A stretch of DNA of 64,000 bases from Anaerolineae bacterium (lineage in GTDB: Bacteria > Chloroflexota > Anaerolineae > UBA1429). The notes under the pieces are model-generated. The model was given only the letters and a program-made list of their open reading frames with translations, was not told the DNA's origin and did no database searches. Shown here piece by piece: positions 1 to 64,000 of this stretch (positions are counted from its first letter, which is position 1; each line of letters opens with the position of its first letter). Location: contig OY776562.1 of the NCBI GenBank assembly GCA_963675785.1, positions 64,001 to 128,000 on the forward strand, read 5' to 3'. A program made the position numbers and the translations under genes.

Positions 1-310
1 AGAGATAGGTGATGTGGTTATAGAGCACGTAAAGCAGCGCTCCCGGCCAGTAGAGCAAACCGTTCAACTTGTGACGGGATGTAGCCCACATGGTGCCAAG
101 CAGAAACGGCACACCGATGATGAGATTGACGATATCGTTGGTGGCAAAGGCGCTCTGTAGCGCTACATTTGGGTAAATGGTAGAAGTGTTGAGCAGCCCG
201 ACGAGCGAAGTACTCGCGGTTGCCAACGTGATCAACAGAGACAGGATAAAGATTGGCTTCAGTTTGCGCAAAAGCGGCAGGGAATTGGATGCTGGACTCT
301 CTTGGCCCAT
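1..310 (-). CDS. Multi-pass membrane protein, runs off the left edge (MGQESPASNSLPLLRKLKPIFILSLLITLA...WPGALLYVLYNHITYL)
   Basis: Manually translated. ATG at 310 with AAGGAG upstream, open to the window edge, several hydrophobic segments. More plausible than the 18..344 ORF in another frame. Confidence 0.75.
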   Translation of the reverse strand, partial: MGQESPASNSLPLLRKLKPIFILSLLITLATASTSLVGLLNTSTIYPNVALQSAFATNDIVNLIIGVPFLLGTMWATSRHKLNGLLYWPGALLYVLYNHITYL

Positions 311-363
311 AGGTTGACTCCTTGGATTGGATTTGCTTGCGCATCTAGCAGCTACTTTAGCAT

Positions 364-409
364 AAAATAGGGTTATCGCACCAGTTTTCTTATGCGATAA
401 CCCTATTTT
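364..409. terminator. Intrinsic terminator downstream of the HEAT-repeat gene
   Basis: 17-bp inverted repeat AAAATAGGGTTATCGCA / TGCGATAACCCTATTTT with A/T tracts. Confidence 0.8.
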
Positions 410-450
410 TCCGGGCGTTTCTTGATCTTTACAGCGATCTGTAATCCATA

Positions 451-2760
451 CTATAGGGTACGCATGGCTTCGTCATAATCATCCTTTGCTTTTTGAGCCC
501 ACTTGATTTCCTGTAAGGCTCGTTCAGCGATTTCGCGTACCTTGGCATCCGAATCCTCAAGGGCGATCTTGTAAATCTCTTGACCCCGCTGCAACTCATT
601 GCGCTTTATATAGTCGACGATCCGGTAACGCTTTTCAGCACTTGCTCTTTGAGCCTCAGTTCCCATGTTGTACAGGGAACTTCTCAAGGCTATAAGGGCA
701 TGTCGACAGATACCTACAAGGAGTTCCCGATTTTTGATAGAACCTACTGTTGAATAGATATCGGCATATGGCTTGGCCAACTCTTCTCCCAAAGCTCGGC
801 TGAGTGGTTTGATGATGCGAGGATCATCAAAGTGTAATAGGGCTTGCTGTGCGGCTAGGCGTGCTTTGCTCACTTCTGCTATTGCAATCAAGGGTTCTAT
901 GGCGCGTTCATCGCCGATTTGCCCCAATGCACGCGCTGCAGCGGAGCCTACGCTGCTTGCAGGATCTTGCAGAGCATGAATAAGCGGGTCGATGACATTC
1001 TCGCCACCGACGCTTCCCAGCATTTGGGCAGCAGTTGCACGCACATTACTTTCCGGATCATTGATCGCTTTCAGCAATACGGGTAATATTTGCTTCTCGG
1101 CAGTGCTATTCAGAGAGCCAATAGCTGCGGCTCTGACCGAGCTCGTACTGTCTTGCGCCATAGCCAGTAATAGGGATGTATCCTCAGGGCGTTCGGATTT
1201 CTTGAGTGCTTTTATGGCAGCGATGCGTAATCGCTCGCGCTCATCGTGCAGAGCTATGCGGACCAGTTCTCGTGCCCTGTCGCTGTCGATATTCCCCAAA
1301 GCTTTTACGGCCATCTCGCTAATCTGATTTTCCTGGTCGGCTATAGCTTTGGCCAGGGGTTCAATGGCTTTAACGGATCCAGTTTCCCCGAGTGTTTCTA
1401 GAACCTTGCAACGAAAACCAATGTCCCGGTCATCGAGTTTAGAGACGAGAATCTCTATTGCCTCGGGCGTTCTCAGGTAACCTAGGGCGCTCAGAGCTTG
1501 TTTGCAAGCTGGGGACCCCTTGCTGGATAAGGCTTGTCTGAGGTTGTCATAGACGGGTATGCGAGAATCGTCGAGTTTTATGAGCGCCTGAAAGTCATCC
1601 GGATCTCCGTGGATGATCTCTCCCCATTGCGGTTCCCCTAACAAACGGAGGGCACTGGCTGACATAACGCGCACATGATCGTCTAGACTCCCCAATGCGT
1701 GGATGAGCGGCTCGATGGCTTGGGAAGCCTTGATTTTTCCTAGAATTCGGGCAGCCGTTGCTTGCACGCCCGGGTCATCATTCGTCAAAGCTGTGGACAG
1801 GTGTTCGATGACACTCGGTGTGGCACTTGGAACGGGGTTTTCTTCGAGCACTCTGGCAGCATATCGGCGCGTTTGCTCATCCTTGTCGCTAATGATTTGA
1901 GCAAGTATCTCTGGACTATAGTTACAAATCACCCTATAGAGGGCATCGCGCTGCAACATCCCTTCCGCCGTATAATCAGGGATAGTCACTGTCCTTTGGA
2001 TGACTGTTCTGATGGTTGTAACGTCTCCCAGTTCTCCCAGAGCTTGAGACAAAACGACAAGCTCTGTCCTGCTAGGGGAATTCCAGCCTTCCCCTGGATG
2101 ATATCTAGCCAAAAGGGGGGCTATTGCGCGAGGTTCTTTCATCTCAGTCAGAGCTTGGATGGCGGAATAGCGGACAGAACTATCGCTATCTGCCAGAGCA
2201 TGGATGAGCGCATCGGCATTCTGAGAGCGTTCTGGCTCATTCGAGCTATCCAGTGCATTTGTGTCACTGCTTGATGATCCATTCAATACTGCCAAAGCCT
2301 GGGCGGCCGCCCTGCGGATATCAGGGCTTGAGTTTGCCAGGGCTAGAGTTAGCGGCTCACGCACCTCCGCGCCGCCGATTTGGCCCAAGGCTTGGGCCGT
2401 TGCAACGCGAACGCTGATCTCCTGAATATGCCCGTTGAGCACTTGAGAAAGCACTTTGATTGTCTGTGGATCAGGGAAAGCCCCCAAGGCACGTGCTGCT
2501 GCACTACAAACATACTCATCCTCTAAAAAAGCCTTCAGCCTTTTGCACAGTGGTTTGATGGCTCGCGGATCTCCAATTCTGCTCAGAGCTTCAGCCGCGG
2601 CAATACGGACCCTCTTGGATTTGTCCTTGAGAGCTTTGATGAGCGGCTCTACGGCGGCAGCATCTTGTGCTTGCCCTAACTGTTGCGCAGCATCAATGCG
2701 CACTTCTTCGGAGAAGCTCGAAAGATTTTCGATAAGGAGGGAGAGATTGGGCTCGCTCAT
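451..2760 (-). CDS. HEAT-repeat (PBS lyase-like) protein
   Basis: Many tandem 'L..AL.D....VR..AA.ALG' units over 769 aa; AAGGAG RBS. Confidence 0.9.
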   Translation of the reverse strand: MSEPNLSLLIENLSSFSEEVRIDAAQQLGQAQDAAAVEPLIKALKDKSKRVRIAAAEALSRIGDPRAIKPLCKRLKAFLEDEYVCSAAARALGAFPDPQTIKVLSQVLNGHIQEISVRVATAQALGQIGGAEVREPLTLALANSSPDIRRAAAQALAVLNGSSSSDTNALDSSNEPERSQNADALIHALADSDSSVRYSAIQALTEMKEPRAIAPLLARYHPGEGWNSPSRTELVVLSQALGELGDVTTIRTVIQRTVTIPDYTAEGMLQRDALYRVICNYSPEILAQIISDKDEQTRRYAARVLEENPVPSATPSVIEHLSTALTNDDPGVQATAARILGKIKASQAIEPLIHALGSLDDHVRVMSASALRLLGEPQWGEIIHGDPDDFQALIKLDDSRIPVYDNLRQALSSKGSPACKQALSALGYLRTPEAIEILVSKLDDRDIGFRCKVLETLGETGSVKAIEPLAKAIADQENQISEMAVKALGNIDSDRARELVRIALHDERERLRIAAIKALKKSERPEDTSLLLAMAQDSTSSVRAAAIGSLNSTAEKQILPVLLKAINDPESNVRATAAQMLGSVGGENVIDPLIHALQDPASSVGSAAARALGQIGDERAIEPLIAIAEVSKARLAAQQALLHFDDPRIIKPLSRALGEELAKPYADIYSTVGSIKNRELLVGICRHALIALRSSLYNMGTEAQRASAEKRYRIVDYIKRNELQRGQEIYKIALEDSDAKVREIAERALQEIKWAQKAKDDYDEAMRTL

Positions 2761-3019
2761 TCTGGCTCCTTGGTCAATGAGTAAAGAGTGAAGGGCCTAT
2801 GATTGTTTGGTCTGCATCAGGACTTGTTGCAGATCAATGCTTGTATTTTACAACGACAAGTATCGTTTCAATAATGCTCGCATAAAAATCGAATTGATTC
2901 ATCTTTGCCAAAAGAACCTCGAATTGTTGTGGAGGCTGTTTTCTTGACACAAAAAGAGGTGTGGCTCACAAGTTCTCGAACGACACCCCTTGAGTGATGA
3001 CAATCATTCTGCCTGTTTT

Positions 3020-3613
3020 TTACAATCTATCCTTGATCTCGCCCCAGCCCCCCAGTTTCTCTCCTGCAAAAGAAAAATAGGTTTGGCAAGTTGTCTTGAC
3101 AGGACGAATGGCCTGTATCAACTCCTCGATGCTTTTCTCTCTGTCCACTAGTGCTTCATCGGCGAGAACGTTGCGGATTTTGCAGAGAAAGACGTCGCTA
3201 TCATCTAGTGTAATAGTTTGCATCACCTCTAGCTCAAAGCTCCAGGGGCTATCCACGAGTATAGGAACATTGAGAACAGCGCCGGGCATTGTTTCCAGCG
3301 TCACGTCCATCTTGGTGGACTCGTAGCCATTCGTGGTGCCGTAATAGTCAGCATAGGGCAGGAGGGCCCCCGTAACCAGATTGGCCGAGAAAACGCCATC
3401 CCTGCGGATGTTGTCTTTGGTGAGTTTTTCGCCACCGATGCAAGCCATCACGCCGAGCTCGCCATCCCAGTAATAGCTGAACCAGCAGAACAAGCCAAAA
3501 TTGGGTGTGCCGTCCTCTTTGTAGGTGCCATAAAGGAACAAGGTCTGCGGGCAGAAATCGTTCGATGGGGATACGGATTTTTTAATCATGAGGGCTGTCT
3601 CCTTTGCTGTCAT
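3020..3613 (-). CDS. Flavin reductase-like FMN-binding protein (DIM6/NTAB family)
   Basis: GTYKEDGTPN and T.DNI...G.FSANLV motifs; start overlaps the marR stop. Confidence 0.8.
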   Translation of the reverse strand: MTAKETALMIKKSVSPSNDFCPQTLFLYGTYKEDGTPNFGLFCWFSYYWDGELGVMACIGGEKLTKDNIRRDGVFSANLVTGALLPYADYYGTTNGYESTKMDVTLETMPGAVLNVPILVDSPWSFELEVMQTITLDDSDVFLCKIRNVLADEALVDREKSIEELIQAIRPVKTTCQTYFSFAGEKLGGWGEIKDRL

Positions 3614-4052
3614 TTTGTTCTTGTGTTTCCAGATTAGCCAGGATTTTTCTCAAGCTGCCTTCGAATACGACAATCTCATCATCTGAAAAACCTCTGTAAA
3701 AGAGGTCGTTCATTTTGGCTGAAACGAGCTGGTAATCGTCATTCAGCCTTTTGGCTTGCTCCGTAAGGCCGATTCTGATCTGACGTCTATCAGCCTTGTC
3801 GCTAATACGATAGACAAGGCCACTGTTCTCCATGCGATCGAGCATGCTGGTAAGTGTGGATTTTGCCAGGCCGGTTTTCTGCGAGAGTTCGACGATGGGA
3901 ATAGAATCTGATTCCCAGAGGACATACAATATTCGTCCTTGAGCGCTATTAAAGGCTTCTATCTGTGCTTGAGCAAGCAACTTTTCAAATATCCGGCCCT
4001 GTATTTGCTTGATTTGGGATATTAGGAATCCTCCCTCTGTTTTCTCGATCAG
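3582..4052 (-). CDS. MarR-family regulator (probable non-canonical CTG start at 4052)
   Basis: wHTH ELSQKTGLAKSTLTSMLDRME and DRR motif; frame stays open upstream to a strong AGGAGGTG. Confidence 0.85.
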   Translation of the reverse strand: MIEKTEGGFLISQIKQIQGRIFEKLLAQAQIEAFNSAQGRILYVLWESDSIPIVELSQKTGLAKSTLTSMLDRMENSGLVYRISDKADRRQIRIGLTEQAKRLNDDYQLVSAKMNDLFYRGFSDDEIVVFEGSLRKILANLETQEQNDSKGDSPHD

Positions 4053-4085
4053 CTCATCACCTCCTAGCTGTACTGTATCTTTATG

Positions 4086-4120
4086 CTATATAAAATAATT
4101 CTATATAGTACTTTTGTCAA
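4086..4120 (-). promoter_or_regulatory. Sigma70 promoter with overlapping palindrome (candidate MarR operator)
   Basis: Minus strand TTGACA-17 bp-TATTTT; CTATATA-N9-TATATAG at 4086-4108. Confidence 0.55.
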
Positions 4121-4185
4121 TCATTTTCCCTCTGAAACAGGTTCATTGAACAGGGGTTTATTCGAAAGATATAAAGTGTTATATA

Positions 4186-4224
4186 ACAAAGAAAACCCCT
4201 CTTTAAGAGGGGGGCTTTCTTTGT
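4186..4224. terminator. Intrinsic terminator just beyond the tRNA-end duplicate
   Basis: ACAAAGAAAACCCCTC...GAGGGGGGCTTTCTTTGT imperfect stem. Confidence 0.65.
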
Positions 4225-4245
4225 ATTACAATTTGCATGTTACTT

Positions 4246-4261
4246 TGGCGGAGGAGATGGG
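4246..4261 (-). repeat. Direct repeat of the tRNA-Ser 3' end (att-like)
   Basis: TGGCGGAGGAGATGGG vs TGGCGGAGGAGGTGGG at 5102-5117, 15/16 identical, same orientation. Confidence 0.7.
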
Positions 4262-4323
4262 GCGTGAGGTCAATCAAATCGAAGACAGCACACAGTAAGA
4301 TTATGCCATGATGTTTTGACCGC

Positions 4324-4890
4324 TCATTGGCAAGCCAGTAGTATGCTTCCTTGCTCGGCCAACATTTTTAGGTAGGCTTGAGTCTTTTCGCTTTTGCCAT
4401 CTCTTAATTGTTTCCCATTCGGGCAATAAAACTCGCCCAGGAGCGAGCTATTCATTCTATTGACGAGTTGCTTGATCCAAAGAGAAACAATTTCAAATTC
4501 ATCTGTCGAGTTGTATCCGCAATTGCTGAGCATGATGAATTTTGGAGCGCCCATTTTTACTTCCGCATGTGGATTCCCCGTCGAAGTAAGCCTGTCAATA
4601 AAATTCTTGAACAAGCCCGTAACGTTCCCGAAATACACAGGGGAAGCAAAAACGATTATATCTGTATTTGCGGCGGATTTTACGATCTCATTGAAATCGT
4701 CATCCAAAATGCATCCCTGGCTGCTTGTCCAACAAGAATAACACCCTTGGCAGTATTCCACGTTTTTTTCGGCCAAAGTGATATCGACAATATCAACATC
4801 CGCCCCGGCCCCACTTAAAAAGGCCGTTAGCATAATTGCTGAAACGCTACCTTTTCCTCTAGGACTCCCATTAATTGCCACAATTTTCAC
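4324..4890 (-). CDS. Flavodoxin / NADPH-dependent FMN reductase family (iron-sulfur flavoprotein-like)
   Basis: INGSPR, CxxCxxCW....GC, ASPVYFG, KNFIDRL. Confidence 0.88.
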   Translation of the reverse strand: MKIVAINGSPRGKGSVSAIMLTAFLSGAGADVDIVDITLAEKNVEYCQGCYSCWTSSQGCILDDDFNEIVKSAANTDIIVFASPVYFGNVTGLFKNFIDRLTSTGNPHAEVKMGAPKFIMLSNCGYNSTDEFEIVSLWIKQLVNRMNSSLLGEFYCPNGKQLRDGKSEKTQAYLKMLAEQGSILLACQ

Positions 4891-5101
4891 TGTCGATGTC
4901 CTTTTAAGTAAACTTGGTCAGTATTGGGTAGTTTGGCAGTTTGTTGGCTACAAACAGAGAGGATATGATTTCGCCGTTCGTGCGTGTTGTGTCTGAAAGA
5001 AGAGCCACGTTGCTAGATGAACTCTGGCAGCGTGGCTTGGGAAACTTGGTCTTACATAGCGCATTCTTCGAATGTTTTGTGCTCGAGTAGTAAGACCAAA
5101 C

Positions 5102-5191
5102 TGGCGGAGGAGGTGGGATTCGAACCCACGGTAGCGCAAGCGCTACAACGGTTTTCGAGACCGCCCCATTCGACCACTCTGGCACCCCTCC
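5102..5191 (-). tRNA. tRNA-Ser(CGA)
   Basis: GGAGGGG...CCTCCGCCA acceptor, anticodon arm GCGGT-CT-CGA-AA-ACCGT, long variable arm, GGTTCGAATCC; CCA encoded. Confidence 0.95.
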
Positions 5192-5646
5192 GCGGGGTCG
5201 CGCCGCAATGACGCGAAAAAGGCATCCATGATCTCCTTAACTTCGTCTTCCAGAACGCCCGCAGTTATCTGAAGGCGGTGGTTGAGCCAGGGAGATCGCA
5301 CCAAGTCGTAAACGGACCCAGCGGCGCCTGTCTTGGGATCACGCAAAGCGAACACCAATCGGTCGAGCCGAGCATTGACCATGGCACCGGCACACATGCT
5401 GCACGGTTCTAGTGTGCAAAAGAGTGTGGCACCATTCAATCGCCAAGAGCCCAGCGTTTCTCCGGCCTGGCGCAAGGCCAATATCTCGGCATGCGCCGTG
5501 GGGTCGGTTAGCTGTTCCTTGCGGTTACAGCCTCTGCCAATTACCTGATCATCCTTGACGACCACAGCACCCACGGGGATTTCCCCCGCTTGTGCCGCTT
5601 CTTGTGCTTGTTGGATAGCCAGGCGCATCCAGTGTTCATCTTGCAT
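5143..5646 (-). CDS. tadA: tRNA adenosine(34) deaminase
   Basis: GEIPVGAV, DPTAHAE, TLEPCSMC, DPKTGAAGS, LNH; likely start MQDEHWM at 5646. Confidence 0.93.
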   Translation of the reverse strand: MQDEHWMRLAIQQAQEAAQAGEIPVGAVVVKDDQVIGRGCNRKEQLTDPTAHAEILALRQAGETLGSWRLNGATLFCTLEPCSMCAGAMVNARLDRLVFALRDPKTGAAGSVYDLVRSPWLNHRLQITAGVLEDEVKEIMDAFFASLRRDPAEGCQSGRMGRSRKPL

Positions 5647-5656
5647 AAGCGGGAGG

Positions 5657-5730
5657 ATTATAGCACAGATAGAATGCACCGACAAAGCAAGTAGGGGCGC
5701 TTTGACAGCACCCGGCCACCGCACTAGAGT
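5657..5730. promoter_or_regulatory. Divergent sigma70 promoters for tadA-tRNA(Ser) and rlmD
   Basis: Minus: TTGTCG-17-TATAAT with extended TG (5685-5657). Plus: TTGACA-17-TAGAGT (5702-5730). Confidence 0.6.
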
Positions 5731-5752
5731 TTGACTATTCAGGTATAAGGAG

Positions 5753-6991
5753 ATGCACGCAATGGTGCAGATTAGATTAGATGCTCTGGCCCACGGCGGT
5801 GATGCGATTGGCCGTCTAGATGGCAAAGCTGTTTTTGTACCCGGCGGCCTTCCGGGAGAGTTGGTCGAGGTCGAGATTATCGAGGAGCATAAGCGATTCT
5901 CCTCCGCGCATCTGCTCAATGTGTTGGAGGCCTCGACCGATCGAGTCGAGCCGCCTTGTCCTTATTACGGCGTCTGTGGTGGTTGCCAACTTCAGCATCT
6001 GAGCTACCCCGCACAGCTTGCGGCTAAGCACAAGTTGGTGGTTGAGCAATTTACGCGCATTGGCAAGATTGACGATGCTCTGGTGCATCCGGTGTTGGGG
6101 ATGGAGAATCCCTGGGCGTATCGCAATCATGTGCAGCTTTCTGTGACCGCTGAGGGTGCGCTGGGCTACCAAAAACGCCAGAGCAACGAGGTGGTTGCCG
6201 TGGAAGCTTGCCCACTGCTCCATCCTTTGCTGGCCGAACTGTGGGATGAGTTGGAAATTGACCCCACGGCTGTGGCGCGGGTGATTTTTCGCGCTGGCGT
6301 GAACACGGGTGAACAGATGCTGGTGTTTGAGGGGGTGGATGAAGATCTGCCCGAGTTCGAGATGGATGTGCCCCTTTCTGTGGTGTGGGTGGCGGCAAAT
6401 GGCGCAGAGCAGGTTCTGGCCGGTGAGAACTATTTCTGCGAAGAGATCGCTGGCTATCGCTTTCAGGTGTCGGCGCAGTCCTTCTTTCAGGTGAACACGG
6501 CTCAGGCCGAGGTATTGGTGGATGTGGTGCGGCGCTATGCCGCTCTTCAGCCGGGTGATGCGCTGCTGGATGCTTATTGTGGCGTGGGTTTGTTTAGCGT
6601 GTGTCTCAATGAAGCTTTGGGGGCGATTAGCGCCATCGAGATAGATGATTCCTCTTTTAACGACGCCCTGGTAAACCTGGGGCAGCTGCCAGAAGAGCTC
6701 GATATTGCTTTGATTCAGGGGGCGGTTGAGGATGTTGTGATTGAAGGAGAGGCACACTGCGATGTGGCCATCGTCGATCCGCCTCGGGCGGGTTGTGAGC
6801 TATCTGTACTGCAGGCACTGGCAATCTCTGGTGCTCGTCGTATTGTTATGGTTTCTTGCGATCCGGCGACGCTGGCCCGTGATGTGGCCCGCTTGGAGGA
6901 ATTGGGCTATCAGTTTATCGAAGCCCAGCCAATAGACATGTTTCCGCAGACGGCGCATGTGGAGACTGTGGCCTTGATGCTGATGAAATAG
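5753..6991 (+). CDS. rlmD: 23S rRNA (uracil-5)-methyltransferase RlmD/TrmA family with TRAM domain
   Basis: TRAM N-terminus, CPYYGVCGGC Fe-S motif, SFFQVN, DPPRAG, VSCDPATLARD, DMFPQTAHVE. Confidence 0.93.
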   Translation: MHAMVQIRLDALAHGGDAIGRLDGKAVFVPGGLPGELVEVEIIEEHKRFSSAHLLNVLEASTDRVEPPCPYYGVCGGCQLQHLSYPAQLAAKHKLVVEQFTRIGKIDDALVHPVLGMENPWAYRNHVQLSVTAEGALGYQKRQSNEVVAVEACPLLHPLLAELWDELEIDPTAVARVIFRAGVNTGEQMLVFEGVDEDLPEFEMDVPLSVVWVAANGAEQVLAGENYFCEEIAGYRFQVSAQSFFQVNTAQAEVLVDVVRRYAALQPGDALLDAYCGVGLFSVCLNEALGAISAIEIDDSSFNDALVNLGQLPEELDIALIQGAVEDVVIEGEAHCDVAIVDPPRAGCELSVLQALAISGARRIVMVSCDPATLARDVARLEELGYQFIEAQPIDMFPQTAHVETVALMLMK

Positions 6992-7114
6992 AGAATCTCT
7001 TAATATTCCGTCTATAAATGGGATATATGATACTAGACTAGGTTGCAGAATAATTTCTGAACCTAGTCCGACAGGTGAGTTGCGTTAGGTGCTATGCAGA
7101 TAAGGGATGGGAGT

Positions 7115-8191
7115 ATGTCGCAGAGTGAGATAGATCTGCTAAGGAACAAGCACACAGAGCTGATTGATATTGTCACAAAGAGAGTTCAGACTGATTTCCC
7201 AGAAGATATCGATCTGATTGGTATTTGCGGTTCTTTTCTTACAGACGATTTCTACGAAAAGTCAGATCTAGACTTGCTGGTGGTGCCGAACAATGAGCGG
7301 GGTTGGGGATTTACCTCTTGTTTTGTTCTGGATGGTATTGGTTATGATCTTTATGGCACATCTTGGAAAAAACTTGAAAAGATGGCCTGCTATGACGACA
7401 TGTTCGTATCACATGTTATTGATGTGGATATCGTTTACTGCAGAGATTCTGAATGTATGGAACGTTTTCAACAGTTACGGAGCCAAGCACTCGGCATCAT
7501 CAACGGTCCGATGACGCCTCAAATTCTGCAAAAAGCCAAGACGCATCTGGAGAGTGCCATATCAGCCTATGGCCGCTTGATGTTGGAGGATAAACTTGGC
7601 GCCGTTCGCCAGTATTCTGGTGATGCCCTTTATCATTTGACTAACGCAGTGTGTTGTATGAACCACAGTTACTTTAGAAGGGGAGTCAAACGTCAGCTGG
7701 AAGAAATGTTGGCGATGGAACAGGTTCCTGACCATTTCAAAGAATACTTTGATGGTGTTATGCATGCCAGAACTGTGGCAGAGATCAAGGAAGCAACAAA
7801 GAGATTGCTTCAAAGCGTCAACTCACTGTACGACACGATTTCTAGTGAGTTGCTCGATATAGCGGTCCCCGCAAAAGATGATTTGCGTGGGACATATGAA
7901 GAGATCTGGTCGAATTGGAAGAACAAGATTCATTACGCGGCAAAGCATGGTGACGTACTGCTCGCTTTTGCGACAGGGGTCAGCTGCCAGGATTTCTATA
8001 ACGAGATGCAAAAGGAGCACGGAACTGCATTCATCGATCTAATGGAGCATTTTCAAGCGGATGCACTCGATACTTTTGCCAATGCTTTTGAAGAGGCGAT
8101 GGAACTCTACCGACAGGAGTATGAAAAGTTGGGGATGAGGGTGCTAGAGTATAGATCCGTCGATGCGTTTCGGAAGGATTATCTTGGCTGA
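7115..8191 (+). CDS. Nucleotidyltransferase domain protein (Pol-beta fold with helical C-terminal domains)
   Basis: GICGSFLTDDFYEKSDLDLLV (GS...DxD) motif. Confidence 0.75.
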   Translation: MSQSEIDLLRNKHTELIDIVTKRVQTDFPEDIDLIGICGSFLTDDFYEKSDLDLLVVPNNERGWGFTSCFVLDGIGYDLYGTSWKKLEKMACYDDMFVSHVIDVDIVYCRDSECMERFQQLRSQALGIINGPMTPQILQKAKTHLESAISAYGRLMLEDKLGAVRQYSGDALYHLTNAVCCMNHSYFRRGVKRQLEEMLAMEQVPDHFKEYFDGVMHARTVAEIKEATKRLLQSVNSLYDTISSELLDIAVPAKDDLRGTYEEIWSNWKNKIHYAAKHGDVLLAFATGVSCQDFYNEMQKEHGTAFIDLMEHFQADALDTFANAFEEAMELYRQEYEKLGMRVLEYRSVDAFRKDYLG

Positions 8192-8260
8192 GGAACACAT
8201 GTGCAGGGCTGGGATAGGTTGACGCAATACTTTTCTACTAGCCACATCAATCAGGGTTTT

Positions 8261-8425
8261 GGTGCCGAAGTATTGCTAGGGTCTTTTGCGATGTTGACGC
8301 TTGTTCGTAGGGTGGCGCGTTTAGGCATGGGCCATCGTTTTATCGAGATTCAGTCAATAGACATGGTCCCGCAAACGGCGCACGTAGAGAAAGCAGTATT
8401 GATGTCACGGAACCTGTCTTCTTGA
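8261..8425 (+). pseudogene. Degenerate duplicate of the rlmD 3' end (copy 2)
   Basis: Encodes GHRFIEIQSIDMVPQTAHVEKAVLMSR vs rlmD GYQFIEAQPIDMFPQTAHVETVALMLMK; nucleotide similarity to about 6830-6991. Confidence 0.85.
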
Positions 8426-8525
8426 CACTCGAAATACAAGTTCTCCGACTTTTGGATAAGAAGCAGTAGTTTTCCTGATATATCAATAATTAAGTAAACA
8501 TATATGACGGCAACAGGATAATAAA

Positions 8526-8912
8526 GTGAAAAACTATACACAGGTCTATGTTATGAACAGCTTCGAAGCTGCTGACACATATTGCAGAGCTTTCGGAGGA
8601 GAGGTAACATTTGAGATAAAAAACGAGGCCGGGGACGCATTTGCGCATTGCGAGTTGTCTGTGAGCGGCGAACCTTTTCTTGCTTTGGCCGAAGCGGCAG
8701 AACCATATGACGTAAGTCTGATTCATAGAGAAAGATGGCAGACAATGACTTTCAATGCTTTTGAATTGGGGAGTGAAGCGGCTGTCAGGAACGCATTAAG
8801 CGTTTTGAGCGAAGGCGGTGTTGTTATTGAGCCAATCCATGAATTACCCTGGAGCAAATGCTGCGCGACGGTTATAGATAAATATGGGGTATGCTGGTGG
8901 ATAGCAATATAA
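8526..8912 (+). CDS. VOC/PhnB (glyoxalase-like) protein
   Basis: Y..AFG, H.EL, LSEGG.V..P....PWS.....V.DKYGV.W. Confidence 0.85.
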   Translation: MKNYTQVYVMNSFEAADTYCRAFGGEVTFEIKNEAGDAFAHCELSVSGEPFLALAEAAEPYDVSLIHRERWQTMTFNAFELGSEAAVRNALSVLSEGGVVIEPIHELPWSKCCATVIDKYGVCWWIAI

Positions 8913-9000
8913 CGACAGAAACGGTTTCGGCTTGAATAAGTCGGTTAGACAAATAACAGTTTTTCGGGGACATTAGCTTATTTTTCAGGAGTATAGGATT

Positions 9001-9417
9001 GTGGTTGAAATAAGGTATGTTAAGAAACGGATAAGGATTTCTGGTTCAGTCTCGATAAGCATCTGGATGAAAAAGAATATGAGAACAAGGTGAATACAAA
9101 AAGGGGTATGACTGTCGGAGGATAATCAGCCGATAGGATTACTTCGGTATAATCTTTTCTGGGATAACACTCCGTTCTGTACTTTGTTATATATAGACGG
9201 GAATTACCGGAGAAAAGGCTATGGTCGAATGCTTATGGGATTCTGGGGAAAAGATATGAGATTGCGGGGGTATGGAATGATATTGGCTTCTACACAGGTC
9301 GATGAAGGGGCGCAGCATTTCTACAGAAAACTGGGTTATAAAGATTGCGGCGGAGTCATAGTGGATATTCCCGGCTATGAACAACCTATGGAATTATTCT
9401 TGAGCAAGGCGTTGTGA
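9001..9417 (+). pseudogene. Frameshifted GNAT acetyltransferase
   Basis: Pieces VVEIRYV / DKDFWFSLDKHL / IGLLRYNLFWDNTPFCTLLYI..YRRKGYG..FYRKLGY are joined only through frameshifts near 9028 and 9108. Confidence 0.75.
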
Positions 9418-9444
9418 CTGGTTTGAAATTGCAGAGTTGTTTGA

Positions 9445-9668
9445 ATAACAGTAAAAAAGGCAAGAAAACTTAGAAACGGGCTTTTAATTGCAGGCTTTGT
9501 AATTATGTTATTGGCTTATGTTTATGAACCCCTGATAATTGTTGGTGCCTTGGTGACATTCTCCTGTCTTATTCCTCATTTTCTGTATAACAAATGCCCT
9601 CATTGCGGAAAGCAGCTTGGCAGGACGAAGGAGATTTCTGTCAGCATTGCGGTGGACGCATCAACTAA
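9445..9668 (+). pseudogene. Small membrane zinc-ribbon protein, start degraded and frameshifted
   Basis: Two hydrophobic helices, KCPHCGKQLGR, then EGDFCQHCGGRIN-stop in a shifted frame. Confidence 0.65.
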
Positions 9669-9690
9669 AAGTTCCAGTTTGCCGGCGTGG

Positions 9691-9797
9691 ATATGTTTTC
9701 TTATACCTGTTTTTCCGTTTACATATTATCTTATACGAGTAGTTTCGGTGAATATGTTAGCGTATACGTGTGATATTTCTGATATGTTAGGATATAC
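9691..9797. repeat. Four degenerate direct repeats, 30-31 bp period
   Basis: Core AYATRTTWNNNTATAC at 9691, 9721, 9752, 9782. Confidence 0.75.
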
Positions 9798-9822
9798 CTA
9801 TGACATCCGACCTGTGGTTTCA

Positions 9823-9876
9823 AGCCATGTGGAGATAGTAGTTCTGATGACGAGAAGGGGCTCTGAGAGCCAATAG
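9823..9876 (+). repeat. rlmD C-terminal att-like copy 3
   Basis: AGCCATGTGGAGATAGTAGTTCTGATG... encodes SHVEIVVLMTRR, matching rlmD HVETVALM only from the HVE codons onward. Confidence 0.7.
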
Positions 9877-9979
9877 TAGATTAATTTGAGAATCTTGATT
9901 TGATAACCCTTGTTCCCCCCAATAGGATGTTCTTATGTAATATTGACATAATGCATTGCAATATTGAAAGGAACCCTAT

Positions 9980-10351
9980 ATGAAAGAGTCCAACGCAAAG
10001 GCACCCAAAAAGACCGACGGCGAGGACGCGGTTCTTGAAAAGATCACCGCAATGCCGGAACCTTACCGCTCTATGGGCGAGCGCCTCCACAAGCTCATTC
10101 TGAGCACCGCACCAACACTCAAACCCAGAGTGTGGTATGGCATGCCGGGGTATGCAAAGACTAAGGATAGCCCGGTCCTCTGCTTCTTTCGTTCTGATAA
10201 ATACATGACCTTTGGCCTTACTGATAAGGCGAACTTTGCTCTTGAAGAAGGTGCGCTCCACCAACTCCTTGCCTCTTCGTGGTTTTTTACAGAGCTGGAT
10301 GAAGCAACTGCGGCCAAGATTGCAGATATTGTACGCAAAGCCACAAGTTGA
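9980..10351 (+). CDS. DUF1801 (YdhG-like) protein
   Basis: P.L.PRVWYGMPGYA, CFF; GAAAGGAA RBS. Confidence 0.8.
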   Translation: MKESNAKAPKKTDGEDAVLEKITAMPEPYRSMGERLHKLILSTAPTLKPRVWYGMPGYAKTKDSPVLCFFRSDKYMTFGLTDKANFALEEGALHQLLASSWFFTELDEATAAKIADIVRKATS

Positions 10352-10547
10352 GGGCGCGCTGCAAGAAACGTTTTTTCCTGGATAACCAAGTATGCGCCCA
10401 AATGGATTGACCAAGGCGGATTATCTTTTCCCCGTATTTGTTGTGAAACGCCAGCCATGGTTACATGGTTTTATCGCTGTAAACAAGTGACCTTGTGTCG
10501 CGAAGAAAAGGCGGCTAGTTTTTTATCCGTTAGAGGAGAGTTTCACG

Positions 10548-10958
10548 ATGGAAAAGCAACCTGCGAATGACGAAAGATCTCCGTCTCAGCTAATCGATGA
10601 GCGAATTGAGGAATTAGGTGATTGGCGGGGGCAGATGCTCTCCAAGATACGAACCCTGGTCAAAGAAGTCGATCCGGAGGTAGTCGAGGAGTGGAAATGG
10701 CGAGGAACCCCTGTGTGGTCTGACGATGGAATGATATGTACTGGAGAGACTTATAAGAATGCTGTCAAAATGACTTTCGCCAAGGGAGCATCATTAGAGG
10801 ATCCCACGCATCTTTTCAACGCCAGTTTGGACGGGAATGTCAGAAGGGCCATTGATTTTCACGAGGGGGACACACTGGACGAGGAGGCGCTTAAGGAACT
10901 AATCTGTGCCGCCATAGCCCTAAACAAGTCCAATCGTAAGGCTTCTCGTAAAGGGTGA
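10548..10958 (+). CDS. DUF1801 (YdhG-like) protein
   Basis: DWRG, EEWKWRGTPVW, KMTFAKGASL.DP..LFNASL.GN.RRAID. Confidence 0.88.
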   Translation: MEKQPANDERSPSQLIDERIEELGDWRGQMLSKIRTLVKEVDPEVVEEWKWRGTPVWSDDGMICTGETYKNAVKMTFAKGASLEDPTHLFNASLDGNVRRAIDFHEGDTLDEEALKELICAAIALNKSNRKASRKG

Positions 10959-11075
10959 GTTTTTCCGTCAATAGGGGTTCGTGCCTGCTTAGGTTGATAC
11001 TGAGAGCGTGCCGATAAACTTCTGCGCATATGAATTTCTAGAATTCAGAGGCTTTTTTAGAAAGTTACTCTATCG

Positions 11076-11465
11076 CCTTCGCGCGAAATTGCTTTGGATG
11101 CCGAGGTCATTGAGACCATCAAGCACGTGCTTGCAGCCCATACCACGCCCTTTGTGGCGTGCAAAACTTGGACAACCGACGCCTTTTACCGCGAGACGCC
11201 GGATATGATTACCTATCGCAAAGAAGAGGGCTGCTCTGTTGTCGAGATGGAGTGCGCCACCATGGCCGCAGTGGCCAGGTTTCGTGGGGTTCACTTTGGG
11301 CAACTTCTCTACAGTGGCGATATCCTGACCGATTACGCCAACTATGATGAGAGGGATTGGAGCAAGAACCTGACCGCCAGGCAAAAACTATTCCACCTGT
11401 CCCTAGCCGTTATTGGAGAACTGGCCAAACATGAGGAGATAAACGATGCTGACTCTGACGCATGA
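11076..11465 (+). pseudogene. 5'-truncated nucleoside phosphorylase (PNP/UDP family)
   Basis: KTWTTDAFYRET and VVEMECA motifs present; N-terminal half absent. Confidence 0.75.
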
Positions 11466-12120
11466 CCTGGCACAGCGCTATCCTGGGGCGGCTGTTGGCC
11501 TTTTGGCGATGCACGATGTGGTGAATGCTGCTGCTCATGAAAAGCTGGATGAAATCCGTGGCGAGATTGAGCGTTCATTACGAGAAAAGTATGGCGCTAT
11601 GTCTCGCAACGCGCTCAAGGCCTTGTATCCCATGGATGTGTATGTAGCTTACTACAAGGCCTTTGGTTATAGCTATCATGTCCTCTCTCAAGTGGAATCG
11701 ATTATGAAGGGCAAGTTGATCCCCAATGTTTCCTCATTAGTAGAAGCTATGTTCATGGCTGAACTCAAGAACATGCTCTTGACCGCTGGTCATGATTTGG
11801 ACAAGCTTGCGGAGCCGTTACTGTTGGCTTTATCGACAGGGGAAGAATGTTTTACCGCCTTGAGCGGCAAAGAGGTATCCACTGTGGTGGGCGATATGAT
11901 GATTAGCGATAGCGAGGGCGTCATTTCCAGTATCTTGCGCGGCCCCGACGCTCGGACCAGCATTGGTCCTAAAACCACGCGCGTGCTCTATGTGGTCTAT
12001 GCGCCGCCTACTATCGAGGATTCGGTGCTCTATAGCCATCTTGATGACATCGAAAGCTATGTACGTCTTTTGGGTGAGCCAGTTATGGACTTCAAGCACG
12101 TCTTGCGCGCTGCTCGATAA
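11446..12120 (+). CDS. Stand-alone B3/B4 (PheRS-beta editing-like) domain protein
   Basis: Y.AYYK.FG, LVEAMFMAEL, AGHDLD, GDMMISD..G.ISS. Confidence 0.8.
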   Translation: MLTLTHDLAQRYPGAAVGLLAMHDVVNAAAHEKLDEIRGEIERSLREKYGAMSRNALKALYPMDVYVAYYKAFGYSYHVLSQVESIMKGKLIPNVSSLVEAMFMAELKNMLLTAGHDLDKLAEPLLLALSTGEECFTALSGKEVSTVVGDMMISDSEGVISSILRGPDARTSIGPKTTRVLYVVYAPPTIEDSVLYSHLDDIESYVRLLGEPVMDFKHVLRAAR

Positions 12121-12171
12121 CAAGGGTGCCCCATCTATTTTACTATCCTATGAACGATGGCAGACATCGAA

Positions 12172-12741
12172 TTAGGATAAATCCATGATGCTGTTTGTCA
12201 TCAACTTTTCGGCTAACTCTGCCATACGTTCTGGGGATTCTTGCATACCGTTTTCAAACCAACGGCGCAGCATTGCCACACAGCCAAAGGTCACAAAGTC
12301 ATAATAGTATTCATAGTATTCTTCTTTACCGTTCCCAAAGAGCTTCCGCCATTCGCTTTGGTTCTGCGGACGACCTCGCTCGATGATCTGGTTTAGAAGC
12401 CTTGTTTCTCGTGCGTGAAAGATGGCAATAAAAAGATCTGAATTTGCGGCTATGTATTGAAACAGATCAAATAGTGCTGACATCCAAAGAATCTGTGACT
12501 GCGTCTTGTATTTCCCCAAAATGGCAGTGAAATCCTCTACGACCTCTTCCTCAGTTTGTTCAAAAAGATCATAGATATCCTTATAGTGCAGATAAAAAGT
12601 CCCCCGATTGATATCAGCAAGTTCAGTAAGCTCGCTTACCGAAATATCCTTTAAATTTTTCTTCATCAGCAGCTGTGTCAAGGCCTGCCGAATCCTCGCG
12701 TTCGTTTTACGAATGCGACGGTCATCATTTGCCTTTTTCAT
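12172..12741 (-). CDS. TetR/AcrR regulator
   Basis: DRRIRKT...ISVSELTELADINRGTFYLHY; divergent from the ABC genes. Confidence 0.9.
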   Translation of the reverse strand: MKKANDDRRIRKTNARIRQALTQLLMKKNLKDISVSELTELADINRGTFYLHYKDIYDLFEQTEEEVVEDFTAILGKYKTQSQILWMSALFDLFQYIAANSDLFIAIFHARETRLLNQIIERGRPQNQSEWRKLFGNGKEEYYEYYYDFVTFGCVAMLRRWFENGMQESPERMAELAEKLMTNSIMDLS

Positions 12742-12902
12742 GGCGAAATCTTTTCCTTCTTGCACAACTGATGGAGAGTTTGTTGATTTTCCGACAAATG
12801 TCCGATGTCTCAATACTTGAGGTTTTTCTTATCCCCTACTATAATAGACAGCTGACTAAAAATCAACGAGTGGTTAATATCTTGCAAGAAGGATGTGTTG
12901 TA

Positions 12903-13604
12903 ATGAGCTTTATCACGCTTGATGAAGTTACAAAGCATTACAGAATGGGCGAAGTGATAGTCAAGGCTGCAGATGGCGTAAGCTTTCAGATAGAAAAAGG
13001 TGAATTAGCTGTTGTGCTTGGTCCGAGCGGGGCTGGGAAAACAACAGTGCTCAATATGCTTGGTGGCATGGATACCTGCGATGGTGGACACATTGTGGTT
13101 GATTCCATGGACATTAGTTCGCTAAACGCCAAGCAACTTACCGTTTTCCGGCGCAAAGATATTGGTTTCGTGTTTCAGTTTTACAACCTAATTCCCAATC
13201 TTACAGCACTGGAAAATGTGGAACTCGCCTCTCAGATCTGTGAGAATCCTTTGGATTCTGCCGAGATATTGGCAGAAGTGGGACTGCACGACAGGACGGA
13301 TAACTTTCCATCTCAACTCTCTGGTGGAGAGCAACAACGTGTCGCGATTGCCCGCGCTTTGGCAAAGAACCCCAAACTATTGCTTTGTGACGAACCAACT
13401 GGTGCGCTTGACGATGATACAGGCAAAGTCGTCCTCTCACTGCTTCAGAAAACGAGTCATGAGAAGGGAATGACCGTCATTATTATCACCCATAACCAGG
13501 CCATTACTCCAATGGCAGATCGTGTCATCCATATCCGAAACGGCAAAGTGGATGATATTCTTGTCAACAAAGCCCCTGTTCCTATCGCTCAGATAGAGTG
13601 GTAA
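12903..13604 (+). CDS. ABC ATPase (LolD/MacB type)
   Basis: [24 protein letters not shown]. Confidence 0.93.
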
Positions 13605-13609
13605 GCTCC

Positions 13610-16600
13610 ATGACCAAGAATGCATTTTGGAAAGATAGTCTACGGCAAGTGCGGGCTACACTAAATCGTTTCTTGGCTATTCTTGTCATAACGGCCTTGG
13701 GAGTTGCTTTTTTTGCCGGGCTTAGAGCATCTGGCCCCGACATGAGAGCTACGGCCTCAGCGTATTACGACGAATTGAATTTCATGGACGTCAGGTTGCT
13801 CTCCACCATCGGTTTCGATGAGAATGATGTGGATGCCGTAAGAAACACGCAAGGTGTTCTCGGTGTGATGCCAGCCTATTCCTATGATGCGATTGTCGAG
13901 CTATCGAGTGAGAACTTGACCATTCGGTTGGACTCTTTGAGTGAAGAACCTAATACAGAAAACGATATCAACGCTCCCAATGTAGTAGAAGGGCGTATGC
14001 CGGAAAGTAGCGGCGAATGTCTTGTCGATCCCCACTTTATAACGCTCTCTGGCTATCAAATCGGGGATACCGTGAACTTGGTCTCAGGTACGGCTACGCT
14101 CATTTCGGATACTTTGAAAACAGACGCATTCCAGATTGTGGGAATTGCAGAGAGCCCTTTGTATATTTCCAATGAACGGGGATCTAGTGATATTGGCAGT
14201 GGCAAGATGGACGCCTATGTTATGGTGCCTGCAGGTGATTTCACTTTGCCAGTCTATACAGAGATATATGTGACAATCGAGAATGAGGCCGGGCGTTCTC
14301 GATTTGAGGATACGTTTACGGATTTACTAGAGCCAATCGAAACCGCTTTGAAAGATGTCGGAGAGCTTCGAGCAAGTGTGCGTTATGCTGAAATCCAAGA
14401 CGAAGCAACCCAAGAACTGGATGACGCTAAAGCGGAACTCAACGATGGATGGGCGGAATACAATCAAAGTAAAGCGGATTTCGATACACAGATTGCTGAT
14501 GCACAGCAACAACTTGATGATGGATATGTCCAATACAACCAAGGTCTGGCAGAATATGCGGCGGGCCTCAGTGCACTTGAGGCAGCAAAAACAGATACGG
14601 AAGCGCAGTTTTCCCAAGCTGAGGATCAATTAGCACAGGGACAGACAGAATATGAAAGCGGGCTTGGCGCCTATAACGATGGCAAGGTCGTATATGATGC
14701 ACTGGTTGATGCATTAGCAGCTGGTAACACGCCTGAAGCTATTGCGACTATTAGTGGATTGATCAGCGAGATGCAGGATGATGGCGCCGATCTTGCGATG
14801 GTGCTCTCTGCTTATGTGGACAATCCTGATGATGCTACGAGTATAGCGGCAGCACAGGGAGCAGTTGCAGAGTTTGGCAATGTGCTCGAGCAAAGCAAGC
14901 AACAGCTCGATGAAGTAGCGGGCACGCTTGATGAAAAAAGCGTCGAATTGGAACAAGCACGCCTCGATGCTCAAAGCCAATTGGATGAATCCCAGGATCA
15001 GCTCGATGAATCATCCAGTCAGCTCAACGATCTAAAAGAAACCCTTGACAAAAATCGCGAGGAACTCGAACAGTCGCGAATTGAGGGGCAAGATGGGTTG
15101 GCTGAAGCCAAAGAGAGACTTGAGGAAGCAGCGCAGGAGATAGCGGATGGCGAAGAGCAGTTAGCTGAGCTTGAAATGCCAGAATGGTACATCCTCGATC
15201 ATGATACCAACATTGGCTTTGCCAGCTACAAAGAAGACGCAGAGCGTATCGATACGCTCAGTGTTGTTTTCCCCCTACTTTTCTTCCTGGTGGCGATACT
15301 CGTATCCATGACCTCGATGACACGCCTTGTGGAGAGCGATCGTCCTCATATCGGCACCCTCAAAGCATTGGGCTATAGCAATGGCAAAATCGCCTCGCGC
15401 TATCTGCTTTATGCCCTGGCAGCCTCATCTTTGGGTAGCGGGATTGGTTTGATTGTAGGTTTTAACCTTTTCCCCCGAGTGATTTTCAACGCTTATAGTG
15501 TGCTCTACAACTTGCCGCCGATCATGGCTGATTTTAACCTCAAATTTGCGGTTATTTCGACAGTAGCTGCAGTTTCATGCGCAACTCTGCCAGCCTGGTT
15601 TATCTGTGTGCGGGCATTAAGAGGTACCTCTGCTGAGATGATGCGCCCCGCCGCACCGAATAGTGGCAAACGTATTTTGCTTGAGCGCATCACGCCGCTT
15701 TGGAAGATGCTGAACTTTTCTCAAAAAGTGGCGATGCGAAATCTCTTTCGCTACAAAAAGCGTTTTTTCATGACGATATTCGGTGTTGCTGGCTGCACGG
15801 CACTCATGTTTGCTGGATTTGGGCTGCGCGATGGTATCACGACGATCGAACCCAAGCAGTACGAAAACATTCAGCGCTATGATTTACAGATCGACTTTGA
15901 AGGGGATGCCCCAGCGGAAGAGAAGCAATCTCTGGATGAAGAAATAACAAGCAGTGCAGGCATTTTGTCAGAAACCGAATTATTCCAAGAGTCAGTGGAT
16001 TTTTTGAGTGATGGACAGCTCAAATCAACAACGCTGATTGTGCCCGAAGTGATATCTGAATTTTCAGATTTTATCCATCTTCAAAATCGCGAGACACAAG
16101 AAACACTTGTTCTCTCGGATGATTCGGTCATTATTACAGAAAGACTGTCCGTATTGTTTGATTTGCAGGTGGGAGATACTTTCGTCCTTCGGGATGGCGA
16201 TGGACAAGAAGCGACAGTCCAAGTGGGCGGCATCGCGGAATACTATCTGTATCACTATATTTACATGTCCCCGTCACTGTATCGCTCATCTTTTGGAAAA
16301 GAGCCTGTCGCGAATCAGATGTTGTGTCTCCTTCGTGACCCTGCGGACGACAATAGCGCGCTTGCTACGAGTTTGCTGGAACAATCTTGCGTAACCTCTG
16401 TGACGCTCACTGCGAATGTAAGAGCTTCATTCGAAAACATTGTCAATTCCTTGCACTATGTCGTTTGGGTTCTGATCATATCTGCTGCGATGCTTGTGTT
16501 CGTCGTGCTCTTTAGTTTGACCACGATTAACTTGGAGGAACGTGGTCGAGAGTTGGCGACGATCAAGGTGCTTGGTTTTTATGACTGGGAGCTTGCTGCT

Positions 16601-16852
16601 TATATATATCGTGAGAACAGTCTCTTGACTATCATAGGCACTGTTTTGGGGCTTTTACTTGGCATAGTCCTTCAGCGTTACATCATTACGACGATGGAAA
16701 CAGACGTGCTCATGTTCAGCCGCGATCTCTTGTGGCAAAGCTATGTCTATTCGGCTGGCCTGACCATCTTTTTTGCTGCTGTAGTAAATCTTGTCATGTT
16801 TCGGCACATCTCCAAGATTGATATGGTCTCATCGCTCAAGAGCATTGAATAG
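13610..16852 (+). CDS. FtsX-like ABC permease with long coiled-coil extracellular segment
   Basis: Two FtsX modules (IGTLKALGY, LATIKVLGF); heptad-rich centre. Confidence 0.9.
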   Translation: MTKNAFWKDSLRQVRATLNRFLAILVITALGVAFFAGLRASGPDMRATASAYYDELNFMDVRLLSTIGFDENDVDAVRNTQGVLGVMPAYSYDAIVELSSENLTIRLDSLSEEPNTENDINAPNVVEGRMPESSGECLVDPHFITLSGYQIGDTVNLVSGTATLISDTLKTDAFQIVGIAESPLYISNERGSSDIGSGKMDAYVMVPAGDFTLPVYTEIYVTIENEAGRSRFEDTFTDLLEPIETALKDVGELRASVRYAEIQDEATQELDDAKAELNDGWAEYNQSKADFDTQIADAQQQLDDGYVQYNQGLAEYAAGLSALEAAKTDTEAQFSQAEDQLAQGQTEYESGLGAYNDGKVVYDALVDALAAGNTPEAIATISGLISEMQDDGADLAMVLSAYVDNPDDATSIAAAQGAVAEFGNVLEQSKQQLDEVAGTLDEKSVELEQARLDAQSQLDESQDQLDESSSQLNDLKETLDKNREELEQSRIEGQDGLAEAKERLEEAAQEIADGEEQLAELEMPEWYILDHDTNIGFASYKEDAERIDTLSVVFPLLFFLVAILVSMTSMTRLVESDRPHIGTLKALGYSNGKIASRYLLYALAASSLGSGIGLIVGFNLFPRVIFNAYSVLYNLPPIMADFNLKFAVISTVAAVSCATLPAWFICVRALRGTSAEMMRPAAPNSGKRILLERITPLWKMLNFSQKVAMRNLFRYKKRFFMTIFGVAGCTALMFAGFGLRDGITTIEPKQYENIQRYDLQIDFEGDAPAEEKQSLDEEITSSAGILSETELFQESVDFLSDGQLKSTTLIVPEVISEFSDFIHLQNRETQETLVLSDDSVIITERLSVLFDLQVGDTFVLRDGDGQEATVQVGGIAEYYLYHYIYMSPSLYRSSFGKEPVANQMLCLLRDPADDNSALATSLLEQSCVTSVTLTANVRASFENIVNSLHYVVWVLIISAAMLVFVVLFSLTTINLEERGRELATIKVLGFYDWELAAYIYRENSLLTIIGTVLGLLLGIVLQRYIITTMETDVLMFSRDLLWQSYVYSAGLTIFFAAVVNLVMFRHISKIDMVSSLKSIE

Positions 16853-16917
16853 TGGAGTATACTGGGGTATCATCGCGACTTGTTGGCTTGTTGTGCTCAT
16901 AAAGGGATGAAAAGAAG

Positions 16918-19245
16918 ATGGTCAAGTTTGCTGCGCAGTGTCTCGATGGCATCTATCGGATGGCTTATATGCCGCAGAAAGAATATGCTTCTTGTGCGAT
17001 CGAGTTCAATACCATGGCTGCGCTTGAGGAGCACGATTGTTCAATCATCCCTGCTACGGTTCCTGGTAATTCCGAGCTCGACCTGCAGGCCGCTGGCCTC
17101 ATCGATGAACCTTTTTACGGCAGCAATATCATCGAGCTGCAAAAGTACGAGAACTATCATGTGTTCTATTCCAAAACCTTTGACTATACGCCGAACGGAA
17201 GCGATCCTCAGCTTTACTTTGAGGGCATCGACACCTTCGCTGATATCTATTTGAACGGCGTATTGCTTGGCCATACTGAAAACATGCTCATCCCTCACCA
17301 AATGAGAGCCACAAGCACGGTAGAGGGTGAAAACGAGCTGTTCGTCCATATCTACCCGACTTGCATCAAGGCTCGCAAGCATGATCTCGGCGCGGCGGAT
17401 AATGCTATGCGCTATACCTATGACTCGCTACTGGTGCGTAAGGCGGCCCACATGTTCGGCTGGGATATCATGCCGCGCGCCGTCTCGGCTGGCCTCTGGC
17501 GTTCTGTGTCGCTGCTCTCTGTTCCTAACCACTATGTTCGCGAAGCTTATTTGATGACTAACCGCCTCTCTGCTGACCAAGATCGAGCTTACTGTGAACT
17601 CTTTTATCGATTCGAGATCGGCGATGATCCCATCAAAGGATATTCTTTCACCCTGACAGCCGATTGTGGCGAATCCCATGTTCAGGTTAGTGATGTGCTC
17701 TGGTTTACCCAGGGCAAGCTGCGTTTCGAAATTGAGAATCCCAAATTATGGTGGCCAGTGGGGCGAGGCGACCAGAACCTCTACACCGTCACCATCACCC
17801 TCTTGTTCGAGGGAGCGCCTGTGGCTAGCGACACATTCCGCACGGGCATCCGCACCACTAAGCTGCGCCGCAGTGAGATTCTCAATGAAAACGGCGAGGG
17901 CGAATTCTGCTTTGTCATCAATGGTGAACGGATTTTCATCAAGGGTTCCAACTGGGTACCGGCCGATGCTTATCATTCTCGCGATCGAGAGCGCATTCCG
18001 GCCATGCTCGATTTGTGGACTGAAATTGGCTGCAACGCGTTACGTAGCTGGGGCGGTGGCGTCTATGAGGACGACCTTTTCTACGACATCTGTGACGAAA
18101 AGGGGATCATCGTTTGGGCCGACTTTGCCATGGGCTGCGGATCATATCCTCAGACCGAGAACATGCAAAAAGCTCTATATCACGAGGCCGAGGTCATTAT
18201 CAAAAAGCTGCGGCACCACCCTTCTATTTGTTTGTGGGCAGGCGATAATGAGAACGATTACTTTATGGCTTACAACTATGGCACCGATCCGAACCTCAAT
18301 CTGTTGACTCGTAAGGTGTTGCCCGAAGCCATCCGTCGTCACGACCCGATACGGCCATTTCTCCCCAGTTCTCCCTATGTATCGCCTGCGGCTTGGACCG
18401 CTCATGATAGCAAGTTATTGCCAGAGAACCATCTTTGGGGGCCGCGAGACTATTTCAAAAGCGATTTCTACCGCCAAGCATCGGCATTGTTTGCGAGTGA
18501 GATGGGCTACCATGGCTGCCCTTCGCCTCGGTCGGTGAGGCGCTTTTTGCCGCCCGAGAGCGTCTGGACCGACTATTGCGATAACGCCGACTGGCTAACT
18601 CACGCCGCCTCGCCGGACTTGGATGGTCCCTACGCCTATCGCAATGAGCTGATGCGCAAGCATGTCAAGACTTTGTGGGGTATCGATCATTGTGAGAGCT
18701 TGGATCAGTTCGCACGCGCTAGTCAGATATCCCAGGCCGAGGCTAAAAAGTATTTCATCGAGCGCTTTCGCGCGAAAAAGTGGCATCGCACTGGCGTCAT
18801 TTGGTGGAACATCATCGATGGGTGGCCCCAATTCTCGGATGCCGTCGTCGATTACTATTTCACGAAAAAGCTGGCTTTTTCCTACATCAAGCGTTCGCAG
18901 AATCCTCTTTGTTTTATGATGGATGAGCCACAGGATGAAGAGCTACCTTTGGTAGCTAGCAACGATACGCGTTTCGATCAGGATACGACCTATCACGTTT
19001 TTACACTAGAGGATGGCGCCAAACATCTCGTCGACTCTGGGAGAGTGTGCGTCAGAGCTGATTCAGCCCAATGTGTGAGCAGACTGCCCTATGATGGCTT
19101 GGCCCAGACTTTTTATTATATCGAGTGGGATAACGATCAGTATGCGGGGAATAATCACTTTTTAGCGGGTCGTCCACCATACGATTTAGTCTGGTACTTT
19201 GATATCATTCGCCGTCTGGGCTATGATCAGTTCGAGGGATTCTAA
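16918..19245 (+). CDS. Glycoside hydrolase family 2 (beta-mannosidase-like)
   Basis: FEGIDT, GWD, KGSNWVPAD, WGGG.YE, WAGDNE, FASEMG. Confidence 0.88.
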   Translation: MVKFAAQCLDGIYRMAYMPQKEYASCAIEFNTMAALEEHDCSIIPATVPGNSELDLQAAGLIDEPFYGSNIIELQKYENYHVFYSKTFDYTPNGSDPQLYFEGIDTFADIYLNGVLLGHTENMLIPHQMRATSTVEGENELFVHIYPTCIKARKHDLGAADNAMRYTYDSLLVRKAAHMFGWDIMPRAVSAGLWRSVSLLSVPNHYVREAYLMTNRLSADQDRAYCELFYRFEIGDDPIKGYSFTLTADCGESHVQVSDVLWFTQGKLRFEIENPKLWWPVGRGDQNLYTVTITLLFEGAPVASDTFRTGIRTTKLRRSEILNENGEGEFCFVINGERIFIKGSNWVPADAYHSRDRERIPAMLDLWTEIGCNALRSWGGGVYEDDLFYDICDEKGIIVWADFAMGCGSYPQTENMQKALYHEAEVIIKKLRHHPSICLWAGDNENDYFMAYNYGTDPNLNLLTRKVLPEAIRRHDPIRPFLPSSPYVSPAAWTAHDSKLLPENHLWGPRDYFKSDFYRQASALFASEMGYHGCPSPRSVRRFLPPESVWTDYCDNADWLTHAASPDLDGPYAYRNELMRKHVKTLWGIDHCESLDQFARASQISQAEAKKYFIERFRAKKWHRTGVIWWNIIDGWPQFSDAVVDYYFTKKLAFSYIKRSQNPLCFMMDEPQDEELPLVASNDTRFDQDTTYHVFTLEDGAKHLVDSGRVCVRADSAQCVSRLPYDGLAQTFYYIEWDNDQYAGNNHFLAGRPPYDLVWYFDIIRRLGYDQFEGF

Positions 19246-19333
19246 GCGACTTTTTCCGATTTCTGTTGAAACGATAAAAGGAGGAGAGTTGGATGAACAG
19301 CGCTCCTCCTTTTCTAATACGCGCGCTCTAGGT

Positions 19334-20254
19334 CTACTGTTGATCGATAAGTTTTATGGTGACAATATCCCCTTGCTCGCAGTGCCCGTCACTATCAAAA
19401 GTAACCTGCATGGGGAACCCTTCATAATAGACTCGTTCATCGGTGTCAAAATCTGTGACCACGATAAGACCACTCCAGTGTTGCATCATGTCATCGACGA
19501 AAAAGGGTGTGTCCCAATATTGAAATGGCCTGCAAATACGCCCCAAACCTTCCATACCGATCCCGTCGGATGCTGTGTCGCTGGGCTTTTTCACTGTGAC
19601 CACGTAAGCATCACTGGGCGTATAACCATCTTCAAAAGTGAGCTTGATGACAAAGGTGGCATCGGGAAAGGTAAGGGATACGACGCCGTCAGGGTATTTA
19701 TCCGTGATATCCACGTCAATCTGCCCTTTTTCGGCATAGTAGGGCAATTCCCAACTCATGTCCTCATCATCATTGGGTATAAATTGAACCAGGGTCTCCT
19801 CATTTAGAGGATTGCGCAAGTAGATGTCCTCTTGCGTGGTAACGACGAGTTGCAGGCTATTATCTTGGCTTTTCTCGATCTGATAGGCCAAGTTATCATT
19901 GTATCGCAGATCTATGGTAACTGCGCCATTCTCATCTGTTTCAAGTGGTGTACAACCTTGCTTGGCTGCGCCTGGCTCTGTGGGCAGGGTCCCTGGCTGA
20001 ATCAAAAAAACGAGATACGAGTCATCTTTATCTTCTGGATTGGTGAGGTTTGTCTGGATGGTCAATGTCGTATAGCCGAGTTCCTCGTTCACCTCGGCAT
20101 CATCATCTACTGCGTCGCTAATGGTTGTGGCTGTGGAAGAGACTGTCGCGTTCGTATTGCTTTGTGGCGTGATCGTAGGGTTTTGTTCTTTGGGAGAACA
20201 GCCCGCCAATAATAATGAAGTGATGAGCATAAATGTGAACAGGCTTTTTTTCAT
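19334..20254 (-). CDS. Acidic lipoprotein of unknown function
   Basis: Signal peptide with lipobox LAGC, T/S-rich linker. Confidence 0.75.
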   Translation of the reverse strand: MKKSLFTFMLITSLLLAGCSPKEQNPTITPQSNTNATVSSTATTISDAVDDDAEVNEELGYTTLTIQTNLTNPEDKDDSYLVFLIQPGTLPTEPGAAKQGCTPLETDENGAVTIDLRYNDNLAYQIEKSQDNSLQLVVTTQEDIYLRNPLNEETLVQFIPNDDEDMSWELPYYAEKGQIDVDITDKYPDGVVSLTFPDATFVIKLTFEDGYTPSDAYVVTVKKPSDTASDGIGMEGLGRICRPFQYWDTPFFVDDMMQHWSGLIVVTDFDTDERVYYEGFPMQVTFDSDGHCEQGDIVTIKLIDQQ

Positions 20255-20415
20255 GCGTCTTTCTCATGGCTTATTGCGGGGAATTGAGCCCCAGGTCGGA
20301 TAACCTTAACAATCTAGCATAGCCTTAACATTCCTTCAATAGTAATGGACATACAAAAGGTTTCATATAGAATCCAAACACTGCGATGATGGAACAACCA
20401 AGGAGGACGTGAAGA

Positions 20416-21303
20416 ATGACGCCAAGACTACAGCAGTGTGCCCAGCGCTTGTTCGACCTCTATTTACGAGACGCGCCCCGAGCGGCAGTGATTCATGATG
20501 CGGCCTTTGGCGAGTTAGCTCAGGCGATAGGACTTTTGGGACCGTTTGAATCGTTCCTGATTAACGATAGTGCTCAGACCGAAACAGCCGTCCAGTATAG
20601 TTTGGATGAAGCTTTTCCCACGCTCGTGTTGGTCGAGCCGAACAGCTATGTGAAGATGACCCTTTACAAGTGGTTGGATTTCAGCTTGGGCGCCCCACAT
20701 ATCGCCAACCTGAATGCGCCTTCCGCCATTTGTGTCTTTCCTCTTGAGAGCACCTATCGCATTTTCTCCTCGGATGCCGAGGCCGATGCTCGTGCCAAAG
20801 GGCAACTCTTGAGCGACCTTGAGGCAAACAGCGCTTATTCGGTGACCACCGAGAATGGCACATCTTTGCGTTTTATCTCGCGCCATTGGATCGACGATGG
20901 CTATGAGGTACTCACTGCACCCATCGAAAGCTCGGTCGAGGGCGTAATTGCGGTAGATGGTGCTCTCTTTTTCCAAAGGATCGATAGCACTCTTGAGTTC
21001 ATCATTGAGGCAGGTAAAATCGTCGACATCAAGCCGCGTGATGGGCGGGGGCATGAACTGGTAGAGCAGTACAAGCGGATGACAGCTTCTGATTTTCGAG
21101 ACCCCGTGAACATACAGTTAGCTGAGGTGGGCATTGGTTGCAACACTGGGGCCATCATCAGCGATTGTTTTATGGAAGCCGAGATGGTCTATGGCACCTG
21201 TCATTTCTGCTTTGGTAATAACGCTTGTTATGGGGGTGATAATCCCAGTGATTTTCATGGCGCTTCTGTGCTGATCAAATCTCCCGTTTTTACGCGCCTC
21301 TAA
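20416..21303 (+). CDS. M29 (aminopeptidase T)-like metalloenzyme, short
   Basis: LAEVGIGCN...E.E...GTCHFCFGNN..YGG.N.S.FH; AAGGAGG RBS. Confidence 0.6.
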   Translation: MTPRLQQCAQRLFDLYLRDAPRAAVIHDAAFGELAQAIGLLGPFESFLINDSAQTETAVQYSLDEAFPTLVLVEPNSYVKMTLYKWLDFSLGAPHIANLNAPSAICVFPLESTYRIFSSDAEADARAKGQLLSDLEANSAYSVTTENGTSLRFISRHWIDDGYEVLTAPIESSVEGVIAVDGALFFQRIDSTLEFIIEAGKIVDIKPRDGRGHELVEQYKRMTASDFRDPVNIQLAEVGIGCNTGAIISDCFMEAEMVYGTCHFCFGNNACYGGDNPSDFHGASVLIKSPVFTRL

Positions 21304-21319
21304 AAAGGAGTCTATTTCC

Positions 21320-21955
21320 GTGTTGAATGAACAGGGCTTTGATTTGTGGGCCGATGGTTTTGATGTGAGCGTTCAGTCAAGTGAAGAAGCCAATGCCTAT
21401 CCCTTTGCTGGTTATAAGGATGTGTTGAACGCCGTCTATCGGACTGTGCATACCAAAGGGGTGGCTCGCGTCTTGGATATTGGCTTTGGCACGGGTGTCT
21501 TGACCCAAAGGCTGTATGATGAGAGCTATGAGATCTATGGCGTCGATTTCTCTAGTCGCATGATTGAAATTGCCCAGGCCAAGATGCCTTGTGCCCATTT
21601 GTATCAGTATGATTTTTCTGAAGGGCTGCCGCCAGCACTGGATGGTTTGCAGTTTGATTTCATTATCAGCACCTATGCGTTGCACCATCTGAGTGATCCT
21701 CAAAAGGTTACTTTTCTAGAGTTATTGCGAGATCATTTAGCGAAGGATGGCCGCATTCTCATTGGCGATGTGGCCTTTGAAAGCCGGAACCTTTTGGAAG
21801 CCTGTCAGCGTCAAGCAGGGGAAGGCTGGGACTCGGACGAGATATATATCGTCCATGATGAACTAGCGAGCTACTATCCGGATGGAGACCTGTGTTTTCA
21901 GGCCTTTTCCCACTGTGCAGGCGTTATCGAATTGGGTCCCCGTGTAACGAGATGA
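21320..21955 (+). CDS. Class I SAM-dependent methyltransferase
   Basis: VLDIGFGTG, GVDFS..M, STYALHHL. Confidence 0.9.
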   Translation: MLNEQGFDLWADGFDVSVQSSEEANAYPFAGYKDVLNAVYRTVHTKGVARVLDIGFGTGVLTQRLYDESYEIYGVDFSSRMIEIAQAKMPCAHLYQYDFSEGLPPALDGLQFDFIISTYALHHLSDPQKVTFLELLRDHLAKDGRILIGDVAFESRNLLEACQRQAGEGWDSDEIYIVHDELASYYPDGDLCFQAFSHCAGVIELGPRVTR

Positions 21956-21956
21956 G

Positions 21957-22547
21957 GTGATGATGCGAGTCCCTACGATTGAACAAGCCGAGGCTCTGCT
22001 TGTCAAAGCACAAGAGCTGAACCTGGGCGTTTGGGTTGACCATAGCAGAGTAGCAGGAAATTGCGCACGCGCTATAGCGAATGCTTGTCCGGATCTCGAT
22101 CCAGATTCATCTTATGTGATGGCTCTCTTGCATGATATCGGCCGTCGCTTTGGCGTAACCGATATGCGCCACATTATCGATGGTTATCAATTTTTGCAGG
22201 AACTTGGTTTTACGGATGCTGCTCGCATTTGCTTAACCCACTCTTTTTCTTATCAGGACATTGCAGCATACAGTGGTAAGAACGATTGTACACCTGAAGA
22301 AACGGCTTTCATTATCGATTATCTGGCAACCTGCCAGTACGATGACTATGACCGACTCGTACAGCTCTGTGATGTGCTGGCTTATCCTACGGGGTCGGTG
22401 TACATCGAAAAGCGCCTGGTGGATGTTGTCCTACGCCACGGTTTCAACGATCTTACTCTCGAAAAGTGGAAGGCGTTCCTTGCCCTAAAAGGCTATTTTG
22501 ATGAGATGGCAGACACAGATATTTATCGCCTTGTGGGGGTGTGCTGA
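21957..22547 (+). CDS. HD-domain phosphohydrolase
   Basis: HS..(x)..LLHDIGRR, H, CLTHSF, LCD. Confidence 0.88.
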   Translation: MMMRVPTIEQAEALLVKAQELNLGVWVDHSRVAGNCARAIANACPDLDPDSSYVMALLHDIGRRFGVTDMRHIIDGYQFLQELGFTDAARICLTHSFSYQDIAAYSGKNDCTPEETAFIIDYLATCQYDDYDRLVQLCDVLAYPTGSVYIEKRLVDVVLRHGFNDLTLEKWKAFLALKGYFDEMADTDIYRLVGVC

Positions 22548-22655
22548 TACTTGAGCGGTCTCTCATAGACGCGATGCCAGATCGACCTCGGAATACCATA
22601 TGTAGATCTCGCAGCAATCTTGCCCTTCCGCTTAAAGATTCGGCTTTTTGCCTAC

Positions 22656-22722
22656 TTGACAGGGTATTCGTTTTCTGACAAAATATGAACGAACGTTCAT
22701 TAACTAACTAACTAACTAACTA
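22656..22722 (+). promoter_or_regulatory. Promoter, palindromic operator and (TAAC)5 run upstream of tetR
   Basis: TTGACA at 22656; ATGAACGAACGTTCAT at 22685-22700; TAAC repeats at 22701-22722. Confidence 0.7.
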
Positions 22723-22740
22723 TCTTGGTGAGGAGAATGA

Positions 22741-23382
22741 ATGGATAAAAAAGCTGTTTTCGAAACGCTGATCGAAGAGGCGACATCAACTAAAGAGCGA
22801 CTTTTCTACAGCGCAGTGTATCTCTTTTCTATCAAGGGCTATGCCAATGTGGGGATTCGAGCGCTGTGCAGTTCGCTGAATATGCAGCAAAGCGCTTTTT
22901 ACAATCATTACAGCAGCAAGGAGGAACTCTTTGAGGCGATTCTTGCTCGCTTTGCAGAATTGAGCAGCCAAGTCGTTTTTACAGAGCAAGAAATCGATGA
23001 TGTGGTGTGTTCGGGAGATGTAGCCTTGTTTTTCATCGAAAACATGAAAAAGTTCAGCGCCAGTACCGGCAGTCCACTTTATCACACACTGCTTCAAATC
23101 GTGCTGATGGAGAGTTACACCAATCCCATCGCCCACGAGATTGCCCGGCACAATCTCTACTACCTTCGCAAGGGTTATACCGAACAGGTTCTGTCCAGAA
23201 TGATGGAGGCCGGGGATATCAAGCCCTGCAATGTCGAGGTGGTTGCTGCCGAGTATTACTATGCGCTCATTGGGTTTTTCGATGAATATCTCTTGAATGA
23301 GGTTTGGGGCGAGAGCACCGATGTCATCGACAAGCGAATTGAGGAGCACATTCGTTTCTTTGTAGAGCTTTTGAAAAAGTAG
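22741..23382 (+). CDS. TetR/AcrR regulator
   Basis: LFSIKGY...IR.L......SAFYNHY.SKEEL. Confidence 0.88.
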   Translation: MDKKAVFETLIEEATSTKERLFYSAVYLFSIKGYANVGIRALCSSLNMQQSAFYNHYSSKEELFEAILARFAELSSQVVFTEQEIDDVVCSGDVALFFIENMKKFSASTGSPLYHTLLQIVLMESYTNPIAHEIARHNLYYLRKGYTEQVLSRMMEAGDIKPCNVEVVAAEYYYALIGFFDEYLLNEVWGESTDVIDKRIEEHIRFFVELLKK

Positions 23383-23401
23383 TGGCAGCAGGAGTTTCAG
23401 A

Positions 23402-24046
23402 ATGAGCACAGTGATTTATGGAAAAGCTTGATCTGGACGAAAAGTATGTCTTTGCCGTTTGCACCTATGGTGATAGCCCTTGTATCGCGCTAGAAGAGCT
23501 AGAGCAGCTTGTCGAATCTTGCGAGAGCAAGCTTTCGGCAGGTTTTGCCGTCAGAATGCCCTACAATTAGGTTAATCCTTCCAGAATACACCGCTTTTTA
23601 GTTCGTTCGCATTGCGCAATGTGCCCGAGGTCTCTTGTCAGGAGATGTTTGTGGCTTGGCACGAAACATTGCCGACTATTGCCAAGCTGGTTCAGGCTCG
23701 TGGACTCGGCGAGGTAATCATTGAGCATTGAGGGACCGAGCTCTCTTACGTGGAGAGCATCCAATTGATGGATCATGGCTTTAGCAGCAATAGTACTTGT
23801 ATCGGCTGTGGCACTTGTCAAAGGGTGTGCCCGGTGGGGAATATCGAGATAGTGGGTAGTCAGCCTGTATGGCAGCATCGTTGCGAGAAATGCTTTGCCT
23901 GCTTGCAGTGGTGTCCCCAAGAGGCCGTTCAGTTTGGCACGGCTACGGTGGGCCAAAAGCGTTATCATCACCCAAAGGTTCGTTTATCCGAGACGATGAG
24001 CGACCATGGGGAGGGTAGGAAATTAACCAAGGAGAATTTTGAATGA
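23402..24046 (+). pseudogene. Degraded EFR1-type flavodoxin-ferredoxin
   Basis: MSTVIY, YVFAVCTYG, AGFAVRMPYN-stop fragments, then CIGCGTCQRVCP / CEKCFACLQWCP..RYHHP. Confidence 0.75.
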
Positions 24047-24408
24047 GCAAGGTAATTGGGGCAGGCGTGTTATTTCTGTTGACGGGAGGGCTGGGCATTT
24101 GCTTGAGTAGTTCGGGCAAGCCTTACGGCACATTGATTTTCACAATCCACAAGCTCGTGGGGCTGGCGGCTGTGATATTCGCTGTCATCGTGGTTCGCAA
24201 TTTACTGCAGGGAGCTGGTATCGAAGGAACGGCCATGACGCTGATCATTGTCACGGGCGCTTCCATCCTGGCTCTGTTTGTGACCGGCGGTTTATTGGGG
24301 GCCGAGAAGGAGCCTTACATGTTGCTAAGGGTGGTGCACATTGTGGCAACGTGTCTGGCACTCCCTTCTGTGGGGGCGCTTTTCTATCTGCTGGGATTCA
24401 AGAAATAG
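24043..24408 (+). CDS. Small four-helix membrane protein
   Basis: Four hydrophobic segments with intramembrane His (IHKL, VHIV); AAGGAG RBS. Confidence 0.7.
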   Translation: MSKVIGAGVLFLLTGGLGICLSSSGKPYGTLIFTIHKLVGLAAVIFAVIVVRNLLQGAGIEGTAMTLIIVTGASILALFVTGGLLGAEKEPYMLLRVVHIVATCLALPSVGALFYLLGFKK

Positions 24409-24567
24409 ATGGTATCGATCTGGTCGTTTTCTGTCTGGCACTGTGTTTAGGCACATAGTAAAATGCTATATGAGTTTGATTGGGAGGTGGCAATTGCAAA
24501 TGCCACCTCTTATTCTAGATAAGCACAATATACAACGAATGCCAGTGATTATTTTCGAGGGCAGAGT

Positions 24568-24987
24568 ATGAGCCAGGTATTTCAGCGTTGCGGCGCGAGT
24601 GTGATTGTCTACAAAGGCGACCAGGTGTTGTTGCAACAACGCAAGGATAATCGCTGCTGGGCCTACCATGGTGGATGCGTCGAGTTGGGCGAGAATGTCG
24701 AGCAAGCGGCTAGGCGAGAACTGTTTGAGGAGACTGGGCTTGTTGCTGAGGAGCTCGATTTTTTCGGTATTTATTCGGGTCCCGAACAGCATCACATCTA
24801 TCCCGATGGTAACGAGGTCTATTTTATCGATATTATCTATACTTGCACAGCCTTTACGGGTGAACTTTGTGCTCAATTAGCGGAATTACTCGATCTGAGG
24901 TGGTTTGCGTACGACGCCATTCCAAATGAGATCAGCCCGCCGATCAAAAGTGCGCTGCTGGATTTCATTCAGCAGCATTATGGCTGA
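24568..24987 (+). CDS. Nudix hydrolase
   Basis: GGCVELGENVEQAARRELFEETGL Nudix box. Confidence 0.92.
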   Translation: MSQVFQRCGASVIVYKGDQVLLQQRKDNRCWAYHGGCVELGENVEQAARRELFEETGLVAEELDFFGIYSGPEQHHIYPDGNEVYFIDIIYTCTAFTGELCAQLAELLDLRWFAYDAIPNEISPPIKSALLDFIQQHYG

Positions 24988-25014
24988 TGATCTTTCCTTG
25001 ATAGGAGGTCGCTG

Positions 25015-25578
25015 GTGCATCTCGTACTCATTCGCCATGGGGAACCCGACTATAGCGAGGTCAACGAAAGGCATTATCCTGGTTTTGGCAAGGATTTAGC
25101 CAAATTAACGCCTCAAGGCCTTGAACAGGCTGAGGCTGTCTCTCACAATGCCAGATTGCAGGGAGCACAGCTTATCGTTTCTTCGCCCTATACGCGTGCT
25201 CTACAAACAGCAGCCATCATCTCTAGAAACACCGGGTTGCCCATTCAAGTAGAGACCGATCTGCACGAGTGGATGCCAGATCTGACTTTTCAGTATGATA
25301 GCTGGGATTATGTAATGCGAGCTGTCGAGGAGTGTACCAAGTATCGAGGGCGCCGTGATGATAGCTGTTTATACCAGTGGGAGGACCTAGCCCATGTCGC
25401 CGAACGTGCCTATCGCTGCCTGGCAAACTATGCCCATTATGAAAAGCTCGTTATAGTGGCCCATGGTATGTTGATGCGTCAGTTCAAATTCGTGCCCGAG
25501 ATACCTTATTGCGGAATTCTAGAGCTAGAGTGGACGCCCGAAATGCCCTGGCCCGGGTTCATTGAGCGGCAGGATTAG
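25015..25578 (+). CDS. Histidine phosphatase (PGAM-like)
   Basis: RHG, SSPYTRALQTA, AHG. Confidence 0.9.
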   Translation: MHLVLIRHGEPDYSEVNERHYPGFGKDLAKLTPQGLEQAEAVSHNARLQGAQLIVSSPYTRALQTAAIISRNTGLPIQVETDLHEWMPDLTFQYDSWDYVMRAVEECTKYRGRRDDSCLYQWEDLAHVAERAYRCLANYAHYEKLVIVAHGMLMRQFKFVPEIPYCGILELEWTPEMPWPGFIERQD

Positions 25579-25601
25579 CTGGATTTAAGCAACGCTGGTA
25601 G

Positions 25602-26069
25602 GTGAAGACGATGATTACTTTTGGTAATACGATTACGGTTGAAGATTATTGCACGCTGCGCAAATCGGCCGGATGGCGCAAAATCGAGGATCGTCAAGCC
25701 CAAACGGGTCTGAATAATTCAGCCTATATCACTGTGGCCAGTGATGGTATCAAGACAGTGGGAATGGCCCGTGTGGTCAGTGATGGCGGCTATATCGCCC
25801 TCATCGCTGATGTGATTGTGTTGCCCGAATATCAAAATCGGGGCATTGGTCGGGCCCTCATGCACAATGTTGTGCGCTACATTGAGGATACGCTTTCGGA
25901 AGGACAGTGTGTTATGGTCAACCTGATGGCGGCCAAAGGCAAAGAGGGCTTTTACGAGAAATTCGGTTTTGTAGTGCGTCCCAACGATTCGGTAGGGGCC
26001 GGTATGCACCGCTGGGTCGAGGGACACGCCAACAGCCTACTTGATCAACGACACACTGGAACTGACTAG
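25602..26069 (+). CDS. GNAT acetyltransferase
   Basis: DVIVLPEYQNRGIG, FYEKFGF. Confidence 0.9.
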   Translation: MKTMITFGNTITVEDYCTLRKSAGWRKIEDRQAQTGLNNSAYITVASDGIKTVGMARVVSDGGYIALIADVIVLPEYQNRGIGRALMHNVVRYIEDTLSEGQCVMVNLMAAKGKEGFYEKFGFVVRPNDSVGAGMHRWVEGHANSLLDQRHTGTD

Positions 26070-26130
26070 ACTAAGGTTCAGTCCATTGGTGAGTGGGTTT
26101 AGTATCCTGGCTTGTAAAGGAAGGCAATCA

Positions 26131-26439
26131 ATGGACGAACTCTACCTCCTCGCACAGGGTTATAATTGCCGTTTTCCTCAAGGCGTTAATCCCTTTCAGA
26201 TGGTTACGCGGTTGCTTGAAGAGTGTGGCGAAGTGGCCAGCGAGGTCAATCATTGGGAAGGTAGTGGCGTCAAGAGGCAAAAACATGGCGAACCCTCGAA
26301 AGCACAATTAGCGAATGAGATTAGACAGGCTCTAGCTGCGCTAGCATCCATTGCTGCCTATTATTCAGTCGAAGAGGAGCTGCAAGTCTCCATTGATGAT
26401 TCTCTCTCTCGTATGAGGGCCGAGGGTCTCATTGATTGA
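26131..26439 (+). CDS. MazG-like nucleotide pyrophosphohydrolase
   Basis: RLLEECGEVA...LANEI. Confidence 0.7.
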   Translation: MDELYLLAQGYNCRFPQGVNPFQMVTRLLEECGEVASEVNHWEGSGVKRQKHGEPSKAQLANEIRQALAALASIAAYYSVEEELQVSIDDSLSRMRAEGLID

Positions 26440-26460
26440 ATGGTTTGATGAGGAACCCAT

Positions 26461-27201
26461 ATGAATGACGACATCTTGTACATCGAGGAACGTTCCTTAA
26501 ATGCCCACCCCGCTATAGAAACGCAGTTCTACGATGGCTGGGTGCTGCGCTTTGCTGGCGGTTACACCAAGCGGGCGAATTCCGTGAATCCCTTGTATGT
26601 GGGTGCTCTCCCTCTGGACGAAAAGATTGCCTTTTGCGAGGGGGTATACACACGGCAGGGCCTGCCCACGGTGTTCAAACTGACGCCCGCTTCGTCCGAG
26701 GGGTTGGACGAACTTTTGGCACGTAACGGCTATGAGGTGGTTGCTCCTACGAACGTCATGACACGCCCTTTGGCTGAGACGGATGCGGTCGATACTTTGG
26801 TGACTGTTGAGGATGAGATCGATGCGCGCTGGCAGCGCAGTTTTTTCGCCTTGAACGGGGTTACGGATAACGTCAAAATGGCCACAGCTTCTGCTATGAT
26901 GAGACATATTTTGCAGAATGTGCTCTGTGCCCGCATTGAGAAGGAGGGATGGATCGTCGCCTGTGGATTATGCGTGGTGGAACGTGGCTATGCCGGCCTC
27001 TATGATATTGTCGTAGATCCCCTCTGCCGCAAGCAGGGATATGGCTATCGGCTCTGCAGTGCTCTGTTAGGTTCGGCGTACAAACTGGGGGCACACAGCG
27101 CATATTTGCAAGTGGTTGCTGAAAACGCTCCAGCCATGGCTTTGTATGCAAAGTTGGGCTTTGTGTATCTGTATCAGTACTGGTACAGGGTCAAGAGCTG
27201 A
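26461..27201 (+). CDS. GNAT acetyltransferase (two-lobed)
   Basis: GW.LRFA.GYTKRANS, RKQGYG, YLQV...N..A..LY.KLGF. Confidence 0.88.
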   Translation: MNDDILYIEERSLNAHPAIETQFYDGWVLRFAGGYTKRANSVNPLYVGALPLDEKIAFCEGVYTRQGLPTVFKLTPASSEGLDELLARNGYEVVAPTNVMTRPLAETDAVDTLVTVEDEIDARWQRSFFALNGVTDNVKMATASAMMRHILQNVLCARIEKEGWIVACGLCVVERGYAGLYDIVVDPLCRKQGYGYRLCSALLGSAYKLGAHSAYLQVVAENAPAMALYAKLGFVYLYQYWYRVKS

Positions 27202-27231
27202 GAAAAGTACAAGACTTTGGGGGAGGAGGCA

Positions 27232-27692
27232 ATGATTTCATTTGTTCGTTGTGATAGTCACAATGAAGATTTCCTCGAATTGGTGCGCTGCCTAGATGCC
27301 AACCTTTTTGCACGGAACGGCGCCATCCAAAACGAATATGCGTCGCATAACGTCATCGAGTTCATCGAGACTGTGATCATTGCCAAGGAGGATGATCTGG
27401 CGGTGGTTGCGGCTGCTTTCGCCTCTATGATGAAACTATTGTCGAGATCAAGCGTATGTTCGTGCGTTCTGAATATAGGGGGCAGGGCGTAGCCAAGCGC
27501 ATCCTTGGCGAACTCGAGACCTGGGCGCAGGAGTTGAACTATACGGCCGCTGTGCTGGAGACGGGCCACTGGCAGATCGAGGCACTGAGCCTGTATCCGC
27601 GTTGTGGCTATGAACGCATCTCCAATTACGGTCCCTATATTGCTTTCGATACAAGCATCTGCTTTCGCAAAGGGATTACATCGGCTGGCTAA
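27232..27692 (+). pseudogene. GNAT acetyltransferase with a single frameshift near 27405
   Basis: Restoring one G gives AVGCGCFR...VEIKRMFV..YRGQGVA..LETG. Confidence 0.8.
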
Positions 27693-27714
27693 TACTCGCG
27701 ATTGAAGGGGAATC

Positions 27715-28401
27715 ATGATGAACAAGGCCTTGTTTTGGGATTTCGATGGCACGCTTACCTACAGCAAATCATTGTGGAGTAATGCAGTACTCAAAGCCTT
27801 GCAGAGCAGCATGGATGATTGCCCCTTTGTTTTAGATGATATTCGCCCCCATCTGCGTCACATTTACCCCTGGCACATGCCAGACGCCGACCTGCATCAC
27901 CTCATTGACGATGGTTGGTGGGACTTTATGTTCGCAGGGTTTGCCGGAATCTATCGTCATCTGGGCGTACAAGAGGCCCAGGCTGACGTCATCAGTTACA
28001 AAGTCAAAGACTATGTGTTGAGTGCGGCGAATTACACCCTGTATGATGATGCTATCCCCACGCTAGGGCGCTGTATCGCCCTTGGCTACAAGAACTATAT
28101 CGTATCCAACAATTACCCCGAATTGCCGCTGATTGTCGAGCAGCTTGGCTTGGCACCCTTTTTTAGCGATTATATCATCTCGGCCCTGATCGGCTATGAC
28201 AAACCCCGTCGCGAAGTATTCGAACATGCTATGGATTTAGCGGGACATCCTCAGTGTTGCTTTATGATTGGCGACAATCCTGTGGCTGATATCGAAGGCG
28301 CCAATCGTGTGGGCATTCCCTCGGTGTTGGTGCATCGAGATGTCCCCTCGACAGCTATGTATACCTTTGATACCCTCAACGAGATATCGAGTATTCTATA
28401 G
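27715..28401 (+). CDS. HAD-family hydrolase
   Basis: WDFDGTL, SN, KP, IGDN..ADI.GA. Confidence 0.9.
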   Translation: MMNKALFWDFDGTLTYSKSLWSNAVLKALQSSMDDCPFVLDDIRPHLRHIYPWHMPDADLHHLIDDGWWDFMFAGFAGIYRHLGVQEAQADVISYKVKDYVLSAANYTLYDDAIPTLGRCIALGYKNYIVSNNYPELPLIVEQLGLAPFFSDYIISALIGYDKPRREVFEHAMDLAGHPQCCFMIGDNPVADIEGANRVGIPSVLVHRDVPSTAMYTFDTLNEISSIL

Positions 28402-28473
28402 GGCCTGCATTGACGAACTCGGATATGAGGACGTGATATCCCGTTCTAAAAGTAAGTCTTCCATCTTGGTCGT

Positions 28474-28507
28474 GGAGCATATTCTGATACAATATGCTCC
28501 TCTTTTT
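28474..28507 (+). terminator. Probable intrinsic terminator
   Basis: GGAGCATATT-loop-AATATGCTCC followed by TCTTTTT. Confidence 0.6.
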
Positions 28508-28529
28508 GCTCCCTTCGGAGGATACTCGG

Positions 28530-29402
28530 ATGTTCACATATGACGAGCTTTTGACGAGATTTGCCTCGTGGACCGAGAGGACTCATGACGTGATAGCTGT
28601 TTTTATCATAGGCTCTCGTGCCAGAGATAAATCCCCGGCCGATGCCTTTTCAGATCTCGATCTCGTGTTAGTGGTCACGGATCCAGAACATTTCTTGTCG
28701 TCGGACGAGTGGATCGAAAATCTAAGCCCCTATTGGATGCAGTTCACTGAACGTACCTTTGGTGGTGGTCAAGAGCGCCGAGTGCTGTTTGAGGGGGCTC
28801 TTGACGTTGACTTTTGCCTATTTTCAGAGGCTCAATTTCGGCGTCTTGCAACTGAAAGAGAGGCGCACAAGATATTCTCCAGAGGATATCGGGTCATGCT
28901 CGATCAGGCTGGATTAGCTGGTCTGCTTCCCAATTGTAGTTTTGAGCATTCACAATCTCTTCCTCCACTAGAGGGCGAATTCTTGAACCGCGTTAATGAT
29001 TTTTGGTTCCATACTGTGTGGGTTGCGAAAAAGCTGCAGCGAGGCGAGTTGTGGACCGCTAAATCATGTTTGGATTGCTATATGAAGCAACATTTACTAT
29101 GGATCACCGAGTGTCACGCTCACATCATCAATGGCTGGGGTTATGACACTTGGCACGACGGCCGTTTTTTAGACGTATGGGCATTGCGAGAAGTAAAGGG
29201 GGCAATCCCCTGTACTTTTGCACGCTATGATCTCGTTGATATGGAACGTGCTCTGCGAGCCACGATGGATTTGTTCCATTCGCTGGCTGTAAAAGTCGCT
29301 GAGGATATGCAGTTCGAATATCCAGCAGAAAAAGAACAGCAGGTTATCAAGTGGGTCGATCAAGCATTAGCGAATCTATCCCCTTCTGATGCTGCATTAT
29401 GA
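28530..29402 (+). CDS. Aminoglycoside 6-adenylyltransferase-like (AadK/AadE family) nucleotidyltransferase
   Basis: IGSRAR...D.FSDLD, VDF, NDFW....VAKKL.RGELW.A, W..GRFL. Confidence 0.78.
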   Translation: MFTYDELLTRFASWTERTHDVIAVFIIGSRARDKSPADAFSDLDLVLVVTDPEHFLSSDEWIENLSPYWMQFTERTFGGGQERRVLFEGALDVDFCLFSEAQFRRLATEREAHKIFSRGYRVMLDQAGLAGLLPNCSFEHSQSLPPLEGEFLNRVNDFWFHTVWVAKKLQRGELWTAKSCLDCYMKQHLLWITECHAHIINGWGYDTWHDGRFLDVWALREVKGAIPCTFARYDLVDMERALRATMDLFHSLAVKVAEDMQFEYPAEKEQQVIKWVDQALANLSPSDAAL

Positions 29403-30335
29403 ATGGGAACTGCTATGGAACTAAATGAGCTTGTTCGCACTATTCCTGGTTCGAATGGTTGGCAACTAGTGCGAGAGGTCAATAAGGGCTGGTCATCCGA
29501 TCGCAAATACTATGTCGAAACAGGTGAGGGGCAGCGACTTTTGTTGCGAGTTTCGGATATCGCCCAGTACGATGAAAAGAAGCGCGAGTTCGAAGCGATG
29601 AAACAGCTCGACACTCTCGACATAAATATACCTCGCCCCATAGATTTTGGCCTTTGCGAGGGAGGCGCGGCAGTGTACCTTTTGCTTACCTGGGTCAATG
29701 GGGCAGAAGCGGAGAAGGTATTACCTACGTTGAACAGCGCTGAACAATATAGATTAGGACTGGAAGCGGGCAGGGTGCTGGCCAAGATGCATCAGGTTCC
29801 TGCTCCCGAGGGACAAACTCCTTGGTCAGAACGTTTCAACGCCAAGATCGATCGAAATATCCGTAAACATTTGGCTTGTCGGATTCAAGCAGAGGGTGCT
29901 GACCGGATCATTGCCTACATTGAGACCAGCAGGCATTTGCTGGATGATAGGCCGCAGTGTTTTCAGCATGGCGATTACCATTGCGGTAACATGCTAATCA
30001 ACAATCAGCGTCACATTGGCATTATCGATTTCAACCGACTCGATTACGGCGATCCTTGGGAAGAATTCAATCGCATTACTTGGTGTGCTGCAGTCAGTCC
30101 CTTGTTTGCTTCGGGGCGTATCAACGGCTATTTCGAGGATGCTGTGCCTGACGAGTTTTTCAGGCTTTTGGCGCTGTATATCGGCAGCAATCAGCTCGCT
30201 TCTGTACCATGGGCCATTCCCTTTGGTCCCGCCGAGGTACAGACAATGCTTCAACAAACAAAAGCTGTGTTAGCATGGTATGATGATTTCCGTTCCTATA
30301 TCCCCAGTTGGTACATCTCTCAATTCTCGGACTGA
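29403..30335 (+). CDS. Aminoglycoside phosphotransferase (APH/choline kinase) family protein
   Basis: KGWSSD.KY, HGDYHCGN, IIDFNR, GDPWEEF. Confidence 0.85.
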   Translation: MGTAMELNELVRTIPGSNGWQLVREVNKGWSSDRKYYVETGEGQRLLLRVSDIAQYDEKKREFEAMKQLDTLDINIPRPIDFGLCEGGAAVYLLLTWVNGAEAEKVLPTLNSAEQYRLGLEAGRVLAKMHQVPAPEGQTPWSERFNAKIDRNIRKHLACRIQAEGADRIIAYIETSRHLLDDRPQCFQHGDYHCGNMLINNQRHIGIIDFNRLDYGDPWEEFNRITWCAAVSPLFASGRINGYFEDAVPDEFFRLLALYIGSNQLASVPWAIPFGPAEVQTMLQQTKAVLAWYDDFRSYIPSWYISQFSD

Positions 30336-30393
30336 ACACGCCGAGGATTGGTCAAATTCACCATGCTGACGAGAACCAATCCAGGCAGAAAAC

Positions 30394-30817
30394 ATGACAA
30401 GAAACTACGAGTCTCAAGATCTTGATGGCTGTGTACAGCTTTTGATTGAGGCCTACAATTGCGAGCCCTGGAATAACCACTGGACTGAAGAGACGGGTAA
30501 ACGATATCTTGACGAGTTTGCACTGTCTCGGAATTTCGTCGGTTTTGTAGCAACTGAGCATGAGGAGCTCGTTGGCGCCATGTTTGCACATAGGAAGACA
30601 TGGTGGACCAACGACAAAGTGTTCGTGGACGAGTTGTTCATTAAACCTGTTTTTAAGGCAAAGGCTATGGCACGGCTTTACGCGACATGGCGAGGACTAT
30701 GGCCATTCAAAGGGTTTAGCCAGACTTATATTGTTGACGAATCCTTATATGCCCGCCAAGACCTTTTATGAGAAGAACGGCTATACGCTGGCAGAGCATG
30801 TTGTTTTTCTACTATAA
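30394..30817 (+). pseudogene. Frameshifted GNAT (EPWN..W type)
   Basis: N-half, GKGYG motif and FYEKNGY C-half lie in three different frames around 30655-30685. Confidence 0.75.
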
Positions 30818-31007
30818 AAAAGTCTAGTTATTACAGACCTATCTCTCAGTCAAGATATGCAAACATGAACTCTTTGTCATTCTGCTTTTAACCACCATAT
30901 AGCTTGATGTGCTTTGAGCAGATAAGGAACCCCAGATATCCAAATATGCTTGTTGATGGTTGTGCTATGTGACTGGCTAGATGATCCAAGTAGTAGAGGG
31001 AAGGCTC

Positions 31008-31841
31008 ATGCTTTTATCGCAGATAACAGAAACCCTTTCAGCGATTCCGGGTGTCAGAGCTATAGCATTGGGAGGTTCCCAAAGCCGCGGAGAAGCTGAC
31101 GAAAGCTCAGACTTTGATATTGGTTTGTATTATGACGCAGACACGCTGGATGTCATTGCGTTAAGCCAATGCCTAAAGGAAATCGATGACAGGCATGAGG
31201 ACGGTCTTTTGAATCCTCCTGGGCAGTGGGGCTCTTGGATCAATGGCGGAGCGTGGTTGAGTGTCGAGGGTGTGTCTATCGATATCCTTCTTCGAGATAT
31301 TTCAAGGGTCAAAGCGGTCGTTGGGGATTGCGTCGCGGGCAGAATCACAATTGATTACCAAAATGGGCACCCTTTTGGTTTTGTCAACACGATCTATGCT
31401 GCTGAGACACACTATTGTCAGCCTTTGTGGCAAGATCGCTCTGCACTTCTCTCGATGCTAAAAACCTTGCTGTATTCAAAAGGTGAGTATCCCCCCTTGA
31501 TGCGAGAAGCTACGATCAAGAAATTTCTGTGGGGTGCCGAGTTTTCATTGCAGTGTGGGCGTAAGGCAACGTTTCGGGGTGACCTCAATTACTCGGCTGG
31601 TTCCGTTTTTAGGGCTGTTTGTTGTTGGGTTCAAGTACTATATGCCCTGAATAATTGTTATTTGATGAACGAAAAGGGGGCTTTGAGGCAGGTTCATCTC
31701 CTTGAGCAAAGCCCGGCTGATATGGAACCCAAAGTGAAGGAGATATATTCTCTGCTGGCGAATGGGAACGCCCAAGGTGCTTACCAAATTCTAGAGTGTT
31801 TACATAGTAAAGTCGAGGAGCTTGTCGCTGGATTTTTTTGA
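31008..31841 (+). CDS. Nucleotidyltransferase domain protein (DUF4037-like C-terminus)
   Basis: LGGSQSRG....SDFDIGLYY, WINGGAWL, NEKGAL. Confidence 0.82.
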   Translation: MLLSQITETLSAIPGVRAIALGGSQSRGEADESSDFDIGLYYDADTLDVIALSQCLKEIDDRHEDGLLNPPGQWGSWINGGAWLSVEGVSIDILLRDISRVKAVVGDCVAGRITIDYQNGHPFGFVNTIYAAETHYCQPLWQDRSALLSMLKTLLYSKGEYPPLMREATIKKFLWGAEFSLQCGRKATFRGDLNYSAGSVFRAVCCWVQVLYALNNCYLMNEKGALRQVHLLEQSPADMEPKVKEIYSLLANGNAQGAYQILECLHSKVEELVAGFF

Positions 31842-31900
31842 ACTGTAGGCTGTTTTGTAGCAACGACTAAGCTCAAACCCGCTATATCTAGGGAACTCTC

Positions 31901-32251
31901 ATGACCTTTGATGACGCCTTTTGGCACGCTTTGGACGAATTGGTAGTCACCTCAGAAATAATCATTGATCGTCCCAAAGGGGCGCGGCATCCCCGATATC
32001 CCGATATGGTTTACCCAGTGGATTACGGCTACCTGCAGGGTACTACCTCTATGGATGGTGGTGGCATTGATATCTGGAGGGGTTCGGATACTCGAGGGCA
32101 AATTGATGCCATCATCTGCATTATAGATCTGCTCAAACGAGATTCAGAGATCAAAATATTGATGGGTTGTACGGACGATGAAAAGCGCGTGATTTATCGT
32201 TTTCACAACGAGTCCGAGCATATGAAGGGCATTTTGATCAATAGACATTAG
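31901..32251 (+). CDS. Small inorganic pyrophosphatase-like protein
   Basis: IDRPKG..HPRYP..YPVDYGYL..T...DGGGID. Confidence 0.75.
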   Translation: MTFDDAFWHALDELVVTSEIIIDRPKGARHPRYPDMVYPVDYGYLQGTTSMDGGGIDIWRGSDTRGQIDAIICIIDLLKRDSEIKILMGCTDDEKRVIYRFHNESEHMKGILINRH

Positions 32252-32279
32252 CTCTCAAGCATGAGAGGGGCTATCTTTT

Positions 32280-32762
32280 ATGGAGATCGAGCTGATCAAG
32301 GCAAGCTTGGAAGATGCGCCGCAGCTGCATGCTATGCAGGTGCAGGCCTTTATGCCGCTCTTGGAGCGTTACCAGGATTTCGACACCAGCCCGGCCAACG
32401 AGTCCCTCGAAAAAGTGGTGGCGCGTATTGCTCAGCCCACTACAGACTATTACCTCATTCATACCGATGGGCAACCTGTGGGGGGTATCCGCGTCGTGAG
32501 GCGAGGAGAGGGGCATTATCGCGTCAGCCCGGTCTTTGTTCTGCCAGCCTACCAGGGCCAGGGCATTGCCCAAAGGGTGTTCGGCATGGTTGAGGCCATG
32601 TACGCTGATGCTGTGTTATGGGAGCTAGATACTATTCTGCAAGAAGCAGGCAACTGCTATCTGTACGAAAAGCTGGGCTATCGCCAGATGGGCGAGACGC
32701 ATATAGTCAATCCTCAAATGACCATCGTCTTTTACGAAAAGCCAGTTACGGCGGCAGAGTGA
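32280..32762 (+). CDS. GNAT acetyltransferase
   Basis: FVLPAYQGQGIA, LYEKLGY. Confidence 0.9.
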   Translation: MEIELIKASLEDAPQLHAMQVQAFMPLLERYQDFDTSPANESLEKVVARIAQPTTDYYLIHTDGQPVGGIRVVRRGEGHYRVSPVFVLPAYQGQGIAQRVFGMVEAMYADAVLWELDTILQEAGNCYLYEKLGYRQMGETHIVNPQMTIVFYEKPVTAAE

Positions 32763-32775
32763 AGGAGATACTGAG

Positions 32776-33459
32776 ATGGGTTACTCGCTGAGCTTGGAGA
32801 ATATATCTCTTGCCAACTACAAAGAGCTACTCAGGGCTAAATATCTGACGCCGGGGCGGCAGATTCTGCACGAGGACATGGACGTTCACTTTGAGGCCTT
32901 GACTAACGCCGGCATGGATAATCTGGCAGAGCTCGAGCGAGCAATCTTGACGAGCAAAAAGCTCAAAGCGTTTGCGATCGAGTGTGGCTTGTCCGTTGAA
33001 TATCTGACGATCCTACGGCGCGAGATTGGCAGTCTGGTGCCCAAGGCGGTTGCGCTCGAAGCGCTGTTGCCTGATGATTTGGAAGAACGAACCAAACTGG
33101 CCGAGGCGGGGATCAAAACCTCCGAGGACTATTACACGTTTTACTGCTCCGCAGGCAACGCCAGCCAAGTTGCGCAGAGGCTCGGCATTGGTGAGATGCG
33201 TGTTGATTACCTGTTCAGTCTCTGTGATTTAGTACGTATCAACGGCGTTGGGCCTCAGGCAGCCAGAGCCCTTTACGAGGCGGATTATCATTTGGCGGCG
33301 GATGTGGCGCAGGCTTCCGCCGAAGAAATGTTAGCGCGCGTATCCACCGCCAATGATGCTGGGCAGTATTACAAAGCCAAGCTAGGCCTGAAGGATATGC
33401 AGTTCTGCATCGACCATGCCCGATTGCTGCATTCACAGGACGACGAGCTCTGTGATTAA
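32776..33459 (+). CDS. DUF4332 (helix-hairpin-helix) protein
   Basis: DLVRINGVGP..A..L.EA. Confidence 0.7.
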   Translation: MGYSLSLENISLANYKELLRAKYLTPGRQILHEDMDVHFEALTNAGMDNLAELERAILTSKKLKAFAIECGLSVEYLTILRREIGSLVPKAVALEALLPDDLEERTKLAEAGIKTSEDYYTFYCSAGNASQVAQRLGIGEMRVDYLFSLCDLVRINGVGPQAARALYEADYHLAADVAQASAEEMLARVSTANDAGQYYKAKLGLKDMQFCIDHARLLHSQDDELCD

Positions 33460-33607
33460 TGCTTTGTATGTGCCCCTTTGGCGAGTCGTAAGAATCACCC
33501 ACTTGAAGCTGTCTGATACTCTGTAACCAAGACATAAAAGGAATAGAAATCGAGGGTTTTGGCATTGCGTCACTACAGCAAAAGCCCTCAATTGGAGCAG
33601 AGTTATC

Positions 33608-34309
33608 ATGAAACTGGTAGATTTCAAGGGACTGTTCAAAAAATCAACGGCGACCGTGTTATCAGTCGAGAACCCTTTTGGCGATTATTACACAGTAAAG
33701 CTAAAGGCAGAATCTGGTATGACCTGGCGACCCGGAGAGCACGGCATTTTTACTTTGCCTGATAGTGAAGTGAAGGGCAAAAAGTGGCGAGTCTTCAGTG
33801 TGGCTTCTATTCCCCAAGAGGGCCATCTTTTGATTGGCACACGCACCGGGGCCCAGGTCAGTAGTTTCAAAGAGCATTTGCTTCACATGGAAGCGGGCGG
33901 TCGAGTCAATCTGGTAGGGCCTTTTGGCTGGTTTACCTTGCAGGACGATACTTCTCCGTTGGTGATGATAGCTACTGGCGTGGGCATCACGCCCGCACGC
34001 GCCCTGCTCAAAGCCCTGGAGAAGGTGGAAACGCGTCCTGTCGAGCTAATTTATGCTTCTAATGATTACCATCTATTTGGACCAGAGTTGGTTGAGATGG
34101 CTGATGTCAATTCCCTGATGACCTTGCATCTGTGCGAGCATCGGGAAGATGCGATTCATTTGGTTGAGGCAGCCGCAGCGCGCTATGGAAATCAGGCTTA
34201 TTACTATGTTTCTGGCAAGCCTGATGTGGTGAGCTCTTTCAGAAAGGTGCTTCAAGCCAAATCCATCAAGGGCCGCCGGATTATTCGAGATTGGTTTTTG
34301 GGATACTAG
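33608..34309 (+). CDS. Ferredoxin-NADP reductase-family FAD oxidoreductase
   Basis: PGEH, RVFSVAS, GPFG.F, ATGVGITP, D.F.GY. Confidence 0.85.
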   Translation: MKLVDFKGLFKKSTATVLSVENPFGDYYTVKLKAESGMTWRPGEHGIFTLPDSEVKGKKWRVFSVASIPQEGHLLIGTRTGAQVSSFKEHLLHMEAGGRVNLVGPFGWFTLQDDTSPLVMIATGVGITPARALLKALEKVETRPVELIYASNDYHLFGPELVEMADVNSLMTLHLCEHREDAIHLVEAAAARYGNQAYYYVSGKPDVVSSFRKVLQAKSIKGRRIIRDWFLGY

Positions 34310-34334
34310 ATACCCCCCAAGTAGGTGAGAGCTA

Positions 34335-34874
34335 GTGGATTCTGTCATTTTGTATCGTCAGCTAATTGATCCTCAGGAATGCAAGGGACTTTTGGCAACA
34401 TTTGAGCGCTATCAGGAGACGAACAAAGTTCTCCGCCGCCAGGGAGAACAGTACATTTATCAAGAGGATCATTTCATCGATGATTGGGACGCAGACAAAA
34501 AGGCTGACGTAGAGAGAAAACTGACTGCCTTTATGGGTAAGGGTGGTGCGGTTGCGGCTGCTTTTGATGGCAAAAGGCTGGCGGGCTTTGCCAATATCGA
34601 TGGCAACCTGTTCGGCTCTGGGAATCAGTACTTGGAGCTGATCTATATGCACGTCTCCCGGTTGTATCGCCATGGCGGCATTGGCCGCAGGCTCTTTGAA
34701 ATGTGCTGTGATTGTGCAAGGCAGCGAGGAGCGCAAAAGCTTTATATCTCGTCGCACCCTGCTATCGAGACACAGCAGTTTTATCAGGCAGTGGGCTGTG
34801 TTCTGGCAATCGAAGTGGATGAATCGATCTATGAACAAGAGCCTCTAGATATCCAGCTTGAATATGTTCTATAA
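34335..34874 (+). CDS. GNAT acetyltransferase
   Basis: HVS..YRHGGIG..LF, LYIS......TQ.FY...GC. Confidence 0.87.
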   Translation: MDSVILYRQLIDPQECKGLLATFERYQETNKVLRRQGEQYIYQEDHFIDDWDADKKADVERKLTAFMGKGGAVAAAFDGKRLAGFANIDGNLFGSGNQYLELIYMHVSRLYRHGGIGRRLFEMCCDCARQRGAQKLYISSHPAIETQQFYQAVGCVLAIEVDESIYEQEPLDIQLEYVL

Positions 34875-35024
34875 GGGGATATGCCAGATTATACGATATC
34901 CATGATGCCTCTATGTATGCTAGAGAGCGCGCGTGCGATTATAGGCCAGATTTGGCATTAGACGAGTGCGCGAGTATACTAGTTCTTGGAGTTGATACGG
35001 CATCAGGAAGGACAAATAGGAAAC

Positions 35025-35294
35025 ATGGCGCTGACCAAGCTGGAAAAAGCGTCGACTGTTGAAAAATACGGACGACACGAGACGGATACTGGTTCGCCAG
35101 AGGTCCAGATTGCGAATCTTACCGAGCGCATCAACCGACTGACGGAGCACCTCAAGGAGCACAAGCACGATGAGCATTCTCGTCGTGGCTTGCTAAAGCT
35201 TGTTGGCCAGCGTCGTCGGCATCTGAACTATCTGCAAAAGACTGATGAAACCAAGTATCGCGAGGTTCTACAGGCTCTAGGTCTTCGACGCTAG
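35025..35294 (+). CDS. rpsO: 30S ribosomal protein S15
   Basis: [29 protein letters not shown]; 89 aa. Confidence 0.97.
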
Positions 35295-35330
35295 CAAGTC
35301 TGACTTGTTGTTACACACAATTTGCTTTGG

Positions 35331-35366
35331 GGCGGGCAGGTGGTGGACTTTTACCATCTGCCCGTC
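35331..35366 (+). terminator. Stem-loop after rpsO
   Basis: GGCGGGCAGGTGGT / ACCATCTGCCCGTC; weak U tract. Confidence 0.55.
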
Positions 35367-35396
35367 TATATTGGTAGTAATGGAAAATAAGTAGAT

Positions 35397-35500
35397 GCAC
35401 GCCTTTCCGGGCGTTTTGCACAGGAATTGGGGCATGTGCCTGTCTCATGAGGGCCTATTCCCCAGCTCCTGACGAGATTCCCGGACATGGTATGGCGTGC
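35397..35500 (+). promoter_or_regulatory. Long pnp leader hairpin (candidate RNase III site)
   Basis: Nested pairs GCACGCC/GGCGTGC, TCCGGG/CCCGGA, CAGGAATTGGGG/CCCCAGCTCCTG. Confidence 0.65.
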
Positions 35501-35515
35501 GGGAAAGGAACAAAC

Positions 35516-37690
35516 ATGTTAAAAAAGTACAGTTGTAAATTCGGTACCGAGGAGCTAGTTTTTGAGACTGGCGAATTGGCCCCCCAGGCGGGTGGTGCTA
35601 TCTCGGTGCGCTTGGGCGATTCATTTGTTCTTGTTACGGCTACCGGCTCTACTCAGCCTCGTGAGGGAGTGGATTTCTTTCCTCTGACGGTTGATGTCGA
35701 TGAGCGGCGCTATGCCTATGGCAAGATCCCAGGTAGCTTTTTCAGGCGTGAAGGTAGGAATTCAACCGATGGCACGCTTCTTTGCCGCCTGGTAGACCGT
35801 CCTCTCCGCCCACTCTTTCCCCAAGGGTATCGCAACGAAGTTCAGATCGTTATTACCCCTCTTTCTGTGGATGAAGACCATGCTGTCGATATCATGGCTG
35901 TCAATGGCGCTTCTTGTGCTTTGATGATCTCTGATGTTCCTTTTGACGGGCCCATCGGCGCTGTGCGCATTGGCTACATTGATGGCGAGTACATCGTTAA
36001 TCCCACCGTTCCACAGATCGCACTGAGTGACTTGGACCTGCGTGTTGCTGGTACAAAAGAATCGGTCCTCATGATCGAGGCTGGGGCTAATGAATTCCCT
36101 GAGGACAAGATGGTTGAGGCAATTGCCCTCGGACATCGCTCTATTCAGGATGTCATCGCTCTTCAAGAGCAGATGGCTGCTGAGATCGGCAAGTCCAAGA
36201 TCGAGTATACACCGCACATCGTGGATGAAGATGTGCTGACCTCTGTTCGTGCAAAAGTGGAGGACGCTCTTCGTGAGGTCATCTACTCTGATCTCGACCG
36301 CGAGGCTCGTCAGGAACGTGAGAACCAGGTCAAGAAAGAGCTGTTCGACTCTCTCGATGAAAATATTGATACCAAGCAGGTTGCTGAGGCCTTTGACTCT
36401 ATCTTTAAATCGTTGATGCGCAACCGCATTTTGGATGATGGTTTCCGTGTCGATGGGCGTGCACCAGACGAGGTTCGTCCGCTCAGTGCCCAGGTGGGGC
36501 TGTTGCCTCGCACTCATGGCTCTGGCTTGTTCAACCGCGGGCTCACGCAAGTGCTCAACGTAACAACGCTGGGCTCCTCAAAGGAGGCACTCTCTGTTGA
36601 GGGCTTGAACGGCGATATGTCCAAGGTCTATTTCCATCACTATAACTTTCCGCCCTATTCAACGGGCGAGACTTATCCTATCCGTGGGCCACGACGCCGT
36701 TCGATTGGCCATGGCGCCCTCGCAGAGCGCGCGATAGAGCCGGTTCTGCCGAGCTTTGACGAGTTCCCCTATGTCATTCGCACGGTTTCAGAATGCTTGT
36801 CCTCCAACGGCTCAACCTCAATGGCTAGCACTTGTGCTTCAACACTCTCGTTGTTGGATGCAGGTGTACCGCTCAAGGCTCCTGTGGCGGGCATTGCCAT
36901 GGGCGTCATCACCGAGGGTGATCGCTATTGCGTTCTGACCGATATCCAAGGGCTTGAAGATCATCTCGGCGACATGGATTTCAAGGTGACTGGCACTGAG
37001 GCGGGCATCACGGCTATGCAGCTCGATTGCAAGATTTCGGGCTTGCTTCCAATTATCATTGAAGAGACACTCGCCGGAGCACGCAAGGCGCGCATGCAGA
37101 TTCTGGATGTCATCAATGCTTGCATTCCTGCGCCGCGTTCTGAGCTTTCTCCATATGCACCTCGTATCCAGATGGTCAAGATTCCTGTAGACAAGATTGG
37201 TGCTCTCATTGGGCCGGGTGGCAAAAACATCCGCAGCATCATTGAGGATACCGGTGTGACCATTGATGTGGATGAGGACGGTACTGTTCGCGTAGGCTCA
37301 ACAGATGGCCCCAGTGCCATAGAGGCTATTCGACGAATTGAGGGGCTCACCGCAGTCCCAGAATTGGGGCGCGTCTATACTGGCAAAGTTACACGTATTC
37401 AGCCATTTGGCGCTTTTGTGCAGATTATGCCTGGCCAAGAAGGTCTGGTACATATCTCACAATTGGCTGATTATCGCGTAAACAGCGTCGAAGACGTTGT
37501 GCAAGAGGGCGATGAGATCATGGTTATGGTTACTGGCGTCGATTCGGGCGGTAAGATCAGGCTCTCGCGCCAGGCTGTGTTGGCGGGTTGGACTTTGGAA
37601 GAGGCCCAGTCTCACGATCGTCCGCCTAGTGGTGGTTCGCGTGGTGGCGGGCGTAGTCGAGATGGTGGCGACCGTCGGCGTCGCGACTAG
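35516..37690 (+). CDS. pnp: Polyribonucleotide nucleotidyltransferase
   Basis: [29 protein letters not shown] (IGPGGK), S1 domain. Confidence 0.97.
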
Positions 37691-37744
37691 ATAGATATCA
37701 GTTAAGGGGAATCCAGACGGGGCTTTGCCCCGTCTGGCTGTTAT

Positions 37745-38281
37745 ATGGGCATTCAAGAGCAACCTAAAATAACTCAGATTGGGTGGGCAGGCGAGCTTTT
37801 TCGAACGGTTGTGCCAGCTCTGGTCGTTGTGGTTTTACTCAATCTTTTTGTGGCGCAAGCTACCCGTGTCGATGGGCATAGTATGGACCCCACGCTCATG
37901 GACGGCGAGCGAATCATTATCGAAAAGGTCACCCTGGCTTTTTCTCTCCCCGCTCGTGGAGATATTGTTGTTCTATCGCGCCCCGAGACACCGGACGAGC
38001 CCCCTCTGATCAAGCGTGTCATCGGTTTGCCTGGAGAGACTGTTGAAATCCGCGATGGCAGCGTGTGGATTGATGGTGAGATGCTTGCGGAGGATTATTT
38101 GGATCAATCCACAGCAGGAACTATACCGTCCTTGCTTGTTCCCGAAGGTCATATTTTTGTACTAGGTGACAATCGCGGCCACAGTAACGATTCTCGCAGT
38201 TTTGGTGTAGTTTCTGTTGAGAATATCATTGGGCAGGCTTGGCTTGCTTATTGGCCACTCTCGGCCTGGCGCATTTTCTGA
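37745..38281 (+). CDS. lepB: Signal peptidase I
   Basis: GHSMDPTL, IKRVIGLPG, GDNR..S.DSR. Confidence 0.93.
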   Translation: MGIQEQPKITQIGWAGELFRTVVPALVVVVLLNLFVAQATRVDGHSMDPTLMDGERIIIEKVTLAFSLPARGDIVVLSRPETPDEPPLIKRVIGLPGETVEIRDGSVWIDGEMLAEDYLDQSTAGTIPSLLVPEGHIFVLGDNRGHSNDSRSFGVVSVENIIGQAWLAYWPLSAWRIF

Positions 38282-38831
38282 AATATCACTTTGTGCACTT
38301 TGCACTATTCATAAAACGACCTGTTTCGTTATGTGGTTTGAAATGGGTGTGCATAGTGCCCTGATGCTTGACCGAATGGCCCTAGTTATGCTATCATTTA
38401 TCTCAAGTTTGGATTATCATTTCTAGTGCGGTTTATTGACATCTACCGCCTCGTCCCTGATAGCTACGGTTGCCGTTCATGATCAGAAGAGAACATAAGG
38501 GTTTCGCTCGAAACTAAAATGGCGACTATGCCCCTCTATTATTATAAAATCTATGCAAGCAATGTTGCACGAGAATCCGCTTTATACATCAAGTGATTTG
38601 ACGTAGATTTTACTCTGTTTAAAATTGGTTCAATTAGTGGCTGGACCGGGGCGTTCTGTTTGGAACGTTTCCCGTTATACCGGTAAGTTCGAGCACAATG
38701 GCGTGACTGGAACTGTCATGAGGTAGGCGACAAAATCCGAAGGGAGGTGGGGTTCCCACCGTTTGTGACTTACTGAATGACAGAAAGAACAAGCATTGTT
38801 TTTCTACGACAACTTTACCTGAGGAGGAAAG

Positions 38832-40505
38832 ATGTTGCGTAACAAAAAGCTTTATGCACTGATTGCCGTCGTTATGGCTGTAACGACAGTGCTCACTGCG
38901 TGTTCCCCCAAGAGTGCCACAGTTGGCGACGACCCGGCTCTCGAAGTCTATTTGAACTATAATATTAGCACAGAGCCCCCGACGATTGACCCGAACTTGG
39001 CTACTGACACCACGTCGAACATGGTCATCCAGCAGCTTTTCTTGGGGCTCACGGATTATGACGACACGACTTTGGACGTCATCCCCGAACTCGCCACAGA
39101 ATGGTCAGTTTCGGACGACGGCCTAGTCTGGACGTTCACCATGCGTGACGACATTTACTGGGTGCATTACGACCCCGAGACCAAAGAAGTCGAGAAGAAG
39201 GACTCTGTTACTGCTAATGACATCGTCTATAGCGTACAGCGTACTTTGAACCCCGAGACGGCTTCGGACTATGCCTATGTTGACTATATCATCGCTAATG
39301 CCCTTGAAGTCAACACTGCTGAGAGCACTGATCTTTCCAGCATTGGTGTGCGTGCAGTCGACGATTACACCGTCGAATTCACCCTCACCCAGCCAGCTGG
39401 TTACTTCCCTGGCATCGCTGGTATGTGGGTCAACCGCCCGCTGCCCCAGACCGTCATTGAAGAGTTCGGTGATGAGTGGACTGAGCCTGGTAATATTTGG
39501 ACCAACGGCCCGTACCTCTTGGACACTTGGGAGCATCAGAACAAGATTATCCTGGTCAAGAACCCGTTCTACTATGATGCTGACAACGTTCAGATCGGCA
39601 CTGTGAACTTGTATATGGTTGTTGAAGAGTCCACAGCGTTCTCTATGTACGAGAATGGTGAGTTGGATGTTGCTAGCCCGCCGCTTGATGACATGGATCG
39701 CGTTAAGGCTGATCCGACCCTTTCGGCCGAGCTTTACACTGCTCCTTCGCTCTGTACTTATTACTATGGCTTTAACACCGAAAAAGCTCCGTTTGATAAT
39801 GTTCTGGTCCGCCAGGCATTCTCTTACGCCATTGACCGCCAGAAGCTGATCGACACTGTCACCAAGGGTGGCCAGGTGCCTGCCAAGAGCTTTGCTTGCC
39901 TCGGTATCTTTGGCTCACCGTCGACAGACGATAGCTACGAGGGTGTCTACTATGATCCCGAAAAGGCTCAGGCTCTGTTGGCCGAAGCCGGTTACCCCAA
40001 TGGCGAAGGTCTGCCCGAGATCACGTTGATGTACAACACCAGTGAAGGTCACCAGAAGATTGCTGAATTCGTCCAGCAATGCTGGAAGGATGTCCTTAAC
40101 GTCGAAGTTACCTTGGCTAACCAGGAATGGGCCGTCTTCCTTGACACCGTTAACGAAGATGCCCCGCAGATCTATCGTTCCGGTTGGTGTGCGGACTATC
40201 CTGATGAGAACAACTGGGTTACTGAAGTATTCCATCCCGAGATTGGTTCTAACGATACCAATTGGTCGGTGGATGATCCTCTTGCCCAGGAGTTCATGCA
40301 GGTTACTGAGGATGCCGCTGCGGCTTCAGATCCTGACGAGCGCGTCGACCTTTACTATCGCGCTGAGGAAATCCTCTGCGTCGATGCTGCTATCATCGCG
40401 CCAGTCTACTACTACACCACGGTTGTTTGCACCAAGCCGTATGTTGAGCGCACCTACTCTCCTTTGGGTGGTGAGCATTTCAACACATGGACCGTCAACC
40501 GCTAG
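38832..40505 (+). CDS. oppA: Oligopeptide ABC substrate-binding lipoprotein
   Basis: Lipobox LTAC, family-5 SBP motifs, NGPY, GWCADYPD. Confidence 0.9.
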   Translation: MLRNKKLYALIAVVMAVTTVLTACSPKSATVGDDPALEVYLNYNISTEPPTIDPNLATDTTSNMVIQQLFLGLTDYDDTTLDVIPELATEWSVSDDGLVWTFTMRDDIYWVHYDPETKEVEKKDSVTANDIVYSVQRTLNPETASDYAYVDYIIANALEVNTAESTDLSSIGVRAVDDYTVEFTLTQPAGYFPGIAGMWVNRPLPQTVIEEFGDEWTEPGNIWTNGPYLLDTWEHQNKIILVKNPFYYDADNVQIGTVNLYMVVEESTAFSMYENGELDVASPPLDDMDRVKADPTLSAELYTAPSLCTYYYGFNTEKAPFDNVLVRQAFSYAIDRQKLIDTVTKGGQVPAKSFACLGIFGSPSTDDSYEGVYYDPEKAQALLAEAGYPNGEGLPEITLMYNTSEGHQKIAEFVQQCWKDVLNVEVTLANQEWAVFLDTVNEDAPQIYRSGWCADYPDENNWVTEVFHPEIGSNDTNWSVDDPLAQEFMQVTEDAAAASDPDERVDLYYRAEEILCVDAAIIAPVYYYTTVVCTKPYVERTYSPLGGEHFNTWTVNR

Positions 40506-40521
40506 GGTAGTATCGTAATCG

Positions 40522-40560
40522 AAGACAGCCACATGGCCCGTGGGTCGTGTGGCTGTTTTT
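40522..40560 (+). terminator. Terminator after oppA, followed by a possible internal extended -10 (TGTGCTATAAT, 40587-40597)
   Basis: ACAGCCACATGGCCC / GGGTCGTGTGGCTGT + T tract. Confidence 0.75.
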
Positions 40561-40664
40561 ATAGAGTTTCTCTGCCAGGCAGTCACTGTGCTATAATGCC
40601 CCTACGTTGAATCTCACTTGAGGCGAACGCACAAGTGCTTGCGGAGGGAGAATTAAGGTAAAAT

Positions 40665-41615
40665 ATGGGTCGATATATAATGCGTCGTGTCTTGGACATG
40701 ATCCCAGTGCTCCTCTTTATTTCCATCATTACTTTTGCACTGGTTCATGCTGTTCCCGGTGGTCCTTTTGACCGCGAAAAACCTCTGCCTGCAGAGATTC
40801 AGGCCAACCTCAACAAGTATTATGGGCTCGACCAACCCCTTTGGAAGCAATACACCGACTATATGGGCTTTACACGGAATCCGTCGGGTGAGTTTTCGGG
40901 CATCATCCAGGGTAATTTTGGCCCTTCCTACACTTCGCGTACTCGCGGAGTGAACGAGATTTTTGCTGACCACCTACCAATCTCTGCGCAGTTAGGTTTT
41001 TGGGCTCTTGTTGTAGCCCTGGGCATCGGTATTCCTCTGGGTGTACTTGCAGCTCTTAAGCAGAACACTTGGATTGACTATCTCTCAATGGGCATTTCAA
41101 TTTTTGGTGTCTCGGTACCGAGTGTAGTTTTGGGCCCTTTGTTCATCATGATTTTTGCACTTGGCCTAAAGTGGCTACCTGTGGCTGGTTGGGGTGAGAG
41201 CTGGACCCAAGTCATCATGCCTTCAGTCGTTCTGGGCCTTGGTAACTCTGCCTTAATTGCCCGATTGACACGTGCTAGCATGCTTCAAGTGATTCGCGAG
41301 GATTATATCCGCACTGCTCGCGCCAAGGGCTTGAGTGAGAAGATTGTTGTAGTACGTCACGCAATGAAAAATGCTTTTATCCCTGTGGCTACTATTCTCG
41401 GCCCCATGTTTGCGGCTTTGTTAACTGGCACCCTTGTCATTGAACAGATTTTTGCTATTCCGGGTATGGGCAAATACTTTATCACGAGTATTACGCAGCG
41501 TGATTACCCCGTTGTAATGGGTACTACGTTGCTTTATGCCATATTCCTGGTTATCGCTAACTTGTTTGTTGACATTACCTATGCTTTCTTGGATCCACGA
41601 ATTGAGTACAGCTAG
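40665..41615 (+). CDS. oppB: Oligopeptide ABC permease
   Basis: PGGPF, DYIRTARAKGL, RDYPV, DPRI. Confidence 0.92.
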   Translation: MGRYIMRRVLDMIPVLLFISIITFALVHAVPGGPFDREKPLPAEIQANLNKYYGLDQPLWKQYTDYMGFTRNPSGEFSGIIQGNFGPSYTSRTRGVNEIFADHLPISAQLGFWALVVALGIGIPLGVLAALKQNTWIDYLSMGISIFGVSVPSVVLGPLFIMIFALGLKWLPVAGWGESWTQVIMPSVVLGLGNSALIARLTRASMLQVIREDYIRTARAKGLSEKIVVVRHAMKNAFIPVATILGPMFAALLTGTLVIEQIFAIPGMGKYFITSITQRDYPVVMGTTLLYAIFLVIANLFVDITYAFLDPRIEYS

Positions 41616-41629
41616 GGAGGCTGGAACAT

Positions 41630-42694
41630 ATGACTCGTCAAGAACGAGCGGCAAAAAAGCTAGCCTCTGGAGCTGACGCCGCAACTGGAACTACACAAAA
41701 ACCTGACAGCTTGTGGGCAGATGCCTTTCGACGTTTGGCAAAGAACCGTGCTGCTATAGTCGGCTTGGTTATCATCGTGCTCATGGTGTTGGTTGCTATC
41801 TTTGCGCCTCTTGTTGCACCTTATAGCTATACCAACGGCGACTCTGCTGAAGCTCGCATGGTGCCTCTGTGGCTAGCGCACCTTATGCCGGGCAACATGG
41901 AAGATTATGCTCAGATCGGCGACAAGTTTCCTATCGGATCGGATTATCTGGGGCGTGATTTGCTTTCCCGCGTTATCTACGGGGCTCGTGTTTCGCTGCC
42001 TGTTGGCTTTATGGGGGCCTTTATCGCTCTTGTGATTGGTCTCGTGTATGGCTCCATTTCGGGCTACTATGGTGGTAAGGTAGATAACTTTATGATGCGC
42101 ATTGTAGACATCATGTATGCCTTCCCCACCATGCTGCTCATCATTTTGCTCATGGCCTTTTTCAAAACAAGTTTTGGTGGAGAAGCCGACCCTGGCTCTG
42201 CTGCAGCCGTGTTCAATGCTATCAATAATGCTGTGGACTCTTTCCTTGGTTTGAACGGCGGTGGTATGCTCTTTATCTTTATGGGCATTGGTATCACTGC
42301 ATGGATGGGCACAGCACGACTTGCCCGTGGCCAGATTCTCTCGTTGAAGCAAAAAGAGTTTATCGAGGCTTCACGTATGATCGGTGCCCGGGATGGACGC
42401 ATTATCGTGCGCCATGTTTTGCCTAACATCATTGGGCCAATCCTTGTTAGTGTTACTCTTGCTATTCCTGGCTTTATCAACACTGAGGTCTTTCTATCCT
42501 TCATCGGTCTTGGTGTGGATGCTCCAACGCCGAGCTGGGGTTCCATGATCTCTGATGGCGCCAAGTCTTTGCGTTCGTATCCTCATGAGGTCCTTGCCCC
42601 GGCTCTTGCCTTGGCAGTTCTCATGTTTGCCTTTAACTTTTTGGGTGATGGCCTGCGCGATGCTCTTGATCCGCGTATGAAGGGCACTTCGTAA
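41630..42694 (+). CDS. oppC: Oligopeptide ABC permease
   Basis: GSDYLGRD, EFIEASR..GA, GDGLRDALDPR. Confidence 0.92.
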   Translation: MTRQERAAKKLASGADAATGTTQKPDSLWADAFRRLAKNRAAIVGLVIIVLMVLVAIFAPLVAPYSYTNGDSAEARMVPLWLAHLMPGNMEDYAQIGDKFPIGSDYLGRDLLSRVIYGARVSLPVGFMGAFIALVIGLVYGSISGYYGGKVDNFMMRIVDIMYAFPTMLLIILLMAFFKTSFGGEADPGSAAAVFNAINNAVDSFLGLNGGGMLFIFMGIGITAWMGTARLARGQILSLKQKEFIEASRMIGARDGRIIVRHVLPNIIGPILVSVTLAIPGFINTEVFLSFIGLGVDAPTPSWGSMISDGAKSLRSYPHEVLAPALALAVLMFAFNFLGDGLRDALDPRMKGTS

Positions 42695-42708
42695 AGGCTG
42701 GATAATTG

Positions 42709-44346
42709 ATGGTGTCATCGGGTAGCAGCAAACAGAGTATTTTAAAGCTTGTACTCACACTGGGGTTATTGGTAGGTTCTCTGTCCGGCTGCGGACTGGA
42801 CGGTTTGTTGTCGCTACCCGATGATGGCACTGAACAGAATACCGTAACTTCTGATGCTACGCTTCGTGTGTATGGGAGTCTTCCCCCTACGTTGGATCCG
42901 GCGATGGCTCAGGATGCTACTTCGGCTGAGTATATTGTTCATCTGTTCAGTGGCCTTGTTCGCTTGAACGCGGATATGGAAGTGGTGGCTGATCTTGCTT
43001 CTGAATGGTCGTTGAATGATGCGGGTGATGTCTATACTTTTACAATTCGAGATGATGCCTGTTTCGCCGATGGTCGTTCAATAACGGCAGAGGACATCTT
43101 GTACTCTTGGGAACGTGCTCTTTCACCAGAGCTTGCTTCGCCTGTAGCTCTCAGCTATCTGGGAGATATCCGCGGTGCTGTGGAATATGCTACTGGCGCC
43201 TCCGCGGAGGTAAGTGGGATCTATGTTACCGGAACCCACGAATTGCGTGTCGAACTCAACGAGCCGCGTTCTAGTTTTATCTCTTGTCTCACGTATCCTG
43301 TCGCTTTTGTGGTGGACAGTGAGCAAATCGAGAGTGAGGGCGCTCGGTGGTTTGTGGATCCCAATGGTAGTGGACCCTTTGTACTGGAAAGCATTTCTGC
43401 AGAAAAGCTAATTCTTGAACGTAACGGGAATTATTACGGTCCGGAAGTAAGCTTGGATCATGTCGAGTATCTGGTCGGTAGCGGTTATCCTGTCACGCAA
43501 TATGAGACTGGCGAGTTGGACATTGTACCGATACCGGCCGATGAGTTGGAACGGTTACTTGACCCGGCGAATGACCTCTCGGATCAAGTAGTTGGTTCAG
43601 CAAGCCTGGATATCCAGTATATTGGGCTCAATGTCGAGAAGGCTCCTTTCGACGATCCTCTGGTAAGGCAAGCCTTTACTGAGGCTATCGATCGTGAGCG
43701 AATTGCGGAACAGATTCTCAAGGGGATAGGGGTTGAGGCACTGGGAATTTTGCCTCCAGGCCTATCGGATTATAACGAGAATCTGCAGAGTATTCCTTAT
43801 GATCCTGAGCATGCCCGTGAGCTTCTTGAGATGTCGAGTTATGGAGGTGCCGAAGGGTTACCGCCCATTGTTCTTGCCGAAAGCGGCACGAGTGGATACC
43901 TTGACGATATTGCTGCTGCCGTGATCGAACTACTTGAAGAAAACCTTTCAATTGAGGTTACAGTGGAACAGGTCGAGTGGAGCGATTTTTTAGACGATCT
44001 CACCGAGATGCGCTATCAAATGTACTTTACAGGTTGGATCGCAGATTATCCAGATGCTGATAATTTTCTCGATTTGTTGTTCTATTCAAGCAGTAGCCGG
44101 AATCACACGGGATATGCAAATACCGAGGTGGATTCACTCCTTGATGCGGCTCGATCCGAACAAGATGCCAATGTTCGGCGTGGCCTATATCAAGCGGTAG
44201 AGCAGATTATTGTAGATGATGCAGCATGGATCCCTCTCTATCACAGTTATAACTATTACCTTGTTAGCCCTCGCGTAAAAGGTTATCAGGGACAAGCAGT
44301 AGTTTATCCGTGGTTGATGGATATTGAACTGGCGGATGCCAGTTAG
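42709..44346 (+). CDS. Second family-5 substrate-binding lipoprotein
   Basis: Lipobox LSGC, TLDPA, GSGPF, GWIADYPD. Confidence 0.88.
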   Translation: MVSSGSSKQSILKLVLTLGLLVGSLSGCGLDGLLSLPDDGTEQNTVTSDATLRVYGSLPPTLDPAMAQDATSAEYIVHLFSGLVRLNADMEVVADLASEWSLNDAGDVYTFTIRDDACFADGRSITAEDILYSWERALSPELASPVALSYLGDIRGAVEYATGASAEVSGIYVTGTHELRVELNEPRSSFISCLTYPVAFVVDSEQIESEGARWFVDPNGSGPFVLESISAEKLILERNGNYYGPEVSLDHVEYLVGSGYPVTQYETGELDIVPIPADELERLLDPANDLSDQVVGSASLDIQYIGLNVEKAPFDDPLVRQAFTEAIDRERIAEQILKGIGVEALGILPPGLSDYNENLQSIPYDPEHARELLEMSSYGGAEGLPPIVLAESGTSGYLDDIAAAVIELLEENLSIEVTVEQVEWSDFLDDLTEMRYQMYFTGWIADYPDADNFLDLLFYSSSSRNHTGYANTEVDSLLDAARSEQDANVRRGLYQAVEQIIVDDAAWIPLYHSYNYYLVSPRVKGYQGQAVVYPWLMDIELADAS

Positions 44347-44374
44347 ATTTTGATAATGACGCTGGGAGGCATGA

Positions 44375-45343
44375 ATGGCACCATTGCTTCAGGTAAAAGA
44401 CCTGCGAACAGAGTTTCACACTCAAGATGGAGTGGTGAACGCCGTGAACGGGGTCGGATTTGATCTCGGGGAAGGCGAGACACTCGGCGTAGTTGGCGAG
44501 AGCGGTTGTGGCAAGAGCGTCACCATGCTCTCTATCATGCGTCTGGTGCCCAGTCCTCCTGGCGAAATTGTGGGCGGTCAAGTTCTCTTTGAGGGGCAAG
44601 ATCTGCTCAAACTCAAAGATGAAGAGATGCGCAAGATTCGAGGGCATCGAATGGCCATGATTTTTCAGGACCCCATGACTTCACTCAATCCCGTGCTTAC
44701 TATTGGCCGACAGTTGGGTGAGGCTCTGGAATTGCATCTTGGTATGGATAAGGATCAGGCTCGTGAGCGCTCGATTGAGCTGCTAGAGATGGTCAATATT
44801 CCTGAGGCAAGAGGGCGTATTGACAGCTATCCCCACCAGTTTTCGGGTGGTATGCGTCAGCGCGTGATGATTGCCATGGCTCTTTCTTGTAATCCGCAGC
44901 TCTTGATTGCTGATGAGCCAACAACAGCCCTCGATGTGACCATTCAGGCCCAGATTGTCGATATCATCAAAGATCTGCGTAAAGAACTGGGTATGGCCAT
45001 TATCTGGATCACCCACGATCTTGGTATTGTCGCGGGGCTTGTGGATAGGGTTCAGGTTATGTATGCAGGCACTGTTGTAGAACGCGCTGCGGTCAAAGAG
45101 TTTTACGCTCATCCCAAGCATCCATATTCGCTGGGCCTTCTCAACTCTTTGCCTCGACTTGATGCGGACACACATCAACGGCTTGAGCCGATCAAGGGTC
45201 TTCCCCCTGACTTGCTGCATTTGCCAGTGGGATGCCCCTATTATGATCGTTGCGATTACCGTTTGCCCAAGTGCCTGGAAGAGCGCCCTCAGCTTCGTGA
45301 GGTGAGTACTGATCATGTAATCGCTTGCTGGGTGGACGTATAG
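44375..45343 (+). CDS. oppD: Oligopeptide ABC ATPase
   Basis: [25 protein letters not shown]. Confidence 0.93.
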
Positions 45344-45357
45344 AGGAGACCAGATAT

Positions 45358-46344
45358 ATGAGCGCGACTGACAACATTTTGCTTGAGGTTGAAGGCCTCA
45401 AGATGTACTTTCCAATTACCCAAGGCATTGTTTTCCAGCGGCATGTGGGCGACATCAAGGCTGTGGATGGACTTAATTTTTTTATCAAGCAAGGTGAGAC
45501 TCTGGGCCTTGTGGGCGAAAGCGGTTGTGGCAAATCAACCACGGGTCGTGCCATCCTTCAACTCTACCAACCAACTGCGGGCTCGGTTCGCTTGAAGGGT
45601 GAAGATCTGGTGACGCTCAAGGGCGAAGATCTTCGCAAAAAGCGTCGCGAGATGCAGATGATTTTTCAGGATCCCTATGCATCTTTGAATCCGCGTATGA
45701 CTGTTGGTGGCATTGTTGGTGAGCCTCTTGAAGTACACAACCTTATGCCCGCCAACGAACGGCGTGCACGCGTTCAGGAGCTGCTCGAGATCGTGGGGCT
45801 GAACCCCTACTTTGTCAATCGCTATCCCCACGAGTTTTCGGGCGGTCAGCGGCAGCGGATTGGTGTGGCTCGCGCTTTGGCGGTCCAACCCGAATTTATC
45901 GTTTGCGATGAGCCTATCTCAGCTTTGGATGTTTCTATCCAGGCGCAGATCATCAACCTGCTCGAAGACCTGCAGGATCAGTTTGGCCTGACGTATCTGT
46001 TCATCGCCCATGACTTGTCTGTGGTGCGTCATATTAGCGATCGTATCGCGGTGATGTACCTTGGTAGGTTGGTTGAGTTGGCGGATCGCGCAGATCTCTA
46101 TTTGAGCCCACTACATCCTTATACGCAGGCGCTACTCTCGGCTGTGCCTATCCCGGATCCGGTCATTGAGGAATCGCGACAGCGCATTATTCTTCAAGGT
46201 GATGTGCCCAGTCCGGCCAATCCCCCCAGTGGGTGTAATTTCCGAACACGCTGTCCGGTGGCGATGGAAATTTGTGCTGAAAAAGAACCCGAGTGGTCCG
46301 AAGTTAAACCTGGTCACTGGTGTGCTTGTCACCGCGTCAAATAA
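45358..46344 (+). CDS. oppF: Oligopeptide ABC ATPase
   Basis: [24 protein letters not shown]-terminal Cys motif. Confidence 0.93.
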
Positions 46345-46356
46345 TCGCATCAACAG

Positions 46357-46388
46357 AAAAGGGCATCTCACAGGAGATGCCCTTTTTT
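46357..46388. terminator. Bidirectional terminator
   Basis: AAAAGGGCATCTC-loop-GAGATGCCCTTTT between convergent genes. Confidence 0.85.
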
Positions 46389-46398
46389 ACTAGTGCCC

Positions 46399-46746
46399 TT
46401 ATTCCTTGGTTTTATCCTGTTCAAAAAGACGAATCAGCACAAAGACCAAGATAACCGATAACCCACCTAGCACCAAGCCACGTGCTAACTTGTGTTTGGC
46501 AACGGCTTTGTAGTCAAAAGTAATCTGTGAACGCTGATTTTCTGCTGCAACGCGCAAATTGGCCTCAAGTTTCTCTCGAAAGGCATCAGGAGCGGTACCA
46601 GCGATTTTGACCTGACCTTGTATTGCATCTTCGACAGGCCCCAAATCGCGTGGGCGTAGAATACCGGCCTTTTCAAGCCGTACGCGTGCTTTGTTGTGTA
46701 AGGATTCTAGTTTGGTGGAAGCAGGCCGATTCTTGAATTCTTGCAT
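46399..46746 (-). CDS. Small protein with C-terminal TM helix (candidate anti-sigma factor)
   Basis: Start/stop overlap with the sigma gene; P..FRE.L motif; one TM helix. Confidence 0.6.
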   Translation of the reverse strand: MQEFKNRPASTKLESLHNKARVRLEKAGILRPRDLGPVEDAIQGQVKIAGTAPDAFREKLEANLRVAAENQRSQITFDYKAVAKHKLARGLVLGGLSVILVFVLIRLFEQDKTKE

Positions 46747-47312
46747 CAGAGATCAAGCCCTCTCTTTATCATGCTCTTGCGCAGAGCAAGGAGCGTGCGG
46801 TGGTAGAGCGATTTGATCGCCCCTTCGGATTTGCCCATAATCTCGCCTATCTCTGCGTTGCTGAATCCCTCGATAAACTTGAGAAAGATTAACTCTTGGC
46901 GTCGGGCATCTAGTTCTTGTATGGCTTCATTTAAATACTCGTTGTCATCATCAATTAACGTAATTGTCTCTGGCCGGGTTTCATGTCGATCGGGCAGAAT
47001 GAGGGCATCGATAGATACCGTTGGGCGGCGCTTGTGATCACGGTGCCAGTTCGAGAGAAGATTATGCGCAATGCGATATAGCCAAGCCGAAAAAGGATAG
47101 CCCTTATCTTCATAGCTTTGAATGTGTGAGAGGGCCCTAAAGAATGTACGGGATGTGATATCCTCGGCATCATGCACGTTGCCGACGCGGTGATAAATAT
47201 ACCGATAGATGCGATCCACATAGAGGGCGTAAAGCTCGCCAAAAGCATCGGGATCTTGTTGCGCTCTTGAGACAAGCTCTCGCTCGTCAGTTGTGTTTTC
47301 CTCGATGCCCAT
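46746..47312 (-). CDS. ECF sigma-70 factor
   Basis: AF.ELY, DAEDI, FSAWLYRIAHN, EIGEIMGKSEGAIKS. Confidence 0.92.
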   Translation of the reverse strand: MGIEENTTDERELVSRAQQDPDAFGELYALYVDRIYRYIYHRVGNVHDAEDITSRTFFRALSHIQSYEDKGYPFSAWLYRIAHNLLSNWHRDHKRRPTVSIDALILPDRHETRPETITLIDDDNEYLNEAIQELDARRQELIFLKFIEGFSNAEIGEIMGKSEGAIKSLYHRTLLALRKSMIKRGLDL

Positions 47313-47514
47313 GGCAGAATACCCTTCTCTCTCTGAAAACCCGCAAGGCTGCTAAAAGTTGCATCACTCTGCGAATCACGCATAGTCTATCAAAACCAAG
47401 AGGTTGCTCCAAGTTTTGGGGTACGGATTCTGGCTGGCAACGTTGACATATGCTATTAGCGTGTCTTATAATGGCGCCAGTACTCTGGGGACATGAGGCA
47501 AAGGAGGCGCTTGG

Positions 47515-48045
47515 ATGTCGCCCAATCAAAAACAAGATCTTTGGCCAAAGTGGATGTGGATTGCTGCGCCTGTTCTGGTCGTTGTGGTTACAGTCGGGCT
47601 TTGGTGGGCCATCATCCCGCGTGACTCTGACGGCGCGGATGTAGATCCTACTGCCACAGCGCAGGCTTTGGCAGATCAGCCAACGCAAGCACCAACACTT
47701 GTCAGCACGCTTTCGGCATTGCCGACGACAACTGCAGATGTTCCTGTGCTGCCGACTGTTGGTTCCCCAAGTGCTGAGGCTGCTGCCACACCTTCTGCTG
47801 CGCCGACCGTAGATGCAGGTATCGTGATCGGTGATGATGTTGAGGTGTCTGGCACCAGTGGTGTTCTGAACATGCGCGATGGCGCTGGCACCAGCTATTC
47901 GGTGGTTGGTACCCTTTCGGAGGGGGCCATAGTCGAAGTAGTTGGCGGTCCGCAAACGGCTGACGGCTATACCTGGTTCCAGGTTCGTACAGATGATGGT
48001 ACGGTTGGCTGGGCTGCCGACGATTGGCTGGAAGAAGTCAAGTAG
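47515..48045 (+). CDS. Membrane-anchored SH3-domain protein with P/T/A linker
   Basis: N-terminal TM helix; LNMRDGAGT...W.QV...GW. Confidence 0.82.
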   Translation: MSPNQKQDLWPKWMWIAAPVLVVVVTVGLWWAIIPRDSDGADVDPTATAQALADQPTQAPTLVSTLSALPTTTADVPVLPTVGSPSAEAAATPSAAPTVDAGIVIGDDVEVSGTSGVLNMRDGAGTSYSVVGTLSEGAIVEVVGGPQTADGYTWFQVRTDDGTVGWAADDWLEEVK

Positions 48046-48058
48046 GAGAACCGCTAGT

Positions 48059-48093
48059 AAAAGAGCGGAGATACACTATCTCCGCTCTTTTTT
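48059..48093 (+). terminator. Intrinsic terminator
   Basis: AAAAGAGCGGAGATA / TATCTCCGCTCTTTT. Confidence 0.85.
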
Positions 48094-48141
48094 GTTGTCC
48101 ATTGCGCAGAGGGGGCGCTCTGCTAGAATGTATATAAATAG

Positions 48142-50226
<2,085 letters not shown>

Positions 50227-50233
50227 GGCGGCA

Positions 50234-52822
50234 ATGGAACTAGAGCATTTATCGGATCGCAATAGTGCTGTTACGAGCATCCTGGCAGAGCTACTCGAGG
50301 ATTCGCAGTATGCAAAACAGGTTGCGGCCCATGCCGTGATTCCTGCACGTGTGGCGAGATATGGACCTTGGCCTGAAGGCTTGGATGAGTGCATTATTGC
50401 TATGCTCGCGCGAGAGGGGTTCAATGCTCTTTACAGCCACCAGGCTCAAGCTGTAGAGACGGCGCTGCGGGGCGAAAACGTGGCTGTGGTGACGCCTACG
50501 GCTTCGGGCAAGTCGCTATGTTATGATTTGCCGATCTATCAGGCATTGCTGCATGAGCCGGGGGCCGCTGCACTTTTCCTATTCCCTACCAAGGCACTAG
50601 CACATGATCAGTTGGATACGCTGAATCGTGAGATGGGTATGCTAGGCCTGAGCAATCAGGTTGACGCCTATGACGGTGATACGCCCACGTCCAGACGCAC
50701 AGCGATACGTGAGAATTGTCGGGTTATTGTTTCCAATCCCGATATGCTGCATGCCTCTATCCTGCCCTCGCACCCGCGCTGGCAGCGTTTTTTCTCCGGT
50801 CTTTGCTATGTGGTCATCGACGAGATGCACCAATATCGTGGTGTGTTTGGCAGCCATGTGGCCAATGTCATTCGTCGTCTCAAGCGGCTGGCGGCTTTTT
50901 ATGGCAGCAATCCACAGTTCTTGTTGGCCTCGGCTACTATTGCCAATCCGCAGGAACTAGCCGAGACGCTCGTGGGGCAGCGGGTTACCGTGATTTCGGA
51001 AAACGGCGCGCCCTCGGGCGAAAAGCACCTCATCTTCTACAACCCCCCGGTCATTGATGCAGCTCTGGGCATTCGCCGCTCGTATACGTTCGATGTGGCT
51101 TCTATTGCCCAGCGGGCACTGGTGGCAGGTGTGCAGAGCATTGTTTTTACCCGCTCGCGCCTGGTAACAGAGTTGTTGCTGCGTGTGCTGCGAGAGAATG
51201 CGCCGATTGGGACTCGGGCCGATGGGGTTATCGCCGGATACCGCGGTGGTTACCTTCCTGTAGAGCGCCGCGCCATAGAAAAGGGCTTGCGTGAGGGAGC
51301 GATTCGGGCTGTAGTGGGAACCAATGCCCTGGAATTGGGCGTTGATATTGGGGGACTAGATGTGGCCATTATGAGTGGCTATCCCGGCTCTATTGCTAGT
51401 ACCTGGCAACAAGCCGGACGTGCTGGTCGCGGACAGGCTCCCAGTGTGGCCGTACTCGTGGCTTCGCCAGATCCCTTGGATCAATACATCGTCAGACACC
51501 CCGAGTATGTGACGGGGAGTTCGCCAGAGCGTGCTCTGATCGATCCCAATAACGTTTATTTGTTATTGCAGCATCTGAAATGTGCCTTGTTTGAGCTTCC
51601 GCTTGAGCAGGATGATGCTCCCAACGGATCGGCGGTACGTCAGGTGCTTGATTATTTGGTAGAAGAAGGCTGGGCCTCTAGGCGCAATGGCCGCTGGCAT
51701 TGGGCAGGCACAGGGCATCCACCATCGGATATCTCACTGCGCACCAGCCAACCAGACATCGCTACTGTGGTGGCGCAGGACGAGACGGGCAAAAGCGTAA
51801 CCATTGGCCAGTGCGATTGGGCTAGCGTGCCCAGGCTTTTGCACGAGGGTGCGATTTATATGCACTCTGGGCAGCAATATTTGGTTGAGCATTTGGATTG
51901 GGAGCAGGGATTAGCCGAGACGCGTCTTGTCGAGATGGATTATTACACGCGAGCTTCCAGCAACACCAAGCTCTTGGTTCAAGAGGTTTGGACAGAGACG
52001 CCGTATACTGGCATGTTGCTGGGTTATGGACAAGTTAGCGTGACCTCGCAGGTGACAGGATATCGGCGCATCCGCTTGGATACCAACGAAACCTTGGGTT
52101 GGGGTGAGATAGATTTGCCGCCACAGACCATGATGACGACGGCTACCTGGTGTGAGTTGTCTGCTGAGCTGATCCAGCAACTCGTTTTGCAGGGCGTTGA
52201 TCAAGTGATCACTCTGGGCTCTCGCGGCCCAAATTGGCCCACCCAGCGAGAGGCTGCTCGCCAGCGCGATGGCTTTTGTTGCGTGCGTTGTGGCGCACCA
52301 GAGCAACCTGAGAGGCCGCATCACGTACATCATTTGGTACCGTTTCGCGAGTTTCATTGGGTTCCGGGGCATAACCAGAATTATGCACGGGCCAACGATC
52401 TGGATAATCTGATTACCCTCTGTCCTGATTGTCATCGTGAAGCCGAAAAAGTTGTGGTTGCCCGCAGTGCTTTGGCTGGGCTGGGGCGTGTATTAAATAA
52501 TTTGGTGCCACTGTTTGCCATGTGTGACCGGAACGATGTGGGCATTCTTACTGAGGGCGCTGTTTTGGGAGCGACTCGACCGCGTCTCTACATCTATGAC
52601 GAGATCCCGGCTGGTGTAGGCCTGGCCGAACGCGTAATGCAGGTCTTTGTGGAATTGATGGATGCGGCTGCCGAGTTGGTGGCGAACTGTGGTTGCGAAG
52701 CAGGCTGTCCATCTTGTGTTGGCCCGGTAGAAACATCTGGTGCAGAGACCAAGCGCCAGGTTGTATTGCTAGCGCAGGCCCTTGGTAGAGCCATGCGTGT
52801 GGAATTCGAGAAGGAAAATTAA
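50234..52822 (+). CDS. DEAD/DEAH helicase with DUF1998 (MrfA/SftH/Hrq1 family) and inserted HNH domain
   Basis: TPTASGKS, DEMH, SAT, ALELG.DIG, QQAGRAGR, CGCEAGCPSC; HNH at about 52220-52450. Confidence 0.9.
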   Translation: MELEHLSDRNSAVTSILAELLEDSQYAKQVAAHAVIPARVARYGPWPEGLDECIIAMLAREGFNALYSHQAQAVETALRGENVAVVTPTASGKSLCYDLPIYQALLHEPGAAALFLFPTKALAHDQLDTLNREMGMLGLSNQVDAYDGDTPTSRRTAIRENCRVIVSNPDMLHASILPSHPRWQRFFSGLCYVVIDEMHQYRGVFGSHVANVIRRLKRLAAFYGSNPQFLLASATIANPQELAETLVGQRVTVISENGAPSGEKHLIFYNPPVIDAALGIRRSYTFDVASIAQRALVAGVQSIVFTRSRLVTELLLRVLRENAPIGTRADGVIAGYRGGYLPVERRAIEKGLREGAIRAVVGTNALELGVDIGGLDVAIMSGYPGSIASTWQQAGRAGRGQAPSVAVLVASPDPLDQYIVRHPEYVTGSSPERALIDPNNVYLLLQHLKCALFELPLEQDDAPNGSAVRQVLDYLVEEGWASRRNGRWHWAGTGHPPSDISLRTSQPDIATVVAQDETGKSVTIGQCDWASVPRLLHEGAIYMHSGQQYLVEHLDWEQGLAETRLVEMDYYTRASSNTKLLVQEVWTETPYTGMLLGYGQVSVTSQVTGYRRIRLDTNETLGWGEIDLPPQTMMTTATWCELSAELIQQLVLQGVDQVITLGSRGPNWPTQREAARQRDGFCCVRCGAPEQPERPHHVHHLVPFREFHWVPGHNQNYARANDLDNLITLCPDCHREAEKVVVARSALAGLGRVLNNLVPLFAMCDRNDVGILTEGAVLGATRPRLYIYDEIPAGVGLAERVMQVFVELMDAAAELVANCGCEAGCPSCVGPVETSGAETKRQVVLLAQALGRAMRVEFEKEN

Positions 52823-54580
52823 ATGAAGAGCCTGTGGCGTTCGCTGCGTTACCTAAAGCCTTATTGGCTTTTGGCGTTGGCGACACTGATCACTCTGTTT
52901 ATCTCTGTTGGCGGCATGTTGGCCATACCATCATTTGCTCAGCGCCTTGTCGATGAGGGCATCAACGGCGGTGATTTGAATGCTGTTTGGCGCTGGATGA
53001 CGTTCATGATCATTGGTGCCATCATCTATGGCGTTTTTGCATTCTTGCAAGGCGCTCTGGCCGCACGGACGGCGCAAGGTGTGGCGTATGATCTGCGCAA
53101 CGATGTCTATGAAAAGATTCAATCGCTGTCCTTTAGTTACCATGATAAATCACAGACCGGGCAACTGCTGACACGGGCGACCTCGGATGTGGATCGGGTA
53201 CGCATGTTTGTGGGCAGCGGGGCCGTGCAATTCATTAGCGCCATCGTCATCATGGTTGGCACTCTGATGCTCATCTTTTCGGTGAACGCTCGGCTTTCGC
53301 TCATCATGGTAGCAGCCATGCCCTTAACCTTTGGCGTATTTTGGGCCTTTTCTCGGGCGGCCATGCCCCTGTTTAGAACCATCCAGGAGCGTTTGGGCGT
53401 GCTCAATACCATTTTGCAGGAAAATCTGGCCGGTGTGCGCGTTGTCAAGGCTTTTGTTCGTCATGATTATGAGATTGAGCGTTTTGCCGCGGCCAATACG
53501 GATTATTACGACGTCAACGTAGAGGTCAACAACATTCTTTCGCTGGCCTTTCCCACAGTGTTTGGCATTTCTAACCTCATCACATTGTTCGTCTATCTTT
53601 TTGGGGGACAGCAGGTCATTGGCGGGATATTGACCACTGGCGAACTGGTGGCTTTTGCCAGTTACGTGCTGATGGCTTTTTTCCCAGTGCTGCAGTTGGG
53701 CATGATCATCGCCATGGTTTCGCAAGCAGCTGCCTCGGGTGAACGCGTATTCGAGATTCTCGATGCGCGCTCCGAAGTCGAAGAAAAATCGGGTGCTGTC
53801 GAATTGCCACAGGTTGAGGGCCGGGTGAGTTTCGAGGACGTGACCTTTCGCTATGTTTCTAGCGGCGATCCAGTTTTGTGCGGCATTACGCTGGAGGCAG
53901 AACCGGGACAGATGGTGGCTCTGCTGGGTTCTACTGGTTCTGGCAAGTCAACCATCATCAATCTCATCCCTCGCTTTTACGATGTGACAGAAGGGCGCAT
54001 TCTGATCGATGGCTATGACATTCGCGAAGTCACCATCGAGTCGTTACGCCGGCAGATTGGCATTGTGCTGCAAGAGACAAACCTGTTTGAAGGTTCTGTA
54101 CGCGACAACATTGCCTTTGGCAGACCTAATGCTTCGCTAGAAGAGGTTATCGCGGCGGCTCGAGCGGCTGAGGCTGACGAGTTTATCACAGCGTTTGAAC
54201 ATGGCTATGACACCCGTGTTGGCGAGCGTGGAACAACACTTTCGGGTGGCCAAAAGCAGCGTATTGCCATCGCACGCGCGCTTATGCTGGATCCAAGAAT
54301 TCTCATTCTCGATGATGCTACTTCTAGCGTTGATCTATCTACTGAGCTGCGTATTCAAAAAGCGTTGGACAGGCTGATGGCAGGAAGGACCAGTTTCGTC
54401 ATTGCTCAGCGAGTGGCTACAGTGCTGAATGCCGATCAAATTCTAGTGCTCGACGGTGGGCGCATCGCGGCCAAGGGTACTCATGAAGAGCTGCTGAGGG
54501 ATAGCGAGTTGTACGCCGAGATTTATAGCTCGCAGCTTCAGCGGCCAGAAGATAATAGCGACGCGGAGGTCATGCGATGA
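52823..54580 (+). CDS. ABC exporter subunit A (fused TMD-NBD)
   Basis: GSTGSGKS, LSGGQ, degenerate Walker B LDD and switch AQR. Confidence 0.92.
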   Translation: MKSLWRSLRYLKPYWLLALATLITLFISVGGMLAIPSFAQRLVDEGINGGDLNAVWRWMTFMIIGAIIYGVFAFLQGALAARTAQGVAYDLRNDVYEKIQSLSFSYHDKSQTGQLLTRATSDVDRVRMFVGSGAVQFISAIVIMVGTLMLIFSVNARLSLIMVAAMPLTFGVFWAFSRAAMPLFRTIQERLGVLNTILQENLAGVRVVKAFVRHDYEIERFAAANTDYYDVNVEVNNILSLAFPTVFGISNLITLFVYLFGGQQVIGGILTTGELVAFASYVLMAFFPVLQLGMIIAMVSQAAASGERVFEILDARSEVEEKSGAVELPQVEGRVSFEDVTFRYVSSGDPVLCGITLEAEPGQMVALLGSTGSGKSTIINLIPRFYDVTEGRILIDGYDIREVTIESLRRQIGIVLQETNLFEGSVRDNIAFGRPNASLEEVIAAARAAEADEFITAFEHGYDTRVGERGTTLSGGQKQRIAIARALMLDPRILILDDATSSVDLSTELRIQKALDRLMAGRTSFVIAQRVATVLNADQILVLDGGRIAAKGTHEELLRDSELYAEIYSSQLQRPEDNSDAEVMR

Positions 54581-56415
54581 GCTTTCGGAGTGATGTACGA
54601 CACGCCTCGAACTCTTCACATGTAATAAGGCGTTTGTGGCACTATTTCTCGCCTTTTTGGAAGAGATTGGTCGCCCTGTTTTTGCTTTTGATCGTCAGCA
54701 CTGTGGCTGAAGTTGCTTCGCCGTATCTCATCGGTGTGGCCTTGGATGGTTTTATCGACCCTGGGTTGGTTGATCTGCCCGGCTGGTTGCTATGGTTGGC
54801 AGGTGGAGATCCTACTCGGATCGAGGGCCTAGCTATTACGGCAGCCTGTCTTGGCGGCGTATACGCCATAAGCTGGCTGATGAGTGTGGTTCAATTCAGG
54901 CTGATGGTACGCATGTCTCAGCGAGTACTGTTAGATTTGCGAGCAGACATTTTCGACAAAGTACAGCGGCTTTCCCTCTCTTTCTTTGATACCCATGAAG
55001 CCGGCGACCTGATGAGCCGGCTGATCAATGATACACGCGTAATCAATGATGTGTTTGGGCCAGGCATTATGCGCATGCTGCGTATGGCTATGGGCATGAC
55101 GGGCATTTTGGCCACCATGTTCACGCTCAGCTGGCAGCTTTCGCTGGCTTCATTCGCACTGGTTCCTTTTGTGCTGGTACTTACGGTGGTGCTTTCACGC
55201 CGAGTGCGTACTGCCTATCGTGTAACCCGCAAGACCGTGGGTGATGTGAGCGCTGAGCTTCAAGAGAACATCTCTGGCGTGCGTGAGGTGCAGGCTTTTG
55301 CCCGTGAGAATGAGACTTTTGAAGAGTTTCGTGCGGTCAATGCCCGTAACCGCGAAGCGAATGTGCGTGCTGAAACCATCATGGCCGGATTCGGTCCTGC
55401 GCTCAGTGTGCTGAGCACCGTGGCCCAGGCCATGGTGGCCGGTATCGGTGGCTATCTTGTACTAGGTTTTGACCCACCCATAGTTTCCATCGGTTTGATC
55501 GTCTCGTTTGTTACCTATGTGGATCGCTTTTATTCGCCCATCCGCGAGATCGCTCAATTGTGGGGTCAGTTCCAATCGGCCATTGCCGGTGCAGAACGCA
55601 TTTTTGAGCTGCTCGATGAGCCAGAGACCGTGAAGGATGCGCCGGATGCTGTTGAGCTAGGATCAATTCAGGGGCAAATCGCTTATGACGGCATTTGCTT
55701 CTCTTATGTCCCCGAAGAGCCTGTGCTGCAGGATGTCTCGCTCAAGATCGAACCGGGGCAAACAGTGGCTTTTGTGGGGCCCACTGGTGCTGGCAAGACC
55801 ACTATGGTCAACCTGCTCATGCGTTTTTATGATGTGTGCGGCGGGGCGGTTCGAGTGGATGGTCATGATGTGCGTAAAGTAACGCTGGCCAGCTTGCGTT
55901 CGCAGATCGGCATTGTGCTGCAGGATACTTTTCTCTTTTCCGGCACGGTGATGGATAATTTGCGTTACGGCCGACTGGATGCCACTGATGACGAAGTGGT
56001 GGAAGCGGCGCGAGTGGCCAACGCCCACGCCTTTATCGAGCGCTTGCCCGAAGGTTATCAGACCTTGATCGGCGAGCGCGGCTCCAATTTGAGCCAGGGC
56101 AATCGGCAATTGCTCTCCATCGCTCGCGCGGTACTCAATAATCCGCGAATTTTGGTGCTAGACGAGGCCACCAGCTCGGTGGATACGCGCACAGAGCTAC
56201 TCATCCAAGACGCGCTCTCGCGCTTGCTGGATGGCCGTACCAGTCTGGTTATCGCCCATCGCCTCAGCACCATTCGCAGTGCAGATCTCATTGCCGTGAT
56301 CAAAGGGGGACGCATTATCGAATCGGGCAAGCATCAGGAATTGTTGGCCCAGGACGGTGTTTACCACGAGTTGTACATGAGCCAGTTTCGCCGTGAGACT
56401 GACGAACCTGCCTAG
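54577..56415 (+). CDS. ABC exporter subunit B (fused TMD-NBD)
   Basis: GPTGAGKT, degenerate signature LSQGN, LDE, AHR; TM287/288-type heterodimer pattern. Confidence 0.92.
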   Translation: MSFRSDVRHASNSSHVIRRLWHYFSPFWKRLVALFLLLIVSTVAEVASPYLIGVALDGFIDPGLVDLPGWLLWLAGGDPTRIEGLAITAACLGGVYAISWLMSVVQFRLMVRMSQRVLLDLRADIFDKVQRLSLSFFDTHEAGDLMSRLINDTRVINDVFGPGIMRMLRMAMGMTGILATMFTLSWQLSLASFALVPFVLVLTVVLSRRVRTAYRVTRKTVGDVSAELQENISGVREVQAFARENETFEEFRAVNARNREANVRAETIMAGFGPALSVLSTVAQAMVAGIGGYLVLGFDPPIVSIGLIVSFVTYVDRFYSPIREIAQLWGQFQSAIAGAERIFELLDEPETVKDAPDAVELGSIQGQIAYDGICFSYVPEEPVLQDVSLKIEPGQTVAFVGPTGAGKTTMVNLLMRFYDVCGGAVRVDGHDVRKVTLASLRSQIGIVLQDTFLFSGTVMDNLRYGRLDATDDEVVEAARVANAHAFIERLPEGYQTLIGERGSNLSQGNRQLLSIARAVLNNPRILVLDEATSSVDTRTELLIQDALSRLLDGRTSLVIAHRLSTIRSADLIAVIKGGRIIESGKHQELLAQDGVYHELYMSQFRRETDEPA

Positions 56416-57227
56416 AGCTGGGCACCCCATTCTTGTTGCAGGCGGCGTACGCTGTATAGCATGCCCAGAGGCAGCCCACCTGCGATGATTTCAAAGGTGA
56501 GCAGTTCCTCATAGCGAATGTCTTTGAGGGCGGACAGAAAAGCTTCCCAATCGATAGTTCCACGGCCAAGGCGTAGGTGTTCGTCGTTCTGGCCGTGGTT
56601 ATCGTGAATATGAATGTTCAGCAAATCCGCGCCAGCGGCACGCACCTCATCAGCGAGGTTGAGGCCGCTGGCGTGTGTGTGTCCTGTATCTAAACAAATG
56701 CCCATCACATCACGATGTGGCGCAATAAAGGTTTTTACTTCCGCAATGGTCGTAGCGGGGCGGGCTGGGTTTCTACTGGGCATGTTTTCCAGAGCCAGTT
56801 TGAGGCCTAACCTGCGTGCTTCCTCGGCCAGTACGGCCATCGATGCCTTGGTTCGCTCACAATCTTGAGCACGTGTTCCTTCTAGATACTCGGCTTTATC
56901 GCGATTGGGGTGCACCACCACGACGCGCGCGCCCAACTCGGCACATTGCCGCAGTGAGGCCAACCCTGTTTCTAGAGCGATGCGCCACAAATCTTTATCT
57001 TCGGCGGCCATGTCCCAGGCAGCTTGGGCGATATGCACCGAATCATAGCGGATGCCGGCCGTATCCAGCTCTATCTTTAGCGCTTTGGGGTTATCAATCC
57101 ATCCATCCAGAGCATCCGGATAAGCACCCGGTTCGATGCGTTGGATGCCCATTTTCTTGAATATCTTGATAGCCATACTGCGCCTGAGTGCATGGAATCC
57201 GCCTGTTGCCATGCCAAAGTTTGTCAT
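56412..57227 (-). CDS. Sugar phosphate isomerase/epimerase (xylose isomerase-like TIM barrel)
   Basis: LALEN, CLDTGH, HIHDN, EHL..G.G.IDW. Confidence 0.87.
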   Translation of the reverse strand: MTNFGMATGGFHALRRSMAIKIFKKMGIQRIEPGAYPDALDGWIDNPKALKIELDTAGIRYDSVHIAQAAWDMAAEDKDLWRIALETGLASLRQCAELGARVVVVHPNRDKAEYLEGTRAQDCERTKASMAVLAEEARRLGLKLALENMPSRNPARPATTIAEVKTFIAPHRDVMGICLDTGHTHASGLNLADEVRAAGADLLNIHIHDNHGQNDEHLRLGRGTIDWEAFLSALKDIRYEELLTFEIIAGGLPLGMLYSVRRLQQEWGAQL

Positions 57228-57318
57228 AATTGTCTCATCCCCCTCTACATTAGGGTCACATTATATATAACCTGGTGAGAATGGGTATTTCAACGGATGC
57301 TTCTCAGTTTTTATCCTG

Positions 57319-57348
57319 TTGACATAAGATAAGACCATCTGCTATGAT
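57319..57348 (+). promoter_or_regulatory. Sigma70 promoter
   Basis: TTGACA-18-TATGAT with extended TG. Confidence 0.65.
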
Positions 57349-57435
57349 AAGAGTGTTGATGAGACAAACTTTCAATTGCCCTGTGGTATCTTGGGCAATT
57401 GATATCGTGTTTGTTTTGATAACAAGGAGGTTATC

Positions 57436-57594
57436 ATGGCAGAGTATTCAGTAACTTGTCCGGCGTGCGGTGGCACGCTTCACGCTCATAGCGAGGCCGA
57501 GATCATCAAAATGACCAAGGAACATGCCAAGGAGCACCACGATATGGTGCTGACGGACGACAAAGTCAAAGAGATGATTCAAAAGAGTAAATAG
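57436..57594 (+). CDS. 52-aa DUF1059-like small metal-binding protein (absent from the ORF track)
   Basis: AAGGAGG RBS; MAEYSVTCPACGGTLHAHSEAEIIKMTKEHAKEHH... Confidence 0.85.
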   Translation: MAEYSVTCPACGGTLHAHSEAEIIKMTKEHAKEHHDMVLTDDKVKEMIQKSK

Positions 57595-57605
57595 AAAAAC
57601 TCATG

Positions 57606-57651
57606 AAACAGAGTGGGGCAGCAAGCGATAGCGGGCTGCCCCACTCTGTTT
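57606..57651 (+). terminator. Intrinsic terminator
   Basis: AAACAGAGTGGGGCAGC / GCTGCCCCACTCTGTTT. Confidence 0.8.
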
Positions 57652-57670
57652 ATATAGAGGAGGTATTTGC

Positions 57671-59047
57671 ATGGTTGTCAAGCATTATGATGTCATCGTC
57701 GTTGGGTCGGGCAGTGGGGCAGCGATTGTAGATGCGGCTTTGTCTCATGATATGTCTGTCGCACTTGTGGAAAAGGATCAGCCTGGGGGCACTTGCCCCA
57801 ATGTGGGGTGTATCCCCTCTAAAATGCTGGTTGCTCCGGCAGATCGGGTGATGGAGATCGAAGAGGCGCGCAATATGGGGCTTGTGGCTAGCGTTGAGCG
57901 AGTTGATTGGCCGGCTATCATGGGCCGTATGCGCGATGTGCGGCGAGAGAATCAGGAGCATATGCAAGATGCTCTGAACCATGCACCTAGCCTGGATTAT
58001 TATCACGGCATAGCCCACTTTATCGACAAGGCAACGCTAGAGGTGGATGGAACCCATCTGAGCGGCAAAACGATCTATCTGGTGGCTGGTGTTCGCCCTT
58101 CCATTCCGCCCATCGAGGGTCTCGACAAGGTCGATTATTTGACCAACGAGAATGTGTTCGACCTCGAAGAACAACCTCGTTCCATCATCATTGTGGGCGG
58201 TGGCTATATTGCCAGTGAGTTTGCCCACTTTTTTGCGGCTATGGGCACACGCGTCACTATCGTGGGGCGTAACACGCGCCTTGTGCCACAAGAGGATACA
58301 GAGGTTTCTGAGCTGCTTAAAGAGCGTTTGAGCGAACGGATGCTGATCCATACCCATGCCGAAGCAATCCGCGTGGTTCGCTCTGGAACTGAGCTCATCC
58401 TTACCGCTCGCGACCTCGATAACTGTCAAACCTTTGAGGCTCATGGCGAGGCCTTGTTAGTTGCTGCTGGGCGCACCTCGAATGCGGATCTGCTCGAGGT
58501 GGAAAAAGCAGGTGTAAGGGTTGACAGGCACGGTTTTATTCAAGTGGACAAGTATTTACGGACTAGCAATCCTAATATCTGGACTTTTGGCGACATTACC
58601 GGGCGGCATATGTACAAGCACGCGGCCAATCGCGAGGCCATTTATGCCTGGCATAATAGCCAAAATGAGGAAAAGGTGGCCATGCATTTTGGCGCTATGC
58701 CCAGCGCGGTATTTACTTGGCCTCAGATTGCTTCTATAGGTCTGCGGGAGAAGGATATTCGTCCGGATCAGCACGTGCATATCGGACGAGCCTATTATGC
58801 CGATGTTGCCAAGGGTATGGCCATGGGTGTGCAGTACGGCTTTGCCAAGGCACTGGTGGATGGCAAAAGCGGACGAATTCTGGGTTTCCATATCATTGGT
58901 CCAGAGGCATCCACACTGATTCAAGAAGTGATCAACGTCATGGCCAGACGTGGCACGGTGGAGGATATTGATGCCGGTTTACATATTCACCCGGCTATGC
59001 CCGAACTGGTTCTGACGGCATTGGGGAATGCCATGCATATTCACTGA
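57671..59047 (+). CDS. Pyridine nucleotide-disulfide oxidoreductase (dihydrolipoyl dehydrogenase/mycothione reductase-like)
   Basis: GSGSG, GGTCPNVGCIPSK, GGGYIA.E, HIHPAMPE. Confidence 0.88.
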   Translation: MVVKHYDVIVVGSGSGAAIVDAALSHDMSVALVEKDQPGGTCPNVGCIPSKMLVAPADRVMEIEEARNMGLVASVERVDWPAIMGRMRDVRRENQEHMQDALNHAPSLDYYHGIAHFIDKATLEVDGTHLSGKTIYLVAGVRPSIPPIEGLDKVDYLTNENVFDLEEQPRSIIIVGGGYIASEFAHFFAAMGTRVTIVGRNTRLVPQEDTEVSELLKERLSERMLIHTHAEAIRVVRSGTELILTARDLDNCQTFEAHGEALLVAAGRTSNADLLEVEKAGVRVDRHGFIQVDKYLRTSNPNIWTFGDITGRHMYKHAANREAIYAWHNSQNEEKVAMHFGAMPSAVFTWPQIASIGLREKDIRPDQHVHIGRAYYADVAKGMAMGVQYGFAKALVDGKSGRILGFHIIGPEASTLIQEVINVMARRGTVEDIDAGLHIHPAMPELVLTALGNAMHIH

Positions 59048-59516
59048 GGGTAGAGTGTTTTGTGCGAGGTTGTAGTAGCTCTATTTATTGTCAACGAGCA
59101 CATGCTGAAACGATTTTTTGAGCATATCTACATCCACGCGGTCAGCCTATTGATCAGAAGCAGGATATATTGGCCTTGTGTTGCCCAATCTGGTCAATAT
59201 ATCTGCGTAGGTCTTGCTAAGATAAGATTACGTTTGCGTGGAAAAAGCCTAGCTGGAACCATTCACTCTGGCGGCTGGTTGCATAGATAAAGGGGTTAGA
59301 ACCAAACCCATGATATTGTCACTCCACATAGCGGGCTCTTGCCTAGAATATGCGCACCAGCGCTAGAATCGCCTAGCTGTCTCAGCGTTTTTGCTCGTCG
59401 GCGTCAATATGAATAAAGGCCTCGGACCGGCTTTATTCTTTTGAGTTGACACACTGCTTGCGCCCAATTGTCGGGTAGCATCAAAGACTTGATCGGGGTG
59501 TTGCAATAAAGAGAAG

Positions 59517-59599
59517 TAGGGCGGGAGGGGGTCGAACCCTCACGGTGTTACCACCAGCGGATTTTAAGTCCGAAGCGTCTGCCATTTCGCCACCGCCCC
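59517..59599 (-). tRNA. tRNA-Leu(TAA), CCA not encoded
   Basis: GGGGCGG...CCGCCCT-A, anticodon arm CGGA-CT-TAA-AA-TCCG, long variable arm, GGTTCGACCC. Confidence 0.93.
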
Positions 59600-59710
59600 A
59601 TGAACTCTATGTTAGGTCTTGGCGCCTCTGATGTCAAAAGAGCAGTGCCCCAAGTTGGCGGGTGAGTATCGTCTCGCTAGAATAGGTAAACATTGTGTTG
59701 GAGGTAGCGA

Positions 59711-60850
59711 GTGCGCGTTCTTCTGGTTTCCAAGGCTTGTGTGGTAGGCGCCTATCAAACCAAACTAGAGGCCATTGCCCGTGATCCAGATATCGAGCTG
59801 ACCGTTGTTGTGCCGCCTTCTTGGCGGGAGAAAGGGAACACCCTGACGCTGGAGCGCGTTCATACGCAGGGTTATGAACTGCGGATCGAACCCATTCGCT
59901 TCAATGGTCAATTTCATCTGTTCTATTTCCCGCATCTCGGTCGTTTGATTCGCCAGCTTCGGCCCGATGTTGTTCATATCGACGAAGAGCCGTATAACCT
60001 GGCCACCTATTTAGCTGTTCGTGCGGCTAAACGCAGTGGGGCAAGCGTTGCCGCCTTTACCTGGCAAAACCTCAATCGTGCTTATCCCTGGCCTTTTGCC
60101 GGGTTTGAGCGTTATGTGTATGCCACCGTGGATGCCATCATTGCCGGCAACCATCAAGCAGTGGATGTGCTGAGAGCCAAGGGTTATATGGGGAGTGCGC
60201 CGGTAATTCCTCAGTTTGGCGTTGATGAACTGCATTTCGCCCCACAGCTTCGTGCATTGCGTCCTTTTACTATTGGCTATGCTGGCCGGCTGGTCGAATC
60301 CAAAGGGTTGGACACGCTCATGCAGGCACTGGAGTGTCTTACGGGTGACTGGCGGTTGTTAGTGGTTGGTTCGGGGGAGATGGCCACGAATATCGAATCT
60401 TGGGCACAAGAACGGGGGCTGGCTGAACGCATTGAGCTGCGTTCGCGGGTACCTTCCACTGAGATGCCCGAGGTGTATAACGAGATGGATGTGCTGGTGT
60501 TGCCTTCACGAACGACAACCAACTGGATGGAACAGTTTGGCCGGGTGCTTACGGAAGCTATGAGTTGTGAGGTGCCGGTGGTGGGCTCAGATTCGGGCGA
60601 GATCCCCAATGTAATTGGCGATGCTGGCCTAATATTCCCCGAAGGGGATGCTGCTGGATTGGCCGAGCGCTTGCAGCGACTAAAGAGTGATCGTTTATTT
60701 GCCGATTCGTTAGGCCATGCCGGGCGGGAGCGTGTTTTGCAATATTATACCCAGGATAGTATTGCACGGCAGACTGCGGCTGTCTATCGCGGCTTGAACG
60801 AAGCCAGCGGCCTTGTTGGTCTGGATGAACGTGGTATAATCGCCTCGTGA
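59711..60850 (+). CDS. Glycosyltransferase family 4
   Basis: GRL...KG, EQFG.VL.EAM. Confidence 0.9.
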   Translation: MRVLLVSKACVVGAYQTKLEAIARDPDIELTVVVPPSWREKGNTLTLERVHTQGYELRIEPIRFNGQFHLFYFPHLGRLIRQLRPDVVHIDEEPYNLATYLAVRAAKRSGASVAAFTWQNLNRAYPWPFAGFERYVYATVDAIIAGNHQAVDVLRAKGYMGSAPVIPQFGVDELHFAPQLRALRPFTIGYAGRLVESKGLDTLMQALECLTGDWRLLVVGSGEMATNIESWAQERGLAERIELRSRVPSTEMPEVYNEMDVLVLPSRTTTNWMEQFGRVLTEAMSCEVPVVGSDSGEIPNVIGDAGLIFPEGDAAGLAERLQRLKSDRLFADSLGHAGRERVLQYYTQDSIARQTAAVYRGLNEASGLVGLDERGIIAS

Positions 60851-61983
60851 AAAGCTTCCGTGTTGGCTTGAATGCCCATTTGCTATCGCAGAGTCAATCC
60901 TATCGACAGGCCGGTGTGAGTCGTTACATACATGGCCTGCTTGATTATTTGCCACTGGTCGACCCGACGCTCGATTTCCATGCTTATCTTGGCCAGAGCC
61001 ATGATGCCTTTCTTGGTTGGACGACGCATCATGCGGCAGATTGGACATCTACGAATCCTGCGGGGCGTATTCTTTGGGAGCAGACTGTGTTACCGGGGCA
61101 GACTCAACGCGACCGACTGGACCTTCTTCACGTCCCAGTGAATATTGCGCCTTTGTCTCACCACGGGGCCCTAGTAGCAACGATTCACGATCTGACTTTT
61201 ATGCGCTTTCCAGAAGCGTTCAAGCCAGAACGCCGTTTTTATCAGACTCAGTTTACGCGTTGTACGGCCAAACGAGCCGACAAGATCATTACGGGCTCTG
61301 GTACGAGCTACAATGATCTTGTTGAGCTACTGAATGTGCCGCCAGAGCGCATTGCTCTTGTGCCCGATGGCATCGACCCTCGGCTAGCGCGGGCGTCGCA
61401 AGCAGAGATCGAACGGTTTCGTGCTCAAAAAGAGTTGCCGGAGAGATTCTTTCTGTATGTAGGTACGCTTGAACCGCGCAAGAATCTCCCCTTCTTGTTA
61501 GAGGCTTATGCGCTGGCTTGCCGAGAGTTGCCGGCAGGCCACAAGCTGGTTCTGGCCGGAGGCAAAGGTTGGTACTATGAAGCGGTTTATGCGGCTGTAG
61601 AGCGCCTCGGCCTGAGTAAACGGGTTATCTTGCCAGGTTTTGTGCCTGATGAGGAATTAGCACTTTGGTATTCGGCGGCCGAGGTATTTGTTTACGCTTC
61701 GCTGTATGAAGGATTTGGTTTACCTCCGTTGGAGGCTATGGCCTGCGGCACGCCAGCTATTGTCTCTGATACCCCGGCTTTGTGCGAAGTCGTTGCTGAT
61801 GCGGGATTGATTGTTGGCACCGGGGATGTTGAGGCTATGGCCAGCGCTATGGTCAGTCTCGATCAGGATTTTGAACTGAGAGCCAGGCTCACTCACGCTT
61901 CTTTGAAAAGAGCCAGCCTCTATTCGTGGGAACGTACTGCCCGAGAGACCGCAGCAGTATACCGCACCATTCTTGGAGAATAA
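60847..61983 (+). CDS. Glycosyltransferase family 4
   Basis: TIHDL, GTLEPRKN, EGFGLPPLEAMACG. Confidence 0.92.
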   Translation: MKSFRVGLNAHLLSQSQSYRQAGVSRYIHGLLDYLPLVDPTLDFHAYLGQSHDAFLGWTTHHAADWTSTNPAGRILWEQTVLPGQTQRDRLDLLHVPVNIAPLSHHGALVATIHDLTFMRFPEAFKPERRFYQTQFTRCTAKRADKIITGSGTSYNDLVELLNVPPERIALVPDGIDPRLARASQAEIERFRAQKELPERFFLYVGTLEPRKNLPFLLEAYALACRELPAGHKLVLAGGKGWYYEAVYAAVERLGLSKRVILPGFVPDEELALWYSAAEVFVYASLYEGFGLPPLEAMACGTPAIVSDTPALCEVVADAGLIVGTGDVEAMASAMVSLDQDFELRARLTHASLKRASLYSWERTARETAAVYRTILGE

Positions 61984-63418
61984 CTTGCCTGGTAATGACG
62001 ATTCGGGTTATCGCGTATGGCGCAAAATCAAACCTGCAGTCGATGCGGCTTTGATTCTGGCGGCTTTTGCGATTGCTTATTGGTTCCGCTATGATTTACA
62101 GCTCATACGACAGGTTGAACCTGCCTTTCACGTTCGCTTTGGTGTCTATATTCCCAGTGTTTTGACCCTCATCGTGATTGTCCTCTTTTGGCTTTGGACA
62201 GAAGGATCCTACCACTCGACGCGAGGCCGTCTGCTAATCGACGAATGGGTGATCGTGTTCAAAGCTTCCATTACTGGTGTCGCCGTCGTCATTGTTCTCG
62301 TTTTTATGGCTACGCCCAGTTATTATTCACGGCTTATCTTTGCCTATGCGGGTGTAGCTATGGTTCTGCTATTGGGAGCTGCCAGAACCGTAGAACATGC
62401 AGTTCTTCGTAGGCGTCGACGTGTTGGAATTGGTGTGCGTCACATTCTGATTGTGGGTGCGGGTGAGATTGGCCGCACCCTTATGCGCAACGTTGTAGCA
62501 CGACCAGAGCTTTTCTATGTGATTGTGGGTTTTGTTGACGATGATCCACTCAAATCTCATACCGATATTGGGCCCTGTCCGGCTCTGGGCACAATAGACT
62601 CGCTTGATCGTATCATCGCCGAGCGCCAGGTAGATGAAGTGATTGTCACTCTTCCGTGGGTCTATCATGATAGAATCAGCGAGATCATGGGCACGTGCGA
62701 AGAAATCAATGTCGAAGTGAGAATTGTCCCCGACCTATTCCGCACACGCCTTAGTAGCGTCAAGATAGAGACCATCAATGGTGTGCCACTCTTGAGTCTG
62801 GCCGATACGCGGCTGAGCGAAACACAATCTGTGCTCAAACGCGTGATCGACATTGTCATCTCGATTGTGGGGCTGATCATTCTTAGTCCACTTATGTTGC
62901 TCATTTCTCTGGCAATCAAGATCGATTCCCGGGGGCCTGTTTTCTTTAGACAAGAACGTGTGGGCATGGGCGGGAAACCCTTTACGATTACAAAGTTCCG
63001 CACCATGTGTGCCGACGCTGAGAATCTCAAGGCATCTTTGGTCGACAAGAATGAGGCAACAGGCCCCATATTTAAAATCAAAGATGACCCTCGCCGAACA
63101 CGTTTGGGGCGCTTTTTGCGGCATGGCCTGGACGAGCTGCCTCAGCTCTGGAATGTGCTTTGCGGTGAGATGAGTTTCATTGGTCCTCGTCCGCCTACGC
63201 CGGATGAAGTTGAAAAATACGAACCCTGGCATATGCGTCGACTTGAGGTGCGGCCCGGTATTACCGGGCTCTGGCAGGTGAGCGGGAGGAGCGATCTCTC
63301 GTTCGATGAGATGGTTTTACTCGACACATATTACATTGAGAATTGGTCCCTCATGCTCGACTTTCGGATCGTTTTTAAGACGATTCCGGCTGTTCTTACT
63401 GGTAGCGGCGGGTACTAG
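61973..63418 (+). CDS. Undecaprenyl-phosphate sugar phosphotransferase (WcaJ/WbaP type)
   Basis: KFRTM, DELPQL.NVL.GEMS.IGPRP, PGITGLWQV. Confidence 0.92.
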   Translation: MENNLPGNDDSGYRVWRKIKPAVDAALILAAFAIAYWFRYDLQLIRQVEPAFHVRFGVYIPSVLTLIVIVLFWLWTEGSYHSTRGRLLIDEWVIVFKASITGVAVVIVLVFMATPSYYSRLIFAYAGVAMVLLLGAARTVEHAVLRRRRRVGIGVRHILIVGAGEIGRTLMRNVVARPELFYVIVGFVDDDPLKSHTDIGPCPALGTIDSLDRIIAERQVDEVIVTLPWVYHDRISEIMGTCEEINVEVRIVPDLFRTRLSSVKIETINGVPLLSLADTRLSETQSVLKRVIDIVISIVGLIILSPLMLLISLAIKIDSRGPVFFRQERVGMGGKPFTITKFRTMCADAENLKASLVDKNEATGPIFKIKDDPRRTRLGRFLRHGLDELPQLWNVLCGEMSFIGPRPPTPDEVEKYEPWHMRRLEVRPGITGLWQVSGRSDLSFDEMVLLDTYYIENWSLMLDFRIVFKTIPAVLTGSGGY

Positions 63419-63448
63419 TCTCGACAAGATGTTGTTCGGAGAGGCTCT

Positions 63449-64000
63449 ATGGCAATTGATGCAAGACAGATTAAAAGTGATGCGGTAACTGCACTGTGTC
63501 AGGAACTCGTTCGTATCCCCAGCATTTCAGGTTCAGAGGGGGCGATTGCAGACCTATTACAGCGCGAGCTCTCACAGTTGGGTTTGGATGTGTTGGTCGA
63601 TGATTACGGCAATGTAATCGGCCGCATGGGTCCGACATCGGACAAGACCCTACTTTTTGATGGGCATATGGATACCGTTACAGCCATGTACCCCGAAACG
63701 TGGACTCATGCTCCTTTTGGCGGCGAATTGGCCAATGGTGCTGTGTATGGCCGCGGTAGCACGGATATGAAAGGCAGTATCGCCTCCATGGTGGCTGCAA
63801 TACGTGCCCTGGTTGAAGGGGGTTTTGCGCCCAATGGGCAGCTTGTGGTGGCTTTTGTCGTGCAAGAAGAACCTTGTGAAGGGGCCGCTATTGGCCACGT
63901 ACTGGAGGGTCAGGATATCCATCCTGATTGGGTAGTCCTAGGTGAGCCGACCCATCTACAGCTGGCCCGCGGACATCGGGGTCGTTTAGAGATAGAGATC
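63449..64000 (+). CDS. M20 metallopeptidase/deacylase, runs off the right edge
   Basis: Manually translated: L.RIPS.SG.E, FDGHMDTV, GRGSTDMKG, QEE, GEPT. Confidence 0.88.
   Translation, partial: MAIDARQIKSDAVTALCQELVRIPSISGSEGAIADLLQRELSQLGLDVLVDDYGNVIGRMGPTSDKTLLFDGHMDTVTAMYPETWTHAPFGGELANGAVYGRGSTDMKGSIASMVAAIRALVEGGFAPNGQLVVAFVVQEEPCEGAAIGHVLEGQDIHPDWVVLGEPTHLQLARGHRGRLEIEI

Follow-up and report, generated by a model that had tools for sequence, protein, structure and literature searches.

How did three copies of the end of a single gene come to stand one behind the other in the chromosome of an Anaerolineae bacterium (Chloroflexota)? The gene is rlmD, and it lies in a 64,000-nt stretch of contig OY776562.1 (the window), part of a single-contig genome of 3.2 Mb. 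An earlier reading, made from the sequence only, had proposed that small modules were captured here in series, in an apparently non-Bacillota host. The host assignment agrees with the best RlmD homologues, which are 52-54% identical and among which all named ones are RlmD of Anaerolineae or Chloroflexi/Chloroflexota. The order rlmD...rpsO-pnp is kept in all three family genomes examined, but the rlmD-rpsO gap spans 28 kb in the host versus 3.5-10 kb in those genomes, so that the rlmD 3′ end adjoins a variable region. The greater part of this interval, downstream of copy 3, is outside the repeat-bounded insert, and a Pfam scan revealed no mobility genes in it.

Table 1. Features of the rlmD locus, in window coordinates.
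Feature	Position	Strand	Description
rlmD (23S rRNA U1939 methyltransferase, RumA family)	5753..6991	+	Intact, 412 aa; Pfam TRAM and tRNA_U5-meth_tr
Copy 1	6956..6991	+	Tail HVETVALMLMK-stop, the C-terminus of the working gene; putative left junction (attL-like); 10-nt repeat CATGTGGAGA in common with copy 3
Module 1	6992..8259	+	One intact gene: nucleotidyltransferase, 7094-8191, 365 aa, with kanamycin-nucleotidyltransferase-like C-terminal domain
Copy 2	8260..8425	+	Decayed rlmD 3′ fragment (8260-8380, four indels), then HVEKAVLMSRNLSS and a stop
Module 2	8426..9825	+	VOC/PhnB-like gene, GNAT fragment, zinc-ribbon ORF, periodic repeat
VOC/PhnB-like gene	8526-8912		Intact; 70-81% identity to 128-aa proteins
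GNAT acetyltransferase, C-terminal fragment	9184-9417		Matches only the last part of profiles
Small membrane zinc-ribbon ORF	from 9505		Frameshifted; frameshift read from the sequence
Weak ~30-nt periodic repeat	about 9691-9812		Offset count
Copy 3	9826..9876	+	HVEIVVLMTRRGSESQ and a stop; putative right junction (attR-like), possibly a displaced older tail
Rest of the variable rlmD-rpsO interval	9877..34985		Accessory genes; Pfam scan, synteny with relatives

The three tails begin with the HVE codons at 6956, 8381, and 9826, all on the + strand, and their spacings of 1425 and 1445 bp delimit the two modules; all of this was present as the sequence-only reading had stated. After HVE the tails are three different ones, each with its own stop. 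A degenerate tail pattern gave three matches in the window against 0.09 expected, a number reached in none of 100 shuffles, and because this pattern had been built from the three copies themselves, independent tests of the copies were added. Further tail copies were not found in the window, and by composition the native tail was indistinguishable among the copies.

The decayed rlmD duplicate claimed for copy 2 was recovered by blastn of the rlmD end (8260-8390, 74% identity over 137 columns, E 1.5e-15) and by tblastn (37 aa, 65%, E 2e-7), and a local alignment paired 6829-6965 with 8260-8390 through four small indels. About 125 nt (121-127 nt) of decayed rlmD sequence precede its HVE codons. 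By type, copy 2 belongs with Anaerolineae, the host's own RlmD being its nearest match (24 of 37 aa); it has diverged by 26%, with indels, and its core differs from copy 1 at two of the nine HVE bases. A leftward extension to ~8205 in a MAFFT alignment was not significant (score reached in 170 of 1000 shuffles), and a common left boundary at a DPPRAGC motif in the host (G000) and in G015, from another genus of the same family, was dropped with it.

Copy 3, taken alone, is only a 24-nt match at 75%, the one observation that would favor chance similarity. We tested it with a position matrix for which 118 other Anaerolineae/Chloroflexota RlmD homologues supplied the tails, in a six-frame scan of the 3.2-Mb genome; only three positions scored at least as high as copy 3, these being rlmD, copy 3 itself, and one unrelated site. 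From the H codon onward it matches copy 1 at 9 of 9 and 18 of 24 bases, and the 10-nt repeat that the two copies share is perfect. Upstream of the H codon we found no rlmD similarity (2 of 12 and 7 of 40 bases identical; local score reached in 552 of 1000 shuffles), and the breakpoint was therefore placed at the HVE codons, with the sharp start that had been described for this copy. An assembly artefact, a doubt raised beforehand, was ruled out by contigs from runs X14, X16, and X17, which belong to two studies other than that of X12 and in which each of the three junctions was bridged in at least two of the three runs. Together with the E value of copy 2, these results leave chance or artefact hardly credible.

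The DNA separating copy 1 from copy 3 (2.9 kb) is a strong outlier in composition. Across 7001-10000 the tetranucleotide correlation with the genome is 0.03-0.27 (genome mean 0.74, 1st percentile 0.28) and GC is 0.42-0.45 (genome 1st percentile 0.451), and composition is back in the genome's range from about 10001. Module 1 has a GC of 0.45 and is an outlier in tetranucleotide composition. Its nucleotidyltransferase gave weak Pfam matches to Polbeta and NTP_transf_2, and PF07827 is precomputed for this protein as well as for its homologues. The closest of these reach 58-68% identity, those with names being from Clostridium, and the best genome loci are from Clostridium or Clostridiaceae. For the VOC protein of module 2, the few named homologues are from Clostridiales or Oscillospiraceae, and no match was detected in plasmids or viral contigs. 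The GNAT fragment resembles Enterococcus GNAT genes (67-68% DNA identity) and was the sole part of the insert to match plasmids, in six Enterococcus records. Of the four genes in the modules, only two are intact; the GNAT gene is truncated and the zinc-ribbon gene carries its frameshift. The resistance-like genes all stayed below the NCBIfam cut-offs. The ~30-nt periodicity before copy 3 reached a self-identity of 0.46-0.47 against a shuffle 99th percentile of 0.44, and is visible in the offset count only, with Tandem Repeats Finder returning no rows on 6900-10100. Besides the rlmD tails, no repeat family and no attC-type inverted repeats were found in 6800-35500.

The lack of a recombinase at the site, also part of the sequence-only reading, extended to the entire genome. 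Searches of the whole genome and of the window ORFs gave no match to PF07508 or PF00239, that is, no serine recombinase, and the only tyrosine recombinases are two, at 1.19 and 3.05 Mb. There was no serine integrase remnant on the left side of copies 2 and 3, the position of the integrase gene in published elements, no integron integrase near the array, and no relaxase, coupling protein, or T4SS among the 44 ORFs scanned (451-40505). Broken genes and small size would suit derivation of the units from an ICE or IME by deletion, but nothing of such a backbone was seen at the array. Large serine recombinases were present in 64 of 201 genomes of the class; none was found in any of six other genomes searched from the host's family, nor in G015, G022, and G006.

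The closest counterparts of this arrangement are the serine-integrase ICEs and IMEs of Bacillota, which, as the earlier reading correctly stated, insert at the rumA 3′ end and exchange its C-terminus, according to passages in four papers (PMC4120198, PMC4701971, PMC4735348, PMC5704250). Insertion is described eleven codons before the gene's end, directly behind GA in the GAG codon, with flanking repeats of 2-21 bp and tandem elements at the site (PMC4120198, PMC4701971), and the attL listed for ICESluvan starts with the same HVE codons (PMC4735348). The array resembles these elements (vanG elements, ICE-r, ICESp2905, ICESluvan, and IME_SpnAP200_rumA) in the HVE target, the exchange of C-terminal codons, short direct repeats at both ends, tandem occupancy, and Bacillota-type cargo. 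Their crossover point, ~10 codons from the stop, corresponds to the start of copy 3 and to its shared repeat, and the new coding end that they supply to the target corresponds to the three tails with stops. In contrast, rumA elements end on the right in a gene for a serine integrase that overlaps attR, which both array and genome lack, and have conjugation or mobilization genes, which the array lacks; they measure tens of kb, whereas the array units are 1.3-1.4 kb, sit in an Anaerolineae host, and have one junction with an extra rlmD fragment.

Recombinase-less stacks have precedents as well. Cis-mobilizable elements (CIMEs) are characterized in portions of PMC5704250 as units that have no recombinase but keep their flanking att sites and pile up through site-specific accretion; those of the ICESt1/ICESt3 family in Streptococcus thermophilus have lost recombination and transfer genes, have att-like flanks, and follow one another in tandem at the end of a single target gene, as in the array, whose modules have putative HVE att-like sites at both ends and no mobility gene. 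They differ in that they depend on tyrosine integrases at other targets, and in that the array has no partner ICE or IME able to mobilize it. Within Chloroflexota, stacked recombinase-less units are also reported at ssrA, in sections of PMC3146451. These Dehalococcoides islands, like the array, stand in tandem downstream of a translation-apparatus gene present in single copy and are split by short direct repeats of that gene's 3′ end, some being without an integration module, and serine recombinase chemistry has been proposed for them too. Unlike the array, they target ssrA and not rlmD, many have CcrB-like DsiB integrases, the repeats consist of 20 bp from an RNA gene, and they are larger and strain-variable (PMC3146451). 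Stacked units of this kind having already been described (PMC5704250, PMC3146451), the proposal of an undescribed, integron-like system of serial capture did not stand.

We favor, with a probability of roughly 0.6, an array of fossil attachment sites: remnants of elements that inserted at the rumA/rlmD HVE codons and were later stripped by deletion. The three tails would be the left, internal, and right junctions of foreign DNA that entered at the rlmD HVE codons (CAYGTNGAG), the target used in rumA by single-serine-integrase ICEs and IMEs of Bacillota. At each integration the last ~10 codons would be exchanged for an element-borne tail and the older tail displaced downstream, which would explain why rlmD is intact with tails stacked behind it. 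Integrase and transfer genes would then have been lost by deletion, and what is left would be a pair of short, CIME-like remnants carrying Clostridia-type cargo. In favor of this reading are the H-codon breakpoint and 10-nt repeat of copy 3, the published rumA insertions, the foreign composition and cargo, the decay, the lack of serine recombinases in the genome, the matching structure in other strains, and the variable region that adjoins the gene end. G015 offers a parallel: an rlmD fragment there runs on in frame beyond HVE into a long extension, and low-GC DNA comes next. The action of a large serine recombinase at the HVE junctions, the shrinking of larger elements through deletion, and the order of events are what we infer. 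Against this reading are the missing integrase remnant and the searched host-family genomes devoid of large serine recombinases, and also the cargo, which is not linked to rumA in Bacillota: rlmD was near the nucleotidyltransferase at one of 80 loci, without a repeated tail there, and near the VOC gene at none of nine. Moreover, a crossover at GA does not yield the rlmD sequence that copy 2 has ahead of HVE, which calls for an extra step outside the insertion model; module 1 may have come in joined to a stretch of rlmD, for instance through homologous (Campbell-type) recombination.

That extra step could be extended to the whole array. DNA with an rlmD 3′ fragment and a passenger gene, circular or linear, would integrate by RecA-type (Campbell-like) recombination, adding a fresh working end and pushing the older end downstream to decay, with no site-specific recombinase required. 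The duplicated rlmD sequence of copy 2 and its Anaerolineae type suit this view, and so does decay that grows with distance, copy 1 being intact, copy 2 at 74%, and copy 3 reduced to the tail. Further agreement comes from other genomes. In G015 a 200-nt rlmD duplicate with 93% identity flanks a one-gene module, with HVE codons that differ between the copies. Rlmd 3′ fragments that stand alone and have a stop of their own were identified in G179 (three), G209, and G379, and in G044 at a contig end, in a search with an 83-aa query, short HVE tails (10-16 codons) being beyond its detection. Long open frames around rlmD in G037, G023, G373, and G082 turned out to be read-through from upstream, with normal tails in all four, and a 61-nt, 74% match 5.3 kb downstream of rlmD at locus L145 was taken as chance. 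We nonetheless regard homology-driven replacement as unlikely for the array: the sharp H-codon breakpoint of copy 3 and the perfect 10-nt repeat fit a site-specific crossover and not homology, the duplicated fragments have different left ends from one genome to another, circles of this kind have no known source, and the process may account for the arrival of module 1 only. A related idea, which we consider quite improbable, is that Anaerolineae have recombinase-less "3′-end replacement cassettes", small modules travelling with a fresh rlmD 3′ end. Inserted by homologous recombination or by a recombinase in trans, they would give the gene a normal end again after an ICE hit, shifting older ends downstream in conveyor-belt fashion, and the long target duplications of the host and G015 would be their signature.

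A further alternative holds that the modules are still mobile, captured and released at HVE sites by a recombinase in trans, such as one brought by a visiting element, in the manner of integron cassettes or pdif modules. Like these, the array consists of short units of one to three genes in one orientation, each bounded by HVE sites and with no recombinase in cis, and composites of CIMEs with an ICE are known to move, as parts of PMC5704250 relate. However, the array has no attC-like hairpins or adjacent integron integrase, its sites are copies of a coding-gene end, and its units are only two and decayed; the cargo genes were not seen as HVE-bounded units elsewhere, and the genome has no serine and only two tyrosine recombinases. 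The architecture was the same in four of four runs compared, from three studies, and their contigs, which can hide rare variants, contained no joints that skip between HVE sites and no excised or empty forms; in runs X1-X11 only 0.05-0.06 of the sampled words were present. Identical architecture in relatives, which the sequence-only reading had weighed against itself, was thus observed among near-identical strains, the only kind compared. With two of four genes broken, copy 2 diverged and carrying indels, and four runs identical without an HVE joint, there is no indication of activity, and continued mobility is very unlikely. From sequence, the modules in this species look fixed and inert at present, with no sign of current movement.

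On the best reading, fossil attachment sites, the array matches the published picture of accretion and cis-mobilizable elements and involves no new mechanism; what is new is the host phylum. Full-text searches of the literature gave no report of the rumA/rlmD site outside Bacillota, all listed matches being to Bacillota or unrelated. The sole feature that might open a further line is the duplication of target sequence, seen again in a second genus (G015). Should the favored reading be right, the rumA/rlmD HVE site would also take up foreign DNA in Chloroflexota rather than being a hot spot of Bacillota only, and Clostridia-type genes would have passed through it from one phylum to another, into the chromosome of an Anaerolineae bacterium.

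The window forms bases 64001-128000 of a single-contig genome of 3.2 Mb. Its rlmD gene lies downstream of tadA and a tRNA-Ser gene; at its 3′ end, the tadA open frame (5143-5652) overlaps by ~49 bases with the tRNA-Ser gene (5102-5191) on the same strand. Named RlmD homologues all came from Anaerolineae or Chloroflexi/Chloroflexota, and the best non-self match was 52-54% identical, so that there is no close relative among the compared sequences.

The sequence-only reading had described three tails at the rlmD end, spaced by 1425 and 1445 bp, and both the tails and the two spacings were borne out. The working gene ends in HVETVALMLMK and a stop (copy 1), and two further tails follow on the same strand (copies 2 and 3; see table). 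The tail pattern of that reading had three matches against 0.09 expected; because it had been derived from the copies themselves, each copy was tested independently. Copy 2 was recovered with the rlmD end by blastn (137 columns, 74% identity, E 1.5e-15) and tblastn (37 aa, 65%, E 2e-7), its homology running over 8260-8390 against 6829-6965 of rlmD with four small indels. Likeness farther to the left was not significant (170/1000 shuffles). This rlmD fragment is of Anaerolineae type and nearest to the host RlmD (24/37 aa vs 19-22 for the next-best homologues). For copy 3, 118 other RlmD homologues supplied the tails for a matrix with which all six frames of the genome were scanned, and three sites scored at least as high as copy 3: rlmD, copy 3 itself, and one unrelated site. 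From the H codon onward, copies 1 and 3 are equal at 9/9 and 18/24 bases and have the perfect 10-mer CATGTGGAGA in common, and upstream of that codon copy 3 bore no likeness to rlmD (2/12 bases; local score reached by 552/1000 shuffles). Neither an additional tail copy nor another repeat family was found in 6800-35500.

Features of the rlmD region and of a related locus in another genome
Feature	Coordinates	Strand	Content
rlmD	5753-6991	+	TRAM and U5-methyltransferase domains
Module 1 (between copies 1 and 2)	6992-8259		one intact nucleotidyltransferase gene, 365 aa
Copy 2 tail	from 8381	+	HVEKAVLMSRNLSS, stop
Module 2 (between copies 2 and 3)	8426-9825		VOC/PhnB-like gene, GNAT fragment, zinc-ribbon ORF, periodic motif
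Copy 3 tail	from 9826	+	HVEIVVLMTRRGSESQ, stop
ANT(6)-like gene	28494-29402		
APH-like gene	29403-30335		
Nucleotidyltransferase	30981-31841		
G015 locus (L013)	G015:C6 2578-3928		intact rlmD, 161-aa membrane ORF, 200-nt copy

The DNA between the tails has an outlying composition. Over 7001-10000, tetranucleotide correlation with the genome was 0.03-0.27 (mean 0.74, 1st percentile 0.28) and GC was 0.42-0.45 (genome 1st percentile 0.451), and both were normal again from 10001, so that copies 1 and 3 bound the foreign DNA. The nearest relatives of the module 1 nucleotidyltransferase are 58-68% identical, those with names being Clostridium, and its best genome loci are from Clostridium or Clostridiaceae; remoter relatives occur in Gracilibacillus, Paenibacillus, and other Bacillota, and one of the 80 genome loci was from a Chloroflexota MAG (39%). 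In module 2, the VOC/PhnB-like gene is intact (128 aa, 70-81% identical to relatives, of which the few named are Clostridiales or Oscillospiraceae), only the C-terminal part of the GNAT acetyltransferase is present (67-68% DNA identity to Enterococcus GNAT genes), and the small membrane zinc-ribbon ORF, as read from the sequence, is broken by a frameshift. Directly before copy 3 (9691-9812) are four weakly periodic units of ~30 nt, of the form ATATGTT..TATAC, with a self-identity of 0.46-0.47 at offsets 30 and 61 (99th percentile of shuffles, 0.44); TRF made no call for them. These units may represent sites for protein binding at the end of an element.

Downstream, a 25-kb run of accessory genes, mostly on the + strand, occupies 9877-34985. 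In G019, G020, and G008, three other members of the host family, rpsO-pnp follows rlmD by 3.5-10 kb, as against 28 kb in the window, and almost no gene of the interval is shared, the exceptions, both in G008, being one nucleotidyltransferase (63%) and a partial NUDIX gene. Given these differences in content and length, rlmD adjoins a variable region, of which the first 2.9 kb alone is both tail-bounded and compositionally foreign. The interval also encodes two DUF1801 proteins, TetR with ABC/FtsX, GH2, five GNATs, NUDIX, and HAD; a Pfam scan found no integrase, relaxase, or conjugation genes in it, and none of its resistance-like genes reached NCBIfam cut-offs. A 123-aa ORF at 11094-11465 matches the PNP_UDP_1 profile (233 positions) only over 124-212 and is probably a gene fragment; the B3_4-domain ORF that follows (11446-12120) overlaps it.

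Six sequencing runs contained almost the full stretch, and four of them, from three studies, were compared. One contig of X12, which may be the source sample, was identical to the window over 5157-24900. Contigs of X14, X16, and X17 carried SNPs (e.g., at five places in rlmD), yet tiled the same architecture, bridging the junctions at copy 1 (X14, X17), copy 2 (X14, X16), and copy 3 (all three). The contigs of the four runs, which drop rare variants, contained no joints at the HVE sites, and rare excision may therefore be compatible with them. The only joints, 10368/10577 and 10867/10942, were both in X17. At the former, between two DUF1801 genes, 208 bases are swapped for 76 other letters, a strain difference away from the HVE sites.

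Partial copies of the rlmD end were also sought across the class, using the last 83 RlmD residues as query against 401 genomes, of which 347 matched (a count that includes the unpublished G361, on which no claim rests). At least two matches were read from the table for 22 genomes, including the host and G015, a member of the same family but a different genus; the other 20 were rechecked. Most second matches were either weak, to methyltransferases of other kinds, or came from a second gene of full length. G179 had three isolated 3′ fragments that end in a stop of their own; such fragments also occur in G209 and G379, and in G044 at a contig end. The G179 fragments (L098, L099, and L100) lie on three contigs of a genome of 60-68% GC; every one has an HVE tail and a stop of its own, and no full-length tail match was found in that genome. 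In G015, the 200-nt copy corresponds to the pre-HVE part of rlmD (93% identity) and continues after HVE as an in-frame extension of 40-odd codons, followed by DNA of 37-45% GC. The extension resembles, by eye, the long tail of metagenome locus L130, and the low-GC DNA, within which the contig ends, encodes radical-SAM and unknown proteins. Among metagenome loci with IDMFPQTAHVE, 1/48 (L110, 28% GC) had a second HVE tail, its tails lying at about 8024 and 9869 (rlmD forward), 1.8 kb apart; between them, by eye, are frameshifted remnants like an IS21-type IstB ATPase. Partial rlmD-end copies are thus rare but recurrent.

Comparable insertions have been published from Bacillota. vanG and ICE-r elements insert in rumA (the rlmD homologue) after the GA of a GAG codon located eleven codons before the gene end, in streptococci, Enterococcus, and Roseburia; their left end carries an in-frame extension, their right end has a stopless serine recombinase gene that is fused to the last rumA codons on insertion, and they are also found in tandem (PMC4120198). 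For rumA ICEs, a single serine integrase, direct repeats of 2-21 bp, and an attR within the integrase gene are described (PMC4701971), and the attL tabulated for ICESluvan starts with the HVE codons (PMC4735348). Tandem arrays are reported to form when an element integrates and decays into a cis-mobilizable element in which attL and attR are retained, and the next element is then added by accretion (PMC5704250). In Dehalococcoides, tandem islands with 20-bp repeats between them lie behind ssrA, some without an integration module and discussed as cis-mobilizable or fixed (PMC3146451). The proposal of an undescribed system at rlmD was therefore not upheld, such tandem att-bounded structures being in print already (PMC5704250, PMC3146451); the interpretation in the sequence-only reading is supported in part. 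Our literature search found no report of such a structure at rlmD outside Bacillota.

Foreign DNA would have integrated at the HVE site of rlmD and would later have undergone heavy deletion. This course fits a sharp breakpoint and a 10-nt repeat, tails that have been exchanged, and DNA of foreign composition with Clostridia-type cargo. Several results speak against a simple form of this integration. Nothing recombinase-like lies beside copies 2 and 3, and no serine recombinase was found in the host-family genomes searched: PF07508 and PF00239 had no matches in the host genome (94.8% complete by marker count), where PF00589, the tyrosine recombinase family, had just two (G000:C1 1191687-1192139 and 3054475-3054996, at 1.19 and 3.05 Mb), and a large serine recombinase, present in 64 of 201 Anaerolineae genomes sampled, was in none of the six other host-family genomes of that sample. 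None was present either in G015, G179, G209, and two further compared genomes (G022 and G006). Moreover, the two cargo genes show no linkage to rumA in Bacillota: rlmD was near only 1/80 nucleotidyltransferase loci, where the tails were not repeated, and near 0/9 VOC loci. Finally, a crossover at GA cannot create the stretch of rlmD sequence that precedes HVE in copy 2. That sequence, and the arrangement in G015, would be accounted for if module 1 had arrived together with an rlmD fragment by homology-driven, Campbell-type recombination, the main rival, which would leave copy 3 unexplained and which we consider unlikely; such an arrival is also possible as an extra step within integration at HVE. 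With one feature unexplained, we favor, at a probability of about 0.6, a relic att-site array whose kind is known and whose host phylum is new.
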